From contig OY740827.1 in NCBI GenBank assembly GCA_963514005.1, forward strand, positions 2,418,001 to 2,482,000: 64,000 bases of DNA. The letters run 5' to 3'. The stretch is from Raja brachyura. Taxonomy: Eukaryota. The translations under genes and the position numbers were made by a program. Shown here piece after piece: positions 1 through 64,000 of the stretch (positions are counted from its first letter, which is position 1; each line of letters opens with the position of its first letter). The notes under the pieces were generated by a model. The model saw nothing but the letters and a program-made list of their open reading frames with translations, was not told the DNA's origin and made no database searches.

Positions 1-937
1 TAATATCATATTCATATAATAGTATTTTAAACATAGACAGAGGCACTTAGAGAAGAGTTGAAACGAGAATTAATGATACAAATTACGATGGAAACATGGG
101 AAAAGTATTTGATATATATACACAAATGTTCGATTAATGTAAGACATAATTTAATTCAATTAAAACATTTACATAGATTATATTATTCAAAAACTAGATT
201 GAATACATTCTATCCACATACTTCCCCCAAATATGATTAATGTCTATCCCAAAATGCAACTATAACACACTCTTTTGTCTCCTGCATAAAGCTTTATCAA
301 TTCTGGAGTGATATTTTTGAAATATTTACAAAATTATTCAAGATATAAATGGAACCTAATACTGAAATGATTATATTTGGAGTAATGGAAGATGAGATTA
401 AATTGAACTATTCTAAAAAAATATTTTTAAATTATGGGTTAATAACAGCAAAAAAAACTTTTGGAAAAGTACATCCATACCAACGCTTAACATGTGGATT
501 TCAAACATGTTGGACACCGCACATCTTGAGGAAATGCGATTCCTCCTAATAGATAAATCAGACCAATACTTAACGAATTGGTCTCCATTTGTCGATTTTT
601 TGGAAGCATATGGTGCAACATAATCGTGGAAGCTAGAAGTTTCAGGATTGGGTGAGGGATGGACAAGAATATAGATAACAATCTCCTTAATCTCTTACTG
701 TCTACTCTTTCTCCTTGCTTCATTTCAATTTTCTTCTTTCACACTTTTTTCCTTTTCGCACACTATATATCACACGTTTCTCCATCTTTTATTAGCTATT
801 TTCTCTTGTTCTTTTTCATTATTAAGAAAAAAAGAAGCTGAACATAAAATGTAACATGTCAACATATATTAGGCACTTTGGTGCCATATTCCTGTACTTA
901 CTTCTAATTAAAAAAATTTAAAAAGAAAAAAAAGAAA
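1..937 (+). mobile_element. L1-clade LINE 3' end (degenerate ORF2 C-terminus, 3' UTR, A-rich tail)
   Basis: Translation ...KCSINVRHNLIQLKHLHRLYYSK...HSFVSCIKLYQFWSDIF... matches the Cys/His-rich C-terminus of fish L1 ORF2. A pyrimidine-rich UTR follows, then an A-rich tail at about 909-937. Confidence 0.8.
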
Positions 938-967
938 CATCTTCTATCTATTCTGTATTCTATTCTT

Positions 968-1490
968 TCTATACTATTACTAAAACTCTCATCTTGTCCT
1001 CTTCCGGTTTGCTTTTTTTTTTAAATGTGTGCAAAACCTGTACAGTATATCGCTAGGACTTTTTCGCCACCGTACTCATCGTTCTCCTCTGCTGCAAGCG
1101 CACCTGGTTTTTTTTCGATCGGTGAAATATTAGAAAAGTTATGAAGGTTTAAAGAATCGTGAGATTACCAGATTGGTTTTCTCGCCTGTCGGTCAGTCAC
1201 CATGAAGGTAACGCCCCTTACGGCAACCGCGGAGAATTAAGTTCCGAAGGCGGGGTTGAGTCCGTGAGCAGTGTGCGGGCGAGAGGGCAGGGAGCCGAGA
1301 TCCGAGAGCTGTGAGCCGAGGGCCGGGAGCCGAATGCGGGCTGCTTCTGCAACGACCAGCACAACGAGCCGGGAGCTCCGAACATGAACCGGAAACCTCT
1401 GAGTGAAGTCGGCGTGGGACCGACAGCTGCTGCGTGAGGAACAAAGCTGAAGATGCGGGGTGAGCACAGTGCGAGATGCGTCTGCTGCGA
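968..1490 (+). mobile_element. Possible non-autonomous Helitron 5' part
   Basis: Begins TCTATACTATTACTAAAACTCTC, resembling Helitron 5' ends. A CTAG-terminated candidate 3' end lies at about 15686-15689. Confidence 0.35.
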
Positions 1491-1895
1491 ACGACACCCC
1501 CTTCCCACACACACCCTTCCCCCTCCACACCAATACCCTTACAAACCCCCTTCCCCCAAACCCCCTTCCCCCACACCCCCCTTCCCCCACACCCCCCTTC
1601 CCCCACTCTATTCACCCACCCCCTTCCCCAACTCCCTTACCCCCACACCCATACACCCACACATCCTCCACAACCCCATTCCCCACCCCCCTTCCCCACA
1701 ACCTTCCCTTACCCCTTCCCCCAACCACCCCCCAATTTTCCCCAACCCCCATCCACCACACCCGCCCATCCTCCCCCACACAACCCCTCCCACACCGCCC
1801 CCTTCCCCCACATCCCACCTACCCAACACACCCCTCCTTCCCACATCCCCCACCACATCTACCCCCACCACCCCTTCCCCCACAGCCATCCATGC
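1490..1895. repeat. C-rich low-complexity tract
   Basis: Runs of CCCCTTCCCC/CACACCC produce spurious Pro-rich and Gly-rich ORFs. Confidence 0.9.
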
Positions 1896-1899
1896 CCTC

Positions 1900-2296
1900 T
1901 GTGTTCTTTATCCAGTGATAATGTTTCTTTACTTAATGGAAGTGTTTATCCCTAAGTGCTATGTGTTGAATCTATGTTGTGTGCTATTGTATGATTGGGC
2001 TCTGGTGCTGCCATTCCATGTACTTTGCAGCCTTTATCGGTAATTGGCTTGTTGGGGTTGCCTCCCCCAAGTATGTTTGCGACTTTAGTTTGGAAGGGTG
2101 CAAAGGGGAAGGTAGCATATTGATGTGTGCCGATCGTCTTTGGTCTGTTCTATTTGGGCAAGGCTGTGTGGGCTCCAGTAGGTAGCAAGGAGGATCGGTC
2201 CTGCGGTATTGTGTACAATAATAGACAATTGTGCTCGTATTCAGTGTTTGACTGAACCAGACCAGTGGGGTAAGTTTAGATCCGGAGTTAACATCA
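1900..2296 (+). mobile_element. Probable ERV (class I) 5' LTR
   Basis: Ends ...GACCAGTGGGGTAAGTTTAGATCCGGAGTTAACA, followed by a degenerate PBS-like sequence (CAGGTGCTCGTGCGGGAT) and a retroviral leader. The left boundary is approximate. Confidence 0.5.
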
Positions 2297-2852
2297 GGTG
2301 CTCGTGCGGGATCTCTACGCATTGCCAACACATGTGTGCGGTCAACGGATTCGAGTCGCGTCGGATCGCGGAGGGTAAAATCGGCGCCCGGTGTGACATT
2401 TCCCACCGGTTTTCCCCGCTCCGCTAATCTGACGACGAATTGGTCATTCGCTTGCTTGTGCTTGGATTCCCGACCAGATCGATCGAAGGGTCGTAGTCTG
2501 GCGAGCATTGAGTTCGAGGGTTTGAGGCCCTAGCGGGTTAAAGTCCCTGCCTATATGGGTTCGAGTCCCAGGGGGTGAGGGTCGGGCTCACAAGGTTCGT
2601 CCCTATCGGGTTAAAGTCCCCACCCCTGGGAAGTCAACAGTTGTTGCGATCAGGACTATTGGAGTTTTTCCAATTGTCGACCTGCAGCATGCCTGCTCAT
2701 TACCTCTGCACCGAAACAGCCAGTATTTATTTGCCTTTACTTCAGGGGACAACGATATACGTGGATAAGACTACCTCGTGGATTTATTAATTCGCCTACT
2801 TTGTTTTCTCGATGTCGATGACAGTTAAGCACCTTAAGCTTTAAAAATAAAT
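2297..2852 (+). mobile_element. ERV leader fused directly to RT (gag/pro deleted)
   Basis: Leader with repeated GGGTT(A/C)(A/G)AGTCCC motifs, then RT motifs IVDLQHA..SLPLHRNSQYLFAFT(fs)RGQRYTWIRLPRGFINSPTLF from about 2665. Confidence 0.8.
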
Positions 2853-3437
2853 AGTAAGATTAAACGAGAACTTACCTGTTCGAAGTTTGATCTTTATTTT
2901 GTGAGGAGTTACGATGAGGGATTACGTGAAGAAGCCCCGCCTGGCGCTTGATCGGCATAGTTCAAAGCAGCGGCATGAAAAACACAGAACCAATAGCCGG
3001 AGTAAGATAGTAAGGCTCAACATAGACTAGAACTACCAGATGATCATTTACATTATGAGGGTTGGGAGTGGAGGGCACGTAATCCCTCATCGTAACTCCT
3101 CACAAAATAAAGATCAAACTTCGAACAGGTAAGTTTTCGTTTAATCTTACTATTTTACTTCGGAGTCAAGTGAGTGACTACGTGAAGATTTTAAAGCTCT
3201 GTGTTTTTTATGCCGTAGATTCATTCCATACGACTCTCTGTTTAGTCAAAACAGTAGTGAGTAAATAGTATTTTAAGACATTGTTACAATTTATGTAATA
3301 AATCCTTTAAAAAAGAACAATTTTTAAAATAATAACCTCTCTATCGTAGGGGAAAATTACAAAAGAAAAATGATAAATGATGTCAATGGTAACATAAATC
3401 GATAATATAAATCGATAATATAAAACAAAGCAAGCAT

Positions 3438-4409
3438 TTAAAGAGAACCCAGTACTGCGTGTCCAAATCTTGGCACCGTGGCAACACGTTTATTGTAGAA
3501 CTTTGAAAACGTTACTTCTCTACACCACCCTGCGGCCTCTAAAAATTTGATTGAGTGGTACGTCCTGTACCTTCGCCGCAAACGTAGCTGCCACCCTAGT
3601 GGAGTGAGATTTAAACACATCAGTGTCTATTCCTGCTAGACTCAAAACCTGTTTTAACCATCTAGAAATGGTTTGAACTGAAATTTTGTATGTGGTTTTT
3701 TGTGCGTTATCAATAATGCTTCCTCAGAACCTCTGAGATTTTTGGTTACCTCAATGTATTGAGTTAAATGCTTAACTACACACAATGTTTCATCGCTAGG
3801 ATATGCTTTAAACATTACCTTAGCTCCAGTTCTCCCTGGTCTGCTTTGTTTGATCAGGTCATAAACATAAAACACAATGTTATCTGCAGTCACATGCATG
3901 CAATCCAACCGTAACAATAGCAAAGTTTGTACTCTTTGAGCTGATACCAATGCCATTAACATAACCACCTTGAATGTTAATTTCTGCAAAGACATTGAAG
4001 TAATTGGAGTCCACTGCTTAAGCAAAGTGAGAACAATGCTAACATCCCAAATTTCTGTATATCTGGGCTTGGGAGGATTTTTATTAAAAATTCCTTTCAT
4101 GAATCCAGATACTAATGGGTGAGACCCAACTGAATCCCGATCAGAAATTTGTCCTAAGTAGGACGACAATGCACTACGAGCACAATTAATGGCACTATAA
4201 CTCAAATGCTCATCAAAATGTAACCCAGCAAGGAACTCCAATACATTTGAAATGTTTGCAGTATAAGATATCTTTGACTGTGTACAAAAAGCTTCACATT
4301 TCCTTATATGTGACATATATTGTTTTTTAGTGCTATTCCTCCAAGCTGCATCTATAACATCCACAGTCCTGTCCAACAGTTCAAACTCTTGCAATGGTCT
4401 GGTCAGAAC
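3438..4409 (-). pseudogene. DIRS tyrosine recombinase (frameshifted), copy A
   Basis: ORF 3654-4394 (AWRNSTKKQY...YSAINCARSALS...AQRVQTL...LIKQSRPG) plus a broken C-terminus with the HST and AGW/FY motifs. Confidence 0.9.
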
Positions 4410-5479
4410 CTGCAGATTAACAAATTCATATGATCATGCAATGGATGAATTTATTTTATTACTGGTTGTGTCAACAGATTGTCGCAACTGGGAATCGTCA
4501 TACATGGTTCAATCATCATTTTTAGCATCAATGGGAACCATGACTGTGTAGGCCAATTTGACACCACCAAAATGCCTTTGGCAGCGTCTTGCGCTATTTT
4601 CTTGAGACATTGCCCAATCAGAGAGAATGAGAGAAAAACATAAAAGAATGTTTTACCCCAGTGTAGCGAGAAAGCATCCACCGCTACTGCCCCTGGATCG
4701 TGTTCCCAAGACACGTATTTGGGCAATTGGCGATTCAATCTAGATGCAAACAGATCAATGTCCGGCACTCCATACCGACTGACTATATTTTTGAAATTTT
4801 TGGATTAACATCCATTCTGTATTGTCTTCAAATATTTGTGATCTTTTGTCTGCCACAACATTGTCTCTCCCTGGGAGATAAATAGCTGACAGCCAAATAT
4901 TTTTACCAATACACCATTGCCACATCGGATTTACCAGTTGATCACATGATATTGATATTACACCACCCATGTGATTGATATAAGCCAAAGCTGTGGTATT
5001 GTCTATTTGAATTTGGACATGCAAATCCTTTAAAGTAGAACAATAAGCTTTTAATCCATAAAATGCTCCCAGTAGCTCCAAATAATTAATACCATATGTT
5101 TGGAGCAATAAATCCTCTTGGACAGTCCATCTGCCCCCACATCTGGTTTGCAAAAACACTACTGGCTGCTGAACTAAAATGTTCTTAGCAGCTTGTGGAA
5201 CATTCTCAATCCACCAATGCAATTCTGACAAGGCTTCCTTTGGCAATTGCATAGGCCTATCAAAATGGCCTGCTCGCTGTAAAAGCGCTTGAGTTTTTGC
5301 CCTTTGAAGATTTTGGTAATGTAGTGGACCAAATTCTACTGCTGGAAATGCTGCTACCAATTTCCCAATAATCTTAGCAACTTCTCGGATGGAGGGATAA
5401 GGTTTGTTAATCAGGCTCTGACACAAATTTGTCAAATCAATCACCTTTTCCATTGGTAAAGTTACCAACATGGTAACTG

Positions 5480-6607
5480 TTCGGAGTCGCGGCGCTGCTT
5501 GTCAGCTGTGGCTCACCTGCAGTCCGTCTGTCTTTTATTTTATTTTTGTCCTCGTCCCTGTTTTTGGTGTTTATTTTTGGTTTGTCGGGTTGTGTATGTA
5601 TGTGGGGGGGGGGGGAGGGGGGGAGAAACGGGGTTTTAGTCTCTCCCTTCGGGGGGATGCGACTTTTCCTGTCGTGTCCCCCGACATCGTCTCCGTCTGT
5701 GCTGAGGCCCTGGTGAGGGCCTTCCAGCTTCCGGCGGCGGCGGCACGGCCTTCAGAGCTTCAGCGGCGACCTGGCTTCCGGCGGCGGCCTGGGCTTCGGG
5801 AGCTGCGGTGCTCCAGCGGCGGCCTGGGCTTCGGGAGCTGCGGTGCTCCAGCGGCGGCCTGGGCTTCGGGAGCTGCAGTGCTCCAGCGGCGGCCTGGCCC
5901 CCTCTGAGCTGCGGTGCTCCAGCGGCGGCCTGGGCTTTGGGAGCTGCGGTGCTCCAGCGGCGGCTTGGGTGTCGGGAGCTGCGGTGCTCCAGCGACGGCC
6001 TGGGTGTCGGGAGCTGCGGTGCTCCAGCGGCGGCCTGGGTGTCGGGAGCTGCGGTGCTCCAGCGGCGGCCTGGGTGTCGGGAGCTGCGGTGCTCCAACGG
6101 CGGCTTGGGTGTCGGGAGCTGCGGTGCTCCAGCGGCGGCCTGGGTTTCGGCAGCTGCGGTGCTCCAGCGGCGGCCTGGCTTTCGGGAGCTGCGGTGCTCC
6201 AGCGGCGGCCTGGATTTCGGCAGCTGCGGTGCTCCAGCGGCGGCCTGGCTTTCGGGAGCTGCGGTGCTCCAGCGGCGGCCTGGCTTTCGGGAGCTGCGGT
6301 GCTCCAGCGATGTTCCGGCGGCGGGCCCTGTGGCGGTGTTCCGGCGTTCCGGCGTTAGCGGCGGCCTGGATCCCCTCAGCGCAGAGGGAGAATAAGGAGG
6401 GGAGAAAAGACTGAGATCCTAAGACTTTTGCCTTCCACCACAGTGAGGAGGTGTTTGGTGCGCTCACTGTGGTGGATGTTAGTTTTGTGTTTATTGTGTG
6501 GTATTGTATTGTTGTTTTTTATATATGTATGACTGCAGGCACGAAATTTCGTTCAAACCGAAAGGTCTGAATGACAATAAAGGTATTCAATTCAATTCAA
6601 TTCAATC
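5480..6607 (+). mobile_element. Non-autonomous retroelement (SINE-like) with Rex1-type 3' tail and internal minisatellite
   Basis: Absent from the paralogous DIRS copy C. Flanked by AACTG (5475-5479, 6608-6612). The 3' end AAATTTCGTTCA...TGAATGACAATAAAG(TTCAA)n matches the tail of the Rex1 at 48930-49000. Confidence 0.75.
5780..6310. repeat. 35-bp GC-rich minisatellite (about 15 units)
   Basis: Unit GGGAGCTGCGGTGCTCCAGCGGCGGCCTGGGCTTC with period 35 (5798, 5833, ...). Confidence 0.95.
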
Positions 6608-7459
6608 AACTGAATTAATCACAAATCCCAGATATTCAATGGTTTGGGATGGCTGTAACTTAGATTTTGTTGGATGAATCAGGAACCCCAGCTTTTCAAA
6701 CAAGCTTGTAGTTGCTGAGACTGATTTTTCAGCTGACTCCTGATTAGCATTGACAATTAAAATGTCATCTAGATGAGCCATAACGATGTGTTTTTGTGCC
6801 CTTAGCAGTGCAAGTGCTGGCTTCAACAATTTAGTGAACAATCTAGATGCTGAGCTTAATCCATTATGTAATGCTTTGTATTGCCACAGCTGTCCCATCC
6901 ATTTAACTTTAAATACCTGCGAAAGCGCTGATGAATTGGACCTGAATAATATGCATCTTCAAATCTATTGTAGCCATATAACAACCTGTTGATACCAGCT
7001 GCATTGCAGTGTTGAATGTGTCCATTTTAAAATGTTTATACTGGACAAATGTATTCAATTGTGTGAGATCTAAAATGATTCTACAACCCCCATTTCTTTA
7101 GTCTGGGAAAAATATTTGACACAAATTGTTGTGGATCCTCTCTTATTTTCTCAATAACTCCTTTCTCACACAAATTCTTAACCTCTTTGTCAATTTGAAT
7201 TTTTTCAAGAACAGAAAACATCAAAGAATGATTAGGCTAATTCTGTCCCGATGGTTCCATACCTTCTACAAAATCAATGGTAGATCCTAAAACAGTATCT
7301 AATAGAACACAATCAGATGTTATACTATTCACTATAAAACATTCGGAGTCTACCACAAAACTGAGGTTCATCCAACATTTCTTCTTTAATAGGATAAAGT
7401 TTTTGTACCTCTCCAACCAGACGAAGTGATCTCCTTCTCCCAATAATGGATGTACATTC

Positions 7460-8640
7460 GGCTGTGCTGGCTGGTAATTTTTCCTTATCATACTCCTGCC
7501 TCAGCTTGTTCCAGCTCCAAAATCAAATCCCCTTCTCATTTGACCAGCCCTTCTCTGGCCAACATTGAAGGGTTTCATAAGGCCAATAGTTTTTGCCTCT
7601 TCATCAATGTCTTTAATTTGTTTAGACAGATTTTCTCCGAACAAATAACCAAGAGCTTCAACATTGGTTGCCCTGCACAACCCTGCAAATCTTGGATGTA
7701 AAAGAGGTCGGATGGCAATCTTCCTCATATAATTTATCTCAAAAAATGAGAGGCAGAATAAAACCAACATATGGTTCTGAACTTTGGTCATTCCACAACC
7801 TTCCAGCTTGTCTTCCAAAAGACAGTGATGCCAGCCGAAATTAGCTTGAGGATTCTTTGAATCGTAATTCCTGCGCCCGCATCATTGATGACATTGGCAC
7901 CCAAATAGCCGGATTCACCATAGGTACCTTCAGTGAGGTACAATTAGTAGGTGTTTTAATCCAAATATGCTGTCTCAACCATAACAGCTTCTTGAGGCAG
8001 GTCAGAGACCATATAATTAATATTGGCCGCCAGGTTTCCTTCCATGGCCTCACCGCCTCCTCCAGGTATAGCAAACTTTGTGCCACATCAGACACACCTG
8101 GATCAACATATTTGTATTGTGGTGGGTACTTCTGACCGCAAACACCACTTTCAGGGTCAGTCTCCTACAGCCCTGGTACTCCTGAAACTTGTTCAAGGAG
8201 ACTTCCTCCAGCCCAATCCCGGGCACTGGAGTTTCAATTCCCAATTCAAACTGGCACCATATTCATGATATGGAACCCCCTCAGGGCTGCCTGCGAATAT
8301 TCTGGGTTCTTAGACCCTTGGTTGATTATTGTTTGGAGTATTTTCTCCATTTGATCCATTCTGAGCCATAAGGCTTTCCTTTCAGGACATTTCGAATTCA
8401 TCAGAAACCTCAGGCCTTTCAAGCTTTTCTTTTACATTTTTAGGCACTGGGTTTTCCTCCAAAGTTTTTGTTTGTGGAGCAACCGAAGCCTCACTAACGG
8501 GTATTTCAACGGCCACCGGTATCGGAACCCGCTCCGCAATAATCTGCTGTCCCGACTCTTCTACAGCCCGGGACGCACGTTTTACCCGCGATTTAAAAAA
8601 ATATATATATTTTAATTGAACTCCACCTGGTTTACCCACC
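7460..8640 (-). pseudogene. DIRS gag-like ORF (fragmented), copy A
   Basis: TPTNCTSLKVPMVNPAIW and HPRFAGLC...LFGENLSKQIKDIDEE are homologous to the gag of the intact copy at 39095-40300. Confidence 0.85.
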
Positions 8641-8823
8641 AGCCTACGGAGTTTTAGAAAACGCCCTGGAAGTAAAATAATTTTACTTACCTGCGGGCCG
8701 TTTCCCTACCACTGTGTTGGAGCTGCGCTCTGCAGCTCTTCCTCTACCGATAGCGTCGACGTAATGCCGATCTAGCGCCAGGCGGGGCTTCTTCACCTAG
8801 TCACTCACGTGACTCCGAAGTAA

Positions 8824-10200
8824 AATCAACTTTGGTTCAATACGTGGACGACTTGTTGGTGGTTAGTTTAGATGAGCAGAGCAACCGTGAGGATGCTACC
8901 CAATTATTGAACCCCTTGGCAACATTAGGAAATGTGGTCTCTCTGTCCAAAGTATTAATGGCTCAACAAAAATTATAATTCCTGGCAGTGATAATTTCAG
9001 CCACAAAAAGAAGTCTGCAGAATAATAGAACTGAACCAATTTGTGAATTTCCTGCACGAAAAGAAACAAAGTAGACGAGACACTGGCTCGGCATTGTGAA
9101 CTTCTGCTGATCATAGATCCATGATATTGCGCTAGACACCAAAGACATGACTCCTTATACTAGCCTAGAGAGCGAATTTCAGTTGTCCGAAGAAGCTCAT
9201 TAAGCTGTCGAGAATTTAAAGAGACCTCTAATGCAGCCTCCAGCACAAGGAAGGTCACTCTATGACAGACCCATCCTACTTTACTGTACCATGCTTTCCG
9301 AATGTTCAACTGCTGTCCTCAACCAAAAAACATAGGAATAAGGACAGACGAGTGGCTTATTATTCTTCCAAACTTGACGCAGAAGCGAGAGAATACCCAA
9401 TATGCACACAGATCTTAACAGCAATCTATAATAGTTTACAGTCTGCTGCAAATCTGTCTTTACATCAAGAGATAGTAGTATTCAGTTCCTTTTCAGTGGC
9501 AGCCTTGTTAGGACAACGACAAACTCAGCATCTGACAATGACTCGTGTAAACAAATATCTGTCTACTGAATAATCCAAACTCCAGTTCAGATACTATAAA
9601 ATGATTAATCCGGTATCTTTCTTCATTTCACCACTGGAGGAACAGTCAGAATCAGGACGTTACTTTATATTTGTAATACAGGAAGAGATATCTGTGAGGG
9701 AAGATCTGAAGGATGCTCCTATAGCAGACCCTGATCTGACATTATACGTAGGTGGGGGTGCATCTAATAGGCCCCAGGGAGAGAAGCTTTATGGATACGC
9801 TATTGTAGACCAGGATGGGAACAGTGTAGAAGCAGCTTCCAGCGAGTCACCCTTTTCATCCCAACAGACTGAGTTGATCGCTTTCATCAGAGCATGTATT
9901 ATCGGAAGAAGTGCTGAAATTAAACATATACACAGATTCTGACTGCATTTGGGGTAGTACACGATATTGGCTAACTATGGAGGAATCGAGTATTCCTGAC
10001 CACGGCAGGAACTCAAATATCTCACAAGTAATTGGTAACTGATTTCTTACAGGTTCTCAACTGCCCAAGCAAATTTCGGTCATGAGATGTAGTGCTCACA
10101 CAAAGGGCCAGACCCCGATTGACATGGGGAAATATTGTGCTGACCAAGCAGCTAATGGGGTATCCTGGGAACGCATGGAGGTAATGCCAAAGATGATGGG
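8824..10200 (+). pseudogene. ERV pol (RT C-terminal, tether, RNase H), degenerate; class I/epsilon-like
   Basis: STLVQYVDDLLVV, VAYYSSKLD, DLKDAPIADPDLTLYV, SSQQTELIA, AFGVVHD.G.LW..R.FLT..G, CSAHTKG...ADQAA. Continues the RT frame from 2852 once DIRS A is removed. Confidence 0.9.
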
Positions 10201-10268
10201 GCAGATAATGTAATGTATTGGGTATTCTCTCGCTTCTGGGTCAAGTTTGGAAGAATAATAAGAATGAT

Positions 10269-10720
10269 AATCTTATCCACGTATATCGTTGTCCCCTGAA
10301 GTAACGGCAAATACATACTGGCTGTTTCGGTGCCTATGTAATGAGCAGAAGGCATGCTGCAGGTCCACAATGGAAATCTCCAATAGTCCCGATCACAACA
10401 GATGTTGACTTCCTGGGGTGGGGACTTTAACCCGATAGGGCCAAACCTCGTGAGCCCGACCCTCACCCCCGGGACTCGAACCCACATAGGCAGGGACTTT
10501 AACCCTCTAGGGCCTCAAACCCTCGAACTCAGTGCTCGCCAGTCTACGAACCTTCGATCAATCTGGTCAGGAATCCAAGCATAAGCAAGCGAATGACCGA
10601 TTCATCATCAGATTAGCGGAGCGGGGAAAACCGATGCGGAAAGTCACACCAGGCGCCGATTTTACCTTCCACGATCCGACACGACTCGATTCCTTTGATC
10701 GCAAACTTGTGTTAATGTAG
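10269..10720 (-). mobile_element. Second, inverted copy of the ERV leader-RT fusion fragment
   Basis: Reverse complement aligns to about 2325-2770, including the same leader/RT junction. Confidence 0.9.
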
Positions 10721-10747
10721 CAAGTCTCCCTCGAAAAAGCCAATGTG

Positions 10748-11700
10748 ACTTCCGGTGGCGCCATGATATCTTAACAGACGCTGCACATCGCTCCACTCCC
10801 TAAAATTCGCGTTTTTTCACGTTAAAACCGGGTCTACAGGTCGGGACCAATTAAAAAATCTTATCGGAGCCTCTGCTCGACTTGCTGATAACATCATCAG
10901 TAACAGCTGTGAATTTAACAGAGGCTTAAACCACTTTAAATGAAAACTTCTTCTCTGGGTAAGAGCACTCAGAGGACAGTTACAAAAACTCTCCAGGGGA
11001 AGCCAGCCAAAGCCTGCAGATTTATTTTGAAGCAGCTTCCGAAGGAAAGGTGCTTTTCGATATGGCTACAAGATTAAAAGCAGATTTGGCCAAGGACAAA
11101 GAATTTGAAGAATTAAAGCTTTCAGTAAGTGAACTGAAAGATGTAAAGGTGGATGGAAAAAAGATGGAACACATGATGGGAGTGATGATGGAAAAGATAG
11201 AAAAGCTAACGCTAAATATGACTTCTTGTAATCAGAATGTTATTGAGTCTGTGAAGGATTGGATTGGCACTATTAATAAACGGATTGACGATGAGAGAGA
11301 TGAACTATCGGAGAGAATTGATAAGGGTGAAGAAGACACCACAAAGAGGTTCGGCGCTGTGCTGGACACTGTATCAACCTGTATGTTAACAATGCACGAG
11401 ATGGAGGATGAGAAGGCAAGAATGGTGGAGGAGATGAAGAAGGTGAGGTCAGAACAAGACTTTGCTACACGACAGATGGCGACTCAGCTGGCTAAAGTTT
11501 CAGACAAATGTCTGGACCTCAAGGCTCGTTCAAGACATCGTAACCTAAGATTAGTTGGTGTACCAGAGGGAGCCGAGAGAGATAACACTTGCTAGTTCGT
11601 TGCGGGATTAATTAAAGAGGCTCTTAAGCTCCCTAAACTACCAAAAATTGAAGGAGCACACCGGGTTCCTGGATACACAAATCTCAGGATGGCTCAGAAC
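10748..11700 (+). mobile_element. L1-clade LINE 5' end with ORF1 (3'-truncated)
   Basis: Starts GACTTCCGGTGGCGCCATG. Coiled-coil ORF (11050-11595) leads into CLDLKARSRHRNLRLVGVPEGAE and, after a stop, IEGAHRV, which are Transposase_22/L1 ORF1 motifs. Confidence 0.85.
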
Positions 11701-11705
11701 GTACA

Positions 11706-13425
11706 CGACAGGTCATCTAAATCCTTGACCTGCTTCGGGAGGTCTTCTCCGAATAGCTGTCTGGGTGGTGGTGTTGGGGGTGCTCTGCATAGCCCCGCAA
11801 ATTTGGGGTTTAATGTAGGCTTGATGATGCTTTTCCGAAACGCATTTATCTCATATTGAGTGTTGCATAGCAGTGCCAGAGCATCCTCCTGTTCGGTGTT
11901 CAAGTCCACACCATCCACCGACCTCGCAAAAGCGGTAATCCCAGATGTGAGCAGTTTCAGGATTCTTTGTAACTTCACTTCCTGTGCTGTAATGCCCGGG
12001 CTAATATTGCCCCAAATAGGCATGTTCACAATAGGCACATTGAGCGAGTTACAATTACTCGGTGCCTTGTGTCTGTTCATGGCCTCCGCAAGGACCTGCT
12101 CCTGTAGCTGATGGTTGGTGAGGAAATCAATGGTAGCGGCCAGTTTGGTATTGAGGGGTTGTCCCGATGATTCGGGTAATGCAAACTTGGCTGCCACGTC
12201 CAGGAGTTCCTCCTGAGGGACCTCAGGTGCTACTGGTGCGTGAACCAAGATCTCCTCTTCTTCTGGCTGCCTCATGCTATCCATTGATGATGGGGATATA
12301 TCCATGAGTCCCCTGGAACTGAATGTTTCCCGCCTTTGATTTTGCTGCAGGATCTGTTCCATTATCCTCTCCATCCAATCAATGCGCCCTTCGTCGTGCG
12401 TGAATGGGCGGTCAGAGTCCTCATGCCCAAAGGAACTTCTGAGGCTCCTGTCATCGGCCCGTACCTCGTCGAGGTAATCTCGGTGCCGTGACGAAAAGTC
12501 GCTGCCAGCCGCCTCAGCGAAACTGAACGACTCCCGCGCGGATCTGCTCATACGCCTCCTTTTGGCTGAGCTAGGCCCGGCTGCCTCTAAGGGCATATGC
12601 GGTGTGAAGTCGGCACCCAATGCCGCAGCGTGGTGACCCGACATCCGCGCGGGCTTGCCGACTGTCCTTTTCCTGGACCCAGACGACGTACGGTCCCGTC
12701 CTGCCGCCAAAGGGGGATGCGGTGACCGTGGCGAGACTCCACCTGTGTGACTCCTCCTGGTCCAACTAGGTGGTGAGTCTACACTGGCCCTCCCTGGTCT
12801 GCCAGTGGACTAGGGTCTCGCTAATTCACCAGTCCGCAATCTTGCGGCCTCTGGTGAAACCTCTGCCCGAAAAGGGCTAGGTTGTCGAGCTCTATCCCTG
12901 GCTCTTCCACAAGGGCTCAGGGAGAAGGGCCGTGCAGCAGCACGTGAAACCCGTTTGCTCGCATCAGCCAACGATCCTGTTGGCGATAATGAAATGGAGT
13001 CAGGGTCTACCTGCTCCGGCGCCGTACCGACTTCCTGCTCTGCGGGAACCCCGCTTGTGCTCAGCTGTGTCGGTGGGTTGAGTCCTGTGAACACAGGGCT
13101 CCCCGATTTACGCGCCTTTTTCCCGGCCTGTCTAGCGGGTGCTGTCGTTGAAGAGAGCTCCGGGATTGGCGGCCGGTGACCCCGTACGGACGTCCTGCGG
13201 CCCGTACTCCTCTTATCCATGTCCCTGTTGGAGAGAAAAAATACTCAAAACAGCAGGGACAACCAACTCAAGGTTGTCTGTACTTAGCTGAGTGGCCCTT
13301 ATGAAGGGCTGGTGGTGAGCCGCGCTCCACCTCCAGCCATCGACTGCAAATGCGAGCGATGATATGTCGCGCATGCGTGCTGGCGGGTTCTTCACGAAGT
13401 CACTCACGTGACTCCAAAATGAAAT
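11706..13425 (-). mobile_element. DIRS segment B1: left ITR plus gag (3' part lost)
   Basis: Left terminus at 13360-13425 matches copy D. Gag ORFs 12810-13220 and 11694-12710 are in one frame, separated by a single TAG, and share LCNTQYEIN...LNPKFAGLC...LFGEDLPKQVKDLD with D. Confidence 0.9.
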
Positions 13426-15573
13426 TAACCTTACTCCCGGCACTGGGAATTAATCATCTAGAAATGCTGGGAGCATTTCATGGACTCCGGGCTTACTGTT
13501 CAGACATGCACCATCTGCATGTATGCTTACAAATTGATAATACCACCGTGGTGGCTTATATCAATCATATGGGTGGAATTAAGTCGATATCTTGTGATGA
13601 ATTGGTCAATACAATCTGGCACTGGTGCTTAGAAAAGAACATTTGGATATCAGCCACTTACCTTCCGGGTAAGCTGAATACAGTGGCGGACACCAGGTCA
13701 CGCAAGTTTAACGACAACACCGAATGGATGTTGGACCGCAAAGTGGTTGCCGATATTGTAGATCGGTATGGAACACCAGATATCGACCTTTTTGCATCCA
13801 GACTTAACCACCAAATGTTGCATGGGAACCAGACCCTGGGGCAGTAGCGATGGATGCTTTCTCGCTACACTGGGGGGATTTGTTTTTCTATGAATTTCCC
13901 CCCTTCTGCCTCATCAGTCGGGTCTTGCAGAAAATTCAACAAGACTCCGCATCGGGTATTCTGGTTGTGCCCGACTGGCCTACTCAGCCATGGTTCCCTG
14001 TGATACTGGACATGGTCCCAGAACCATGCATTCCAATACCCAAACGTCCGGGATTACTGGTACATCCTGTGACTGGGGAGAGTCACCCATGCCATGACCG
14101 GATTAACCTATTGATTTGCAGGGTTTGAAAAGGCCACTCCTGGAATTTGGATTTTCGGACCGAACAATGAATATCATCACGGCATCATGCAGGGAGTCCA
14201 CCAGGAGACAATACCTCACTTACGTCAAGAAATGGGAGGTGTTTTGTACCAAGACAAACACCACATATGACACAGCCACCATTACGGAAGTGCTGGAGTT
14301 CCTGGCGAGCCTTCAACTTGATGAAGGTTTAAGCTACAGTGCCATCAACTGTGCCAGGAGTGCCCTATCCTCATATCTCGGACTAGGTTTAGATGAGGGG
14401 AATTTTAAAGTAAAATTAAAATTTTAAATTTATGAGGGGAATTTTAAAGTAAAATCCCCCCAGGCCTAGATATTCCCAGACCTGGGATATTGGCATTGTG
14501 CTAACCATGCTCCGAGGGTGGGCACCAGTAACGTCTCTTTCCCTAGCCAAATTGACATACAAAATGGTCATGCTGATGGCACTTGGGATGGCGCAACGGG
14601 TCCTGTCCCTACACAAGCTAAGTATGGACGCCATGGTTATAATCAACAATAAGGTAACTTTCTTCATTCAGGGGTTACTGAAACAAGACAGGCCTGGATC
14701 ATCTGGCCACAAGGATTTCCTGGCCTACCCCGTAGACAGCCGCCTATGCATAGTGACCCACCTTTTACACTACATGGAGGTCACCAAGTGTCTCAGGGGC
14801 ACGGAAAGGGCTCTGCTTATAAGTCACAAACGGCCTCATCACGGAGTCACCGTGCAATCTATTTCAAGATGGCTAAGGGTGGTATTGGGTGCAGCGGGGG
14901 TGGACACTGATCTTTTAAAATCTCACTCCACCAGGGCTACATCTACATCATCGGCAATGATGATGGAAGTTCCTTTGGATCACATCCTTGCAACGGCGGG
15001 TTGGGCTAATGAAAAAACCTTTCAGCGGTTCTTTAATAAACCCGTGGCCGCACCTGAGACGTTTACAGACACAATTTTAAGTTCTGTATTACAATTTCCC
15101 CCAAGTAGGGGTATTATTATTGTTATTTGTTAAATAAATACCCTCTTGTTTTTCAGCACAGTTTCATGTCTGAAATACGTTAACATACTTCCTCCATTTG
15201 TCATTGTGGCAGTGTGTGAGCATGGACTCGTTCCAGGGCATGAAATCACAGAGCTTTGAAATCTTCACGTAGTCACTCACTTGTCTCCGAAGTAAAATAG
15301 TAAGATTAAATGAGAACTTACCAGTTTGAAGTTTGATCTTTATTTTATGAGGAGTTACGATGAGGGATTACGTGCCCTCCGCTCCCAAACCCTCTATTAT
15401 AAAGGTCAACTGGTATATGGTTTCTCTTAATCTTACTATGTTAGTCACCTCTGGTATCTGTGATATCACACCACTGCTTTGAAGAATGTCGCGGGGTCTT
15501 CATGTAATCCGTAACTCCTCATAAAATAAAGATCAAACTTCAAACTGGTAAGTTCTCACTGAATCTTACTATT
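13423..15573 (+). mobile_element. DIRS segment B2: RNaseH, MT-like, YR, ICR and right ITR (5' part lost)
   Basis: INHLEML/DNTTVV, DLFAS...FPPF, and YR with HSTR/AGW motifs (14116-15133, broken by a short duplication near 14390-14450). ICR at about 15262-15374; right end at 15573. Confidence 0.92.
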
Positions 15574-16419
15574 AATATGATAACAAGGGGGGTAGTTAGC
15601 ATGTGTGCGGGGTGGTAGTTAGTGTGTGTGATGCGACATGCTCCCCCCCCCCCCCCCCAACAACCGCACAATGGGGGAACAGTGTCTAGTATACTTTTAA
15701 AACTCTGTGTGTGTTCTGTGTGTCTGCCGGCCGTGTGTGTGGGTGTATGTCACCTTCCATTTTTTTTCAGATAAGAACTTTGCCCTTTGATTCCATGGTC
15801 GGCCAAAACCAGAAGCTCAAACGCCGTGATTTTTTCCATTTTGCTAGACAGTACGCTTTTACATTCACAGATTTACTCCTCATTACATTTGGACATTTTT
15901 ATGTACACAATTTTTAATAAAATCCTTCACCCCCCCCCCCCCAATATTTAAAAATGTTAAAAAAATCAAACTGCTCTCACCCATAGAATGTTGGTGAACG
16001 TTCCATCGTGCGATGTCACAATGCCCAATGCTCACAGACGTCCAATCCGAGTGGATCTCATTTACATCTGCCTTTGCACCAGCCCCAGCCCCCCCCCACG
16101 CAGCCAGTGTCGAAGCGCATGATCACGTGTGTGGGAATAGAGAAAGAGGATTGGTGGTGACAGGGGGTGGGGAATAGATGGACTGCCTCTCCCCCTCCCC
16201 CTCCTTCTCTACGTCCCCACTCTTTCCCCTCTCGCCCCCCACCCCTCTCCCCTTCCCTCCACACTCTTCACCCTCCCTCCCCTACCCCATCTCCCTCATA
16301 AACTCCCTCCCCATCCCTCCCCCCTCCTCCACACCTCTCTCCCCCTTCCCCATCCCTCTCTCCTCCCCCACCCCTCACTCCTCCCCCCTCTCCATCTCCC
16401 TCTCCTCACTCCTCCCCCT

Positions 16420-16650
16420 CTCCGCCAGAGACCCGGGTTCGATCCCGACTATGGGTGCTGTCTGTACGGAGTTTGTTCGTGCTCCCCGTCACCTGCGTGG
16501 GTTTTCTCCGAGATGTTCGGTTTCCTCCACACTCCAAAGACGTACAGGTTTGCAGGTTAAGTGGCTTGGTATAAATGTAAATGTTCCCTACTGTGTGTAG
16601 ATAGTGCAGGGATCGCTGGTTGGCGCAGTCTCGGTGGGACGAAGGGCCTG
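16420..16650 (+). mobile_element. HE1-type tRNA-derived SINE (5'-truncated)
   Basis: B-box GGTTCGATCC, body GGGTGCTGTCTGTACGGAGTTTG and CR1-type tail GAAGGGCCTG. Confidence 0.8.
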
Positions 16651-16689
16651 TATCAACTAAACGAAATTAATAACATTTAACATGTTATT

Positions 16690-17250
16690 TTTGTTGATGG
16701 TCCAATTCTACACGTCCATCATAGAGTCTGTCCTCACCTTCTCCATCATGGTCTGGTTTGGCTCAGCCACCAAGCACGACATCTGGAGGCTGCAGCGAAT
16801 CGTCCGATCAGCAGTGAAGGTTATTGGCTGCAACCTTCCGTCCATTGATGAACTGTCCACTGCAAGGGCCAGGAAGTGAGCGGGCAAGATCATCTCTGGC
16901 CCCTCTCACCCTGGCCACAAACTCTTTGAATCACTTCCCTCTGGAAGGCGACTCCAGACTGTCAAAGCTGCCACAGCCGGACATAAAAACAGTTTTTATC
17001 CACGAGTAGTTGCTCTACTCAACAGCCACAAATCTGTAGCCTCCCTTTGATCTGGCATTTTGTTGGTTCACATGCTTGATCAATGGTGTTTTATCATTAA
17101 TGTTTTATTATTATTAATGTTTAGTGTTTTGTGAGTCATTCGTAACTGTCACTGTATGTCATGTTGTTACTTGCGGGCGGAGCACCAAGGCAAATTCCTT
17201 GTATGTGAATACTTGGCCAATAAACTTACTTATTTACTTACCTACTTTCA
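16690..17250 (+). mobile_element. Rex1/Babar LINE 3' fragment
   Basis: FYTSIIESVLTFSIMVWFG...LQRIVRSA...HPGHKLF is the Rex1 ORF2 C-terminus, followed by a short tandem-repeat tail. Confidence 0.85.
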
Positions 17251-17284
17251 TGTATAAATTTGAGCAATTTGTCTATTATTTGTC

Positions 17285-17770
17285 AGTTCAGTTGAGAGAT
17301 ACAAAACGGAAATGGGCCCTTCGGCCAACCAAGTCCGTGCCGACCATCGGACCCCACACATTAAAATGATCCCACACACACTGGGGCCAATTTTACATTT
17401 ATACCAAGACAATTAACCTACAAACCTGTTGGTCTTTGCGGTGTGGGAGGAAACCGAAGCACCTGGAGAAAACCCACACAGTCATAGGGAGAACGTTCAA
17501 ACTCCGTACAGTCAGCACCCTTAGCCAGGATAGAACCAGGATCTCTCGCACTCTACGGCAGTAGTTCTATGGCTAAGCTACCACGCCGTTGCGTTAATGC
17601 AGAGAATGTTTGCTGGTCGGCATGGACTCGCTGGGCCGAAGGGCCTGTTTCTGCGCTGTATCTCTAATCTAAACATAGAACATGAGCGTGTGAACGGGTG
17701 ATCGATGGTGGGCACGGAGGCGGTGGGCCGAAGTGCCTGTTTCCGCGCTATATCTCCAGACTTAATTAAA
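17285..17770 (-). mobile_element. HE1-type SINE (minus strand) followed by + strand SINE/CR1 tail repeats
   Basis: Reverse-complement SINE body at about 17285-17585; repeated GGGCCGAAG(G/T)GCCTGTTTC tails at 17610-17760. Confidence 0.7.
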
Positions 17771-17889
17771 ACCAACATGTGTGCAGAGCATTTTTTACAC
17801 AGAGAGTATTGGTACCCAGGGGTGGTGGTGGAGGCAGCGATGATAGTGGTGTTTTGGTGGCTTTCAGATAGGCACATGGATATGCAGGG

Positions 17890-18485
17890 AATAGACAATA
17901 GACAATAGGTGCAGGAGGAGGCCATTTGGCCCTTCGAGCCACCACTGCCATTCAATGTGATCGTGGCTGATCACCCCCAATCAGTACCCCGGTCCTGCCT
18001 TCTCCCCATATCCCCTGACTCCGCTATCTTTAAGAGCCCTATCCAGCTCTCTCTTGAAAGCATCCAGAGAACCGGCCTCCACCGCCCTCTGAGGCAGAGA
18101 ATTCCACAGACTCACAATTCTCTGTGGGAAAAAGTGTTTCCTCGTCTCCGTTCTAAATGGTTTACTCCTTATTCTTAAACTGTGACCCCTGGTTCTGGAC
18201 TCCCCCAACATTGGGAACATGTTTCCTGACTCTAGCGTGTCCAATCCCTTAACAATCTTGTATGTTTCAATGAGATCCCCTCTCATCCTTCTGAACTCCA
18301 GAGCGTACAAGCCCAGCCGTTCCATTCTCTCAGCATATGACAGCCCTGCCATCCCGGGAATTAACCTTGTAAACCTACGCTGCATTCCCTCAATTGCAAG
18401 AATGTCCTTCCTCAATGTTGGGGGAGCAAAACTGCACACAATACTCCAGGTGTGGTCTCACTAGGGCTCTGTACAACTGCAGAAG
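17890..18485 (-). mobile_element. CR1 LINE 3' fragment
   Basis: LRKDILAIEGMQRRFTRLIPG...LEFRRMRGDLIETYKI...FFPQRIVSLWNSLP. Confidence 0.92.
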
Positions 18486-18989
18486 GCAGAATGCAGAGTT
18501 CCAGATTATGTGCAGTCAAAGGAGATTAGTTTGTCATCATGTTCGGCACAGACATTGTGGGCCGAAGGGCCTGTTCCTGTGCTGTGCTGATCTCTGTTCT
18601 AGATTCCGACCCTCTGTTAAATCATTTAAAAAACTTTTAACTTGGAATTTGTTGGGCAAACGTGCAAATCCAGGCATTCTTGAATCAGTGCAGACCTGTC
18701 TAAACAAGCAACCTAACTATGGCACTGTTGGAACAGGAGACTGTCACACCTATACCTCCAGTTCGAAAGGGAGAACTGGAGGGGAGAGGGTTACAGAGGC
18801 AGGTAGGGGTGTAGAGGCCAGAGGGGTTACAGAGACAGGGAAGGGTGTAGGGGTCGGTGGGGAGGGGGTAACAGAGACCAGGAATAGGGTCAGAGCCAGA
18901 GTAGGTTTCCAGAGATAGTGAGGGACTCTTCCCACATTACAGCACTCCCTCCACTAAGACAAAGTCATGCCCCATCAGGAATGAAAGGG

Positions 18990-19154
18990 GTTAACGGTTT
19001 GCTGGTAAAGGAATACTTCCTGATTTTACTTCCGTTTCTTGATGTAAATTTTCCCCTCTACACATTCGTGTTCTCCACACAGTGACGGCCGCTGAGGACA
19101 AGAGTTTGTCAGTCGATACTCCAGAGACGAGCAGCGGACAGAACCCAGGTACGT
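18990..19154 (+). promoter_or_regulatory. Candidate promoter (ETS-type ACTTCC sites) and non-coding first exon, copy 1
   Basis: AAGGAATACTTCCTG and ACTTCCGT motifs; splice donor CAG|GTACGT at 19148/19149. Confidence 0.5.
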
Positions 19155-19646
19155 AAATCCATGTCTGCCGCGTGTTCCCACAAACAACGACCTGTTTAGT
19201 TGAGTTGTAATTGTGTACAGAGTCTGATCACTGAAATACTTTGTGTATTAGGGTAACTGCAGATGCTGGCTTGCACCGAAGATAGACACAAAGTGCGGGG
19301 TAACTCAGCGGGACAGGCAGCATCTCTGGAGAGTTTGGTTTAGTTTTCTTGCTACTGAGGGAGTGCAGCATAGCTTCACCAGGTTAATTCCGGGGATGGT
19401 GGGACTGCCACATTATGAAATAATGTAAATTTTTTTTTTAAACGTTGCGGTTAGTTGGGCAAATGTGCAAATCCAGACATTCTTGAATTAGTGCAATCTT
19501 GTCTAAACAAGAAACCTAACCATGCATTGTGGAACAGGAGACAGTCACAAATACCTCCGACTTGTCAGAGAGGGGTGTAGGGGCGGGAGGGGTAGGGATT
19601 TCAGAGACAGGGAGAGAGGTGTAGAAGCCAGAGGAGAGAGAGTTGA

Positions 19647-19925
19647 TGCCCCTGTCCCACTTAGGAAACCTGAACGCAAACCTCTGGAGACTTTGCGCCC
19701 CACCCAAGGTTTCCTTGAGGTTCCCGGAGGTTTTTGTCAGTCTCCCTAATGGTCAAAAGTGGTTTCCGTTTTAAAAATCGGTAATTTTTTAGTCAAAGTC
19801 AGTTGCGATGCTAGTTGAAGGCGATTGCCAGAGGCCAAAAACCTCCGGGAACTGCACGGAAACCTTGGGTGGGGCACAAAGACTCCAGAGGTTTCCGTTC
19901 AGGTTTCCTAAGTGGGACAGGGGCA
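19647..19925. mobile_element. PIF/Harbinger MITE
   Basis: Long TIRs TGCCCCTGTCCCACTTAGGAAACCTGAACG / CGTTCAGGTTTCCTAAGTGGGACAGGGGCA; flanks TGA and TTA. Confidence 0.85.
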
Positions 19926-20434
19926 TTACAGAGACAGGGAGGGAGGTGTAGATCCAGAGGGGAGAGAGTTGCAGAGACTGGGAGAGGGGTGTAGGGGCTG
20001 GGGAGGAGAGAGTTGCAGAGACTGGGAGAGGGGTGTAGGGGCTGGAGGGGAGGGAGTTACAGAGACTAGGAGTGGGTGTGGATCCAGAGGCGAGGGAGTT
20101 ACAGAGACTAGGAGAGAGGGTGTAGGGGCTGGAGTGGAGAGGATTACAGAGTCAGGTAAGAATGTCCGGGCGGGAGTGGAGGGAATGGGGTTACAAAGAC
20201 AGGGAGGGGCTTGGAGGCCAGTGGGTATGACAGAGACCAAGAATAGTTTCAGAGCCAAAATAGGTTTGCAGAGATAGTGAGGGGACTCTTCCCACAGTAC
20301 AGCACTCCCGCCACTAAATCAAAGTCATGCCCCATCTGGGACGAAAGGGGTTAACCATTTGTTGATAAAGGTATACTTGCTTATTTTATGTGTAAGAAAG
20401 AACCGCAGACGCTGGTTTAAATCGAAGGTAGACA

Positions 20435-21030
20435 CAAAATGTCAGCATTCATAGCAAAAGGATTTGAGTATAAGAGCAGGGAGGTTCTACTGCAGTCGTA
20501 CAGGGTCTTGGTGAGACCACACCTGGAGTATTGTGTACAGTTTTGGTCTCCTAATCTGAGGAAAGACATTCTTGCAATCAAGGGAGTACAGAGAAGGTTC
20601 ACCAGACTGACTAAAGAAAGGTTGAAATTTAGATTGAGGGGGAATCTTATAGAAACGTACAAAATTCTTAAGGGGTTGGACAGGCTAGATGCAGAAAGAT
20701 TGTTCCCGATGTTGGGGAAGTCCAGGACAAGGGATCATAGTTTAAGGATAGGTGGGAAATCTTTTAGGACTGAGATGAGAAAATCATTTTTCACACAGAG
20801 AGTGGTGAATCTGTGGAATTCTCTGCCACAGAAGGTAGTTGAGGCCTGTTCATTGGCTATATTTAAGAGGGAGTTAGATGTGGCCCTGTGGCTAAAGGGA
20901 TCAGGGGGTATGGAGAGAAGGCAGGTACAGGATACTGAGTTGGATGATCAGCCATGATCATATTGAATAGCGGTGCGGGCTCGAAGGGCCGAATGGCCTA
21001 CTCCTGCACCTATTTTCGTTGTTTCTATGT
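20435..21030 (+). mobile_element. CR1 LINE 3' fragment
   Basis: LVRPHLEYCVQFWSP...FFTQRVVNLWNSLP. Confidence 0.92.
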
Positions 21031-21212
21031 TCAGTGGGTGAGGCAGCAACTCTGGAGAGAAGGAATGGGCGGCGTTTCGGGTTGAGACCCGTCTTAAGAC
21101 TGAGCTTGTTTATTTCTGGTTCGTGTTCTCCACACAGTGACGGCCACTGAGGACGAGGGCACTGGCCCCTGAAAGTTTGTCAGTCCTTACTCCAGAGACG
21201 AGCAGTGGACAG

Positions 21213-21234
21213 CAAAGATCCTATAGGATATTTG
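21213..21234. mobile_element. 22-bp collapsed TIR footprint with 8-bp TSD
   Basis: GTGGACAG-CAAAGATCCTATAGGATATTTG-GTGGACAG. Matches the TIR of the element at 50162-50530 and is absent from the other two module copies. Confidence 0.8.
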
Positions 21235-21894
21235 GTGGACAGCGCCCAGGTATGTAATTTCATGTCTGTAGCTCGTTCCCACGAACAATGACCTGTTTAG
21301 TTGAGTTGTGATATTGTACAGAGTCTGATCACGGAAATACTTTGTGTATTAAGGCAACCGCAGATGCTGGTTTACACTGAAGATAGACACAAAGTGCGGG
21401 GTAACTCAGCGGGACAGGCAGCATCTCTGGAGAGTTAGTTTCCTTGCTATTCAGGGAGTGCAACGTAGGCTCACCAGGTTTATTCCCGGAAGACCAAAGT
21501 GCCTATTTAAATCGCTCCATAGATGCTGCTGCACCCGCTGAGTTTCTCCAGCACTTTCGTCTACCTTCGATTTTCCAGCATCTGCAGTTCCTTCTTAAAC
21601 GGGTTAATTCCCGGGATGGTGGGACTGACATGTGATTAAAGATTGTTAATTCATTAAAAAAAAAACTCTCCGGTGCTAGTTGGGCAAACGTGCAAATCCA
21701 GACATTCTTGAGTAAGTGAGACTTGTGTAAACAAGCACTGTGGAACAGGAGACAGTCACGCCCTTTCGAGTAAATACCTTCAATTCGACAGGAAGGTGTG
21801 TAAGGGCCTGTGTGGGCGGCGTTTAGGAGCAGCTGTAACATTATCTTCTACACTCGGCTTTATTTCTCTATTAGAATACCTCTTGCACACATTA

Positions 21895-23950
21895 GGAATG
21901 TCACAACATTTTAAGATGAAAAAAATCAAACCTGTAATTTATCCCATCAGATAAAGAATAAAAATAACTTTAATTTGATACCTTTTTCACTTTCATATCT
22001 TCACTATTAAAAAGTTATGGTCATTTTCACACTCGGAAATTAGCATCTTGTTCCCTATTGCTTTTCCATCGACTTAACATCAAAGCTGTGATCGAGGACA
22101 GTCAATTGACATAAAAGCCCATAACTTTCTTAAAAATTGAGAGAACTGAAGAAAATGTTCAGTTATTATAGATTGAAGCATTCTGAAACAAATATGAAAC
22201 ATCTTACTTGGATGAGCTGAAATTAAAGCATATATTTAGTTAATTACCTAATTGTAACTAACTAAAGGACAGAAGTTTAGGGGTAACATGAGGGGGAACT
22301 TCTTTACTCAGAGAGTGGTGGCTGTGTGGAATAATCTTCCAGCAGAAGTGGTGGAGGCAGGATCGATTGTAACATTTAAAAGTAAAGTGGATAGGTATAT
22401 GGACAGGAAGGGAATGGAGGGGTATGGTCTGAGTGCAGGTAGATGGGACTAGGGGAAAATAAATGGTCGGCACGGACTGGAAGGGCCGAGAAGGCCTGTT
22501 TCCATGCTGTAATTGTTATATGGTTATATGTAGCTAATTACCAAATTGATTGTTGTGACGGAAATAGTAATAAACACACAGACGGCCTTGAAAATTCAAA
22601 AATTTAATATTCTCAATATCAGAACTTTAATATTATTGTATTATATGGTGCAAGTCCATAACAGATAGGTAAAGAAATTACAATTTCTAGCAATAGGAGT
22701 CTTTATGGAGAAGATCAGTTGCTAGATGGTACATTGGCATGTCATAATCGGTAGCATCATCATACTCCTCAGATTGTAACCAATAAGCAACTCTGTACAC
22801 CTCGTTTTTCCTCAACTTTTCAATGTTGCCATTGTAAACTACAAGTTTTTGCTCTTCAAACCACACATGACATGCCTTTCTGCCCACTACTTTCCCCATT
22901 AAGAATGTCCTGTGGATCATCACATTTGTAGTAGTCCAAATTCAGATAATCTCTGCGAATGAAATTTTGCATTTCTTCTTCGGAGACATCTGTTTAAAAT
23001 GTAAAGGAAAAAAAAACGCTGAACAGCATTAACAGAAGCAAGTTATTATTTGCAGTTTTAGGGGAAAAAAGTAGAAATGATAAAGTTAAACATTAAAACA
23101 AATAGTAAATACCTCACACAAAAAATCAAATTCATCAGTTTCATGAAATGAATCTAAATTAATTTAATCAATCTAATCAATTACTAGAAATCTAAATCTA
23201 AATCCAATTACTAGATCTAAACATCTATCCATTTCTTAAGAATAGGCTAACATTTTTAAGTAGCCGAAGTATCCAAATAACAAATAATAAACTGAGCCCA
23301 ATCACACAAGAATTCACAATATAACATGATTTTTAAATCTCACTTTGTCATGAATTTATATGTCAAATGGAAGGAATTTAATGCTTAATTCACATAAATT
23401 AATCCAGATACATCCACTCTCGAGATAATCAAAATCATTATTTTCTGCGCAATACATCTGACTAAAACTGTACTGTGGATATTTAGTATGAAAATATTGA
23501 TGATGGATTGACAGTAACACAAACACATTATTTAGATGTTCTTATGACATGATTTTGCAAAAGATTAATGAATTTGATTATCTTGAGAGTGGATGTTTCT
23601 GGAATGTGATCGATTGGAATGTGGCCGCTGCCATGATTTAAGCCCCTATTGGCAGGCAAGTCAAGGCCGATTCGTATCAGGGCCTAATAACATTTTTTGC
23701 ATCATAAGATTAAAATGAAGTCACACCAAAAAGCAAGATAATATGTTAAATATATGCCATACCTGCACTTGCGATCAGTGATGTTGAAGGCATTGTAGGC
23801 ATTTTTAGTCACGTTTAAATTCAATCCAGCGACGCAATCGACCAACTTTTTTTAAAAACGGGGGTGGGATCGTAGAATGGATTTTCTACATCAGCTAGCG
23901 GTCCGAGCAACTTCCTTTCCGACAACCAATACTAACCTGCACTTTAATCC
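21895..23950 (-). mobile_element. Unclassified non-autonomous DNA transposon with coding-exon remnants
   Basis: Terminus GGAATGTCACAAC and subterminal block are homologous (inverted) to 27034-28051 and 28720-29736. Contains a CR1 fragment (22264-22527) and ORF 22687-22923. The right boundary is uncertain. Confidence 0.65.
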
Positions 23951-24449
23951 CCCCCCCCCCACCCCCCTGAAAGCCTCCAGAATCACACACACAGGCAGCA
24001 GGCAGCAGGCAGCAGGTAGATCAGGAGCGCCACTGATGGTAGGTTTTTGTAACAACGCTACACATGTGCATGGAATTATTTGCCTCAATAGCACACAATA
24101 CCATGTGTTCCCTGCACACTTGATAGTAAAATAAGCAGTAAGAGGAGGGGGTGACAGGCAGGGATGGTTGGTGGTGAGGGGGTTGCAGAGACAGGGTGAG
24201 GAGTGTAGGGAAGGGAGGGTGTTACAAGGAGGGATTACAATTTCTGCTGCCAGCTGGAACATTGGGACAAGGAGGGATGTAGGGGGCCAGAGGGAGGGGG
24301 GGGGGGTCATGGAGTCAGGGAGAGGGGTGCAGGGACCAGAGGCGAGGGGGTTACTGGGCAGGTAAGGGTCTAGGGGCCGGAAGTGAGGGGAGGGGGTTAC
24401 AAACACGGGGAGGGGCGTAGGGACTGGTCGGGGTTACAGACACCAGGAA

Positions 24450-24815
24450 TACTGAGTAAGTAAGTTTATTGGCCAAGTATTCACATACAAGGAATTTGCC
24501 TTGGTGCTCCGCCCGCAAGTAACAACATGACATGCAGTGACAGTTACAAATGACTCAGAAAACACTAAACATTAATAATAATAAAACATTAATGATAAAA
24601 CGCCATTGATCAAGCATGTGATCCAACAAAATACCAGATCAAAGGGAGGCTACAGATTTTTGGCTGTTGACTAGAGCAACTACTCGTGGATAAAAACTGT
24701 TTTTACGTCGGGCTGTGGCAGCTTTGACAGTCCAGAGTCGCCTTCCAGAAGGAAGTGATTGAAAGAGATTGTGACCAGGGTGAGAGGGGTCAGAGATGAT
24801 CTTGCCCGCTCACTT
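24450..24815 (-). mobile_element. Rex1 LINE 3' fragment
   Basis: Near-identical reverse complement of 16870-17235. Confidence 0.85.
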
Positions 24816-24919
24816 CCTGGCCAGAGCCAGAGTAGGTTTGCAGAGGTTGTGAAGGACTCTTCCCACATTACACCACTCCCTCCACTAAGTCAAAGTCATG
24901 CCCCATCTGAGATAAAAGG

Positions 24920-25096
24920 GGTTAACCATTTGCTGATAAAGGAATACTTCCTTATTTTACTTCCATTTCCTGATGTAAATCTACTCCTCTATATGTTCTT
25001 CACACAGTGACGGCCACAGAGGACGAGGGCACTGGCCCCTTGAGAGTTTGTCAGTCGATACTCCAGAGACGAGCAGCGGACAGGACCCAGGTACGT
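24920..25096 (+). promoter_or_regulatory. Candidate promoter and non-coding first exon, copy 3
   Basis: AAGGAATACTTCCT, ACTTCCAT and TTTCCTG motifs; donor CAG|GTACGT at 25090/25091. Confidence 0.5.
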
Positions 25097-25289
25097 AATT
25101 CTGTGTCTGTAGCTCGTTCCCACAAACAACGACCTGTTTAGTTGAGTTGATTCTATACAGAGCCTGACCACTGAAATACCTTATGTATTTTAGGTAACTG
25201 CAAATGCTGGTTTACACCGAAGATAGACACAAGGCGCTGGAGTAACTCAGCGGAACAGGCAACATATCTGGAGAGTTTAGTTTAGTTTT

Positions 25290-25770
25290 CTTGCTATTGA
25301 GGGAGTGCAGCGTAGGCTCACCAGGTTAATTCCAGGGATGGCGGGACTGATATATGATGAAAGGTTGGGTCGACTGGGCTTGTATTCACTGGAATTTAGA
25401 TGGATGACAGGGGATCTTATAGAAACATGTAGAACAAGAGATTTGACAGGCTCGATACAGGGAAAATATTCCCAATGTTGGGGGAGTCCATAATCAGGGG
25501 TCACAATTTTAACAATAATGGATAGGCCATTTAATACTGAGATGAAAAGCTTTTTCACCCAGATAGTTGTGAATCTGGAATTCTCTGCCACTGTGGAGGC
25601 AATTCACTGGATGTTTTCAAGAGAGAGTTAGATTTAGCTCTGGGGGCTAACGGAATCAAGGGATATGGAGAGAAAGCAGGAACGGGGTACTGATTTTGGA
25701 TGATCAACCATTATCACATTGAATGGCGGTGCTGGCTGGATAGGCTGAATGGCCTACTCCTGCACCTACT
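25290..25770 (+). mobile_element. CR1 LINE 3' fragment
   Basis: QRRLTRLIPGMAGLIYDERLGRLGLYSLEFR plus CR1 3' UTR. Confidence 0.88.
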
Positions 25771-26060
25771 TTCTACATTTATTCTCATGTGTACCGAGGT
25801 ACAGTGAAAAGCTTTTGTTGCGTGCTAACCAGTCAGCGGAAAGGCAACACATTAATACAATGGTTGATAGACACAAAATGCTGGAGTAACTCAGCGGGAC
25901 TGGCAGCATCTCTGGATGGAAAACGCCACCCATTCCTTTTCTCCAGAGATACTGCCTGTCCCGCTGAGTTACTCCAGCATTCTGTGTATCTTCGGTTGAA
26001 ACCAGCATCTGAAGTTCCTTCCTACACATGATTATAATTGTTCCATTCACAGTGTACAGA

Positions 26061-26488
26061 TGAGAATGTGCAGAATTGGGGATACTTTCGGACTAAGGTT
26101 TAAGTATTCGGAATTAAGTTTTTAATTTCTTTATTTTGACATAATTTAGTTAAGTTTCCTGGAAAACATGTGATGTTTAATGCTATTGTAATTCGCTAAG
26201 ATGTATTATGCTGTGTTTAATTGTAATTGGGTAGAAAGATTGTCCCCACCTATATAACCATGTGATACAGTAGTTATTGGTCTCGAATCACCACCCTTTG
26301 TAAGTTGCCTCCCACTGTATCGACCATATATATATGCTAATTCCTTTGTTTTTCCGTGGTCCACTGGGAGGGCTTCCCAGGGTGGTACAGAGAAACCTGG
26401 TCACCATGGTGAAATAAAGGATGATTTAAAGTGTTCTAGTCGGTGTTTTCACTGAATGGACCAAGGGATGTAAATACCGGAATTCTCA
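26061..26488 (+). mobile_element. Solo LTR (428 bp)
   Basis: TGAGAAT...ATTCTCA inverted termini, 4-bp TSD CAGA, and internal AATAAA at about 26413. Confidence 0.85.
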
Positions 26489-26639
26489 CAGATACATGAT
26501 CAGCGAATAATGTTTAGTGCATGGGTTATTACAGAGGTAGAGCATATCACAGAGGTTCAGCACCGCTCTCTGGTTGTGGTATGATGAATCAGTTGCCTGA
26601 TTACAGCAAGGAAGTAACTGTCCCTGAATCTGAAAATCG

Positions 26640-26940
26640 GATGACATTTTGGGTCAAGACTGTTCTTCAGACTGAGAGTCAGGGGAGAGGGTGACACAGA
26701 GATAAGGAAGTGAAAGGTGTGAAAACGAGACAAATGGGATGAAGTACAAGGAAATTGTGGAATAACTCATTGTTAGCTAGGAGAATAGGACAGCAAAGCA
26801 AACAGATAAAATGTAAGCGGGGACAGTCAGACTGGTCTTAGAACTAGGAGGGGGAGGGATGGAGAGAGAGGGAAAGCAAGGGTTACTTGATGTTAGAGAA
26901 GTCAATATTCGTACTGCTGGGGCATAAGTTGCCCAAGTGC
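26640..26940 (-). mobile_element. Penelope-like element 3' fragment
   Basis: Reverse complement of LGNLCPSSTNIDF and the CTGAAGA...GAAA terminal-repeat region. Confidence 0.7.
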
Positions 26941-27033
26941 ACACTACAATCATGGCTGACCTATCTCTCCCTCCTCACTCCATTCTCCTGCCTTCTCCCC
27001 ACTAAATCCGCAATAATCAAGAAGCTATCTATA

Positions 27034-28051
27034 GGTATGTTACAAAACTTACCTTTAGCAGCGCTGCAGTTCTGCCGCTCTCCATGTGTGTGACTTTGGC
27101 GTCTTTCAGTGGGGGGCGGGCTTAAAGTGCCGTTTTTCTCCAGACTGGGCAAATCGATCCATGTCGGGCGATTTCGATGCGGAAGAAAAATCGCTCCGAC
27201 ATTTCATTCATGAAGATATTTTTAAATTACGTTAGATTATTTATTAACTAGAGTAATTTAAAAATCACCTTCAAAAGCCGTGAGCGCCGCCAACGGGAAG
27301 GATTTCGCGTAGGGGAGAAAAAAAGGTACACAGTTTATTTTTATATTAAAAGTTGTTTTTTATGCAGGCTTTAATCATATTTTCATGTTGCGAAAAGGGG
27401 TCCAAAAAAATGTATGAACCAACAGTATTTTTCCTCCCGACTTCACAGCAAACCACAACGTTCCAATCCACCGCATTCCACTAAAAACCCACTCGCTAGT
27501 TGATTTAAATGGCCATTAATTTACAGGCATTAAACACTAAATTCCTTCCATTTGGCCTATAAATTCATGAAAATGAGATTTAAAAATTATGTTATATTGT
27601 GGATTATTGTGTAAATGTTATTTGGACACAGGCAATTAAAAAAAAGTTTATCTTTTCTTAAGAAATGGATAGATGTTTAGATCTACTCATTGAATTTTGT
27701 AATTAGCTACAATTAGATAACTAACTAATTATATGCTTTAATTTCAGGTCATCCAAGTAAGATTGTTTCATATTTGTTTCAGAATGCTTCAATCTATAAT
27801 AACTGAAAATTTCATTGAGTTCTCTTAATTTTTAAGAAAGTTATGGGCTTTTAACTGTTCTTGATCACAGCTTTTGAGTTGTCAATTGAAAGGCGATGGG
27901 GAACAAGATGCTAATTTCCCAGTATGAAAATGGTCATAACTTTTTTAATACTGAAGATATGAAAGTGAATTAGGTGACAAATTAAACTTCTTTTTATGCT
28001 TTACCTGATGGGATAAATTGTAGACTTGATTTTTAAAATATAAAACATTGC
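27034..28051 (+). mobile_element. Non-autonomous DNA transposon (about 1.0 kb), copy 1
   Basis: GGTATGTTACAAAAC...AAAACATTGC termini with TA flanks; interrupts a CR1 and is highly similar to 28720-29736. Confidence 0.8.
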
Positions 28052-28059
28052 TACTATCT

Positions 28060-28500
28060 ATCTCTGCCTTAAAAATATCCAGTGATTAGCCTCCACAGCT
28101 GTCTGTGGCAAAAAAAATCACAGATTCATCACCCTCTGTCTAAAGAAATTCCTCCTCATCAAAGTATTGGAATGTCCTTCAATACTGAGGCTGTGACCTC
28201 TGGTCCTAGACTCTCCCGCTAGTGGAAACATCCTCTTCACATCCACTCTATCCATGCCTTTCACTATTTAGTAAGTGACAATGAGATTCCCCCTCATTCT
28301 TATAAACTCCAGCGAGTACAGGCACAGGGCCATCTAACGCTCATCATATGTAAAAACAATCATACCTTGGATCATTCTCATAAACCTTCTCTGGACTCTC
28401 TCCAATGCCAGTACGTCCTTCCTGATATATTGGGCCCAAAACTGCTCCCAATACGCCATATGCGATCTGTCCAGTGAGTTATAATGCCTCAGCATTAAAT
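28060..28500 (-). mobile_element. CR1 LINE fragment
   Basis: QFWAQYIRKDVLALERVQRRFMRMI. Confidence 0.85.
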
Positions 28501-28719
28501 CATTTTGGTCACTATCTCTGAATGGTTCTTGTACGTGAATCACCCTGACCAAATCCGGTTTATTACACAAACGTTTTGTGGAATTGACAGTACCATGGGA
28601 AAATGGTGTTGGAGAAGCTTATGAGATGAAAAAGAGCAAGTACTAAAGCTGCCCAGAATGGCTGGAAGACCAAGACTTTCCCTGTAGAAGTGGGACACAG
28701 GGGATTAATGCTACATCTA

Positions 28720-29736
28720 GGTATATTGCAAAACTTACCTTTAGCGGCGCTGCAGTTCTGCCGCTCCCCGTGTGCGTGACTTTAGCGCCTTTCAGAGGGG
28801 GGCGGGCTTAAAGTGCCGTTTTTCAACAGACCTGGATAATCGATGAATGTCGGGCGATTTCGTTGCGGAAGAAAAATCGCTCCGACATTTCATCAATGAA
28901 GGTATTTTTAAATTACTCTAAATGATTTGTTAACTAGAGTAATTTAAAAATCACCTTCAAAAGCCGTGAGCACTGACAACCGGAAGGATTTTCCGTAGGG
29001 GAGAAAAAAAGGTAAATAGTTCATTTTTATATTAAAAGTTGGTTTTTCGGGAGGCTTTAATAATATTTTTATGTTGCGAAATGGGGTCCCCAAAAATGTA
29101 TGAACAAACAGTATTTTTTCCCCCCCGACTTCACCGCTAACCGCAACGTTCCAATCCACCGCATTCCACTAAAACCCACTCGCTAGTTGATTTAAATGGC
29201 CATTAATTTACAGGCATAAATTCCTTCCATTTGGCCCAGAAATTCATGAAAATGAGATTTAAAAATTATGTTATATTGTGGATTATTGTGTGAATGTTAT
29301 TTGGACACTTAGGCAATTAAAAAAAAGTTTATCTTTTCTTAAGAAATGGATAGATGTTTAGATCTACTCATTGAATTTTGTAATTAGCTACAATTAGATA
29401 ACTAACTAATTATATGCTTTAATTTCAGGTAATCCAAGTAAGATAGTTTAATATTTGTTTCAGAATGCTTCAATCTATAATAACTGAAAATTTCATTGAG
29501 TTCTCTTAATTTTTAAGAAAGTTATGGGCTTTTAACTTCCAGATCACAGCTTTTGAGTTAAGTCAATTGAAAGGCAATGGGGAGCAAGATGCTAATTTCC
29601 GAGTATGAAAATGGTCATAACTTTCTTAATACTGAAGATATGAAAGTAAATTAGAAATTAAACTTCTTTTTATGCTTTATCTGATGGGATAAATTGCAGA
29701 CTTGATTTTTTAAATCTCAAAATTTTGTAACATTGC
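28720..29736 (+). mobile_element. Non-autonomous DNA transposon (about 1.0 kb), copy 2
   Basis: GGTATATTGCAAAAC...TTTTGTAACATTGC termini with TA flanks; direct copy of 27034-28051. Confidence 0.8.
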
Positions 29737-29811
29737 TACTCCATCTACAGTATGTTGAAGAAAATGGGGGCAAGGGGTGGGTGGAGGGACCTAAAGCAGC
29801 CCCGCCCAACC

Positions 29812-29892
29812 CTGCCCCAAGCAGCAGCCCCGCCCCAAGCAGCAACCCCGCCCCAAGCAGCAACCCCGCCCCAAGCAGCAATCCAACCCCAG
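29812..29892. repeat. 18-bp tandem repeat (about 4 units), followed by C/A-rich low complexity to about 30520
   Basis: GCCCCAAGCAGCA(A/G)CCCC units. Confidence 0.85.
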
Positions 29893-30814
29893 ACTGGACT
29901 GTGCAGCGGGCCTGAAGCCTCCACGTTGCTCACTCCTCCCACCACTCTGTTGTTAACGGAACTGGGTCCTAGTGCCCGTCTCCCCATCCCCGGTGACCTC
30001 AGTGGCTATTCGACTGGGTCTTCCCCATCCCCCTCCTACCATGTAACCCCTGCTCTTTCCCACCCACACCACAGCCCCCATACCCCCCCACCCCCTGACC
30101 ACCCTCCACCCCCCCCACCACACAACGCTCCGTCCTCAGTCCACTCACCTGCCTTCCTCCAGCCACAACCCCCATCCCTGCCGCGTGTTCACCATCCCCC
30201 CCGGACCTCCCCCTCTCCGACACCGAAAGGTCGGTCCTCAGCAGAGGTCTTATCTTTGTCCCCCTCCGTCCCCACCTCAATGAGTTCCGCGCCCACCACG
30301 ACTTGGAGCTCTTCTACCGTCGCCTCCGCCCACACACACCCCCCCGCCCACACCTCCCCACCGCCCACACCTCCCCACCGCCCACACACACCCCCCCCGC
30401 CCACACACCCTCTCCCGCCCACACCTCCCCACCGCCCACACACACCCCCGCACACACACACCCCTCTCCGCCCACACTCCCCCACCGTCCACACACCCCC
30501 TACACCGCCCCCCCCCCCACTTATTCCTGGGATCGTTCTCGTAAACCTCCTCTGGATCCTCTCCAGAGCCAGCACATCCTTCCTCAAATGTGGGACTGAA
30601 AACTCTTTTTTCCAGTGATGTTGGGGGGGGGGGGGGAGGGCGGAATTTCTGCAACCTTCATATTGAGTCATAGAGCAGGGGAACAAGTCTTTCGGCCCAT
30701 CTCATTCATACTGACCAAGAAACCCCATTCAAACCAGTCCCATTTTCCTGCATTTTGCCCGTATCCCACTAAACCGATCCTGTCCACATTCTGCGTAAGT
30801 GTCTTTTAAAAGAA

Positions 30815-31195
30815 GGCACGGTGGCGCAGCGGTAAAGTTGATGCCTCACAGCGCCATGGACCCGGGTTCAATCCTGACTACGGGTGCTGTCTGGACGGAG
30901 TTTGTATGTTCTCCCAATGACTTGTGTGGATTTATCCGAGATCTTCGGTTTCCACCCACTGTTCAGATTTGTAGATTAATTAGCCAGGTGTAAGTATAAA
31001 TTGTCCCTAGCGTGTGTTGGATAGTGTTAGTGTGCAGGGTGATTGAGAGTCAGCGTGGATTCAGTGGGCCGAAGGGCCTGTTTCTGCGCTGTATCTCTAG
31101 ACTAAACATAGAACTAGTGTGTGACCGGGCGATCAATGGTCGGCTCAGTCTCGGTGGTCCGAAGGGCTTGTTTGCGCGCTGTATCTCTAAATTAA
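30815..31195 (+). mobile_element. Full-length HE1-type tRNA-derived SINE with duplicated CR1-derived tail
   Basis: A-box TGGCGCAGCGG, B-box GGTTCAATCC, and two tail copies GG(G/T)CCGAAGGGC(C/T)TGTTT. Confidence 0.85.
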
Positions 31196-31416
31196 CTAAT
31201 CGTACTTGCTTCAAATACTTCCTCTGGCAGCTTGTTCCACTTGCCCACCCAACACCTCACCAACTTCTGTTTGAATAGCCTACTTTAGTAATGATCAGCT
31301 TAGAGCCCGAGGCAGGGTTCCTCAGTCACCTTCCTGAGTTCATGTACCAGGCACTTTGTGGAACTTTTCTAGTTGAGAGATACAGCACTCCTCGAAGGCA
31401 TGAGATTCCTCCTAGC

Positions 31417-32285
31417 AGGCAAATCAGACCATTTCAAAAAAGATCTGGTCTCCTTTTATCGACTTATTACAAGCATAGGGTGCAACACAACTTTGAAAAT
31501 AAACGGTTTCAGGACCTGGTGAGGGGTGTGTAAAGATATGGAGTAGGTACATCCCCTTTATCTTATTTTACTTTCTTATATTTTCTGTTTTCGATTTTTC
31601 TTTGTTTTTTCCTTTGGTTTTCATTTTTTTATTTGTTCTCGTGTTTAAAGGGCCTGTCCCACTAGCGCGCGATTAGACGCGACAAGCGCGACCTACCGTG
31701 GTCGCTTTAGTCGCCCGGCCTCGCGTGACCCTGTCCCACTGCGATCGCCGGAGTCTCGTCGAGTTGTGTGTAGCTGGTGTCGACATCGCGCGTAGTGTCC
31801 AAAAACCGACACTGCTCAAAAAATTACGCGCGGCAAAATCCTGTCGCGCAGAACGTGATTAACGTGATGACGTTTTGACGTTGTGCGTCTTCAGCGTGGC
31901 GTTGCGTGATGACGTCACTGCCCGACGTCGTGCAACGCGCATGCTCATGCGCATCGTCACGTGATGAAAAATAACGTCCTTCCTTCGGACGTCGCGCGTG
32001 TAATCGCGCGCTAGTGGGACAGGCCCTTCACTCGCACCGGGATCGCCTGACCCCCACGCGACCCCCGCGTCCGAATTTGTCACGTTTGTCGCGTCTAATC
32101 GCGCGCTAGTGGGACAGGCCCTTTACGCTTCTATGGGTTTTTCCTGATCACTCTTTCACGCATTTACTATCTTATCTAACTTTCTCTATTCTTCTTTTTA
32201 AAGTTTAAAACAAGAAGTGCTACAGGAAATGTATTATGTTTTTTTTGGCTTATATCATTATTTCTAATAAATAAAATTTAAAAAG
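31417..32285 (+). mobile_element. L1-clade LINE 3' end
   Basis: Homologous to 530-937 (RFLLAGKSDHF...WSPFIDLLQA*); ends AATAAATAAAATTTAAAA. Confidence 0.75.
31649..32122. mobile_element. PIF/Harbinger MITE with a nested second copy
   Basis: TIRs AGGGCCTGTCCCACTAGCGCGCGATTAGACGCGACAA. An extra internal right TIR ends at about 32027 and an internal left-end remnant lies at about 31728. Confidence 0.85.
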
Positions 32286-32645
32286 AGATACCAGCGCGGA
32301 AACAGGCCTTTCGGCCCACAGAGTCCTGGCCGACAATCGATCACCCGTTCACACACTAGTTCTATGTTTAGTTTAGAGATGCAGTGCGGAAACATGCCCT
32401 TCGGCCCAAGCCGACCAGCGATCACCACACACCAATGCTGTCCTACACACATTCGGGACAAATATTTTTTTTTACCAAAGCCTAATTAATCTACAAACAT
32501 GTACATCGTTGATGTGTGGGAGGAACCCGGAGAAAACCCAGGCAGGTCATGGGAAGAAGGTAGAAACTCCGTACTGACAAGCACACGTAGTTAGTATCAA
32601 AGCTGGTTCTGTGAGGGCGCAACTTTACCACTGCGCCACAGTGCC
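32286..32645 (-). mobile_element. HE1-type SINE
   Basis: Reverse complement of GGCACTGTGGCGCAGTGG... with a duplicated tail. Confidence 0.75.
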
Positions 32646-32647
32646 AA

Positions 32648-34876
32648 TAGACAATATAGACAATAGACAATAGGTGCAGGAGGAGGCCATTCGGCCCTTC
32701 AAGCCAGCACCGCCATTCAATGTGATCATGGCTGATCATCCCCAATCAGTACCCCGTTCCTGCCTTCTCCCCATATCCCCTGACTCGGCTATCTTTAAGA
32801 GCCCTATCTAGCTCTCTCTTGAAAGCATCCAGAGAACCGGCCTCTACCGCCCTCTGAGGCAGAGAATTCCACAGACTCACCACTCTCTGTGAGAAAAAGT
32901 GTTTCCTCGTCTCCGTGGCTTACTCCTTATTCTTAAACTGTGTGTGGCCCCTGGTTCTGGACTCCCCCAACATCGGGAACATGTTTCCTGCCTCTAGTGT
33001 GTCCAAGCCCTTAACAATCTTATATGTTTCAATGAGATATCCTCTCATCCTTCTAAACTCCACAGTGCCACTCTTAAGTGTGAAGGGGAATGAAGAGAGT
33101 GTTTAATTCTCGTGCCCCCAGGAATGGAACAATTAAATTCTTGCTTGCTGCAACCTTACGGGCCTGTTAACAGATCAACATATAGTTAAAAATACACGAA
33201 TCACTCGTAAAATGAATTGTCACTAATACAGGTCCATCTCTGATTTTCTGGCAACTGTTGTTCTGGGACCTCCTTTAACCTGGACAAAATTACAACAGCG
33301 CATTTGAAATCCACCCCGACTTGCTCTCCCCCCCCCCCCCCCAACCTCCCCCAGAGGTTTACAAAAATAATCCCTGGGATGAGTGCGTTAACGTACGATG
33401 AGCATTTGTCGACACTGGGCCTGTGCTCGCTGGAGTTTAGAAGGATGATGGGGAACCTCATTGAAACGTACAGAGTAGTGAAAGGCCTGGATAGAGTGGA
33501 TGTGGAGAGGATGTTTCCACTAGTGAGAGAGTCTAGGACCAGAGGGAACAGCCTCAGAATAAAAGGACGCACCTTTTGAAAGATGAGGATTTTCTTGAGT
33601 CAGAGGGCGGTGAATCTGTGGAATTCTTTGCACAGACGGCTGTGGAGGCCACAAGTCAGTGGATATTGTTAAGGCAGAGATAGATATATTCTTGATTAGT
33701 GCGGGTGTCGGGTTATGGGGACAAGGCAGGAGAATGGTATTAAGATGGAAAGATAGATTTACAATAAACAATAGACAACAGGTGCAGCAGTAGGCCATTC
33801 GGCCCTTCCAGCCAGCACTGCCATTCAATGTGATCATGGCTGATCATCCACAATCAGTACCCCATTCCTGCCTTCTCCACATATCCCCTGACTCCGCTAT
33901 GTTTAAGAGCCCTATCTAGCTCTCTCTTGAAAGCATCCAGAGAACCTGCCTCCACCGCCCTCTGAGGCAGAGAATTCCACAGACTCACCATTTTCTGTGA
34001 GAAATAGTGTTTCCTCGTCTCCGTTCTAAATGGCTTACTCCTTATTCTTAAACTGTGTGTGGCCCCTGGTTCTGGACTCCCCCAACATCGGGAACATGTT
34101 TCCTGCCTCTAGCGTGTCCAAGCCCTTAACAATCTTATATGTTTCAATGAGATATCCTCTCATCCTTCTAAATTCCAGAGTGTATAAGCCCAGCCGCTCC
34201 ATTCTCTCAGCAGACTTGATTGGCCATGATTGAATTCCGATTTTATCCCAATGAGTAATAATCTCTTTTTCCAAGAGAGTGGAAATAAAGGGGCTTCTTC
34301 ACGTTGTCTGTCAGGATCATTTAAACCCAATGAGTGGAGAATGAGGTGACCGCGGCTGAGAAAGGAATTCAAAGACAGCCACGGTCACCGTGAAACTTAA
34401 AGAGAATTCGTATTACATGGCTACGATTAGCGGGAAGTCTGAGGACTGGGATGCTTTTATAAACATAGGTCTTTATTCTTTGGAGCGCAGAAGGTTAAGG
34501 GGGGACTTGACAGAGGTCTTTAAAATGATGAGAGGGATAGAGAGAGTTGACGTGGATAAGGTTTTACCATTGAGAGTAGGGAAGATTCAAACAAGTGGAC
34601 ATGATTTGAGAATTAAGGGACAAAGGTTTAGGGGTAACATGAGGGGGAACTTCTTTACTCAGAGGGTGGTGGCTGTGTGGAATGAGCTTCCAGTGGAAGT
34701 GGTGGAGGCAGGTTCCATTTTATCATTTATAAATAAATTGGATATGTATATGAATGGGAAAGGAATGGAGGGTTATGGTCTGAGTGCAGGTAGATGGGAC
34801 TAGGTGAGAGTAAGTGTTCGGCACGGACTAGAAGGGCCGAGATGGCCTGTTTCCGTGCTGGAATTGTTATATGGTT
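32648..34876. mobile_element. Cluster of CR1 3' fragments (32648-33062 -, 33350-33760 +, 33765-34210 -, 34465-34876 +)
   Basis: Repeated LEFRRMRG.LIETYKI and FFTQRVV..WN.LP motifs. Confidence 0.88.
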
Positions 34877-34924
34877 AAACCAGTTCGATGCTGAGATGCA
34901 TATCACGGGTGCACCATCGATTTT

Positions 34925-35215
34925 AGTTTAGTTTACAGATACAGTGCGGAAATAGGCTCTAAGGCCCACCGAGTCAGTGATCACCGCACATTAACGCTAT
35001 CCTACACACACTGGGGACAATTTACACTGATACCAAGCCAATTAACCGACAAACCTGCACGTCTTTGGAGTGCGGGAGGAAACCAAAGTTCCCGGAGAAA
35101 ACCCACGCAGTTCACGGGGAGAACGTACAAACTCCGTACGGACAGCACCCGTAGTCTGGATCGAACCCAGGTCTCTGACGCTGAAAGTGCTATAAGGAAG
35201 CAACTCTACCGCTGT
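34925..35215 (-). mobile_element. HE1-type SINE
   Basis: B-box GGTTCGATCC on the minus strand plus SINE body. Confidence 0.78.
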
Positions 35216-35669
35216 GCAACTGTTTCTCGGAACCTCCTGTAATTCGGACAAAATTACGAGAACGCACTTGAAATTCCACCCCCGTGCCCTCTCCCAAATT
35301 ACCCACGAAAATGTGGTGCCTAGGCCGGGTGAGGCAGCCGATCTCGACGTCTTCGGGAATTCCATGGCCAATCGGCGGCTCGAATCTGCCCCCTGCGGCC
35401 GGGGTTCTGGAACTCCGTCCGGAGCCGTCAGTTCCGTTCTCATAGCCGAATTTGCAGGGCAACTTTACAAGCCGGTATCTCGGCTCCTCAGCAGTCAAGG
35501 TTGAAAGTTCCGGTACTGTTGCACTCCTCTCAGAGGCCGTGACCACTGTTTGTAAGTGTGGACTGCAGATGCTGGTTTTCTCCGAGGTCTTCGGTTTCCT
35601 CCCACACTCCAAAGACGTACTGGATTGTTGGTTAATTGGCTTGTTATAAGTGTAAAATTGTTTGGGTCT

Positions 35670-36057
35670 GCATGAGAATGCAGGGTGACTCGGACAGGTT
35701 GGGGGAGTGGGCAGATGCATGGCAGATTAAGTTTAATGCGGATAAATGTGAGGTTATCCACTTTGGTAGCAAAAACAGGAAGGCAGATTACTATCTAAAT
35801 GGTGTCAAGTTGGGAAAAGGGGAAGTACAATGGGATCTGGGGGTCCTTGTTCATCAGTCTATGAAAGTAAGCAAGCAGGTACAGCAGGCAGTGAAGAAAG
35901 AGAATGGCATGTTGGCCTTTATAACAAGAGGAATCGAATATAAGAGCATAGAGGTCCTACTGCAGTTGTACAGAGCCCTAGTGAGACCACACCTGGAGTA
36001 TTGTGTGCAGTTTTGGTCACCTAATTTGAGGAAGGACATTCGTGCTATTAAGGGAGT
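35670..36057 (+). mobile_element. CR1 RT fragment
   Basis: WQIKFNADKCEVIHFG...DLGVLVH...LVRPHLEYCVQFWSP. Confidence 0.9.
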
Positions 36058-36207
36058 TTCTCCAGCATGTTGTGTCTATGGTGTAGGAAGAAACAGCATC
36101 TGCACTTTCTTCCTATACAGCAATTCAACTAGATTGGTGGCTGGAGTTTTACTGCAATTATTTTCTCTTCCAGATCGGGTAACTGACGGGATATCTGGGA
36201 TCGGACA

Positions 36208-36247
36208 ATGATCGGGAGATCGTTCTTCCTCCTCTCCCTTCTCCAAG
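36208..36247 (+). CDS. Siglec-like gene: signal-peptide exon (exon 36174-36247)
   Basis: Acceptor TTTTCTCTTCCAG|36174, ATG at 36208 encoding MIGRSFFLLSLLQ, and phase-1 donor AAG|GTACC. Splices in frame to the V exon to give MIGRSFFLLSLLQAVVLG-QWS. Confidence 0.8.
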
Positions 36248-36354
36248 GTACCATCAGCAGCAACTCAGAAGTGTTTACGGGCGAGGAGGCTTTTACTGGT
36301 TGGCTGCCAGTGACTAGCGGAGTTCCGCAGGGGTCGGTGCTGGGACCGCTATGA

Positions 36355-36875
36355 TCCTTTCGCTGAACACCTTCACTCAGTCCGCCTGGACCTACCTGAA
36401 CTCCCGGTTGCCAAACACTTTAATTCCCCTTCCCATTCCCACATTGATCTTTCTGTCCTAGTTCTCCTCCGCTGTCAGAATGAGGCCAAATGCAAATTGG
36501 AGGAACAGCTTCTCATATTTTGCTTGGGCAGCTTACAACCCTGTGGTATGAATATTGATTTCAAGTACTTTCTCTCCGTCCCTATCTCACCCAAGTCCCA
36601 CCAGCTTCTCGTTCTCATCCAACAAGTAGCTAACAATGGCCTGTTTCCTTTATCATCGTTACTGTTTTTGCATCTTTCATTCGTTTGTTCTATATCACTC
36701 TACATTATCATTTACATCTCTCGTTTCCCTTTCCCATGACTTTGAAGCTGAAGAAGGGTCTCAACCTGAAACGTCACCCATTCCTTCTCTCCAGAGATGC
36801 TGTCTGTCCCGCTGAGTTATTCCTGATTTGTGTGTCTATCTTCGGTTTAAACCATCATCTGCAGTTCCTTCCTGT
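36355..36875 (+). mobile_element. Penelope-like element 3' part (GIY-YIG C-terminus and terminal repeat)
   Basis: EHL...LPVAKHFNSPSHSH...KLEEQLLIFCLGSLQPCGMNIDF; CTGAAGAAGGG...GAAACGTC. Confidence 0.85.
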
Positions 36876-39094
36876 ACACCACTATTTTTCACATTGTATA
36901 TGAATGATTGGGACGTGAGGATTGAAGGCTTTGTGATCAAGTTTGCGAATGACACGGAAATAGGTGGAGGGGCAGGTAGTGTAGCGAAAGCAGGGATTCT
37001 GCGGAAGGACTTGGACAGGTTGGGAGAGTGGACAGGGACATGGCAGATGGAATATACTGCAGCAAAGGAGGGAGTGATGCATCTTTTACAAAAATTAATT
37101 AAGCAATTATTACAAGAATAATATATACAATACAAAACAATACCTAACAGAACCCACCACCATAATACAAAGCACAACTATTCTTAAATATTAAATATAC
37201 TGAGTATTAAATAACTGTGTTACAACCCCCATTGAGTAAGACTTCCAGCCCACGCGGTGCCCAACTGTCCTGAAAATCCTGCAGGGTGCCCGTAGTCCCT
37301 CTCTAACACCACCCGGGCACAGACATAACCCTGGAATAGAGGCAGGCAGCCGACTCGGGCAAAGCCCTCTTCCGCCTGGCACCATGACTCGCGGATGGCC
37401 AGCTTGGCCTCGCCCAGGAGCAACCCAACCAGGACATCTTCGGCCCTACCCTCTCCCCAATGCACAGGGTGTCCAAAGATGAGGATGGTGGGTGTGAATT
37501 TCAGCCAGAAGGCAAGGAGCAGCCCCTTTAGTTGTTGGAACAGGGGCTGCAGCCTCACACACTCCATATGCACGTGGAACAGACTCTTCCAGCCCACAAA
37601 AATAGTGAGATTAAACGAGAACTTACCAGTTCGAAGTTTGATCTTTATTTTATGAGGAGTTACGATGAGGGATTACGTGAAGAAGACCCCGCCTGGCGCT
37701 GGAACGGCATACTTCAAAGCAGCGGCATGAAAAACACAGAAACCAATAGCCGAAGTAAAATAGTAAGGCTCAAAATAGACTAGAACTACCAGATGATCAT
37801 TTACATTATGAGGGTTGGGAGTGGAGGGCACGTAATCCCTCATCGTAACTCCTCATAAAATAAAGATCAAACTTCGAACTGGTAAGTTCTCGTTTAATCT
37901 CACTATTTTACTTCGGAGTCACGTGAGTGACTACGTGAAGATTTTGAAGCTCTGTGTTTTTCATGTCGTAAATTCATTTCATACGACTCTCTGTTTAGTC
38001 AAAACAGTAGTGAGTAAATAGTATTTTAGGACATTGTTACAATTTATGTAATAAGTCCTTTAATCATAAAAAGAACAACTTTTTAATAATAACCCCTCTA
38101 TCTTAGGGGAAAATTACAAAATAAATTGATAAATGTTGTCAATGGTAACATAAATCAATAATATAAATCGATAATATAAAACAAAGCAAGCATTAAAGAG
38201 AACCCATTACTGTGTGTCTAAATCCTGGCACTGTGACAACAGGTTTATTCTAGAACTTTGAAAATCTCTTCTCTAGACCACCCTGCGGCCTCTAAAATTT
38301 TATCGAGTGGCACGTCCTGTACCTTTGCCACGGACGTAGCTGCCGCCCTAGTGGAGTGAGATTTAAACACATCAGTGTCTATTCTTGCTAGACACAAACC
38401 ATCCAGAAATGGTTTGAACTGAACCTTTTGTATGTGGCTTTTTGTGTGTTATTAATAACGCTTTCTCAGAACCTCTGAGATTTTGGTTACCTCAATGTAC
38501 TGAGTTAAATGCTTAACCACACACAATGTTTCATCAATAGGATATGCTTTAAACATTACCTTCATTCCAGTTCTTCCTGGTCTGCTTTGTTTGATCAAGT
38601 CATAAACATAAAACATAATGTTATCTGCAGTCACATGCATGCAATCCAACCGTACAACTGCAAAGCTTGTACTCTTTTTGAGCTGATACCAATGCCATTA
38701 ACTTTACCACCTTGAATGTTAATTTCTGCAAAGACATTGAATTAATTGGAGTCCATTGTTTAAACAAAGTGAGAACAATGCTAACATCCCAAATTCCTGT
38801 ATATATGGGCTTGGGATGATTTTATTGAAATTCCTTTCATGAGTCGGGATACTAATGGGTGAGACCCAATGAATCTCGATCTGAAATTTGTCCTAAATAG
38901 GATGACAATGCACTACGAGCACAATTTTACTTCGGAGTCACGTGAGTGACTACGTGAAGACCCCGCCAGCACGCATGCGCGACATATCGTCGTGCGCATG
39001 TGGAAGCGACGGTCGGGAGGAGCGGGGCTCCTCCAGCGTGAGTTTTAAAAAGCTCACGCCAGGTAAGTCTCACCGAAGGAGTGAGTCGACCATT

Positions 39095-40300
39095 ATGGAA
39101 GGGAGAAAATCAAAGAGAGCGGCGGCCAAATCAGCGGCTAAGGACAGCAGCCAACGGAGAACCGCCTCTCCAGAGCTACAGGTTCTACCTGCAGCTCCCG
39201 ACTTTTCGGACTTTGAGACCGTTGGTACGCCACGGTCGGGGAAAACTATCCGGAAGTCGGCCGGGGCCGACTCAGCGGAGTCCGGTCCCGAGGGCACCCC
39301 GCTCGCTGGCAGCGACGGAGGTCGCCTTGACCGCATTGAGCGGATGATGGAGCAGCTGCTTCAACGTGACCTGCTAAAGCAGGGGCAGGATCACAGTGGG
39401 ACCCCTAGTAGGCCCACGGCAAGTTCCTTTCGAGGACTGCCTAATGTATCCCCTTCTATACAGGGGAGCATTGAGGGTCAGAACTGGGCTGACCCAGAAG
39501 AAGGGGAGTTGGCTGAAGCACCTGCAGCGTCAGGGGTGTGTGAAGATTATATGGATGTGGTGAGCAAACATGCCATGCCCAACCAGAAGGGCCTACCCAT
39601 CCACCCCAAGCTGGCTGCCAGCATTGATTATATGGCCACTAACCAACTTCAGGAACAGGCCATCAATGCCACAGCAGATAAATATATGGCGCCAGAAAAC
39701 TGCAAGTCATTAAATGTACCCGCGGTGAACAACCCGATATGGGGAAACATGAGCCCCTCGAGTAGAGGGCAGGAGATGAAACTTCAGAAGATCCTGAAGC
39801 TCCTTACCGCAGGGATTACTGCAGTAGCCAGAACAGCAGTGGGAGTGGACATGCCGGAAGAACTACAAGATGCTTTGGCCTTACTGTGCAACACACAGTA
39901 TGAAATAAATAATTTCAGGAAAAGCATTATAAAGCCGGCGCTTAACCCCAAGTTCGCGGGGTTGTGTAAGCCTGGGAAGACACAGCCTCCAAGCCTGCTA
40001 TTTGGGGAAGATCTCCCCAAACAAGTTAAAGATCTTGACGAGGAGGCTAAGGCTTTGGGCCTTATTAAAGTACCTGGGTACACTAAGCCTCATCACCCAC
40101 ACAGAACGCACCCCTACGCACCCACCGGGCAGAGTTACCCTAACAGGTCTGCCGGTGGTGAAAGCTCGAAGGCCGGCATACCTGCACAGCGGTCTTTTTT
40201 AGGCCAAGGCCCAGGCCGGCCTCCTTGGAAGATGCGCCACTCCCAGAACACCTACAACCAGCCGAGGAAGCAAGGGCAGAAACCACCACACCGGCAGTAA
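39095..40300 (+). CDS. DIRS gag-like protein (ORF1)
   Basis: Open frame from 38942 with likely start MEGRK at 39095; homologous to the B1, A and C gag remnants. Confidence 0.85.
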   Translation: MEGRKSKRAAAKSAAKDSSQRRTASPELQVLPAAPDFSDFETVGTPRSGKTIRKSAGADSAESGPEGTPLAGSDGGRLDRIERMMEQLLQRDLLKQGQDHSGTPSRPTASSFRGLPNVSPSIQGSIEGQNWADPEEGELAEAPAASGVCEDYMDVVSKHAMPNQKGLPIHPKLAASIDYMATNQLQEQAINATADKYMAPENCKSLNVPAVNNPIWGNMSPSSRGQEMKLQKILKLLTAGITAVARTAVGVDMPEELQDALALLCNTQYEINNFRKSIIKPALNPKFAGLCKPGKTQPPSLLFGEDLPKQVKDLDEEAKALGLIKVPGYTKPHHPHRTHPYAPTGQSYPNRSAGGESSKAGIPAQRSFLGQGPGRPPWKMRHSQNTYNQPRKQGQKPPHRQ

Positions 40301-40302
40301 CC

Positions 40303-42221
40303 ATGGAGGTAGGTGGGTCTGGGATCCCCAAGAACACTACTGGCCCAAATTCACTCTGCATAGGGGGCAGGTTGCACATGTTCCTCGAGAGTTGGCTCAC
40401 TTTTACCTCTGATCCTTATATACTCAGGAGTATTCAGGGCTACAAAATTGAATTTATTCACGAACTCCCTACCCCGGTACAGCATGCGCCTAGTCGGAAA
40501 TTCGTCCTTTCTCATAGAGATAAGGCAGCAGGGCATGCTGAACTACAGAGGTTAATAGAAAAAGGGGTAATTGAAAAGGCCTTTAAAGAACCTCAGGAGT
40601 TCGTGTCTAATATATTCACTAAAAACAAAAAAGATGGCGGGTGCCGCATCATCATAGATTTGACCGACCTGAATACTTCTGTCCAGTATATTCATTTTAA
40701 AATGGACACCTTCGACACTGCTACTCAGCTTGTAGCCAATAGGTACTACATGGCATGCGTTGACCTTAAAGATGCATACTATTCAGTACCCATACACAAG
40801 GATCATAGGAAATACTTAAAATTTATCTGGATGGGACAATTATGGCAATATAAAGCTTTGCCTAATGGGCTATCGTCAGCACCCAGATTGTTTACCAAGA
40901 TATTGAAACCAGCTTTGGCCTATTTAAGGAAACAGAATCATACTGTTATGGCCTATCTTGATGACATCCTCATAGTGGGGGAGAATTTGGAAATGGCTAC
41001 TTTGGCAGTCACAGCCACGAAACATATTTTTCAGATACTGGGGTTTACGATACATCCAGATAAATCAATATTGGAACCCTCTACCACCATGAAATATTTG
41101 GGGTTCATTATTGACTCAGTGCAAATGTCTGTCACGTTACCACCAAGCAAGGTGGAAGACCTGATAGAGGCTTGCAGGAGCCTCTTTGGCATTAAGGTCC
41201 CATCCATTCGGCAGGTGGCCAGGGTGATTGGGAAGATAGTAGCTGCATTTCCTGCAGCACAATATGGGCCCTTACATTACCAAAATTTACAAAGAGCAAA
41301 AATCATGCTGGCCATTTTGATAGGCCCATGAAAATTCCAGAAAAGGCAAAAGCTGAACTATATTGGTGGATGGGTAATGCCCAAAATTGTTCCAAACCCA
41401 TGACTATCGCCAATCCCTCGATCACCTTACAAACGGATGCCAGTGCCAAAGGGTGGGGAGCTACTAACACTACCTCTAGCTGTGGAGGTAGATGGAGTGC
41501 ACCAGAGTTAACCCTATTTAATAACTTAGGGATTAACTATTCAGAAATGCTGGCAGCATTTCACGGACTTAAAGCATACTGCACTAACATGCACAAAGTT
41601 CATGTTAGACTACAGATTGACAACACCACGGTGGTAGCCTATATTAACCACATGGGCGGTGTAAAGTCGATATCGTGTGATGAATTGGCCAACAATATCT
41701 GGCACTGGTGTCTGCAAAGAGGAATTTGGATCTCTGCAACTTACCTACCAGGTAAACTAAACACAGTGGCAGACACCAGATCACGGAAATTCAACGACAA
41801 CATAGAATGGATGTTGGATCGGAAAGTGTTTACAGATATTGTAGAACGTTATGGGACACCAGATATCGACCTTTTCGCGTCCAGGCTAAATCACCAACTA
41901 CCAACGTATGTTGCTTGGGAGCCAGACCCGGGGGCGGTAGCGATGGATGCTTTCTCGCTACACTGGGGGGATTTGTTTTTCTACGCTTTCCCCCCTTTCT
42001 GCCTCATCAGTCGGGTCTTGCAAAAAATCAGGCAAGACTCCGCATCGGGTATCTTGGTAGTGCCCGACTGGCCTACTCAACCATGGTTCCCTCTGGTACA
42101 AAAGATGGCCACAGAACCCTGTGTCAGGGTGAATAAAAGACCAAGCCTGCTTGTTCATCCTGTTACAGGAGAAAGTCATCCATGTCATGATCGTATGGAT
42201 TTGTTAATTTGCAGACTTTAA
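40303..42221 (+). pseudogene. DIRS RT - RNaseH - adenine-methyltransferase-like ORF2 with one frameshift near 41305
   Basis: DLKDAYYS, LPNGLSSAPR, YLDD, TDAS..GWG, DNTT, DLFAS and AFPPF motifs. ORFs 40225-41331 and 41328-42221 are separated by a deletion of about 16 nt relative to copy A. Confidence 0.92.
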
Positions 42222-43192
42222 AACGGCCACTTCATGGACTCGGACTCTCCAACAGGACCATTGATACTATCACGGGAGCCTGCAGAGAGTCCACAAGGAA
42301 GCAGTACTTGACCTACATCAGGAAGTGGGAAAGATTCTGCGTGACTACTAAAACTACATACGAAACCGCCACCATCACGGAAGTGCTGGAGTTTCTGGCT
42401 ACCCTTCATTACGATGAGGGTTTAAGCTACAGCGCCATTAACTGTGCCAGGAGTGCCCTATCGTCTTACTTGGGCAAGGGGAGTGACCAATTGGGAATTG
42501 GGTCACATCCCCTGGTATCCAAATTTATGCGGGGAATATTTAATTCTAATCCCCCCAGGCCCAGATATAGCCATACCTGGGACATCAGCACGGTATTGAC
42601 GATGCTGCGAGGATGGACACCGAACACGGGACTCCCTTTGGCCAAATTAACCTACAAAATGGTCATGATAATGGCACTGATCACGGCGCAACGGGTCCAG
42701 TCCCTGCACAAACTCAGTCTGGATGCCATGGCAATTACCAGTGGGAAGATCACATTCCAGGTGCAGGGACTATTGAAGCAAGATCGACCCGGAGTGTCTG
42801 GACATACTTTGGAGTTCCTGGGTTACCCAGCGGACACTCGTCTTTGTATCGTTACATTGATTCTGCGATACATTTCAGTCACTAAAGATCTAAGGGGCAC
42901 GGAAACAGCTTTGCTTGTCAGTCACAAGAAGCCTCATCACAGGGTCACGGTGCAAACCATTTCCAGATGGTTAAGGGTGGTACTGGATGCGGCGGGGGTG
43001 GATACTAATGTGTATAAATCTCACTCCACCAGGGCAGCATCCACCTCGGCGGCTAGAAGGATGGAGGTACCACTGGATCACATCCTGGCCACAGCGGGTT
43101 GGAACAATGAGAGAACCTTCCACCGCTTTTATAACAAACCCGTGACCTCCCCTGACAATTATGCAGGGAGGATCTTAAGTGCTGCCAGTTAA
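42209..43192 (+). CDS. DIRS tyrosine recombinase (ORF3), intact frame
   Basis: Catalytic set R (AQRVQS), K (LKQ), HxxR (HSTR), W (AGW), Y (RFY). No ATG until codon 107. Confidence 0.93.
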   Translation: MQTLKRPLHGLGLSNRTIDTITGACRESTRKQYLTYIRKWERFCVTTKTTYETATITEVLEFLATLHYDEGLSYSAINCARSALSSYLGKGSDQLGIGSHPLVSKFMRGIFNSNPPRPRYSHTWDISTVLTMLRGWTPNTGLPLAKLTYKMVMIMALITAQRVQSLHKLSLDAMAITSGKITFQVQGLLKQDRPGVSGHTLEFLGYPADTRLCIVTLILRYISVTKDLRGTETALLVSHKKPHHRVTVQTISRWLRVVLDAAGVDTNVYKSHSTRAASTSAARRMEVPLDHILATAGWNNERTFHRFYNKPVTSPDNYAGRILSAAS

Positions 43193-45760
43193 ATAACCCT
43201 TTTGGGACACAATATTGTGTTTGGTATGAATAAATACCTGTTTTGTTTTTCAGCCAGTGTCTTGTCTGAATCACGTCCATCCTCTTATCCCAGCTTTAGC
43301 GGTGTGTGAGCATGGAGCTTCCAGGGCATGAAATCACAGAGCTTTGAAATCTTCACGTAGTCACTCACGTGACTCCGAAGTAAAATAGTAAGATTAAACG
43401 AGAACTTACCAGTTTGAAGTTTGATCTTTATTTTATGAGGTGTCACGATGAGGGATTACGTGCCCTCCGCTCCCGACCCTCTATTATAAAGATCACCTGG
43501 TATGAAAGTTCTCTTTTTTCTCTTACTATGTCAGTCATTGTGACTGTTTGTTCTGTGATTTCACACCACTGCTTTGAAGAATGTCGCGCATGCGTGCTGG
43601 CGGGGTCTTCACGTAATCCCTCATCGTGACACCTCATAAAATAAAGATCAAACTTCAAACTGGTAAGTTCTCGTTTAATCTTACTATTAATGGCACTATA
43701 CTCAAATGCTCATCAAGTGTAACCCAGCAAGGAACTGTAATACATTTGAAATGTTTGCAGTATGATAAGATATCTTTGACTGTGTACACTTCCCATTTCC
43801 TTATATGCGACTTATATTGTTTTAGTGCTATTCCTCCAAGCTGCAACTATAACATCCATGGTCCTGTCCGACAGTACAAACTCTTGCAATGGTCTGGTCA
43901 GAACCTGCAGATTAACAAATACATATGATCATGCAATGGATGAATTCCTTTTGTTACTGGTTGTGTCAACAGATTGTCGCAACTGGGAATTGTCATACAT
44001 GGTTCAATAATCATATTAGCATCAATGGGAATCATGACTGCGTGGGCCAATCTGACACCACCAAAATTGCATTCGACAGCGTCTTGCGCTTTTTATTGAG
44101 ACATTGCCCAATGAGACAGAATGGGGAAAATCATAAAATAACAAATTCCCCAGTGTAGCGAGAAAACATCCACCGCTACTGCCGCTGGATCGTGTTCCCC
44201 AAGACACGTATTTGAGCAATTGGTGATTCAATCTAGATGCAAACAGATCAATGTCCGGCACTCCATACCGACTGACAATATTTTGAAATTGTGTGGATTA
44301 AACATCCATTCTGTATTGTCTTCAAATATTTGTGATCTTTATCTGTCACAACATTGTCTCTCCCCGAGAGATAAATAGCTGAAAGCCAAATATTTTTTGC
44401 CATACACCATTGGCACATCTGGTTTACCAGATGATCACATGATATTGATCTAACACCACCCATGTGATTAATATATGCCACAGCTGTGGTATAATCTATT
44501 TGTACTTGGACATGCAAATCCTTTAATGAAGGGCAATAAGCTTTTAATACATAAAATGCTACCAAGAGCTCCAAATAATTAATACCATATGTTTGGAACA
44601 ATAAATCCTCTTGGACAGCCCATCTGCCTCTACAGCTGGTCTCATTATCCGTACCCCCCCCCCCCCCATCCGAGAGAACTTCGTCATTTTGCAAAAACAC
44701 TACTGGCTGATGAACTAAAAGTTCTAAGCAGCTTATGGAACATTCTCAATCCATCAATGTAATTCTGATAAAACTTCCTTAGGCAATTGCATTGGCCTAT
44801 CAAATGGCTTGCTCGCTGAATAAGCGCTTGAGTTTTTGCCCTTTGAAGATTTTGGTAATGTAGACGACCAAACTCTACCGTCTGGTGAATGCTGCTGCCA
44901 ATTTACCAATAATCTTGGCAACCTCTCGGATGGAGGGATAAGGTTTGTAAATCAGGTCTTGACACACATTTGTCAAATCCAACACTTATCCATTGGTAAA
45001 GTTACCAACATGGTAACTGAGTTAATCTCAAACCCCAGATATTCAATGGTTTGGGATTGCTGTAACTTAGATTTGTTGGATGGATCAGGAACCCAACTTC
45101 TCAAACAACTTGTAGTTACTGACTAATTTTCCACCTGGCTCCTGATTAGCATTGACAATTAAATGTCATCTAGATAAGCCATAACGATGTACTTTTGTGC
45201 CTAAGGCAGTGCAAATGCTGGCTTAATCCTTAAAGGCAAAGCTTGTAGTACCACAAACTGTCTCATCCATAACTTAATTACCTATGAAATTATGGTGAAT
45301 TGGGACCGAAATATGCATCTCTTCAATTTATTGCAGCCATAACCACCTGTTGATACCTGCTGTATTGCAGTGTTGAATGTGTCCATTTTAAAATTTTTTA
45401 CTGGACAATATATTTAATTGTGTGAGATCTAACATGATTGTACAACCCCATCTTCTATGGCCTGGGGAAAATATTTGATACAATTGTTGTGGATCCTTTA
45501 CCTGTTTCTCAATACCTCCTTCCTCACACAAATTCTCACATCTTTGTCAATTTGAATTATTCCAAGACTATAACATGAAGAATGATCAGGTTATTGTGTC
45601 CCAATGGATCCATACCTCTTCATTATCAACATTTGGAGTCTACCACCAATCTGAGGTTCATCCAAACATCCTTCTTAAATAGGATTAAGTTTTGTACCTC
45701 CCCAACTGTTTGACGAAATTACCTCCTTACCCAAAAATGTGGGTGTACATTCGTTATTTT

Positions 45761-45855
45761 ATTTAATATATGGTCCCTAGATAAGGGACGTATCAGATTT
45801 AAACTGATAAGAACAGATACCATGCTTAATCTTAGCCAAAAAGCCGAGAAACGAT
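45761..45855 (-). pseudogene. U2: U2 snRNA retrocopy (5' ~95 nt, truncated before the Sm site)
   Basis: Reverse complement ATCGTTTCTCGGCTTTTTGGCTAAGATTAAGCATGGTATCTGTTCTTATCAGTTTAAATCTGATACGTCC...ATATATTAAAT matches the U2 5' half. Short A-rich tail at 45754-45760; absent from DIRS A. Confidence 0.93.
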
Positions 45856-48059
45856 TTGCTGGCTGGAAATTCTTCCTTATCATACTCCTGCCTCGGCTCA
45901 AATCAAATCCCTTTTCCATATGACCAGCCTACTGGCCAACTGAAGGGTTTCATAAGACCAACAGTTCCTTCCCCTTCATCCATACTTAATTTGCTTAAAC
46001 AGATTTTCTCCGAATCAATAACCAGGAGTTTGAACATTGCTTGTCCTGTAAATCTTTGGATGTAAAAGAGGCCGAATGGCAATCTTCTATTTATATAATT
46101 TAACTCAAATAAGTTTGCAGAATAAACCTAACATATTTTGTTTCATTCTGAACTTTAGTCATTCCACAACTTCCCAGCTTGTCTTAAAACACAGTGATGC
46201 CAATTAGTTTGAGGATTCTTTTAATCGTAATTCCTGCGCCCGCATAATTGCTGACATTGGCGCCTAAAACCCGGATTTACCAGGTACCTACTTAAAGGTG
46301 TTTTAGAATGCTTCATGCATTATATTCTGTATTATTCCAATTTTAGTATGTGTGCTGCCGAAGCGAGCACATGTTTAAATGCAAATCTGCTGTTTCAACC
46401 ATAACAGCTTCTTGAGGCAGGTGAGAGACCATATAATTAACATTGGCCGCCAGGTTCCTTCCATGGCCTCACCGCCTCCACCAGGTATAGTAACTTTGTG
46501 CCCCTCAGACACACCTGGATTTGCATTGTGGTGGGTACTTCTGACCACAAACACCACTTTCAGGGTCTGTCTCATACAGCCCTGGTACTCCTGAAACTCG
46601 TTCAAGGAGACTTCCTCCAGTCCATACCCAGGCACTGGGGTTTCAAATTCCCAATTCGAATTGGCACCATATTCACGATATGGAACCCCCTCAGGGGCTG
46701 CCTGGGAATATTCTGGGTACTTAGACCCTTGGTTGATATAATTTGGAGTATTTCCTCCATTAGATCCATACTTAGCCAATTTTAGGCTTACTTTACAGGA
46801 TCTTTTAGAAACCTCAGGCCTTTCAAGCCTCTTTTTACTTTTTAGGCACTGGGTTTTCAAGTGTTGTTTGTGGAACAACTAAAGGCTCCCTAACGGGTAT
46901 TTCAATCGGCCACCGGTATCGGAACCGGCTCCGCAATAGTCTGCTGTCCCGACTTTTTACACCCCGGGACGCACGTTTTACCCGCGATTTTCTTTTTAAA
47001 ACATTTTATTTTTTATTTTTATTTAAACTCCTGCTGGTTTCCTACCAGCCTACGGAGTTTTAAGAAAAACGCCCTGGAAGTAAAATAATTTTACTTACCT
47101 GCGGGCCGTTTCCTTACCGCTGTGCTGGAGCTGCGCTCTGCAGCTCTTCCTCTGCCGATAGCGTCGACGTAATGCCGTTCCAGCGCCAGGCGGGGTCTTC
47201 TTCACGTAGTCACTCACGTGACTCCGAAGTAAAATAGCAGGTGGCTGCTGAGTCTGTGAACCGTGACACAAACAGGTTGCAAGGGACTCCTCGGTCTAGT
47301 ACCCTCCACCGCAGGTCACCGATGGAGGGGGAGAATCCCTGCCTAGAGGGACCCCCATTGGGGAGGCATCTCGCGGCTGAAAGTTAACACCGACCGCCAC
47401 TTAGTGTCTGGACAGTGGACTAGGGCGAAGACTTGGAGGGTGTGGGGGAGCCCGTACAGGAGACACCTCCCTGTGTCTTGTTGGGAGATGGAGTGTGTCA
47501 AGGCAAGGTGGCTCCCGAGAAGGATTTTGGTGCCTGGGTGCGACGAGTACTTCCGGCTGAGCGGGGATTTGCTCAGCCATGAGTACTTCTCCCATGAGCC
47601 TCCCCGACACCCGGTGTGGCGGGACAAGGGCTGGACTTCCTATTGGGAGGTGAAGGGATGGGTGGAACCTTCCGGACCTCAGGTGGCTGCTTCTCCAGGT
47701 GCTTGACTGCCTTGGCCGCCTTGCCCCTCTTTTGACCCCACCCCTACCCAAGCTCTGCGCAACCCGAGGGTTCCTTGACTCAACTACAGGGGAAGTGGGG
47801 GGGGGGGGGGGGGGGGAGGGGTTAGTGGCACCGGAGATTTGGGGCAATTTCCGAATATGCTCCACTTCCTTGCACGCATGGCACCTTGGGAGCTCCGATG
47901 TCCACCTATCCTGCTGGACACAGAAGCACCCACCAACTACCTCCTCCTGCTGCAGCAACATCCTCAGCTGGTACCAGAGGGAAAGAACATGCTGCAGCTC
48001 CTTTCTGCGGTCCCCTGGTATATCGGGGTGATGTTCGTGAAGACCTCATAAGTTCATAA

Positions 48060-48770
48060 GTTGGTGTAGTGAAATTCACTGGCCAGGTCAGTCACACAAT
48101 TTAAAAGCACCAGACTCAAAAAACACGTTTTAACATAAACATCCACCACAGTGACGCCTACACATTCCTCACTGTGATGGAGGGCGAAAATAAAGTTCAA
48201 GTCCTTCCCTCTGTTCATCCTTGGTCGGGGGCCTTGAGCCCCCCCGTTGACGGAACGGTCTTGACTCCTGGAGCCGGCGGCATTCGGGCCCTCCACGTCG
48301 AGGTGCTCAGCTCCTGCATCGGGAGGATGTCAGCTCCCCCACGCCGGTCGATCGAACCTCGCATCGGGGCTGGTTGAACCTTCTGCGGCGTTAGAGCTCC
48401 CGACTCGGCCTCTCCCGGGACTGCGAGCCCTTGATGGTAAGTGCGCAGTTTGCAGTGGGAGCGATCCTAGGCAAGGGATCCGCACCGATGTTAAGTCCTC
48501 AGACCACAGTCTGAGGCGGTACCAGGCTCTATCGATGGTAGGCCGCAGAGCCAGGAGAATGTGATCCGAAACTTGATCACATCTCCGGAAGGTAAGGAAA
48601 AAAAAGAAAAAAAGTTTCCCCCGATCCCCCCCCCACCCGCCCCGCCCCGCCCTCCCCCCCCACCACATAAAACAAACAGAAGAACATTAAAACAAACTTG
48701 AAATAGACGCTAAAAATAACAAAATGGATGAAAAAACAGACTGCCGGCAGGGCTGCCATCTTCCTCCTCC
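48060..48770 (-). mobile_element. SINE-like element related to 5480-6607
   Basis: Shares the CC(A/T)CACAGTGAGGA...TCACTGTGGTGGATGTT hairpin block and 5' organisation; inserted in Tx1 ORF1. Confidence 0.6.
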
Positions 48771-48929
48771 GGCACCCCCTAGACCTTCCCCGGAGTGTGG
48801 AGGTGGGGAAGGAGGGCCTCGTTGTGATGTTGGACAGGACCACCCACTGCCCGGGGGTCACCGAGGGCCCGACCTGCTGGAATGTTCCCCCCGTTGGCAT
48901 CCCTTTACTCACAACCGCGTTCACCCCCT

Positions 48930-49690
48930 CATCAATCAATCAATAGACTTTATTGTCATTCAAAAATACATCAACAAATTCAAGTCTGAACGAAATTTTG
49001 TTGCATCCAGCTCACCGTGCTACATAAAATAACAAAAGGATAAAATAGATAAAAAAGATAAAATAGATAATAGTGGCGGCACATTATATGGAATTCAAGA
49101 GTCTGATGGCTCGGGGGAAGAAGCTGTTGCAGAACCTGGCCGTTCTGCTCCTTATACTGCGATACCTTTTGCCCGACGGCAGCAGAGTGAACAGTCCATG
49201 ATGGAGATGTGTGGGGTATTTTATAATACTCTTGGCCTTGGACAAGCAGCGTTTGCACGCAATGTCCCGGATTGAAGGAAGGGAAGTCTCGATTATTATT
49301 TTCAGCCGTCCTCACCACTCTCTAGGGGTGGAAGATTGCAACCTTCACGTGGTCCGCCCTGTTTCGACTAATGCACATACAGAAGATCAAATAGAATAAG
49401 TTGTCCAACAACTTTAGGCTGTGCATGCCACACGAAAGAAGAAGATGACCACTCTCTGCACAGACTTCCAGTCGGAGGCTTTGCAGTTCCCAAACCATAC
49501 AGAGATGCAGCTGGTCAAAATGCTCTCTCTGGTGCCACTGCAGAAAGTGGTGAGGACGGGATGGGGGAGGTGAGCTCTTCTTATCCGGTGCACAAAGTGC
49601 AAACACTGCTGCGCTCTCTTAACTAGTGATGCAATGTTTTGTGACCAGGTCAGACTGTTCGTGATCTGCACCCCCAGGAACTTAATGCTA
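48930..49690 (-). mobile_element. Rex1/Babar LINE 3' fragment
   Basis: IKFLGVQITNSLTWS...KRAQQCLHF...ESILTSCISVWFG; (ATTG)n tail. Confidence 0.88.
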
Positions 49691-50161
49691 CTGACCAACT
49701 GGCTCGAAGGGCCAAATGACCTCCTCCTGCACATGGTGTCTATTGTGACGGTGTAGAATTCCTCCCACACCACACAAAACGTGACCAGCCCAGTAAGTAA
49801 CGACAAGGCAGTGGGAGGTGGTTGTTCCAGACACAGATGTAAAGTCCAGAAAACGTTGTCTTCCCCCTTTTTGGTGCACCACACTTTCCTGGCAGGCTGC
49901 CAGCCACCGTAGTGGGAGCTACGCAGTTTGGTGATAACATCGCTCACAGCCCAAAACACGCAGAAATTTCATAAAATAGATTCCTGCAGAGTTGCAGTGA
50001 TACATGAGATGTTTATAGATACCACTGTACCTCCTCCAATGCGCCAGATGTTTTAAACAACGAACGTGTGTGTTTCTGCGAGAGCTCCAACCCACGCACC
50101 TCCGAGCTGTGGGAGGGGCGGTGAGGAGGGAGTGTCGTGTTGTGTGCGGAGCGGTGAGGAG

Positions 50162-50530
50162 CAAGATAGACCACTCCTTCTAAATGCAATGGGCTGACGT
50201 GTAGTACGCAATGGAGCGAAATGTGGGTCTTTTTTTCATCCATTTCAGTAACCCGTCCCGACCCGACCCAACTCGCAGTGTAATCAACGTTGCGGGTGAA
50301 CTGTTTGTGTTAATAAATTATAATTCTGAAAATGAGCAGAAGACTTTTCCCAAATAACTTTTATCTTTACGAGAATGTTTCCATAACCGGCTTCCGTCTC
50401 CGCACTATTATCCTGTGGGAACTTTGGTGCGGAGACGGAAGCTGGTTACGGAAGTGGGACCAAACATTACCCATGACCGTACTACGTCTTTTTCCTCCAG
50501 TGATCTATCTTGCTCGCTATAGGATCTTTG
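50162..50530. mobile_element. Non-autonomous DNA transposon with 8-bp TSD (P- or hAT-like)
   Basis: TSD GTGAGGAG (50154-50161, 50531-50538); right TIR ...CTATCTTGCTCGCTATAGGATCTTTG; left TIR partly deleted. Confidence 0.75.
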
Positions 50531-50838
50531 GTGAGGAGGGAGTGACACACTGTGGGAGGGGCGGTGAGGAGGGAGTGACACACTGTGGGAGGGGTGGTGA
50601 GTAGGGAGTGACACACTGTGGGAGGGGTGGTGAGGAGGGAGTGACACACTGTGGGAGGGACAGTGAGGGAGTGTCGCACTGTGGGAGCGGCAGTGAGGAG
50701 GGAGTGACACGCTGTGGGAGGGGTGGTGAGGAGGGAGTAATGCACTGCGGGAGGGGTGGTGAGGAGGGAATGACACACTGTGGGAGGGGTGGTGAGGAGG
50801 GAGTGACGCACTGTGGGAGGGGCGGTGAGGAGGGAGAG
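50531..50838. repeat. 33-bp minisatellite (array extends about 50107-51435, interrupted by two MITEs)
   Basis: Unit GTGAGGAGGGAGTGACACACTGTGGGAGGGG(C/T)G with period 33. Confidence 0.92.
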
Positions 50839-50841
50839 TCA

Positions 50842-51375
50842 AGGGCCCGTCCCACCAGCATGCGATTGCATGCGTCTAGCATGACCAAACGTGGTTGCCT
50901 GGGACGTACGGCCTCGTGGGGCCAGTCCCACTTCGATCACCGGAGGCGAATGGAGTTGTGCGGGGCAGGTCCCAAAATCCCATGCGACAACAGCCTGTTG
51001 GTGCGCCGGCGCATTGAGGGCGTACACAGCGTCTCGACAGGTGTACGCAGCGTCTCAACATCGTACGCAGAGTCTTGACAGCGTGCACCTAGCTCATGGT
51101 GTTGCACGATTACATCAAAACCCGGCGTGCCGTTGCGTGATGACGTCACCGCCCAGTGTGCCGTTGCATGATGACGTCACCGCCTGATGCCATGCGACGT
51201 CCAAATTCAGTCGGCCCGCCTCCTGCCCAGCTGATTGGTGAGTATGATGTCGGGCCCAGCCCCGCACAACTCCATACGCCTCCGCGGTTCGAATTGGGAC
51301 CGGCCCCGCGAGGCCGTACGCCTCAAGCAACCACGTGCTAGACGCATGCAATCGCATGCTGGTGGGACAGGCCCT
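50842..51375. mobile_element. PIF/Harbinger MITE
   Basis: TIRs AGGGCC(C/T)GTCCCACCAGCATGCGATTGCATGCGTCTAGC; flanks TCA and TTA. Confidence 0.88.
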
Positions 51376-51572
51376 TTACTGTGGGAAGGGCGGTGAGGGA
51401 GTGATGCACTGTGGGAAGGGCGGTGAGGAGGGAGGCTCTACCCCTACACTACCACGCCGCTCTTCTACGTTCTGTACACACCAGGTCCACAGCGCAGGAT
51501 AAAAGGTGGGGAAAGTGAGTCCAGTGAACTGACAGGGTTTTCACTGCTAAAGATTGTTCCTTCTCTCCTCAG

Positions 51573-51941
51573 CCGTGGTGTTGGGACAGTGGAGTGCGGT
51601 CACTCCACGAGATGTGACAGCACAGAATGGTTTGTGTGCACGGATTCCGTGTCACTACAGGTACCCGTCGAACCTGAACAATAAACCACGGTTTGGAATC
51701 TGGTTTAACAGTGAGACGCCGGACTTTACATCTGTAGCCTTCTTCTCCGAGAGTCACATCACGGTATCAACAAAGTTTCTGCATCGGACCCGGCTGTCAG
51801 GAGTCCTGACAAACGACGACTGCTCCCTGGTTATAGACAACGTCACGAGTCAAGATGCTGGTCCTTATTTTTTCAGGGTTGATTTCTTCGATGGCCAAAA
51901 TCATTACAACTACTACCCTGTAACACAGCTCAATGTTACTG
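51573..51941 (+). CDS. Siglec-like gene: V-set Ig exon
   Basis: Acceptor TTCCTTCTCTCCTCAG, donor TG|GTAAGT, 369 nt, phase 1/1. VTAQNGLCARIPC, E-strand DDCSLVI and F-strand GPYFFRVD (essential Arg, no F-strand Cys) form the Siglec signature. Confidence 0.93.
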
Positions 51942-52199
51942 GTAAGTGCTCCGTATAATTTATTCCCTGTTTCTTCCCAGCTGTTATCAGGCAACTGAAC
52001 CATCCTACCACAACCAGAGAGCAGTGCTGAACTACTATCTACCTCATTGGTGACCCTCGGACTAGTCTTGATCAGACTGTACAGCTCCTGTCCGTTCTGT
52101 CGTGGGGTAGACTGACTCCCCCCTCCCCCCCACCCCATCTTTGCACATCCCATATCATGGAGTTTTGCATTTTACAAATTTCCACTTGAGATTTTAATT

Positions 52200-52680
52200 T
52201 CAGGGTTGTGCAATATTACGTGTGCTGTGTGATACCCAGACGTGGCGTCGAAGGACGAGAAGCCCAAGCAAAGAAGTCCAAGTCAAATAGCCGAATGGAA
52301 TCAAAGCCGAAACACCAACGAACCGAAAGCATACAAAACCGAAACGCCAACGAACCAAAAGGCTGCGTCACCTACAAGCCACTAACCGAATGCCGCTCTG
52401 CCGAAAAGTCAAATTATGGACATGACATTGCCGGGGGGCGGGACTGGTCAGCAATTGTTCCATCACATCACTGGCCGGTGAAGACGGGAGAGTGGGGGTC
52501 ATTTTTCCACACAAGCCATTATTTGACTTTTCAACAGAGCGGCATTCGGTTAGTTGGCTAGTAGGCAACGCAGCCTTTCGGTTAGATGGCGTTTTGACAG
52601 AGCGGCATTCAGTTAGTTGGCTTGTAGGCAACGCAGCCTTTCGGTTTGGTGGCGTTTCGGCAGAGCAGCCATTCGGTGAG
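52200..52680. mobile_element. Foldback/MITE-like element with internal repeats
   Basis: Inverted arms at about 52330-52420 and 52515-52600 (AAGGCTGCGT..CCTAC.AGCCA.CTAACCGAATGCCGCTCTG); the right arm is duplicated. Confidence 0.6.
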
Positions 52681-53404
52681 TTTGGGCTGTGAGCTGCCCA
52701 AGCGAAATATGAGATGCTGTTCCTCCAACTTGCGTTCAGCTTGGAGGAGGCCTAGGACATACAGTAGCACGCAACAAAAGCTTTTATCTGTGCCTTGGTA
52801 CACGTGACAAACACCTAAACTGAAATAGATGTTCAGCAGTGAGTTGGGAGAGACATGGACTGTACACGTCCACTGTTCACATGGATCAGGATCCACAGCA
52901 TCAGGATCCTTCTGGTTCATTTCTGATCATTGTGACTCCTCCAGTTATTACCACCTCAGTCCTCGGTACACATAACAATAAAGTAAACTAAACAATGGCT
53001 GTCTTATCCTTAAGGACCTGTCCCACTTGGGCAACCTCTACAGCGAGTTCTGGCGTGTTTTCCCGCGACCCATACTTGCAGCCTGGTCACCACGAGGTCG
53101 TAGGAGGTCCTCATCACTCTCCTTCATGCTCGAGAGTGGTCTCCGCGTATTCAACCCCTCAGCTAGGTCGCGCCGTTTTTTCCAACATGATAAAAAATGA
53201 AAGCGAGTAAAAATGGGTCGCCGTGGGAAAAATCAATACTCCTTCTCTCCCCCCCTCCGCGTCTGTGGCAGCCGTTCGCCTTCCTCTTCAATCATGCAGA
53301 CAGCGCTCCTCCACCTTCCCTGGCCCCCGCCTTCGCATTGTGTGTGTGTGTGTGTGTGCGCACACCCATCTGTCCCCATCTACCTGATCGAAGGCCATCT
53401 TAAC

Positions 53405-53845
53405 AGGAGTTTCTGTCCTGGGCCTCCACCACTGTCAGAGTGAGGCCCAGCACAAATTGGCGGAACAGCACCTCATATTTCACTTGGGCAGCTTCCACCC
53501 CAGCAGTGTGCATATTGACTTCCCTAACTTCAAGTAACCCTTGCTTTCCCCCTCTCTCCATCCCCTCCTCCTTCCCAGTTCTCCGACCAGTCTGACTGTC
53601 CTCGTTTATATTTTATTTCTTTTTGTTTTATTGTTACCTGCTCCGAGCTAACAATTATCTTTTCTCCGCCCCCTTTGTCTCATTTTTACACCTTACACCA
53701 TCTTTACCTCCTTCTCCCCTGACTTAGTCTGAAGAGTCACGATCTGAAACGTTACCAACTCTTTCTCTCAGAGATGCTGGCTGTTCCGCTGAGTTTTTGT
53801 GTCTATCTTTGGTTTAAACCAGCATCTGCTGTTCCTTTCTACACA
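53405..53845 (+). mobile_element. Penelope-like 3' fragment
   Basis: SVLGLHHCQSEAQHKLAEQHLIFHLGSFHPSSVHIDF plus terminal repeat. Confidence 0.8.
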
Positions 53846-54482
53846 TAACATTACTGACCCCTGGCCTTTTCAACCTCTGCAGACCATTATACCTCTAGTA
53901 CATGGATCATCCTTGTAAATATATTTTTTCCTGTGGGTGTGGATTTTCTATATGAACTGATGCATGTGATGATAGTCTTTTTATTTCAGTTTATTATCAC
54001 GTTTGGTTTATTGTCACAGTGGAAAGCTTATGTTGTGTGCTAGCCAGTCAGCGGAAAGACAATACATGATTACAATCGAGCTGTTTACAGTGTACAGCTG
54101 CGTGATAATGGAACCATTAGTGCAAGGTAAAGCCAGCAAAGTCTGATCAAGGACAGTCCGAGGGCCACCAATGAGGTAGATAGTAGTTCGGGACCATTTT
54201 CTGGCTATGGTAGGATGGTTCATTTGCCTGATAACAGCTGGGAAGAAACTGTCCCTGAATTTTAAGGTGCGTGTTTTCACACTTCTGTACCTTTTGCCCG
54301 GTGGGAGAGGGGAGAAGAGGGAGTGACCGGGGGTGAGACTGGTCCTTGATAATCTGGAGGTGTGTGTTTTCACACTTCTATACCTTGTAAACACATCCTT
54401 CCTTGTGTGGGACTGGGATTACGATGTGAACCGATGTATCCAGTGATATTTAACTAACAGTATCTGTTTCTGTGTGCGTTAG

Positions 54483-54776
54483 ATTTCACAGATAACCCCA
54501 CGATATTCCCTGCTGAAATGGTGGCAGGTCAGCCTGAGAACGTGACCTGCATCTTCAACACCACGTGTGATGGAACGGCACCCACCTTAACCTGGGTCAC
54601 CCCCACTGATGAACCAACGTCAGCCTCACACAGCGTAACTCAGCAGGGAGACACTCTGACATACACTTCTGTTCTGTCCCTGACCCCAGCGCTCAAACAT
54701 CATGGGCAAAACCTCACCTGTAGAGTCACATACCCAACTGTCTCATCGGAGCAGGTCCTCACAATGACTGTGCAAT
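54483..54776 (+). CDS. Siglec-like gene: second Ig (C2-set) exon
   Basis: Acceptor ...GTGCGTTAG, donor AT|GTAAGT, 294 nt, phase 1/1. VTCIFNTTC carries the extra Cys for the interdomain disulfide; HHGQNLTCRV. Confidence 0.93.
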
Positions 54777-56404
54777 GTAAGTACGGAATTTTTTTATTGT
54801 GCAGGAACAGCAATAATCTATTAGCAGTGCTAGTACATAAGGCCTTCTTCTTGCATATGGCGTGCACAGTATAAAGTTGTAGGACAATTTGATCTTATTT
54901 GATCTTATTTGACAATCTTATTTACAAAACATGGGGGGGGATTGTCCCCCAACTCTCAAAACATGGGAGGGGTGTGCCCCCCCCCCCCCCCATCCCCTCC
55001 TGGATTTCTACACATGATAGTGCTATAATGTGTTTCCTCTGTATGTACTTGACAATGAAGAATTCGCATTTAAATCTATTGACTCCACGTTATTGACTGC
55101 TTTACATGGTGTCAGAGTTAAAGGACCAACTCATCCAGTCGTACCGTGTCATTTCTACATTTTCACCGTTTTCCCATGGCTGACTCTCTAGTAATCCATT
55201 AGTGTTTGATGCTGTTATCGAGGAATGTTGGCGTATATTTGAGGAGGAATACGATGTCTACATGGATGCTGCTCATTCAGAGAAGACTCCTCGGGTACAG
55301 GCATCAACACTACTCAACTTGGCTGTCTTGATTCCATTTGACGGGAGAAACTGTTTGCCTCTGCTGATGCTGTGTTGGATGTAGCTGGTGCTGCCATTAC
55401 ACCTGTGGAAACGATTCACCGCCCTATATGCCTAAAGAACTAGTTTTGGCAGCTCTGCGAACCACAGACCAATCTAATTATGGAGTGCAACACGTTTTTT
55501 GCATGTAGCCAAAAACCAGGTGAATCAATCGAGGCATACATCAACTCGCTGAAACACATTGCCAGCAGTTGTCACTTTGGAGATCTCTGTGAAGAGCTTA
55601 TCAGGGACAGGCTCATGTATGGTATTCTTAACGTTTTATTACAAAGGGATCTGTTATGCGACTTAGATCTGACTCTAATCAAAGCTGAGCAGACCTGTCG
55701 TAAAGCACTGAGCTCTGCATCCCAGTCTACTTTCAATGTAGATGCTGCCGGGACATATTTTAAAACACTCCGACAACCATTGGGCATGCCAGGCAGGTCT
55801 GGGGACGGTTTATTTATGAATGTACTAATTGTGGTGGCTCTCACATTGCCTAAAGAGGAAAGTGCCCAGCTTTCGGCAAGAATTGCCACATTTGCTATCA
55901 CAGATATCATTCCTGGAGATGCTGCCCGCTCTAACAAATTCCCGACCAAACAAGCAGTGAATCAGCTAGCACCCATTCAGGATTCCATGCAACATATTCT
56001 CATGAGCTATAACAATCTTTTCAATAATGAACTGGGCAAGCTGCCACTCGAATACAAAATTATCATTGATCCAGATGTGAGATCGGTTGTCACCCATGCT
56101 CACCATATCCCAATCGCTATGCGTGACCGTGTTCAGGCGGATCTGAACAGGATGGAGGCTCTAGAGGTTATCATTCTCGTCACAGACCCCTCTGACTGGG
56201 TATCTTCTACGGTGGCAGCCACCAAGAAAAACAAACAAGAAATTTGTATAGGCATCAACCTGAGAGATTTAACTACCGCTATCAAGCGACCTCACCATCC
56301 CATGTGCACCAGAGGAAGTGGCTGCACACATGGGTAAGGAAGGCAATGTGTGAATGCTGGATGTCAAAAGCTCATTCTAGCAAAATCCCCTGGATTACAA
56401 AAGG

Positions 56405-56817
56405 TCTAGAATTTAGAAGATTGAGGGGGGATCTTATAGAGACTTACAAAATTCTTAAGGGGTTGGACAGGCTAGATGCAGGAAGATTGTTCCCGATGTT
56501 GGGGAAGTCCAGAACAAGGGGTCACAGTTTAAGGATAAGAGGGAAGTATTTTAAGGACCAAGATGAGAAAATCATTTTTCACACAGAGTGGTGAATGTGT
56601 GGAATTCTCTGCCACAGAAGGTAGTTGAGGCCAGTTCATTGGCTATATTTGAGAGGGAGTTAGATGTGGCCCTTGTGGCTAAAGGGATCAGGGGGTATGG
56701 AGAGAAGGCAGGTACAGGATACTGAGTTGGATGATCAGCCATGATCATATTGAATGGCGGTGCAGGCTCAAAGGGCCGAATGGCCTACTCCTGCACCTAT
56801 TTTCTATGTTTCTATGT
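56405..56817 (+). mobile_element. CR1 3' fragment inserted in the Gypsy RT
   Basis: LEFRRLRGDLIETYKILKGLDRLD. Confidence 0.9.
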
Positions 56818-58376
56818 CTTTGTTGACCACTGTTAGCACACCCGTTGGACACTACCGATTTTTACGTATGTGGTTTGGTATTAACTCCGCTAGCGAGGTG
56901 TTCCAGTGCACTATGGAACAATTTTTGCCAGGTACCCATGTGCCATTATTGTTGATGACTTAATTGTGACGGGGAAAGATATGCAGAAAAACGGACGAGC
57001 GGCACCCTGCTGAAGAAGATGGTTTTGTCGTCATGCCTAGATGTGACACTTCAACACTACTTGCTTCTATCATTCAACAAGGCTGGCCCGAAAAGCAACA
57101 CAAGCTCCCGCTCCCGATGTGGCTATATTTCCCAGCTTGTGACGAGTTAGTGATCCAGGACGGGATAATTGTAAAGGGGCACAAGGCGGTGATCCCAGTT
57201 TCGCTACTGAAAGAGTGTATTGACACTGTGCATAGGGGGGCATTCCGGTGTGGAGGCGATGATCCAAAGAGCAAAACGCATGTTCTTCTGGCCAGCCATG
57301 ACTGAGTATGTGGGCCAGAAAGTACTATCGTGTGCAGTTTGTAACACCCTGTCACCACACCAGCCCAAGGAACCGCTCTTGTCACCTCCGATCCTTGACC
57401 TGCCATGGGCCACAGTCGCCACTGACATTATCGACTGGCATGGTAAGCAATACCTTGTTTTAGTTTACTTGTATTCTGGATGGTTCGAAACAGATTAGCT
57501 TCGCAACTCTTCCTCAGTACAAAAGTTGACACGGCACTTCTCAGTCCATGGGGTTCCCTTCACCCCCATATCGGAAAAAGCCGGACAATTTACCAGCCAA
57601 TGCTTCAAAGACTTTGCCAGGTGCTGGGATTTTCAACATATCACCAGCAGCCATGAATACCCGCAATCCTATGGGTTGGTGATATGAGCAGTCCGCAATG
57701 CCAAACAAGTTATGAAAAGATACAACCGGGCTGGCTCCAATGTATTTCTAGATCTACTTAATCTGCAAAGATTCCCGGACCCTGTGCAGGGCTCGCCTGC
57801 ACAATGGTTGATGCAACGAATGACCCTTTCCGTAGCCAAATAACTGCTACGACCTCAGGTGTGCCAGCCACTAGCTGTGCAAACTAGATTGCAGCACCAG
57901 TGCAACGTTCAGAACGTTTAGTATGACAAGACCAGCAGCCCCCTTCGGCCACTTTCAGATGGCCAAGAATCCGTTTGCAGGCAGCGAAAGGCTACAACCG
58001 GCTGGCACTAGGGATTCCTGCACTGAACCGCGATCTTACCAGGCGTAACAGAAGACACATCCTGCCAGTAAATGAGCCTGTGCCATCTCAACAGTACTGA
58101 CACCATTTTACAGACATACAAGACGTCGTCCTAAGGTCCAATGAGGATACTACTAATCCAGAATGGATCTCAACACAAGTCAATAACCTGCCAAGGCCAA
58201 TGGCAAGGTCAACAGTGAAGCCTGCGGTGTTGTCACAGCAAGGTCTCTGACTGAAATGACCATCATAACGCCTCTGCCAATTGTACCCTCACCTTTCATG
58301 AAGTCACCTGAAAAGGGGCCAGAAGGTCTATGCGGCTCACGTGCAGGATGGGTTTGCAAACCAAACCCCAAATACA

Positions 58377-58468
58377 TCTGAAGAAGGGTTTCGGCCCGAA
58401 ACGTTGCCTATCTCCTTCGCTCCTTAGATGCTGCTGCACCCGCTGAGTTACTCCAGCCTTTTGTGTAC
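58377..58468 (+). mobile_element. Short Penelope terminal-repeat insertion beginning with a minimal hammerhead-like motif
   Basis: CTGAAGA-A-GGG(TTTCGG)CCC-GAAACGTT; 11-bp TSD CCCCAAATACA (58366-58376, 58469-58479). Confidence 0.7.
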
Positions 58469-58830
58469 CCCCAAATACAAAGACTGGGTTTAAACATTTA
58501 CCATGGACTTTAAACTGATTCATGATTTGGCATTGCTTCTTTATTCATTTCATTGCATGCATCCTCCTCTGCTTGAAAAGTAGTTATTAGTGCTTATATC
58601 CATATAATTGTAGTGTCATAGTTCATCACATATACTTATTAACCATGGTTCAAACATAAGAAGGAGTTTGTAGATCAATCACGTAAGCTGATCTGATCAG
58701 CTCAGTATTAGACATCCGGACTATAATCCAGTCCGGGTTTTCTATATGACATTAGCTGTCACACGCTTTTTATATTGGCAACTCAGCCATCAGTTTGTTT
58801 AGATTTAATATGGTATGCGAAGACGATAGG

Positions 58831-59575
58831 CATCAAGATGGGAAAAGGGGAAGTACAACGGGATCTGGGGTCCTTGTACATCAGTCTATGAACGTAAGCA
58901 TGCAGGTACGCAGGCAGTGAAGAAAGCCAATGGCATGTTGGCCTTTATAACAAGAGGAATCGAATATAGGAGCAAAGAGGTCCTTCTGCAGTTGCACAGA
59001 GCCCTAGTGAGACCACACCTGGAGTATTGTGTGCAGTTTTGGTCCCCTAATTTGAATAAGGACATTCTTGCTATTGAGGGAGTGCATCGTAGGTTTACAA
59101 TGTTAATTCCCGGGATGGCGGGACTGTCATATGCTGAGAGAATGGAGCAGCTGGGCTTGTACACTCTGGAGTTTAGAAGGATGAGAGGGGATCTCATTGA
59201 AACATATAAGATTGTTACGGGCTTGGACACACTAGAGGCAGGAAATGTGTTCCCGATATAGGGGGAGTCCAGAACCAGGGGCCACAGTTTAAGAATAAGG
59301 AGTAAGCCATTTAGAATGGAGATGAGGAAACACTTTTTCTCACAGAGAGTGGTGAATCTGTGGAATTCTCTGCCTCAGAGGGCGGTGGAGGCCGGTTCTC
59401 TGGATGCTTTCAAGAGAGAGCTAGATAGGGCTTTTTCCAAGTAGCGGAGTCAGGGGATATGGGGAGAAGGCAGGAACGGGTTACTGATTGGGGATGATCA
59501 GCCATGATCACATAGAATGGCGGTGCTGGCTTGAAGGGCCAAATGGCCTCCTCCTGCACCTGTTGTCCATTGTCT
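58831..59575 (+). mobile_element. CR1 3' fragment inserted in the Gypsy 3' LTR
   Basis: ORF 58917-59261 with CR1 RT C-terminal motifs. Confidence 0.9.
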
Positions 59576-60168
59576 ATAATGTGTTTCTTCTGTATGTACT
59601 TGACAATAAGGAACACGCATTTAAATCTATCGACTCCACGTAATTGACTGCTTTACACTCTCCCCATTAACCACTCCTCCTCCAACCCCCTCCTCCATAC
59701 TCCCTCATTTCTTGCTCCCCTCGCCCTCTTTCCCTCAAATGTGTGAACCCATGCATGAAGACACAGAGATCAAAGGCACACACACATGGGCCCTGGCCAT
59801 GCCTGCCTCTTTGTAGCGTACATCGAACAATCACAGTTCCAGCCACACACTGGCCCTATCCCAAAATTCTACCTCCGCTACACCGACAGTCCTACTGTCT
59901 CCGACTATATTATATCTCTGCCACATCCCCTCCCGTGACATCAGTGTGAAGAAGGGTCTCGACCTGAAACGTCACCCATTCCTTCTCTCCAGAGATACTT
60001 CTTGTCCCACTGAGTTACTCCAGCATTTTGTGTCTATCATGAATGTTGACATCTTGTCTTAATGGGAACAAGGTATGGAAATGATTGCAGACTTCACCCA
60101 TGTGGTTGGCACATGGATTCCTGCAGTGCACTGAATGTACTCACATTTAAATCTTCATTTGTCTTTAG

Positions 60169-60450
60169 ATGCACCACGGAATCTCTCAATCACTTCTCCC
60201 GACAACGTGAACAGTTCCCGGGTCATTGTAAAGGAAGGAAACTCTGCAGAGATCCTCTGCTCCGTCCAGAGTTTCCCAGCGTCGAATCTGACTTGGAGAC
60301 ATCTCGGTGTCACGCTGAACCCAACACATTCCAGCAACGAGCTATGGTTGAAAATCCTTCAGGTGACTCAGAAGGACGCTGGGGTCTATCATTGTGTGGC
60401 GGAGAATGAACACGGGACAGGGGAGGGGACTGTGACCCTCATCGTAGAAT
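60169..60450 (+). CDS. Siglec-like gene: third Ig exon
   Basis: Acceptor TTTGTCTTTAG, donor AT|GTGAGT, 282 nt, phase 1/1. YAPRNLSI...VKEGNSAEILCSVQSFPASNLTW...DAGVYHCVAENEHG. Confidence 0.93.
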
Positions 60451-60589
60451 GTGAGTAGACACACGGTCACGTCTCTCTGAACATACTGTAAATGTGAAGT
60501 CAGTGGAACATATCGTGTATTGCCGGGACACTGTTGTATATCTACCTCTCTCCCACACTCTCTCTCCTCTTGTAAGATGAAAATTGGAT

Positions 60590-61310
60590 AAGGTTAGACA
60601 CAAAATGCTGGATTAACTCAGTGGGACAGGCAGCAACTCTGGAGAGAAGGAAGGGGTGACATGTCGAGTCGAGACCCTTCTTCAGGCCGTGTCAGAGGAG
60701 AGGGGGATACAGAGATAAGGAAGTGCAAGGTATGAAAAGGAGACAAAGGGGACAGAACAAAATGTAGAATTGTTAACTAGGAGAAGGTGACAACAAATCA
60801 AAGATAAAATATAATTGAGGACAATCAGACTGGTCAGAGAATTGGGAAGAGGGGAGGGGTTGGAGAGAGAGGGAAAGCAAGGGTTACTTTAAGTTAGAGA
60901 AGTAAATATTCAATATCAGGCAAGGTTATTTGGAGTATTATGTGTGGTTCTGATCATCCCACTACTGGAAGGATGTGGAGGCTTTGAAGGTTTTTACCAG
61001 AATGCAGCACGGATTAGAGGTCAGTATTAATTTTAAACCAGGGATTGAGAAAGTTCTGTGTAGGAAGCAATTGCAGATGGTGGTGTAAAGGGAAGATAGA
61101 CAAAAAGAAGGCTGGAGTAACTCAGCGAAACAGGCAGCATCTCTGGAGAGAAGGAATGGGTGACAGGCCATTATTAGCTGTTTGTTGGGTGGAAACGAGA
61201 AATTGGTGTAACTAGGGAGGGATGGAGAGAGAAGGAATGCCGGGGTTACTTTATGTTCGAGAAATCCATATTCATACCACTGGGCTGCAAGCTGCCCAAG
61301 CAAAATATTG
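60590..61310 (-). mobile_element. Penelope-like fragments (two) with CR1 remnants
   Basis: Reverse-complement terminal repeats and LGSLQPSGMNMDF. Confidence 0.7.
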
Positions 61311-61879
61311 CTGATACTCTATAAGGCGCTGGTCAAGCCACATTTGGAGGAAACTAACAGTCCCTATACCTCCTAAAATCCCTAAAGTTCTGTTAGTCGA
61401 GGATATTCAGGAGTCCTGAGGGGAATTGAGTACAAAGAGTGGTACATTGGGATGTAGCTGTGCATCTTGTTGGTGAGACCACACTTGGAGTAATCTGTGC
61501 AGTTCTGGTCACCCAGCTATTGGAAGGGTGTCATTAAATTGGAAAGGATGCAGAAGAGATTCACATGGACAATACCTGTGTTTGCAGGTTTGAGTTATTG
61601 GAAATGGTTGGATCAGTTGACATGTTTTTCTTTGAGGTGTGTGAGGCTGAGGGAGTGACCTTATTGAAGTGACAAGATCACCAGGGGCATGGATGCAATG
61701 AACATACGCAGAATTCTTCCCAGAGAAGAGGGGTTTAAAATTAGAGGCCACAGACATTGTCATCTATTGTGTCTCTATTGAAGAATGTCTGCAGGGGAAA
61801 GGCTGGGACGTTCAGGCCAGTGAGCTTAACACCTGTGGTTGGAAAGTTACTGAAGGGTATTCTGCGGGATAGGATATAC

Positions 61880-63124
61880 AATATCAAGAAGCTAATATAG
61901 CACACTCATTTGTCTTTTGTACAAAAATTCAAACATTTTGGACTGAAATTTTTGAAATTTTCACAAAAATATTTAAAATAAAACTGACTCCAAAAGCAGA
62001 CTGGATTATCTTCGGGATATTGGAAGATAGTCCTGAATTAAATGTGTTTCAAAAGACTCTATTTGAATATAGCTTAATAACTGGAAAAAAGCTAATCTTA
62101 AAATTCTGAAAAAGTACTCCTATACCAACAGTTAATATGTGGATTTCAACCATGTTCGAAATACTACACTTGGAAGATATGACACTCCGACTAGCAGGAA
62201 AATCAGACTCTTTCTATAAGACGTGGTCTGCATTTATAAATCTATTACAAGGATAAGGTGCATGAATACCTCAAAAAAGTACCGGCGTCGGGTCTTGGTA
62301 AAGGGGGAAGAAAAACTGTCGAGTTGGTAGATTCCTTTTGCAAGAATAGTTTGGTGACTACTGGACAGTTGACGGCACGGTTAAGACGGCACCCGGGAAA
62401 GGCTGGGTTAGCACCCCAGTCTTTGTCTTTCGTGAGAAAGACACCCAACAAAGCTACGGAAAGGCCTAATGAACCATCGTGGCCTAAACATTCATCAGGC
62501 GAGAATGAAATGCTCGGAGAAGGAGAAAGAGGTGCAGCGAGCGCACAGGCCTTGAACCTGGTGAGACGCAGGAGGAGCCCGGCCGGGAGTCACCCCACAG
62601 AGCCCAGTCCCTCCATGCACTAGAGTCTCCCAACCCCTGCAGAGTAGTTATTAAGATGGCTGATCCGTGGGCGGTTGCTGCTGGGACGCAAGTCGGGGCC
62701 TGATCAACCCCAGCTGGGTCGCCTGGGCGAGGGTGTCTGATGTTGTGAGACCCGAAACACCCGATGACCCCAGGTCACATCACTGAGGATGCGTCCCAGC
62801 GCATCTAGAAGATGTATATTTTACACATTTGGCGAGATAATTGGCTTTCCTTTTTTCTTTCTCTTTCTTTCCCTTTTTCATTTTTTTTCCTCTCCAGGGT
62901 CTATCTCTTAATCTCCGGTCTCTAACTCTTCAAGGGTTTCCTTTCCCTCTGTCACGCTTTTGCACTTTCACATCTCTTTTTCACTCTTCCACCTTCTTTG
63001 CTGTAATTTCTCTCTTTTCTAAAGCCTTAAAAAAATTAAGGGGTACAATGACTGTAATACAATATAAGGGATGTACACTGATGTAACTTACGGTACCTCT
63101 AATAAATGAAGATATTAAAAAAAA
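61880..63124 (+). mobile_element. L1-clade LINE 3' end, interrupted by a HERO derivative
   Basis: ANIAHSFVFCTKIQTFWTEIFEIF... is homologous to 250-620; AATAAA and A tail at about 63101-63124. Confidence 0.8.
62358..62827 (+). mobile_element. Internally deleted HERO-like non-LTR element
   Basis: N-terminal RGLNIHQARMKC...PGETQEEPGRESPHRAQSLH is joined to C-terminal ADPWAVAAGTQVGA* and the 3' UTR; flanks TTTGGTGA and TTTGGCGA. Confidence 0.65.
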
Positions 63125-63129
63125 GGATA

Positions 63130-64000
63130 TACATGTGTTTAGCTGGACAAGGGCTGCTTTGGGATGGTCAACATGGTTTTGTATATGGGAGGTTGTGTCA
63201 AAAAAGTTCAAAGAGGGCAGAGCTGTAGACGTATTTAAGGATTTCAGTAAGGCGTCCAACAAGGTTCCGCATGGTAGGCTGCTCTGGAAGGTTAGCTTGC
63301 ATGGGATCCAAGGAGATCATTAGCATAAAATCATACATGATAGGAGCAGAATTCGGTCATTCGGCCCATCCAGTCTACTCCACCATTCAATCATGGCTGT
63401 TCTATCTCTCCCTCCTAACTCCATTCTACTGCCTTCTTCCCATACCCTTCGACACCCATATTAATCAGGAATCAATCTATCTCTTCTTTAAATATATCCA
63501 CTGACTTGGCCTCCACAGCCTCCTGTGGCAGAGACCGATGGATGGATAGAAAATAGACACAAAGTGCTGGAGTAACTCAGCGGGGCAGGCAGCATCTCTG
63601 GAGAGAAGAAATGGGTGACGTTTCGGGTCGAGAAAATCGGCTTCATGGAAGGAAGCAGAGCGTGATGGTGGAAGGTTGTTTATCGGACTGGCGGCCTGTG
63701 ACTAGTGGCGTGCCTCGGGGTTCGGTGCTGGGCCCATTGCAGTTTGTCACCTGTATCAATGATTTGACTGAGAATGTACACAGCAAGCTTGCAGACGACA
63801 CAAAAGTTGGTGAAGATGGTTGGCAAAAAATTGCAGCAGGATCTTGATCAGTTGAGATGGGCTGAGTAATGGTTGATGGAATTTAATCCCAAGAGGATTG
63901 GAGAAGGTTACATGGTCAAATAGAAACAAGGCTGCAAACTGAAACATCCAGCAATGTTAACTGGAAGGAACCAGAGGGGTGAGATCTGATTTAAAGCAGT
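63130..64000. mobile_element. CR1 RT fragments with nested CR1 tail and Penelope repeat
   Basis: [29 protein letters not shown] and ADDTKV motifs. Confidence 0.85.

Follow-up and report, generated by a model that had tools for sequence, protein, structure and literature searches.

Flawless ends on a decayed copy: five DIRS1-like retrotransposons in a 64-kb window of the Raja brachyura genome

The 64-kb stretch of Raja brachyura DNA analysed here (the window) contains five DIRS1-like tyrosine-recombinase retrotransposons, A to E, one of which, copy C, starts and finishes with ATT and joins a heavily decayed body to ends that match its ICR without a single mismatch. C probably, though by no means certainly, stems from a lineage that was dead in its genes, kept its cis signals and was recently reinserted by proteins acting in trans; A, B and D are ordinary copies in this explanation. 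Under the published DIRS model, all five copies would have both ends rebuilt from their own ICR in every cycle and would integrate at an ATT core via the tyrosine recombinase (YR). A, B and D would have been intact at insertion and would have decayed in place afterwards. The C lineage would have lost all coding function long ago and retained an intact promoter-side end, the ICR and the 3' fold-back module, so that, at a recent date (under ~1% decay ago), a transcript of C could be reverse-transcribed and integrated here. Because this reinsertion would have followed the death of its own genes, trans-acting proteins would be needed, and we infer that selection preserved the cis signals across several cycles.

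Layout and class of the five copies

An earlier note on this DNA had given 37601..47235 as the location of its DIRS system and had named four copies. Two elements lie there, C with D nested antisense inside it. A and B are located elsewhere in the window, and copy E, the fifth, had been overlooked:

Copy C, 37601..47235, minus strand: full-length, heavily decayed DIRS1-like element of the A/C family, interrupted by D
C left terminus, 47199..47235, minus strand: 37 nt, exact complement of the left ICR
C left ITR core, 47172..47198, minus strand: 27/27 against the right ITR core at 37684-37710
U6 snRNA 5' fragment, 46326..46370, minus strand: in C gag; Rfam RF00026, E 0.007, under the gathering score
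U2 snRNA 5' fragment (~nt 1-103), 45755..45855, minus strand: in C; Rfam RF00004, E 1e-15
C gag, RT, RNase H, putative MT and YR start, 43689..47070, minus strand: 19 frameshifts in pol and YR start
C YR 3' part, 38200..38926, minus strand: 7 frameshifts
C ICR, 37829..37941, minus strand: 113 nt; complements the circle junction (right end-ATT-left end) at every position; 1 C-private change
C 3' fold-back module, 37711..37968, minus strand: predicted to form a long rod, the spacer paired with pre-ICR and ICR; fold z -8.3
C right extension, 37601..37679, minus strand: 79 nt, exact complement of the right ICR
Copy D, 38924..43688, plus strand: young and almost intact DIRS1-like element; nested at an ATT core in the C YR gene, antisense to it
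D gag, 39095-40300, plus strand
D RT/RH/putative MT, ~40300-42221, plus strand: single frameshift near 41305
D YR, 42191-43192, plus strand
D ICR, 43350-43462, plus strand
Copy A, 2850..8826, minus strand: A/C family, lightly decayed; ICR at 3076-3188
Copy B, 13426..15573, plus strand: 3' half of an element related to D (RH/putative MT, YR, ICR, right end)
Copy E, 11694..13425, minus strand: left end plus an open gag, from a further family; antisense junction with B at an ATT core

The assignment to DIRS1-like elements is based on proteins and termini alike. The reverse transcriptase of D matches Pfam RVT_1 (E 2e-20), A, B, C and D can all be aligned to DIRS-type pol homologues, and a tyrosine recombinase takes the place of an integrase (Pfam Phage_integrase and SAM domains; HSTR motif in A-D). 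A PDB search with the D YR gave no match. The putative MT region of D (41196-42218) is without a Pfam or NCBIfam match; it aligns with the homologues that carry PF05869 (4 of 64). ITRs and a right extension are present in A, C and D, and the 113-nt ICR is complementary to both termini, which overlap in the 3-nt circle junction ATT. The ends are of the NTT type without a longer target duplication: the empty site of D, as preserved in A, has a single ATT, and A, like C, both starts and finishes with ATT.

Copy A splits an LTR-retroelement/ERV-like RT remnant and carries a later insertion of 1133 nt (~5477-6610); the body and ends of B have decayed alike, and the gag of E is 44% identical to that of D. 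Two of the four locatable insertion sites lie inside another DIRS copy, which is not a significant nesting preference because DIRS elements occupy about a quarter of the window. The target of C is an ATT core inside a LINE ORF2-like remnant. Since this host LINE is itself decayed (a few frameshifts and one stop in ~700 nt, by eye), it is no independent proof of a young insertion, and dating C through it was abandoned: the LINE has no second copy in the window, no Pfam match and one weak match in a HMMER library.

End identity, coding decay and the cis module

The ICR agrees with the two termini at 116/116 positions in both C and D and at 113/116 in A, and the ITR core outside the ICR-covered part at 27/27, 25/25 and 25/26 positions respectively, as the earlier note had observed in calling the ends flawless in C and nearly so in A; the right end of B matches its ICR at 70/73 positions and has a 6-nt deletion. 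If the ends are rebuilt from a copy's own ICR in each cycle, the mismatches at ICR, terminus and ITR date its last integration: 0/140 in C, 0/138 in D and 4/139 (~1.4%) in A. For C, 15.5 mismatches would be expected at 5.4% decay (P 1.8e-7) and 23.7 at 8.3% (P 5e-11), both tests being computed on 143 pairs. Copy-specific variants occur jointly in the ICR and the right terminus (one in C, two in A, two in D, one in B), again as noticed before for A, C and D, and one more splits A/C from B/D. The private variant of C is present in the terminus and absent from the spacer complement; it was copied from the ICR into the terminus, which bears out the earlier proposal that the ends are re-templated from the ICR.

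The coding regions tell a different story for C than for the other copies. Against homologue profiles, pol and YR contain 26 frameshifts and 6 stops in C, 6 and 2 in A, 2 and 1 in B (3' half), and 1 and 0 in D, so that A and C, which had been thought similarly damaged, are not. The alignable part of the C gag adds ~6 further frameshifts, and the C YR has a stop codon at what we take to be the position of the catalytic Tyr. Among 192 near-invariant columns, 24 are broken in C only and 4 in A only (P=1.8e-4); branch lengths in a quick pol tree are 0.31 for C vs 0.053 for A. Neutral decay is ~5-8% in C, while the body of A has decayed by 0.9-1.4%, which equals its own end clock (4 mismatches seen vs 2.6-4.0 expected) and thus fits an intact insertion with subsequent decay in place. 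A contains 9 frameshifts in ~3.3 kb vs ~3.5 predicted from the background indel/substitution ratio of 0.076, which is biased low; given this surplus, A too may have been inserted with part of its damage already present. Only C combines dead ORFs with cis ends that are intact and recently rebuilt, whereas decay in place suffices for A; the earlier idea of a non-autonomous A/C lineage is supported for C, as reinserted after gene death, and unsupported for A.

The cis parts that are not re-templated are preserved as well. Between C and A they differ by 15 substitutions and 1 indel in 354 nt, while across 3701 coding nt the counts are 412 and 75 (P 4e-7), and the one private change in the C ICR compares with ~9 expected at 8.3% decay (P 6e-4; P 0.02 at 5%). 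The predicted 3' fold of C (-105.8 kcal/mol) is about as stable as that of young D (-104.6), and none of 150 simulated versions with 8% decay folded as well. The rod stems from single-sequence fold predictions; in an RNAalifold search for covariation across four copies, only 4/74 pairs had two-sided changes, and the consensus differs in part from the rod, with the ICR folded on itself. Flawless ends, combined with an ICR and a fold-back module that are intact without being re-copied, indicate that the ends of C were rebuilt after most of its damage.

Alternative explanations and the helper

The main rival, a real though minor possibility, is that C is a recombinant of young A-type ends and cis module with an old dead body. 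Either the template switched between RNAs packaged together, or ectopic conversion replaced the interior of a young insertion. The cis regions are ~4% from A, with much of that distance being A's own decay, and the ICR carries its single private change. The damage of C is also patchy: the share of differing aligned positions is 20% in 46383-45201 and 9-10% elsewhere, which makes the former a 1.2-kb block with twice the damage that contains both snRNA fragments (two-changepoint gain 40 log units), and this unevenness fits a mosaic and speaks against reinsertion in trans. However, a recombinant requires breakpoints near the cis boundaries on both sides, and divergence from A falls gradually and without a step, from 15.7% in RT over 9.8% in RH/MT, 5-8% in YR and 5.7% in the 3' UTR to 3-5% in the cis regions. 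The template-switch form would also require helper proteins.

A/C and B/D proteins are only 54-59% identical in amino acids and saturated at synonymous sites, but between C and D the ICR agrees at 109/113, the right 79 nt at 75/79 and the left 37 nt at all positions. The near-identity of ~36-nt left and ~75-nt right ends across protein-divergent families had thus been correctly recognised, and terminal sequences are 93-97% alike; B and D, at a dS of about 1.4, do not form a single close family. This likeness allows cross-family use without demonstrating it. The proposal that B/D machinery was the helper fits poorly, since the ITR core, spacer and ICR variants of C are A-type and none of the three ICR bases that distinguish D is present. 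Judged by these variants, an intact A-type element would be the simplest helper, and a D-type one is possible. Protein database searches found no close intact A/C-type protein (best matches 67% for YR and 56% for pol), and none of nine gag matches was A-type; the database contains few skate DIRS, so that a missing A/C master is weak evidence. We offer only as speculation, and a rather doubtful one, that synonymously saturated skate DIRS families share one near-invariant cis code (circle junction, ICR and predicted 3' fold-back rod), that any active family could then copy any member, and that long-dead full-length elements like C are a recycled passenger pool with captured host RNAs.

It is improbable that the A/C family in its entirety lives as a non-autonomous satellite whose damage built up over successive reverse transcriptions and whose mobility depends on B/D machinery. 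The cross-family ends and the lack of A/C-type proteins above 67% identity agree with such a satellite, but conserved ends also occur in D and E, whose genes are open or nearly so, and are therefore not specific to parasites; nor does A, whose decay equals its end clock, fit. Among the 11 pol/YR lesions of A none is clearly shared with C, and three candidate common frameshifts (pol profile positions 144 and 163; gag A 7864/C 46221) are equivocal, though they would speak for a satellite. Changes common to A and C at conserved columns are mostly conservative, and a dN/dS of 0.50 with a third-position excess (56/56/85) suggests that selection acted along part of the path between them.

The mutation spectrum of C bears on both sides of the claim that its damage arose during reverse transcription. 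Transversions are frequent among its changes (31 ts/45 tv; background 259/186; P 0.006), a significant CpG excess is absent, and 1-nt differences are mostly deletions in C. CpG decay was dropped as a proof of genomic residence, as the initial signal was lost under the GpC control (15/48 vs 31/150, P 0.17), although the test is significant in the reverse direction (16/49 vs 19/137, P 0.006). At the shark germline rate of 7e-10 per generation (PMC10587355), 5-8% decay takes ~1e8 generations, so that error-prone cycles may contribute. The spectrum is, on the other hand, strand-symmetric, and the U6 fragment is flanked by a decayed, TSD-like duplication of ~12 nt (read by eye), both of which point to genomic damage; no flanking duplication was seen at the U2 fragment. 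Both passengers are absent from A and are themselves decayed, the U2 fragment being ~10% changed from the Rfam consensus over its first 66 nt.

It is very improbable that C is an old in-place copy with ends kept identical by local gene conversion, either among the inverted repeats of C or with nested D as donor. The ICR and right end are inverted repeats only 149 nt apart and the D ends sit within C, but A and B, of the same geometry, retain uncorrected mismatches, the left end is >9 kb distant, and ~6 private changes would be expected fixed in both 79-nt repeat copies where one is seen; D as a donor was rejected, as the variants of C are A-type and those of D absent. Sequencing or assembly error is hardly credible: 1-nt deletions prevail in C (36 vs 12) and 23/48 of these differences fall in runs of >=3 bases, which make up 21% of bases, but D, read on the same molecules inside C, has 1 frameshift in 2.8 kb, and substitutions in the hundreds and two insertions of snRNA are part of the damage in C.

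Significance and comparison with known systems

The literature already documents that restoration of the ends depends on the ICR, that DIRS proteins can act in trans and that the DIRS order includes a non-autonomous element. The tests of DIRS replication that we found in the literature are from Dictyostelium only, and the copies in the window are natural vertebrate evidence for copying of the ICR into both ends, direction included. The ICR/terminus match provides a per-copy clock of DIRS insertion, independent of coding decay, with which a passenger pool, if real, could be counted genome-wide, and the cross-family ends delimit the cis signals for a helper assay. Should siblings of C exist, dating repeats by divergence would give wrong ages for DIRS activity, and dead copies would have to be counted as mobile. 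The case for C rests on a single copy: C alone is anomalous, and no sibling with its lesions lies within the window, which weighs against reinsertion in trans. Long-lived non-autonomous lineages usually shrink; C, by contrast, is nearly full length.

The reference for DIRS1-like elements is Dictyostelium DIRS-1, together with a survey (PMC3266345) and the Xenopus families (PMC9210276). The copies described here share with them gag, RT/RH (with a putative MT) and YR, ITRs, an ICR complementary to the termini with a 3-nt junction, and a right extension. ATT termini are the commonest type in the survey, and the combination of short ITRs and a long right ICR is similar to what its Table 3 lists for Aplysia. 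Insertion into other DIRS copies is also on record (PMC7192593, PMC5633606). Compared with the elements in the relevant portions of these publications, three features differ: perfect ends at 5-8% body decay in C, ends 93-97% alike despite saturated dS between the families, and an ICR within a predicted fold-back rod with the spacer.

In Dictyostelium DIRS-1 the ICR is essential, a coding-defective construct is served by RT in trans, and other proteins act on supplied cDNA, in a single-family laboratory assay in which no full cycle of the defective construct was observed (PMC7192593). Unlike that construct, C would have arisen naturally, in the genome of a vertebrate.

TOC1 of Chlamydomonas has split direct repeats, not ITRs and an ICR. 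According to the part of its description considered here (bioRxiv 10.1101/2022.06.16.496473), it is an active non-autonomous YR retrotransposon of the DIRS order, mobilised without proteins of its own, as C would have been; TOC1 is an established multi-copy family, whereas C is a single copy of full length that has ITRs, an ICR and pseudogenised ORFs. The snRNA fragments of C are 5'-complete and 3'-truncated like the LINE-made pseudogenes of PMC4476161, which the TSD-like duplication at U6 also resembles. Unlike the pseudogenes in the compared portion of that work, U2 and U6 both lie within one DIRS copy in sense orientation, and U2 is without a duplication, so that capture during DIRS reverse transcription is possible.

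Copies and surroundings

Self-comparison and alignment of element ends revealed five DIRS1-like tyrosine-recombinase retrotransposons, of which A and C form one family and B is related to D:

2850-8826, minus strand: copy A (self-comparison and end alignment)
about 11694-13425, minus strand: copy E (left end and gag)
13426-15573, plus strand: copy B (3' half)
37601-47235, minus strand: copy C (self-comparison and end alignment)
38924-43688, plus strand: copy D (self-comparison and end alignment)

D, which encodes gag, RT/RNase H/methyltransferase and tyrosine recombinase (YR) with a single frameshift near 41305, interrupts the YR gene of C in antisense; ATT stands at both of its ends and once at the corresponding empty site in A. 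The E-B junction likewise shows ATT and antisense nesting, E lying within B, and the remainder of E and the 5' half of B are absent. The left 37 nt of E carry 4 changes; its gag, an open 371-aa frame of a further family, matches that of D at 44% and homologue P0188 at 81%. Five of the nine gag homologues are named, and each is a skate sequence (Rhinoraja longicauda or Leucoraja erinacea), as is one pol match, which points to a skate host. Named YR homologues (P0025, P0031, P0050, P0055; 41-44% identity) belong to oyster, sea urchin, mussel and sea cucumber, and bony vertebrates do not appear by name among the YR homologues listed.

A splits a decayed LTR-retroelement/ERV-like pol (2300-2849 and 8827-10250), with weak RVT_1 matches on both flanks and RNase H domains further out; a 450-nt repeat pair lies inverted at 2327-2773 and 10268-10713. 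A 1133-nt insertion (5477-6610) in the RT of A looks like a non-LTR element: it contains a tandem repeat of 70 nt, a tail of short-unit repeats and a duplication of 5 nt. We take the host of C (37150-37600 and 47236-48045, minus strand) to be a Tx1/L1-type LINE remnant, interrupted in the C-terminal Cys/His region of ORF2; Pfam gave no support for the LINE label. At 10963-11690 (plus strand) a 210-aa coiled-coil frame precedes a stretch that presumably resembles LINE-1 ORF1, Pfam returning only weak, unrelated matches, and a frame at 51551-51958 (plus strand) appears by eye to be similar to the immunoglobulin V-type exon of genes like Siglec/CD33.

A wrecked body between clean ends

Over 4615 aligned nt, A and C are separated by 463 substitutions, and by about 88 indels. 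Frameshift-aware alignment to profiles built from the 30 best YR homologues of 120 listed and the 30 best pol homologues of 64 yields 26 frameshifts and 6 stops in C (some of these stops may sit in locally shifted stretches), 6 and 2 in A, 2 and 1 in B, and 1 and 0 in D; the alignable part of gag has about 6 frameshifts in C and 3 in A. Polarisation by D assigns 76 changes to C and 34 to A and leaves 85 ambiguous; the counts for second codon positions are 35 and 6 (about 8% vs 1.4%). Once codons close to breaks and noisy regions had been removed, C alone breaks 24 of 192 near-invariant columns and A alone 4 (5.4% vs 0.9%); their branches in a quick pol tree measure 0.31 and 0.053. C, unlike A, contains a 5' piece of U2 (Rfam E 1e-15; by eye, the Rfam alignment shows about 6 substitutions and a single deletion over 66 nt) and one of U6 (E 0.007, under the gathering score).

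Every internal complementary region (ICR) is 113 nt long and complements right end-ATT-left end. The earlier note had described perfect ends in C and near-perfect ones in A, copy-specific variants present in both ICR and terminus, and near-identical ends in families with divergent proteins, and these observations hold. ICR and termini match at 116/116 positions in C and D and 113/116 in A; the inverted terminal repeat (ITR) core outside the ICR-covered part matches at 27/27 in C, 25/25 in D and 25/26 in A; the right end of B matches its ICR at 70/73, plus a 6-nt deletion. ICR and right terminus have in common 1 variant in C, 2 in A, 2 in D and 1 in B, with 1 at family level. A third, partial junction complement in the spacer of C (37750-37767) does not carry C's variant, which is what copying from the ICR into the terminus alone would produce. 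Between families, ICR identity is 106-109/113 and a 151-nt stretch is 94% alike in C and D, despite proteins that are only 54-59% identical and saturated dS.

The core of the third near-copy of the circle junction (37750-37771 in C) is conserved in A, B and D, and single-sequence folds pair it with the ICR. The ICRs of A (3169) and B (about 15281), of different families, carry the same G-to-T at position 20, which the left end of A does not; either this is a recurrent mutation at a palindrome, or the left end is sometimes not templated by its own ICR.

If ends are recopied from the ICR in each cycle, their mismatches date the last integration. Decay of C in place predicts 15.5-23.7 end mismatches, and none is observed (P 1.8e-7 to 5e-11); at the 95% level, C can have decayed by no more than about 1% since its ends formed. 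A has 4 where 2.6-4.0 are expected, so only C is anomalous: its ends are far cleaner than its body, whereas the ends of A, contrary to what had been proposed for the pair, match body decay. A looks as an intact insertion decayed in place would look, although its 9 frameshifts are rather many for the background indel rate. The anomaly is real, in one copy only.

Where C escapes re-templating, namely in the ICR, the spacer, the pre-ICR and the following 100 nt at the 5' end, 354 nt contain 15 substitutions and 1 indel relative to A, in contrast to 412 and 75 in 3701 nt of coding sequence (P 4e-7). Folded without the right extension, pre-ICR, ICR and spacer are predicted to form a long RNA rod (z −8.3 in C, −7.3 in D), with energies of −105.8 in C, −104.6 in D, −89.4 in A and −76.9 in B; 0 of 150 simulated 8%-decay versions matched the energy of C. 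Since the four-copy consensus fold is partly different and shows little covariation, the rod remains a prediction. The intact template in a wrecked body would mean either that selection maintained it through repeated cycles or that C recombined with a young copy.

Source of the damage and ancestry of the A/C family

Sequencing error, named in the earlier note as a possible origin of the indels, is unlikely given that D, nested within C, is clean. The polarised changes of C are strand-symmetric, and its U6 fragment is flanked by a TSD-like duplication, resembling the LINE-made truncated snRNA copies in the accessible part of PMC4476161; both point to genomic residence time. Against this count the lack of a significant CpG excess among C changes, a ts/tv of 31/45, compared with 259/186 (P 0.006) for 13 pairs of background repeats, and the about 1e8 generations needed for 5-8% decay at 7e-10 per generation, the epaulette shark rate given in the accessible part of PMC10587355. 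The background pairs, 5-12% apart, come from dense SINE/LINE-type repeats at 16300-36900 and 52300-63650. Time in the genome and damage during rounds of reverse transcription probably both contributed.

None of the 11 pol/YR lesions of A is clearly common to C; at profile positions 144 and 163 shared and independent lesions are equally parsimonious, and a frameshift in gag, at 7864 in A and 46221 in C, is possibly common. The A-C pair has a dN/dS of 0.50 and the B-D pair one of 0.11, and the 19 changes common to A and C in conserved columns are mostly conservative, 9 of them giving the D residue. The A-C ratio, the conservative changes and the lack of a clearly shared lesion suggest that the A/C ancestor was functional in pol and YR.

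Proposed mobilisation of C and known DIRS elements

On balance we lean towards C being a long-dead DIRS that was mobilised in trans, its cis signals preserved. The main rival, that C is a recombinant, draws on how unevenly the damage is spread (46383-45201 has 20% of its positions affected, other parts 9-10%), and we consider it rather unlikely. The family-wide helper/satellite system of the earlier note finds no support in the window, where only C is anomalous and the A/C ancestor appears functional, and is highly improbable. As for the machinery behind mobilisation in trans, the variants of C in ITR core, spacer and ICR are all of A-type, none of D-type. The searched sets, which hold few skate elements, yielded no close A-type protein (best matches 67% and 56%); copy A indicates that an A-type element was probably still working about 1.4% ago. 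The shared ends would also permit use of B/D.

Literature searches listed no report of full-length ITR/ICR copies that are decayed yet have rebuilt ends, of end identity across families or of skate DIRS, though earlier mention is possible, and the accessible parts of PMC9210276, PMC8498967 and PMC5633606 contain no C-like case. NTT/ATT termini, extension and ICR belong to the DIRS anatomy outlined in the accessible part of PMC3266345. That of PMC7192593 describes an essential ICR, proteins acting in trans and insertion into existing copies, and a non-autonomous DIRS element is known in TOC1 (bioRxiv 10.1101/2022.06.16.496473, accessible part).

Follow-up and report, generated by a model that had tools for sequence, protein, structure and literature searches.

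We favor, on balance, a reading in which animal DIRS1-like retrotransposons use a two-switch code, in which a −1 frameshift at the end of gag and a splice that removes pol let a single transcript yield Gag, Gag-Pol and Gag-recombinase; the acceptor would move in phase within MT codons, and the spliced RNA could found pol-less families. We arrived at it from a DIRS1-like element in the window, a 64,000-nucleotide stretch of Raja brachyura DNA (contig OY740827.1, positions 2,418,001 to 2,482,000), and from relatives of that element. Judged from sequence, the splice removing pol (40309-42214) is very likely real, and its combination with a −1 frameshift to give a fusion of Gag to the tyrosine recombinase (YR) is likely. 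The original prediction of an intron here is supported by conservation of donor and acceptor, by pol-less copies and by RefSeq gene models.

In the proposed scheme, the spliceosome would join a donor just past the gag stop to an acceptor just before YR, removing all of the RT, RNase H and MT coding region, and ribosomes would slip −1 at a heptamer near the gag end. Left unspliced, the RNA would be translated into Gag and, when ribosomes slip, Gag-Pol; once spliced, it would yield Gag and, through that same slip, a Gag-linker-YR protein of about 730 aa, which for the window copy is predicted by hand count to comprise about 369 Gag, 36 linker and 325 YR residues. Where gag and pol share one frame, splicing would suffice to produce Gag-YR. 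The Gag-YR fusion is the common denominator across family types, and fusion to Gag may carry YR into the particle.

Anatomy of the element and its family

The element lies on the forward strand at 38927-43688, with boundaries taken from empty-site contigs of runs X1, X7 and X2, in which position 38926 (…ATT) is joined directly to the right flank. Because the empty-site allele occurs in contigs of three runs, the insertion at 38926/43689 is polymorphic or species-specific. The same contigs show trinucleotide integration without target duplication. Inverted repeats I1-I3 supply the ITRs as well as an internal complementary region (ICR) complementary to both termini, and the element encodes RT and a YR that overlaps pol. 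Its features are as follows (a slash marks a splice position).

38921-38985 (+): left terminus with ITR; inverted repeats I2 and I3
39060-39068 (+): leader donor CAG/GTAAGT, a perfect consensus match 32 nt before the gag ATG
39095-40300 (+): gag-like ORF1, 401 aa, with homologous ORFs in relatives
40162-40308 (+): pol-frame linker retained in the predicted spliced RNA; contains TAA-CC-ATG at 40298-40305
40195-40201 (+): T TTT TTA slippery heptamer in the gag frame, the predicted −1 frameshift site
40306-40314 (+): predicted 5′ splice donor GAG/GTAGGT, phase 0, within ACC ATGGAG/GTAGGT at 40303-40314
40309-42214 (+): predicted 1906-nt intron, the part of pol that codes for RT, RNase H and MT
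41989-42004 (+): MT motif FPPF-C, site of the relatives' common upstream acceptor, here TG and not AG
42201-42214 (+): predicted 3′ splice acceptor TTGTTAATTTGCAG, phase 0 to YR
42215-43192 (+): YR exon, 325 aa (Phage_int_SAM_4, E 3.3e-7; Phage_integrase, E 4.4e-6)
43350-43462 (+): ICR; I1 and I3
43581-43688 (+): right ITR with extension; I1 and I2

Pfam identified RVT_1 in pol (E 1.6e-20) and gave no match for the gag-like ORF1; the MT region matched Dam below the cut-off (E 0.025) and is homologous to relatives annotated PF05869. The pol frame is open from 40162, that is, from upstream of the ATG at 40303. The window copy carries a private frame break near 41.3 kb that is seen in none of 30 sister loci; pol is continuous in 23 of those 30, and most scored copies of the family have a 691-codon pol frame. 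The family is young and high-copy, with 3063 candidate copies and all 40 scored matches 100% identical over 301 nt. No relative was found in viral contigs.

Other DIRS sequence occurs in the same window. A family-A-like RNase H/MT fragment adjoins the element at 44248-44745 (−), and the family A region includes a GC-rich tandem array (5422-6518) with ORFs open in several frames. At 11694-13420 (−) the 5′ part of another DIRS subfamily stands head to head with an MT-YR part (B2). A donor-like site and, immediately ahead of an ATG, a strong acceptor (T-rich tract, CAG) in the leader of this 5′ part suggest a 5′-UTR intron.

Donor and acceptor across families

The comparison set held 103 loci, made up of 80 metagenome loci (the best 80 of 421), 20 loci of this genome and three window copies, and fell into 50 families at 75% YR identity. 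The pol start was usable in 34 families and the MT end in 47, the remaining families being truncated or broken. Judged by named homologues, the hosts of the metagenome loci are probably marine invertebrates. The families are related by descent, so P values overstate their independence.

The claim of a phase-0 donor at 40309, directly after ACC ATG GAG, checks out in both coordinates and phase. Donors were scored by a crude 7-point count against the consensus. Of the sites in the 150 nt ahead of the RT GGRL-like motif, the top-scoring one fell in pol phase 0 for 26 of 34 families (phase 1 in seven, phase 2 in one), compared with 58 of 170 control windows inside RT; scores of 6 or more out of 7 were reached by 15 of 34 families and by 3 of 170 control windows. 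The window family is logged as phase 1 in this count, owing to a tie with a second donor-like GT at 40313 (phase 1), 4 nt past 40309 and equal in score. The donor, a U2-type GT near AG/GTRAGT that is kept beyond coding need, encodes E/Q-V-S within a linker that shows no other conservation, and it follows the gag stop by 8-47 nt in 23 of the 24 families of frameshift type; L082 is an exception with a weak donor.

At the other end, TTGTTAATTTGCAG ends at 42214 with its AG at 42213-42214, the interval from 40309 measures 1906 nt and the next base begins a YR codon, all as predicted; the phase-0 TGCAG also recurs, as had been noted, at 14121 (B2) and at 4410 on the minus strand (family A). Most relatives lack an AG at the window's acceptor position. 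Their usual acceptor lies about 72 codons upstream, at the Ser after FPPF, which is encoded by AGY in 28 of 32 families, compared with 144 of 653 other pol Ser codons. Both types have the form of a U2-type YAG acceptor with a pyrimidine tract, which scores 13-16 of 17 at the upstream type and a weak 9 of 17 in the window copy, where the CAG is the conserved part. Over MT, the YR frame stays open for 60 codons or more in 32 of the 47 families, which is the case at none of 115 control points. In 14 families the last YR-frame stop is TAG, and in all 14 that TAG is the best acceptor.

Families without the FPPF AG have an acceptor four codons on (six families), about 45 codons on (two) or of the window type (ten), the YR frame in these ten being closed 5-33 codons upstream. 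All ten users of the window-type acceptor read TGC plus AGR, so the synonymous variants that the original prediction named as evidence against itself are not common there. At the same position in the 37 families with other acceptors, TGT accounts for 14 of 31 Cys codons, and Arg occurs in ten, seven of them as CGN. In a FastTree phylogeny of YR the window-type acceptor forms one clade (support 0.96), indicating one origin, and the other shifted types fall at about three and two places. Predicted acceptors shift among sites within the MT coding region, staying in phase 0 with the YR frame open; as exceptions, L069 and L105 have no clear acceptor, and in L050 the upstream AG is followed by a stop. 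If the two-switch reading is true, an acceptor written in MT codons and moved repeatedly in phase explains the long-noted overlap of YR and pol.

These codon choices bear on the alternative that there is no functional splice, with the signals arising as by-products of coding for V-S, C-R and FPPF-S, the pol-less copies as deletions, and YR being made from an internal ATG or the near-cognate TTG at 42209 on a subgenomic RNA, or by a pol-to-YR frameshift. In keeping with this account, 36 of 47 families have a YR-frame ATG no later than codon +22, a sister subfamily has a 7-nt microhomology (see below), and a frameshift into YR has been proposed for Ngaro (Poulter and Butler 2015, as quoted in a passage of PMC13003380). 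We nevertheless regard it as improbable, because neither the AGY preference nor the invariant TGC-AGR is a protein need and because the donor keeps its phase and strength in a linker otherwise free to vary. Moreover, 11 of 47 families, the window's included, lack an early ATG, and the ATG positions vary; two independent pol-less lineages are joined at the same sites; and the 30-nt MT/YR overlap has, by eye, no slippery heptamer.

It was correctly noted that the window's YR lacks an ATG ahead of its N-terminal domain: the SAM-like domain spans residues 31-93 of the ORF, and the first in-frame ATG, at 42527, lies beyond it, at codon 105 past the acceptor (107 in the earlier numbering). Upstream, at 42182-42190, a YR-frame ATG is closed directly by a stop (ATG TCA TGA), and in the related proteins P0151 and P0153 the matching ATG is open into YR. 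The 'M-L-Q' starts of database YR proteins were set aside as possible GTG or TTG starts from prokaryotic gene finders.

Pol-less copies and Gag-YR gene models

Among 63 database proteins of at least 400 aa, three contain Gag and YR without RT, two of them joined at the predicted sites and the third off-site. In the first, RefSeq XP_072015819.1 (Amphiura), Gag ending in KGE switches at the FPPF-S acceptor to the YR frame, and unspliced relatives read GEVS at the join; in the second, XP_071502116.1 (Diadema), Gag is followed by a pol-frame linker and then by YR at the window-type acceptor. Both joins were read from protein sequence, and gene models can invent joins, as in P0011, P0038, P0133 and P0139, which join pol to YR elsewhere, and P0159, a Gag-YR join off-site. 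Separately, the DIRS relatives P0124-P0127, P0228, P0230, P0253 and P0280 have a YR frame open for 460-1150 residues over pol, and in P0126 (1482 aa) Gag appears by eye to run straight into the YR frame, which would make Gag-YR without any splice.

When the Diadema protein was used as query against this genome, in a search that favors in-frame joins, ten loci with Gag beside YR were obtained. The join lies at the homologous splice sites in 8 of 12 loci fetched, and seven of these eight belong to one pol-less family of at least 40 copies, with an identical junction in 30 of 30. This family lacks exactly the predicted interval and encodes Gag-linker-YR as one 730-aa frame, kept in full in 2 of 30 copies. 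Its relatives carry AAG/GTAAGG and TTGCAG/G (7 of 8) about 1.9 kb apart, with predicted introns of 1908-1917 nt in 6 of 8. The copies (L139, L141-L146 and L151-L180) are 96-98% identical and retain the ICR and right ITR. An independent single pol-less copy, L147, is related to L127 and has an overlap of AG/GT at least.

In the sister subfamily closest to the pol-less family, pol is dead and the acceptor reads TGAAG/GT in 26 of 30 copies, repeating 7 nt of the donor; a microhomology or template-switch deletion can therefore explain the pol-less family. In-frame repeats of this size number 4 to 15 within 150-300 nt. The sister subfamily (L198 and L202-L242, at least 40 copies), in which gag and linker form one frame, the donor is mostly kept and the acceptor is AAG, is a non-autonomous lineage. 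For the window's own family, exact pattern matching, run without a positive control, returned no pol-less copy, and the expected 374-aa frame occurs in none of 150 scored copies. Among the 15 joints listed from contigs of four runs, none links 40308 to 42215; these contigs include genomic flanks and so do not bear on splicing.

Several candidates for spliced copies were rejected: the long-frame outliers L131-L138, in which pol is present in 8 of 8; L140 and L148, which are deletions at non-splice sites; and L149 and L150, which are not Gag-YR joins. Also rejected was the idea that the pol-less family's short T run is a frameshift fixed after intron loss, since the pol-bearing sister subfamily has the run in 11 of 11 loci, so that it predates pol loss or is independent of it.

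Predicted frameshifting, start codons and known systems

Pol lies at −1 to gag in 24 families, 23 of which have an in-frame slippery heptamer, TTTTTTA in 17 cases. The window's heptamer has the X XXY YYZ form in the 0 frame, and the −1 frame is open beyond it. The fold downstream is not significant in the window (z 0.19), so we infer the slip itself; among the families, z is below −1.5 in 10 of 29, counting stem-loops only. Families L121, L123, L127 and L129 carry gag and pol as a single frame yet retain the two splice sites, and family A, which is in frame, retains PF(L/I)G but not the T run.

The conserved slippery site would give access to pol, and this weakens the original designation of the ATG at 40303 as the RT start codon. 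Just 2 of the 24 families of frameshift type (the window family and its sister L111/L117), and one further family, L193, have an ATG placed after the gag stop and ahead of the donor. It could still be argued that the splice is real and that both YR and RT start at this ATG by re-initiation, giving a free 327-aa recombinase: the gag stop lies two bases upstream (TAA-CC-ATG), the ATG has A at −3 and G at +4, and the L111 and L193 families of this genome share the arrangement. We think this unlikely, given the rarity of the ATG and its absence from the relatives L118, L126 and L148, which keep both splice sites. Families that bear the ATG keep the slippery site as well, and those with gag and pol in frame would yield Gag-YR directly.

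The original prediction also likened the splice to that of retroviral env, with one start codon switched between two ORFs. The likeness does not hold: the conserved donor lies after gag, so the gag ATG remains first on the spliced RNA, and we found neither a conserved donor upstream of gag nor a start codon belonging to the spliced ORF. In a truly env-like splice, the leader donor at 39063 would pair with the YR acceptor, and both gag and pol would be lost. The perfect CAG/GTAAGT ahead of the gag ATG, with similar sites in L127 and L129, speaks for such a splice, but strong leader donors are not conserved, occurring in 5 of 20 families and 3 of 20 control windows. The leader ATGs at 38975 and 38998 are by hand count in phases 1 and 2, so a leader splice would give no full YR, and we consider it very improbable.

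The frameshift-plus-splice reading that we prefer concerns an element whose layout is familiar. As described in the passages covered of PMC3266345, PMC9210276 and PMC7192593, DIRS1-like elements likewise have gag, pol (RT/RH/MT), an overlapping YR ORF, ITRs and an ICR, and the overlap is described there without an expression route. In the text available, 'splic' and 'intron' have no match in PMC3266345 and 'splic' and 'frameshift' none in PMC9210276, and the splice passages of PMC7192593 concern an engineered marker. The literature searched also included parts of PMC5633606, PMC6681497, PMC9940879, PMC9341512, PMC4495291 and bioRxiv 10.64898/2026.05.21.726589; in the portions covered, we found no explanation of how the third DIRS ORF is translated or why it overlaps pol. 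No description of splicing of DIRS pol was found in the portions covered, and a prior mention elsewhere is possible. The element is of a known kind, and its expression scheme is apparently undescribed.

DIRS elements are abundant in fish, amphibians and invertebrates. If the scheme is true, a Gag-recombinase fusion is the predicted integration enzyme, the annotation of YR start sites is corrected, dozens of families share a frameshift-plus-splice scheme with exact coordinates, and an origin is offered for pol-less non-autonomous families.

Retroviruses and Ty3/gypsy elements make Gag-Pol by −1 frameshifting at U UUU UUA. The window element has the same heptamer in the gag frame with pol open at −1; here, however, one slip would serve either a Pol or a YR C-terminus, chosen by splicing, and the hairpin is not significant. 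Retroviral env and foamy-virus pol are downstream ORFs reached by splicing genomic RNA, whereas here the donor lies after gag, gag is kept and YR would need no start codon of its own. In Ty1/Copia and BARE, the spliced RNA makes Gag alone. Spliced subgenomic RNAs of those elements (PMC5580714, PMC3735527) likewise set a protein ratio from one genomic RNA, but the spliced RNA of the DIRS1-like element would make the integration enzyme. In Ngaro, as far as the parts of PMC13003380 and PMC3783388 covered go, the YR ORF similarly begins within the last part of pol, in the −1 frame relative to it; a pol-to-YR frameshift has been proposed there (Poulter and Butler 2015, quoted in PMC13003380), whereas the evidence for the elements described here favors a splice.
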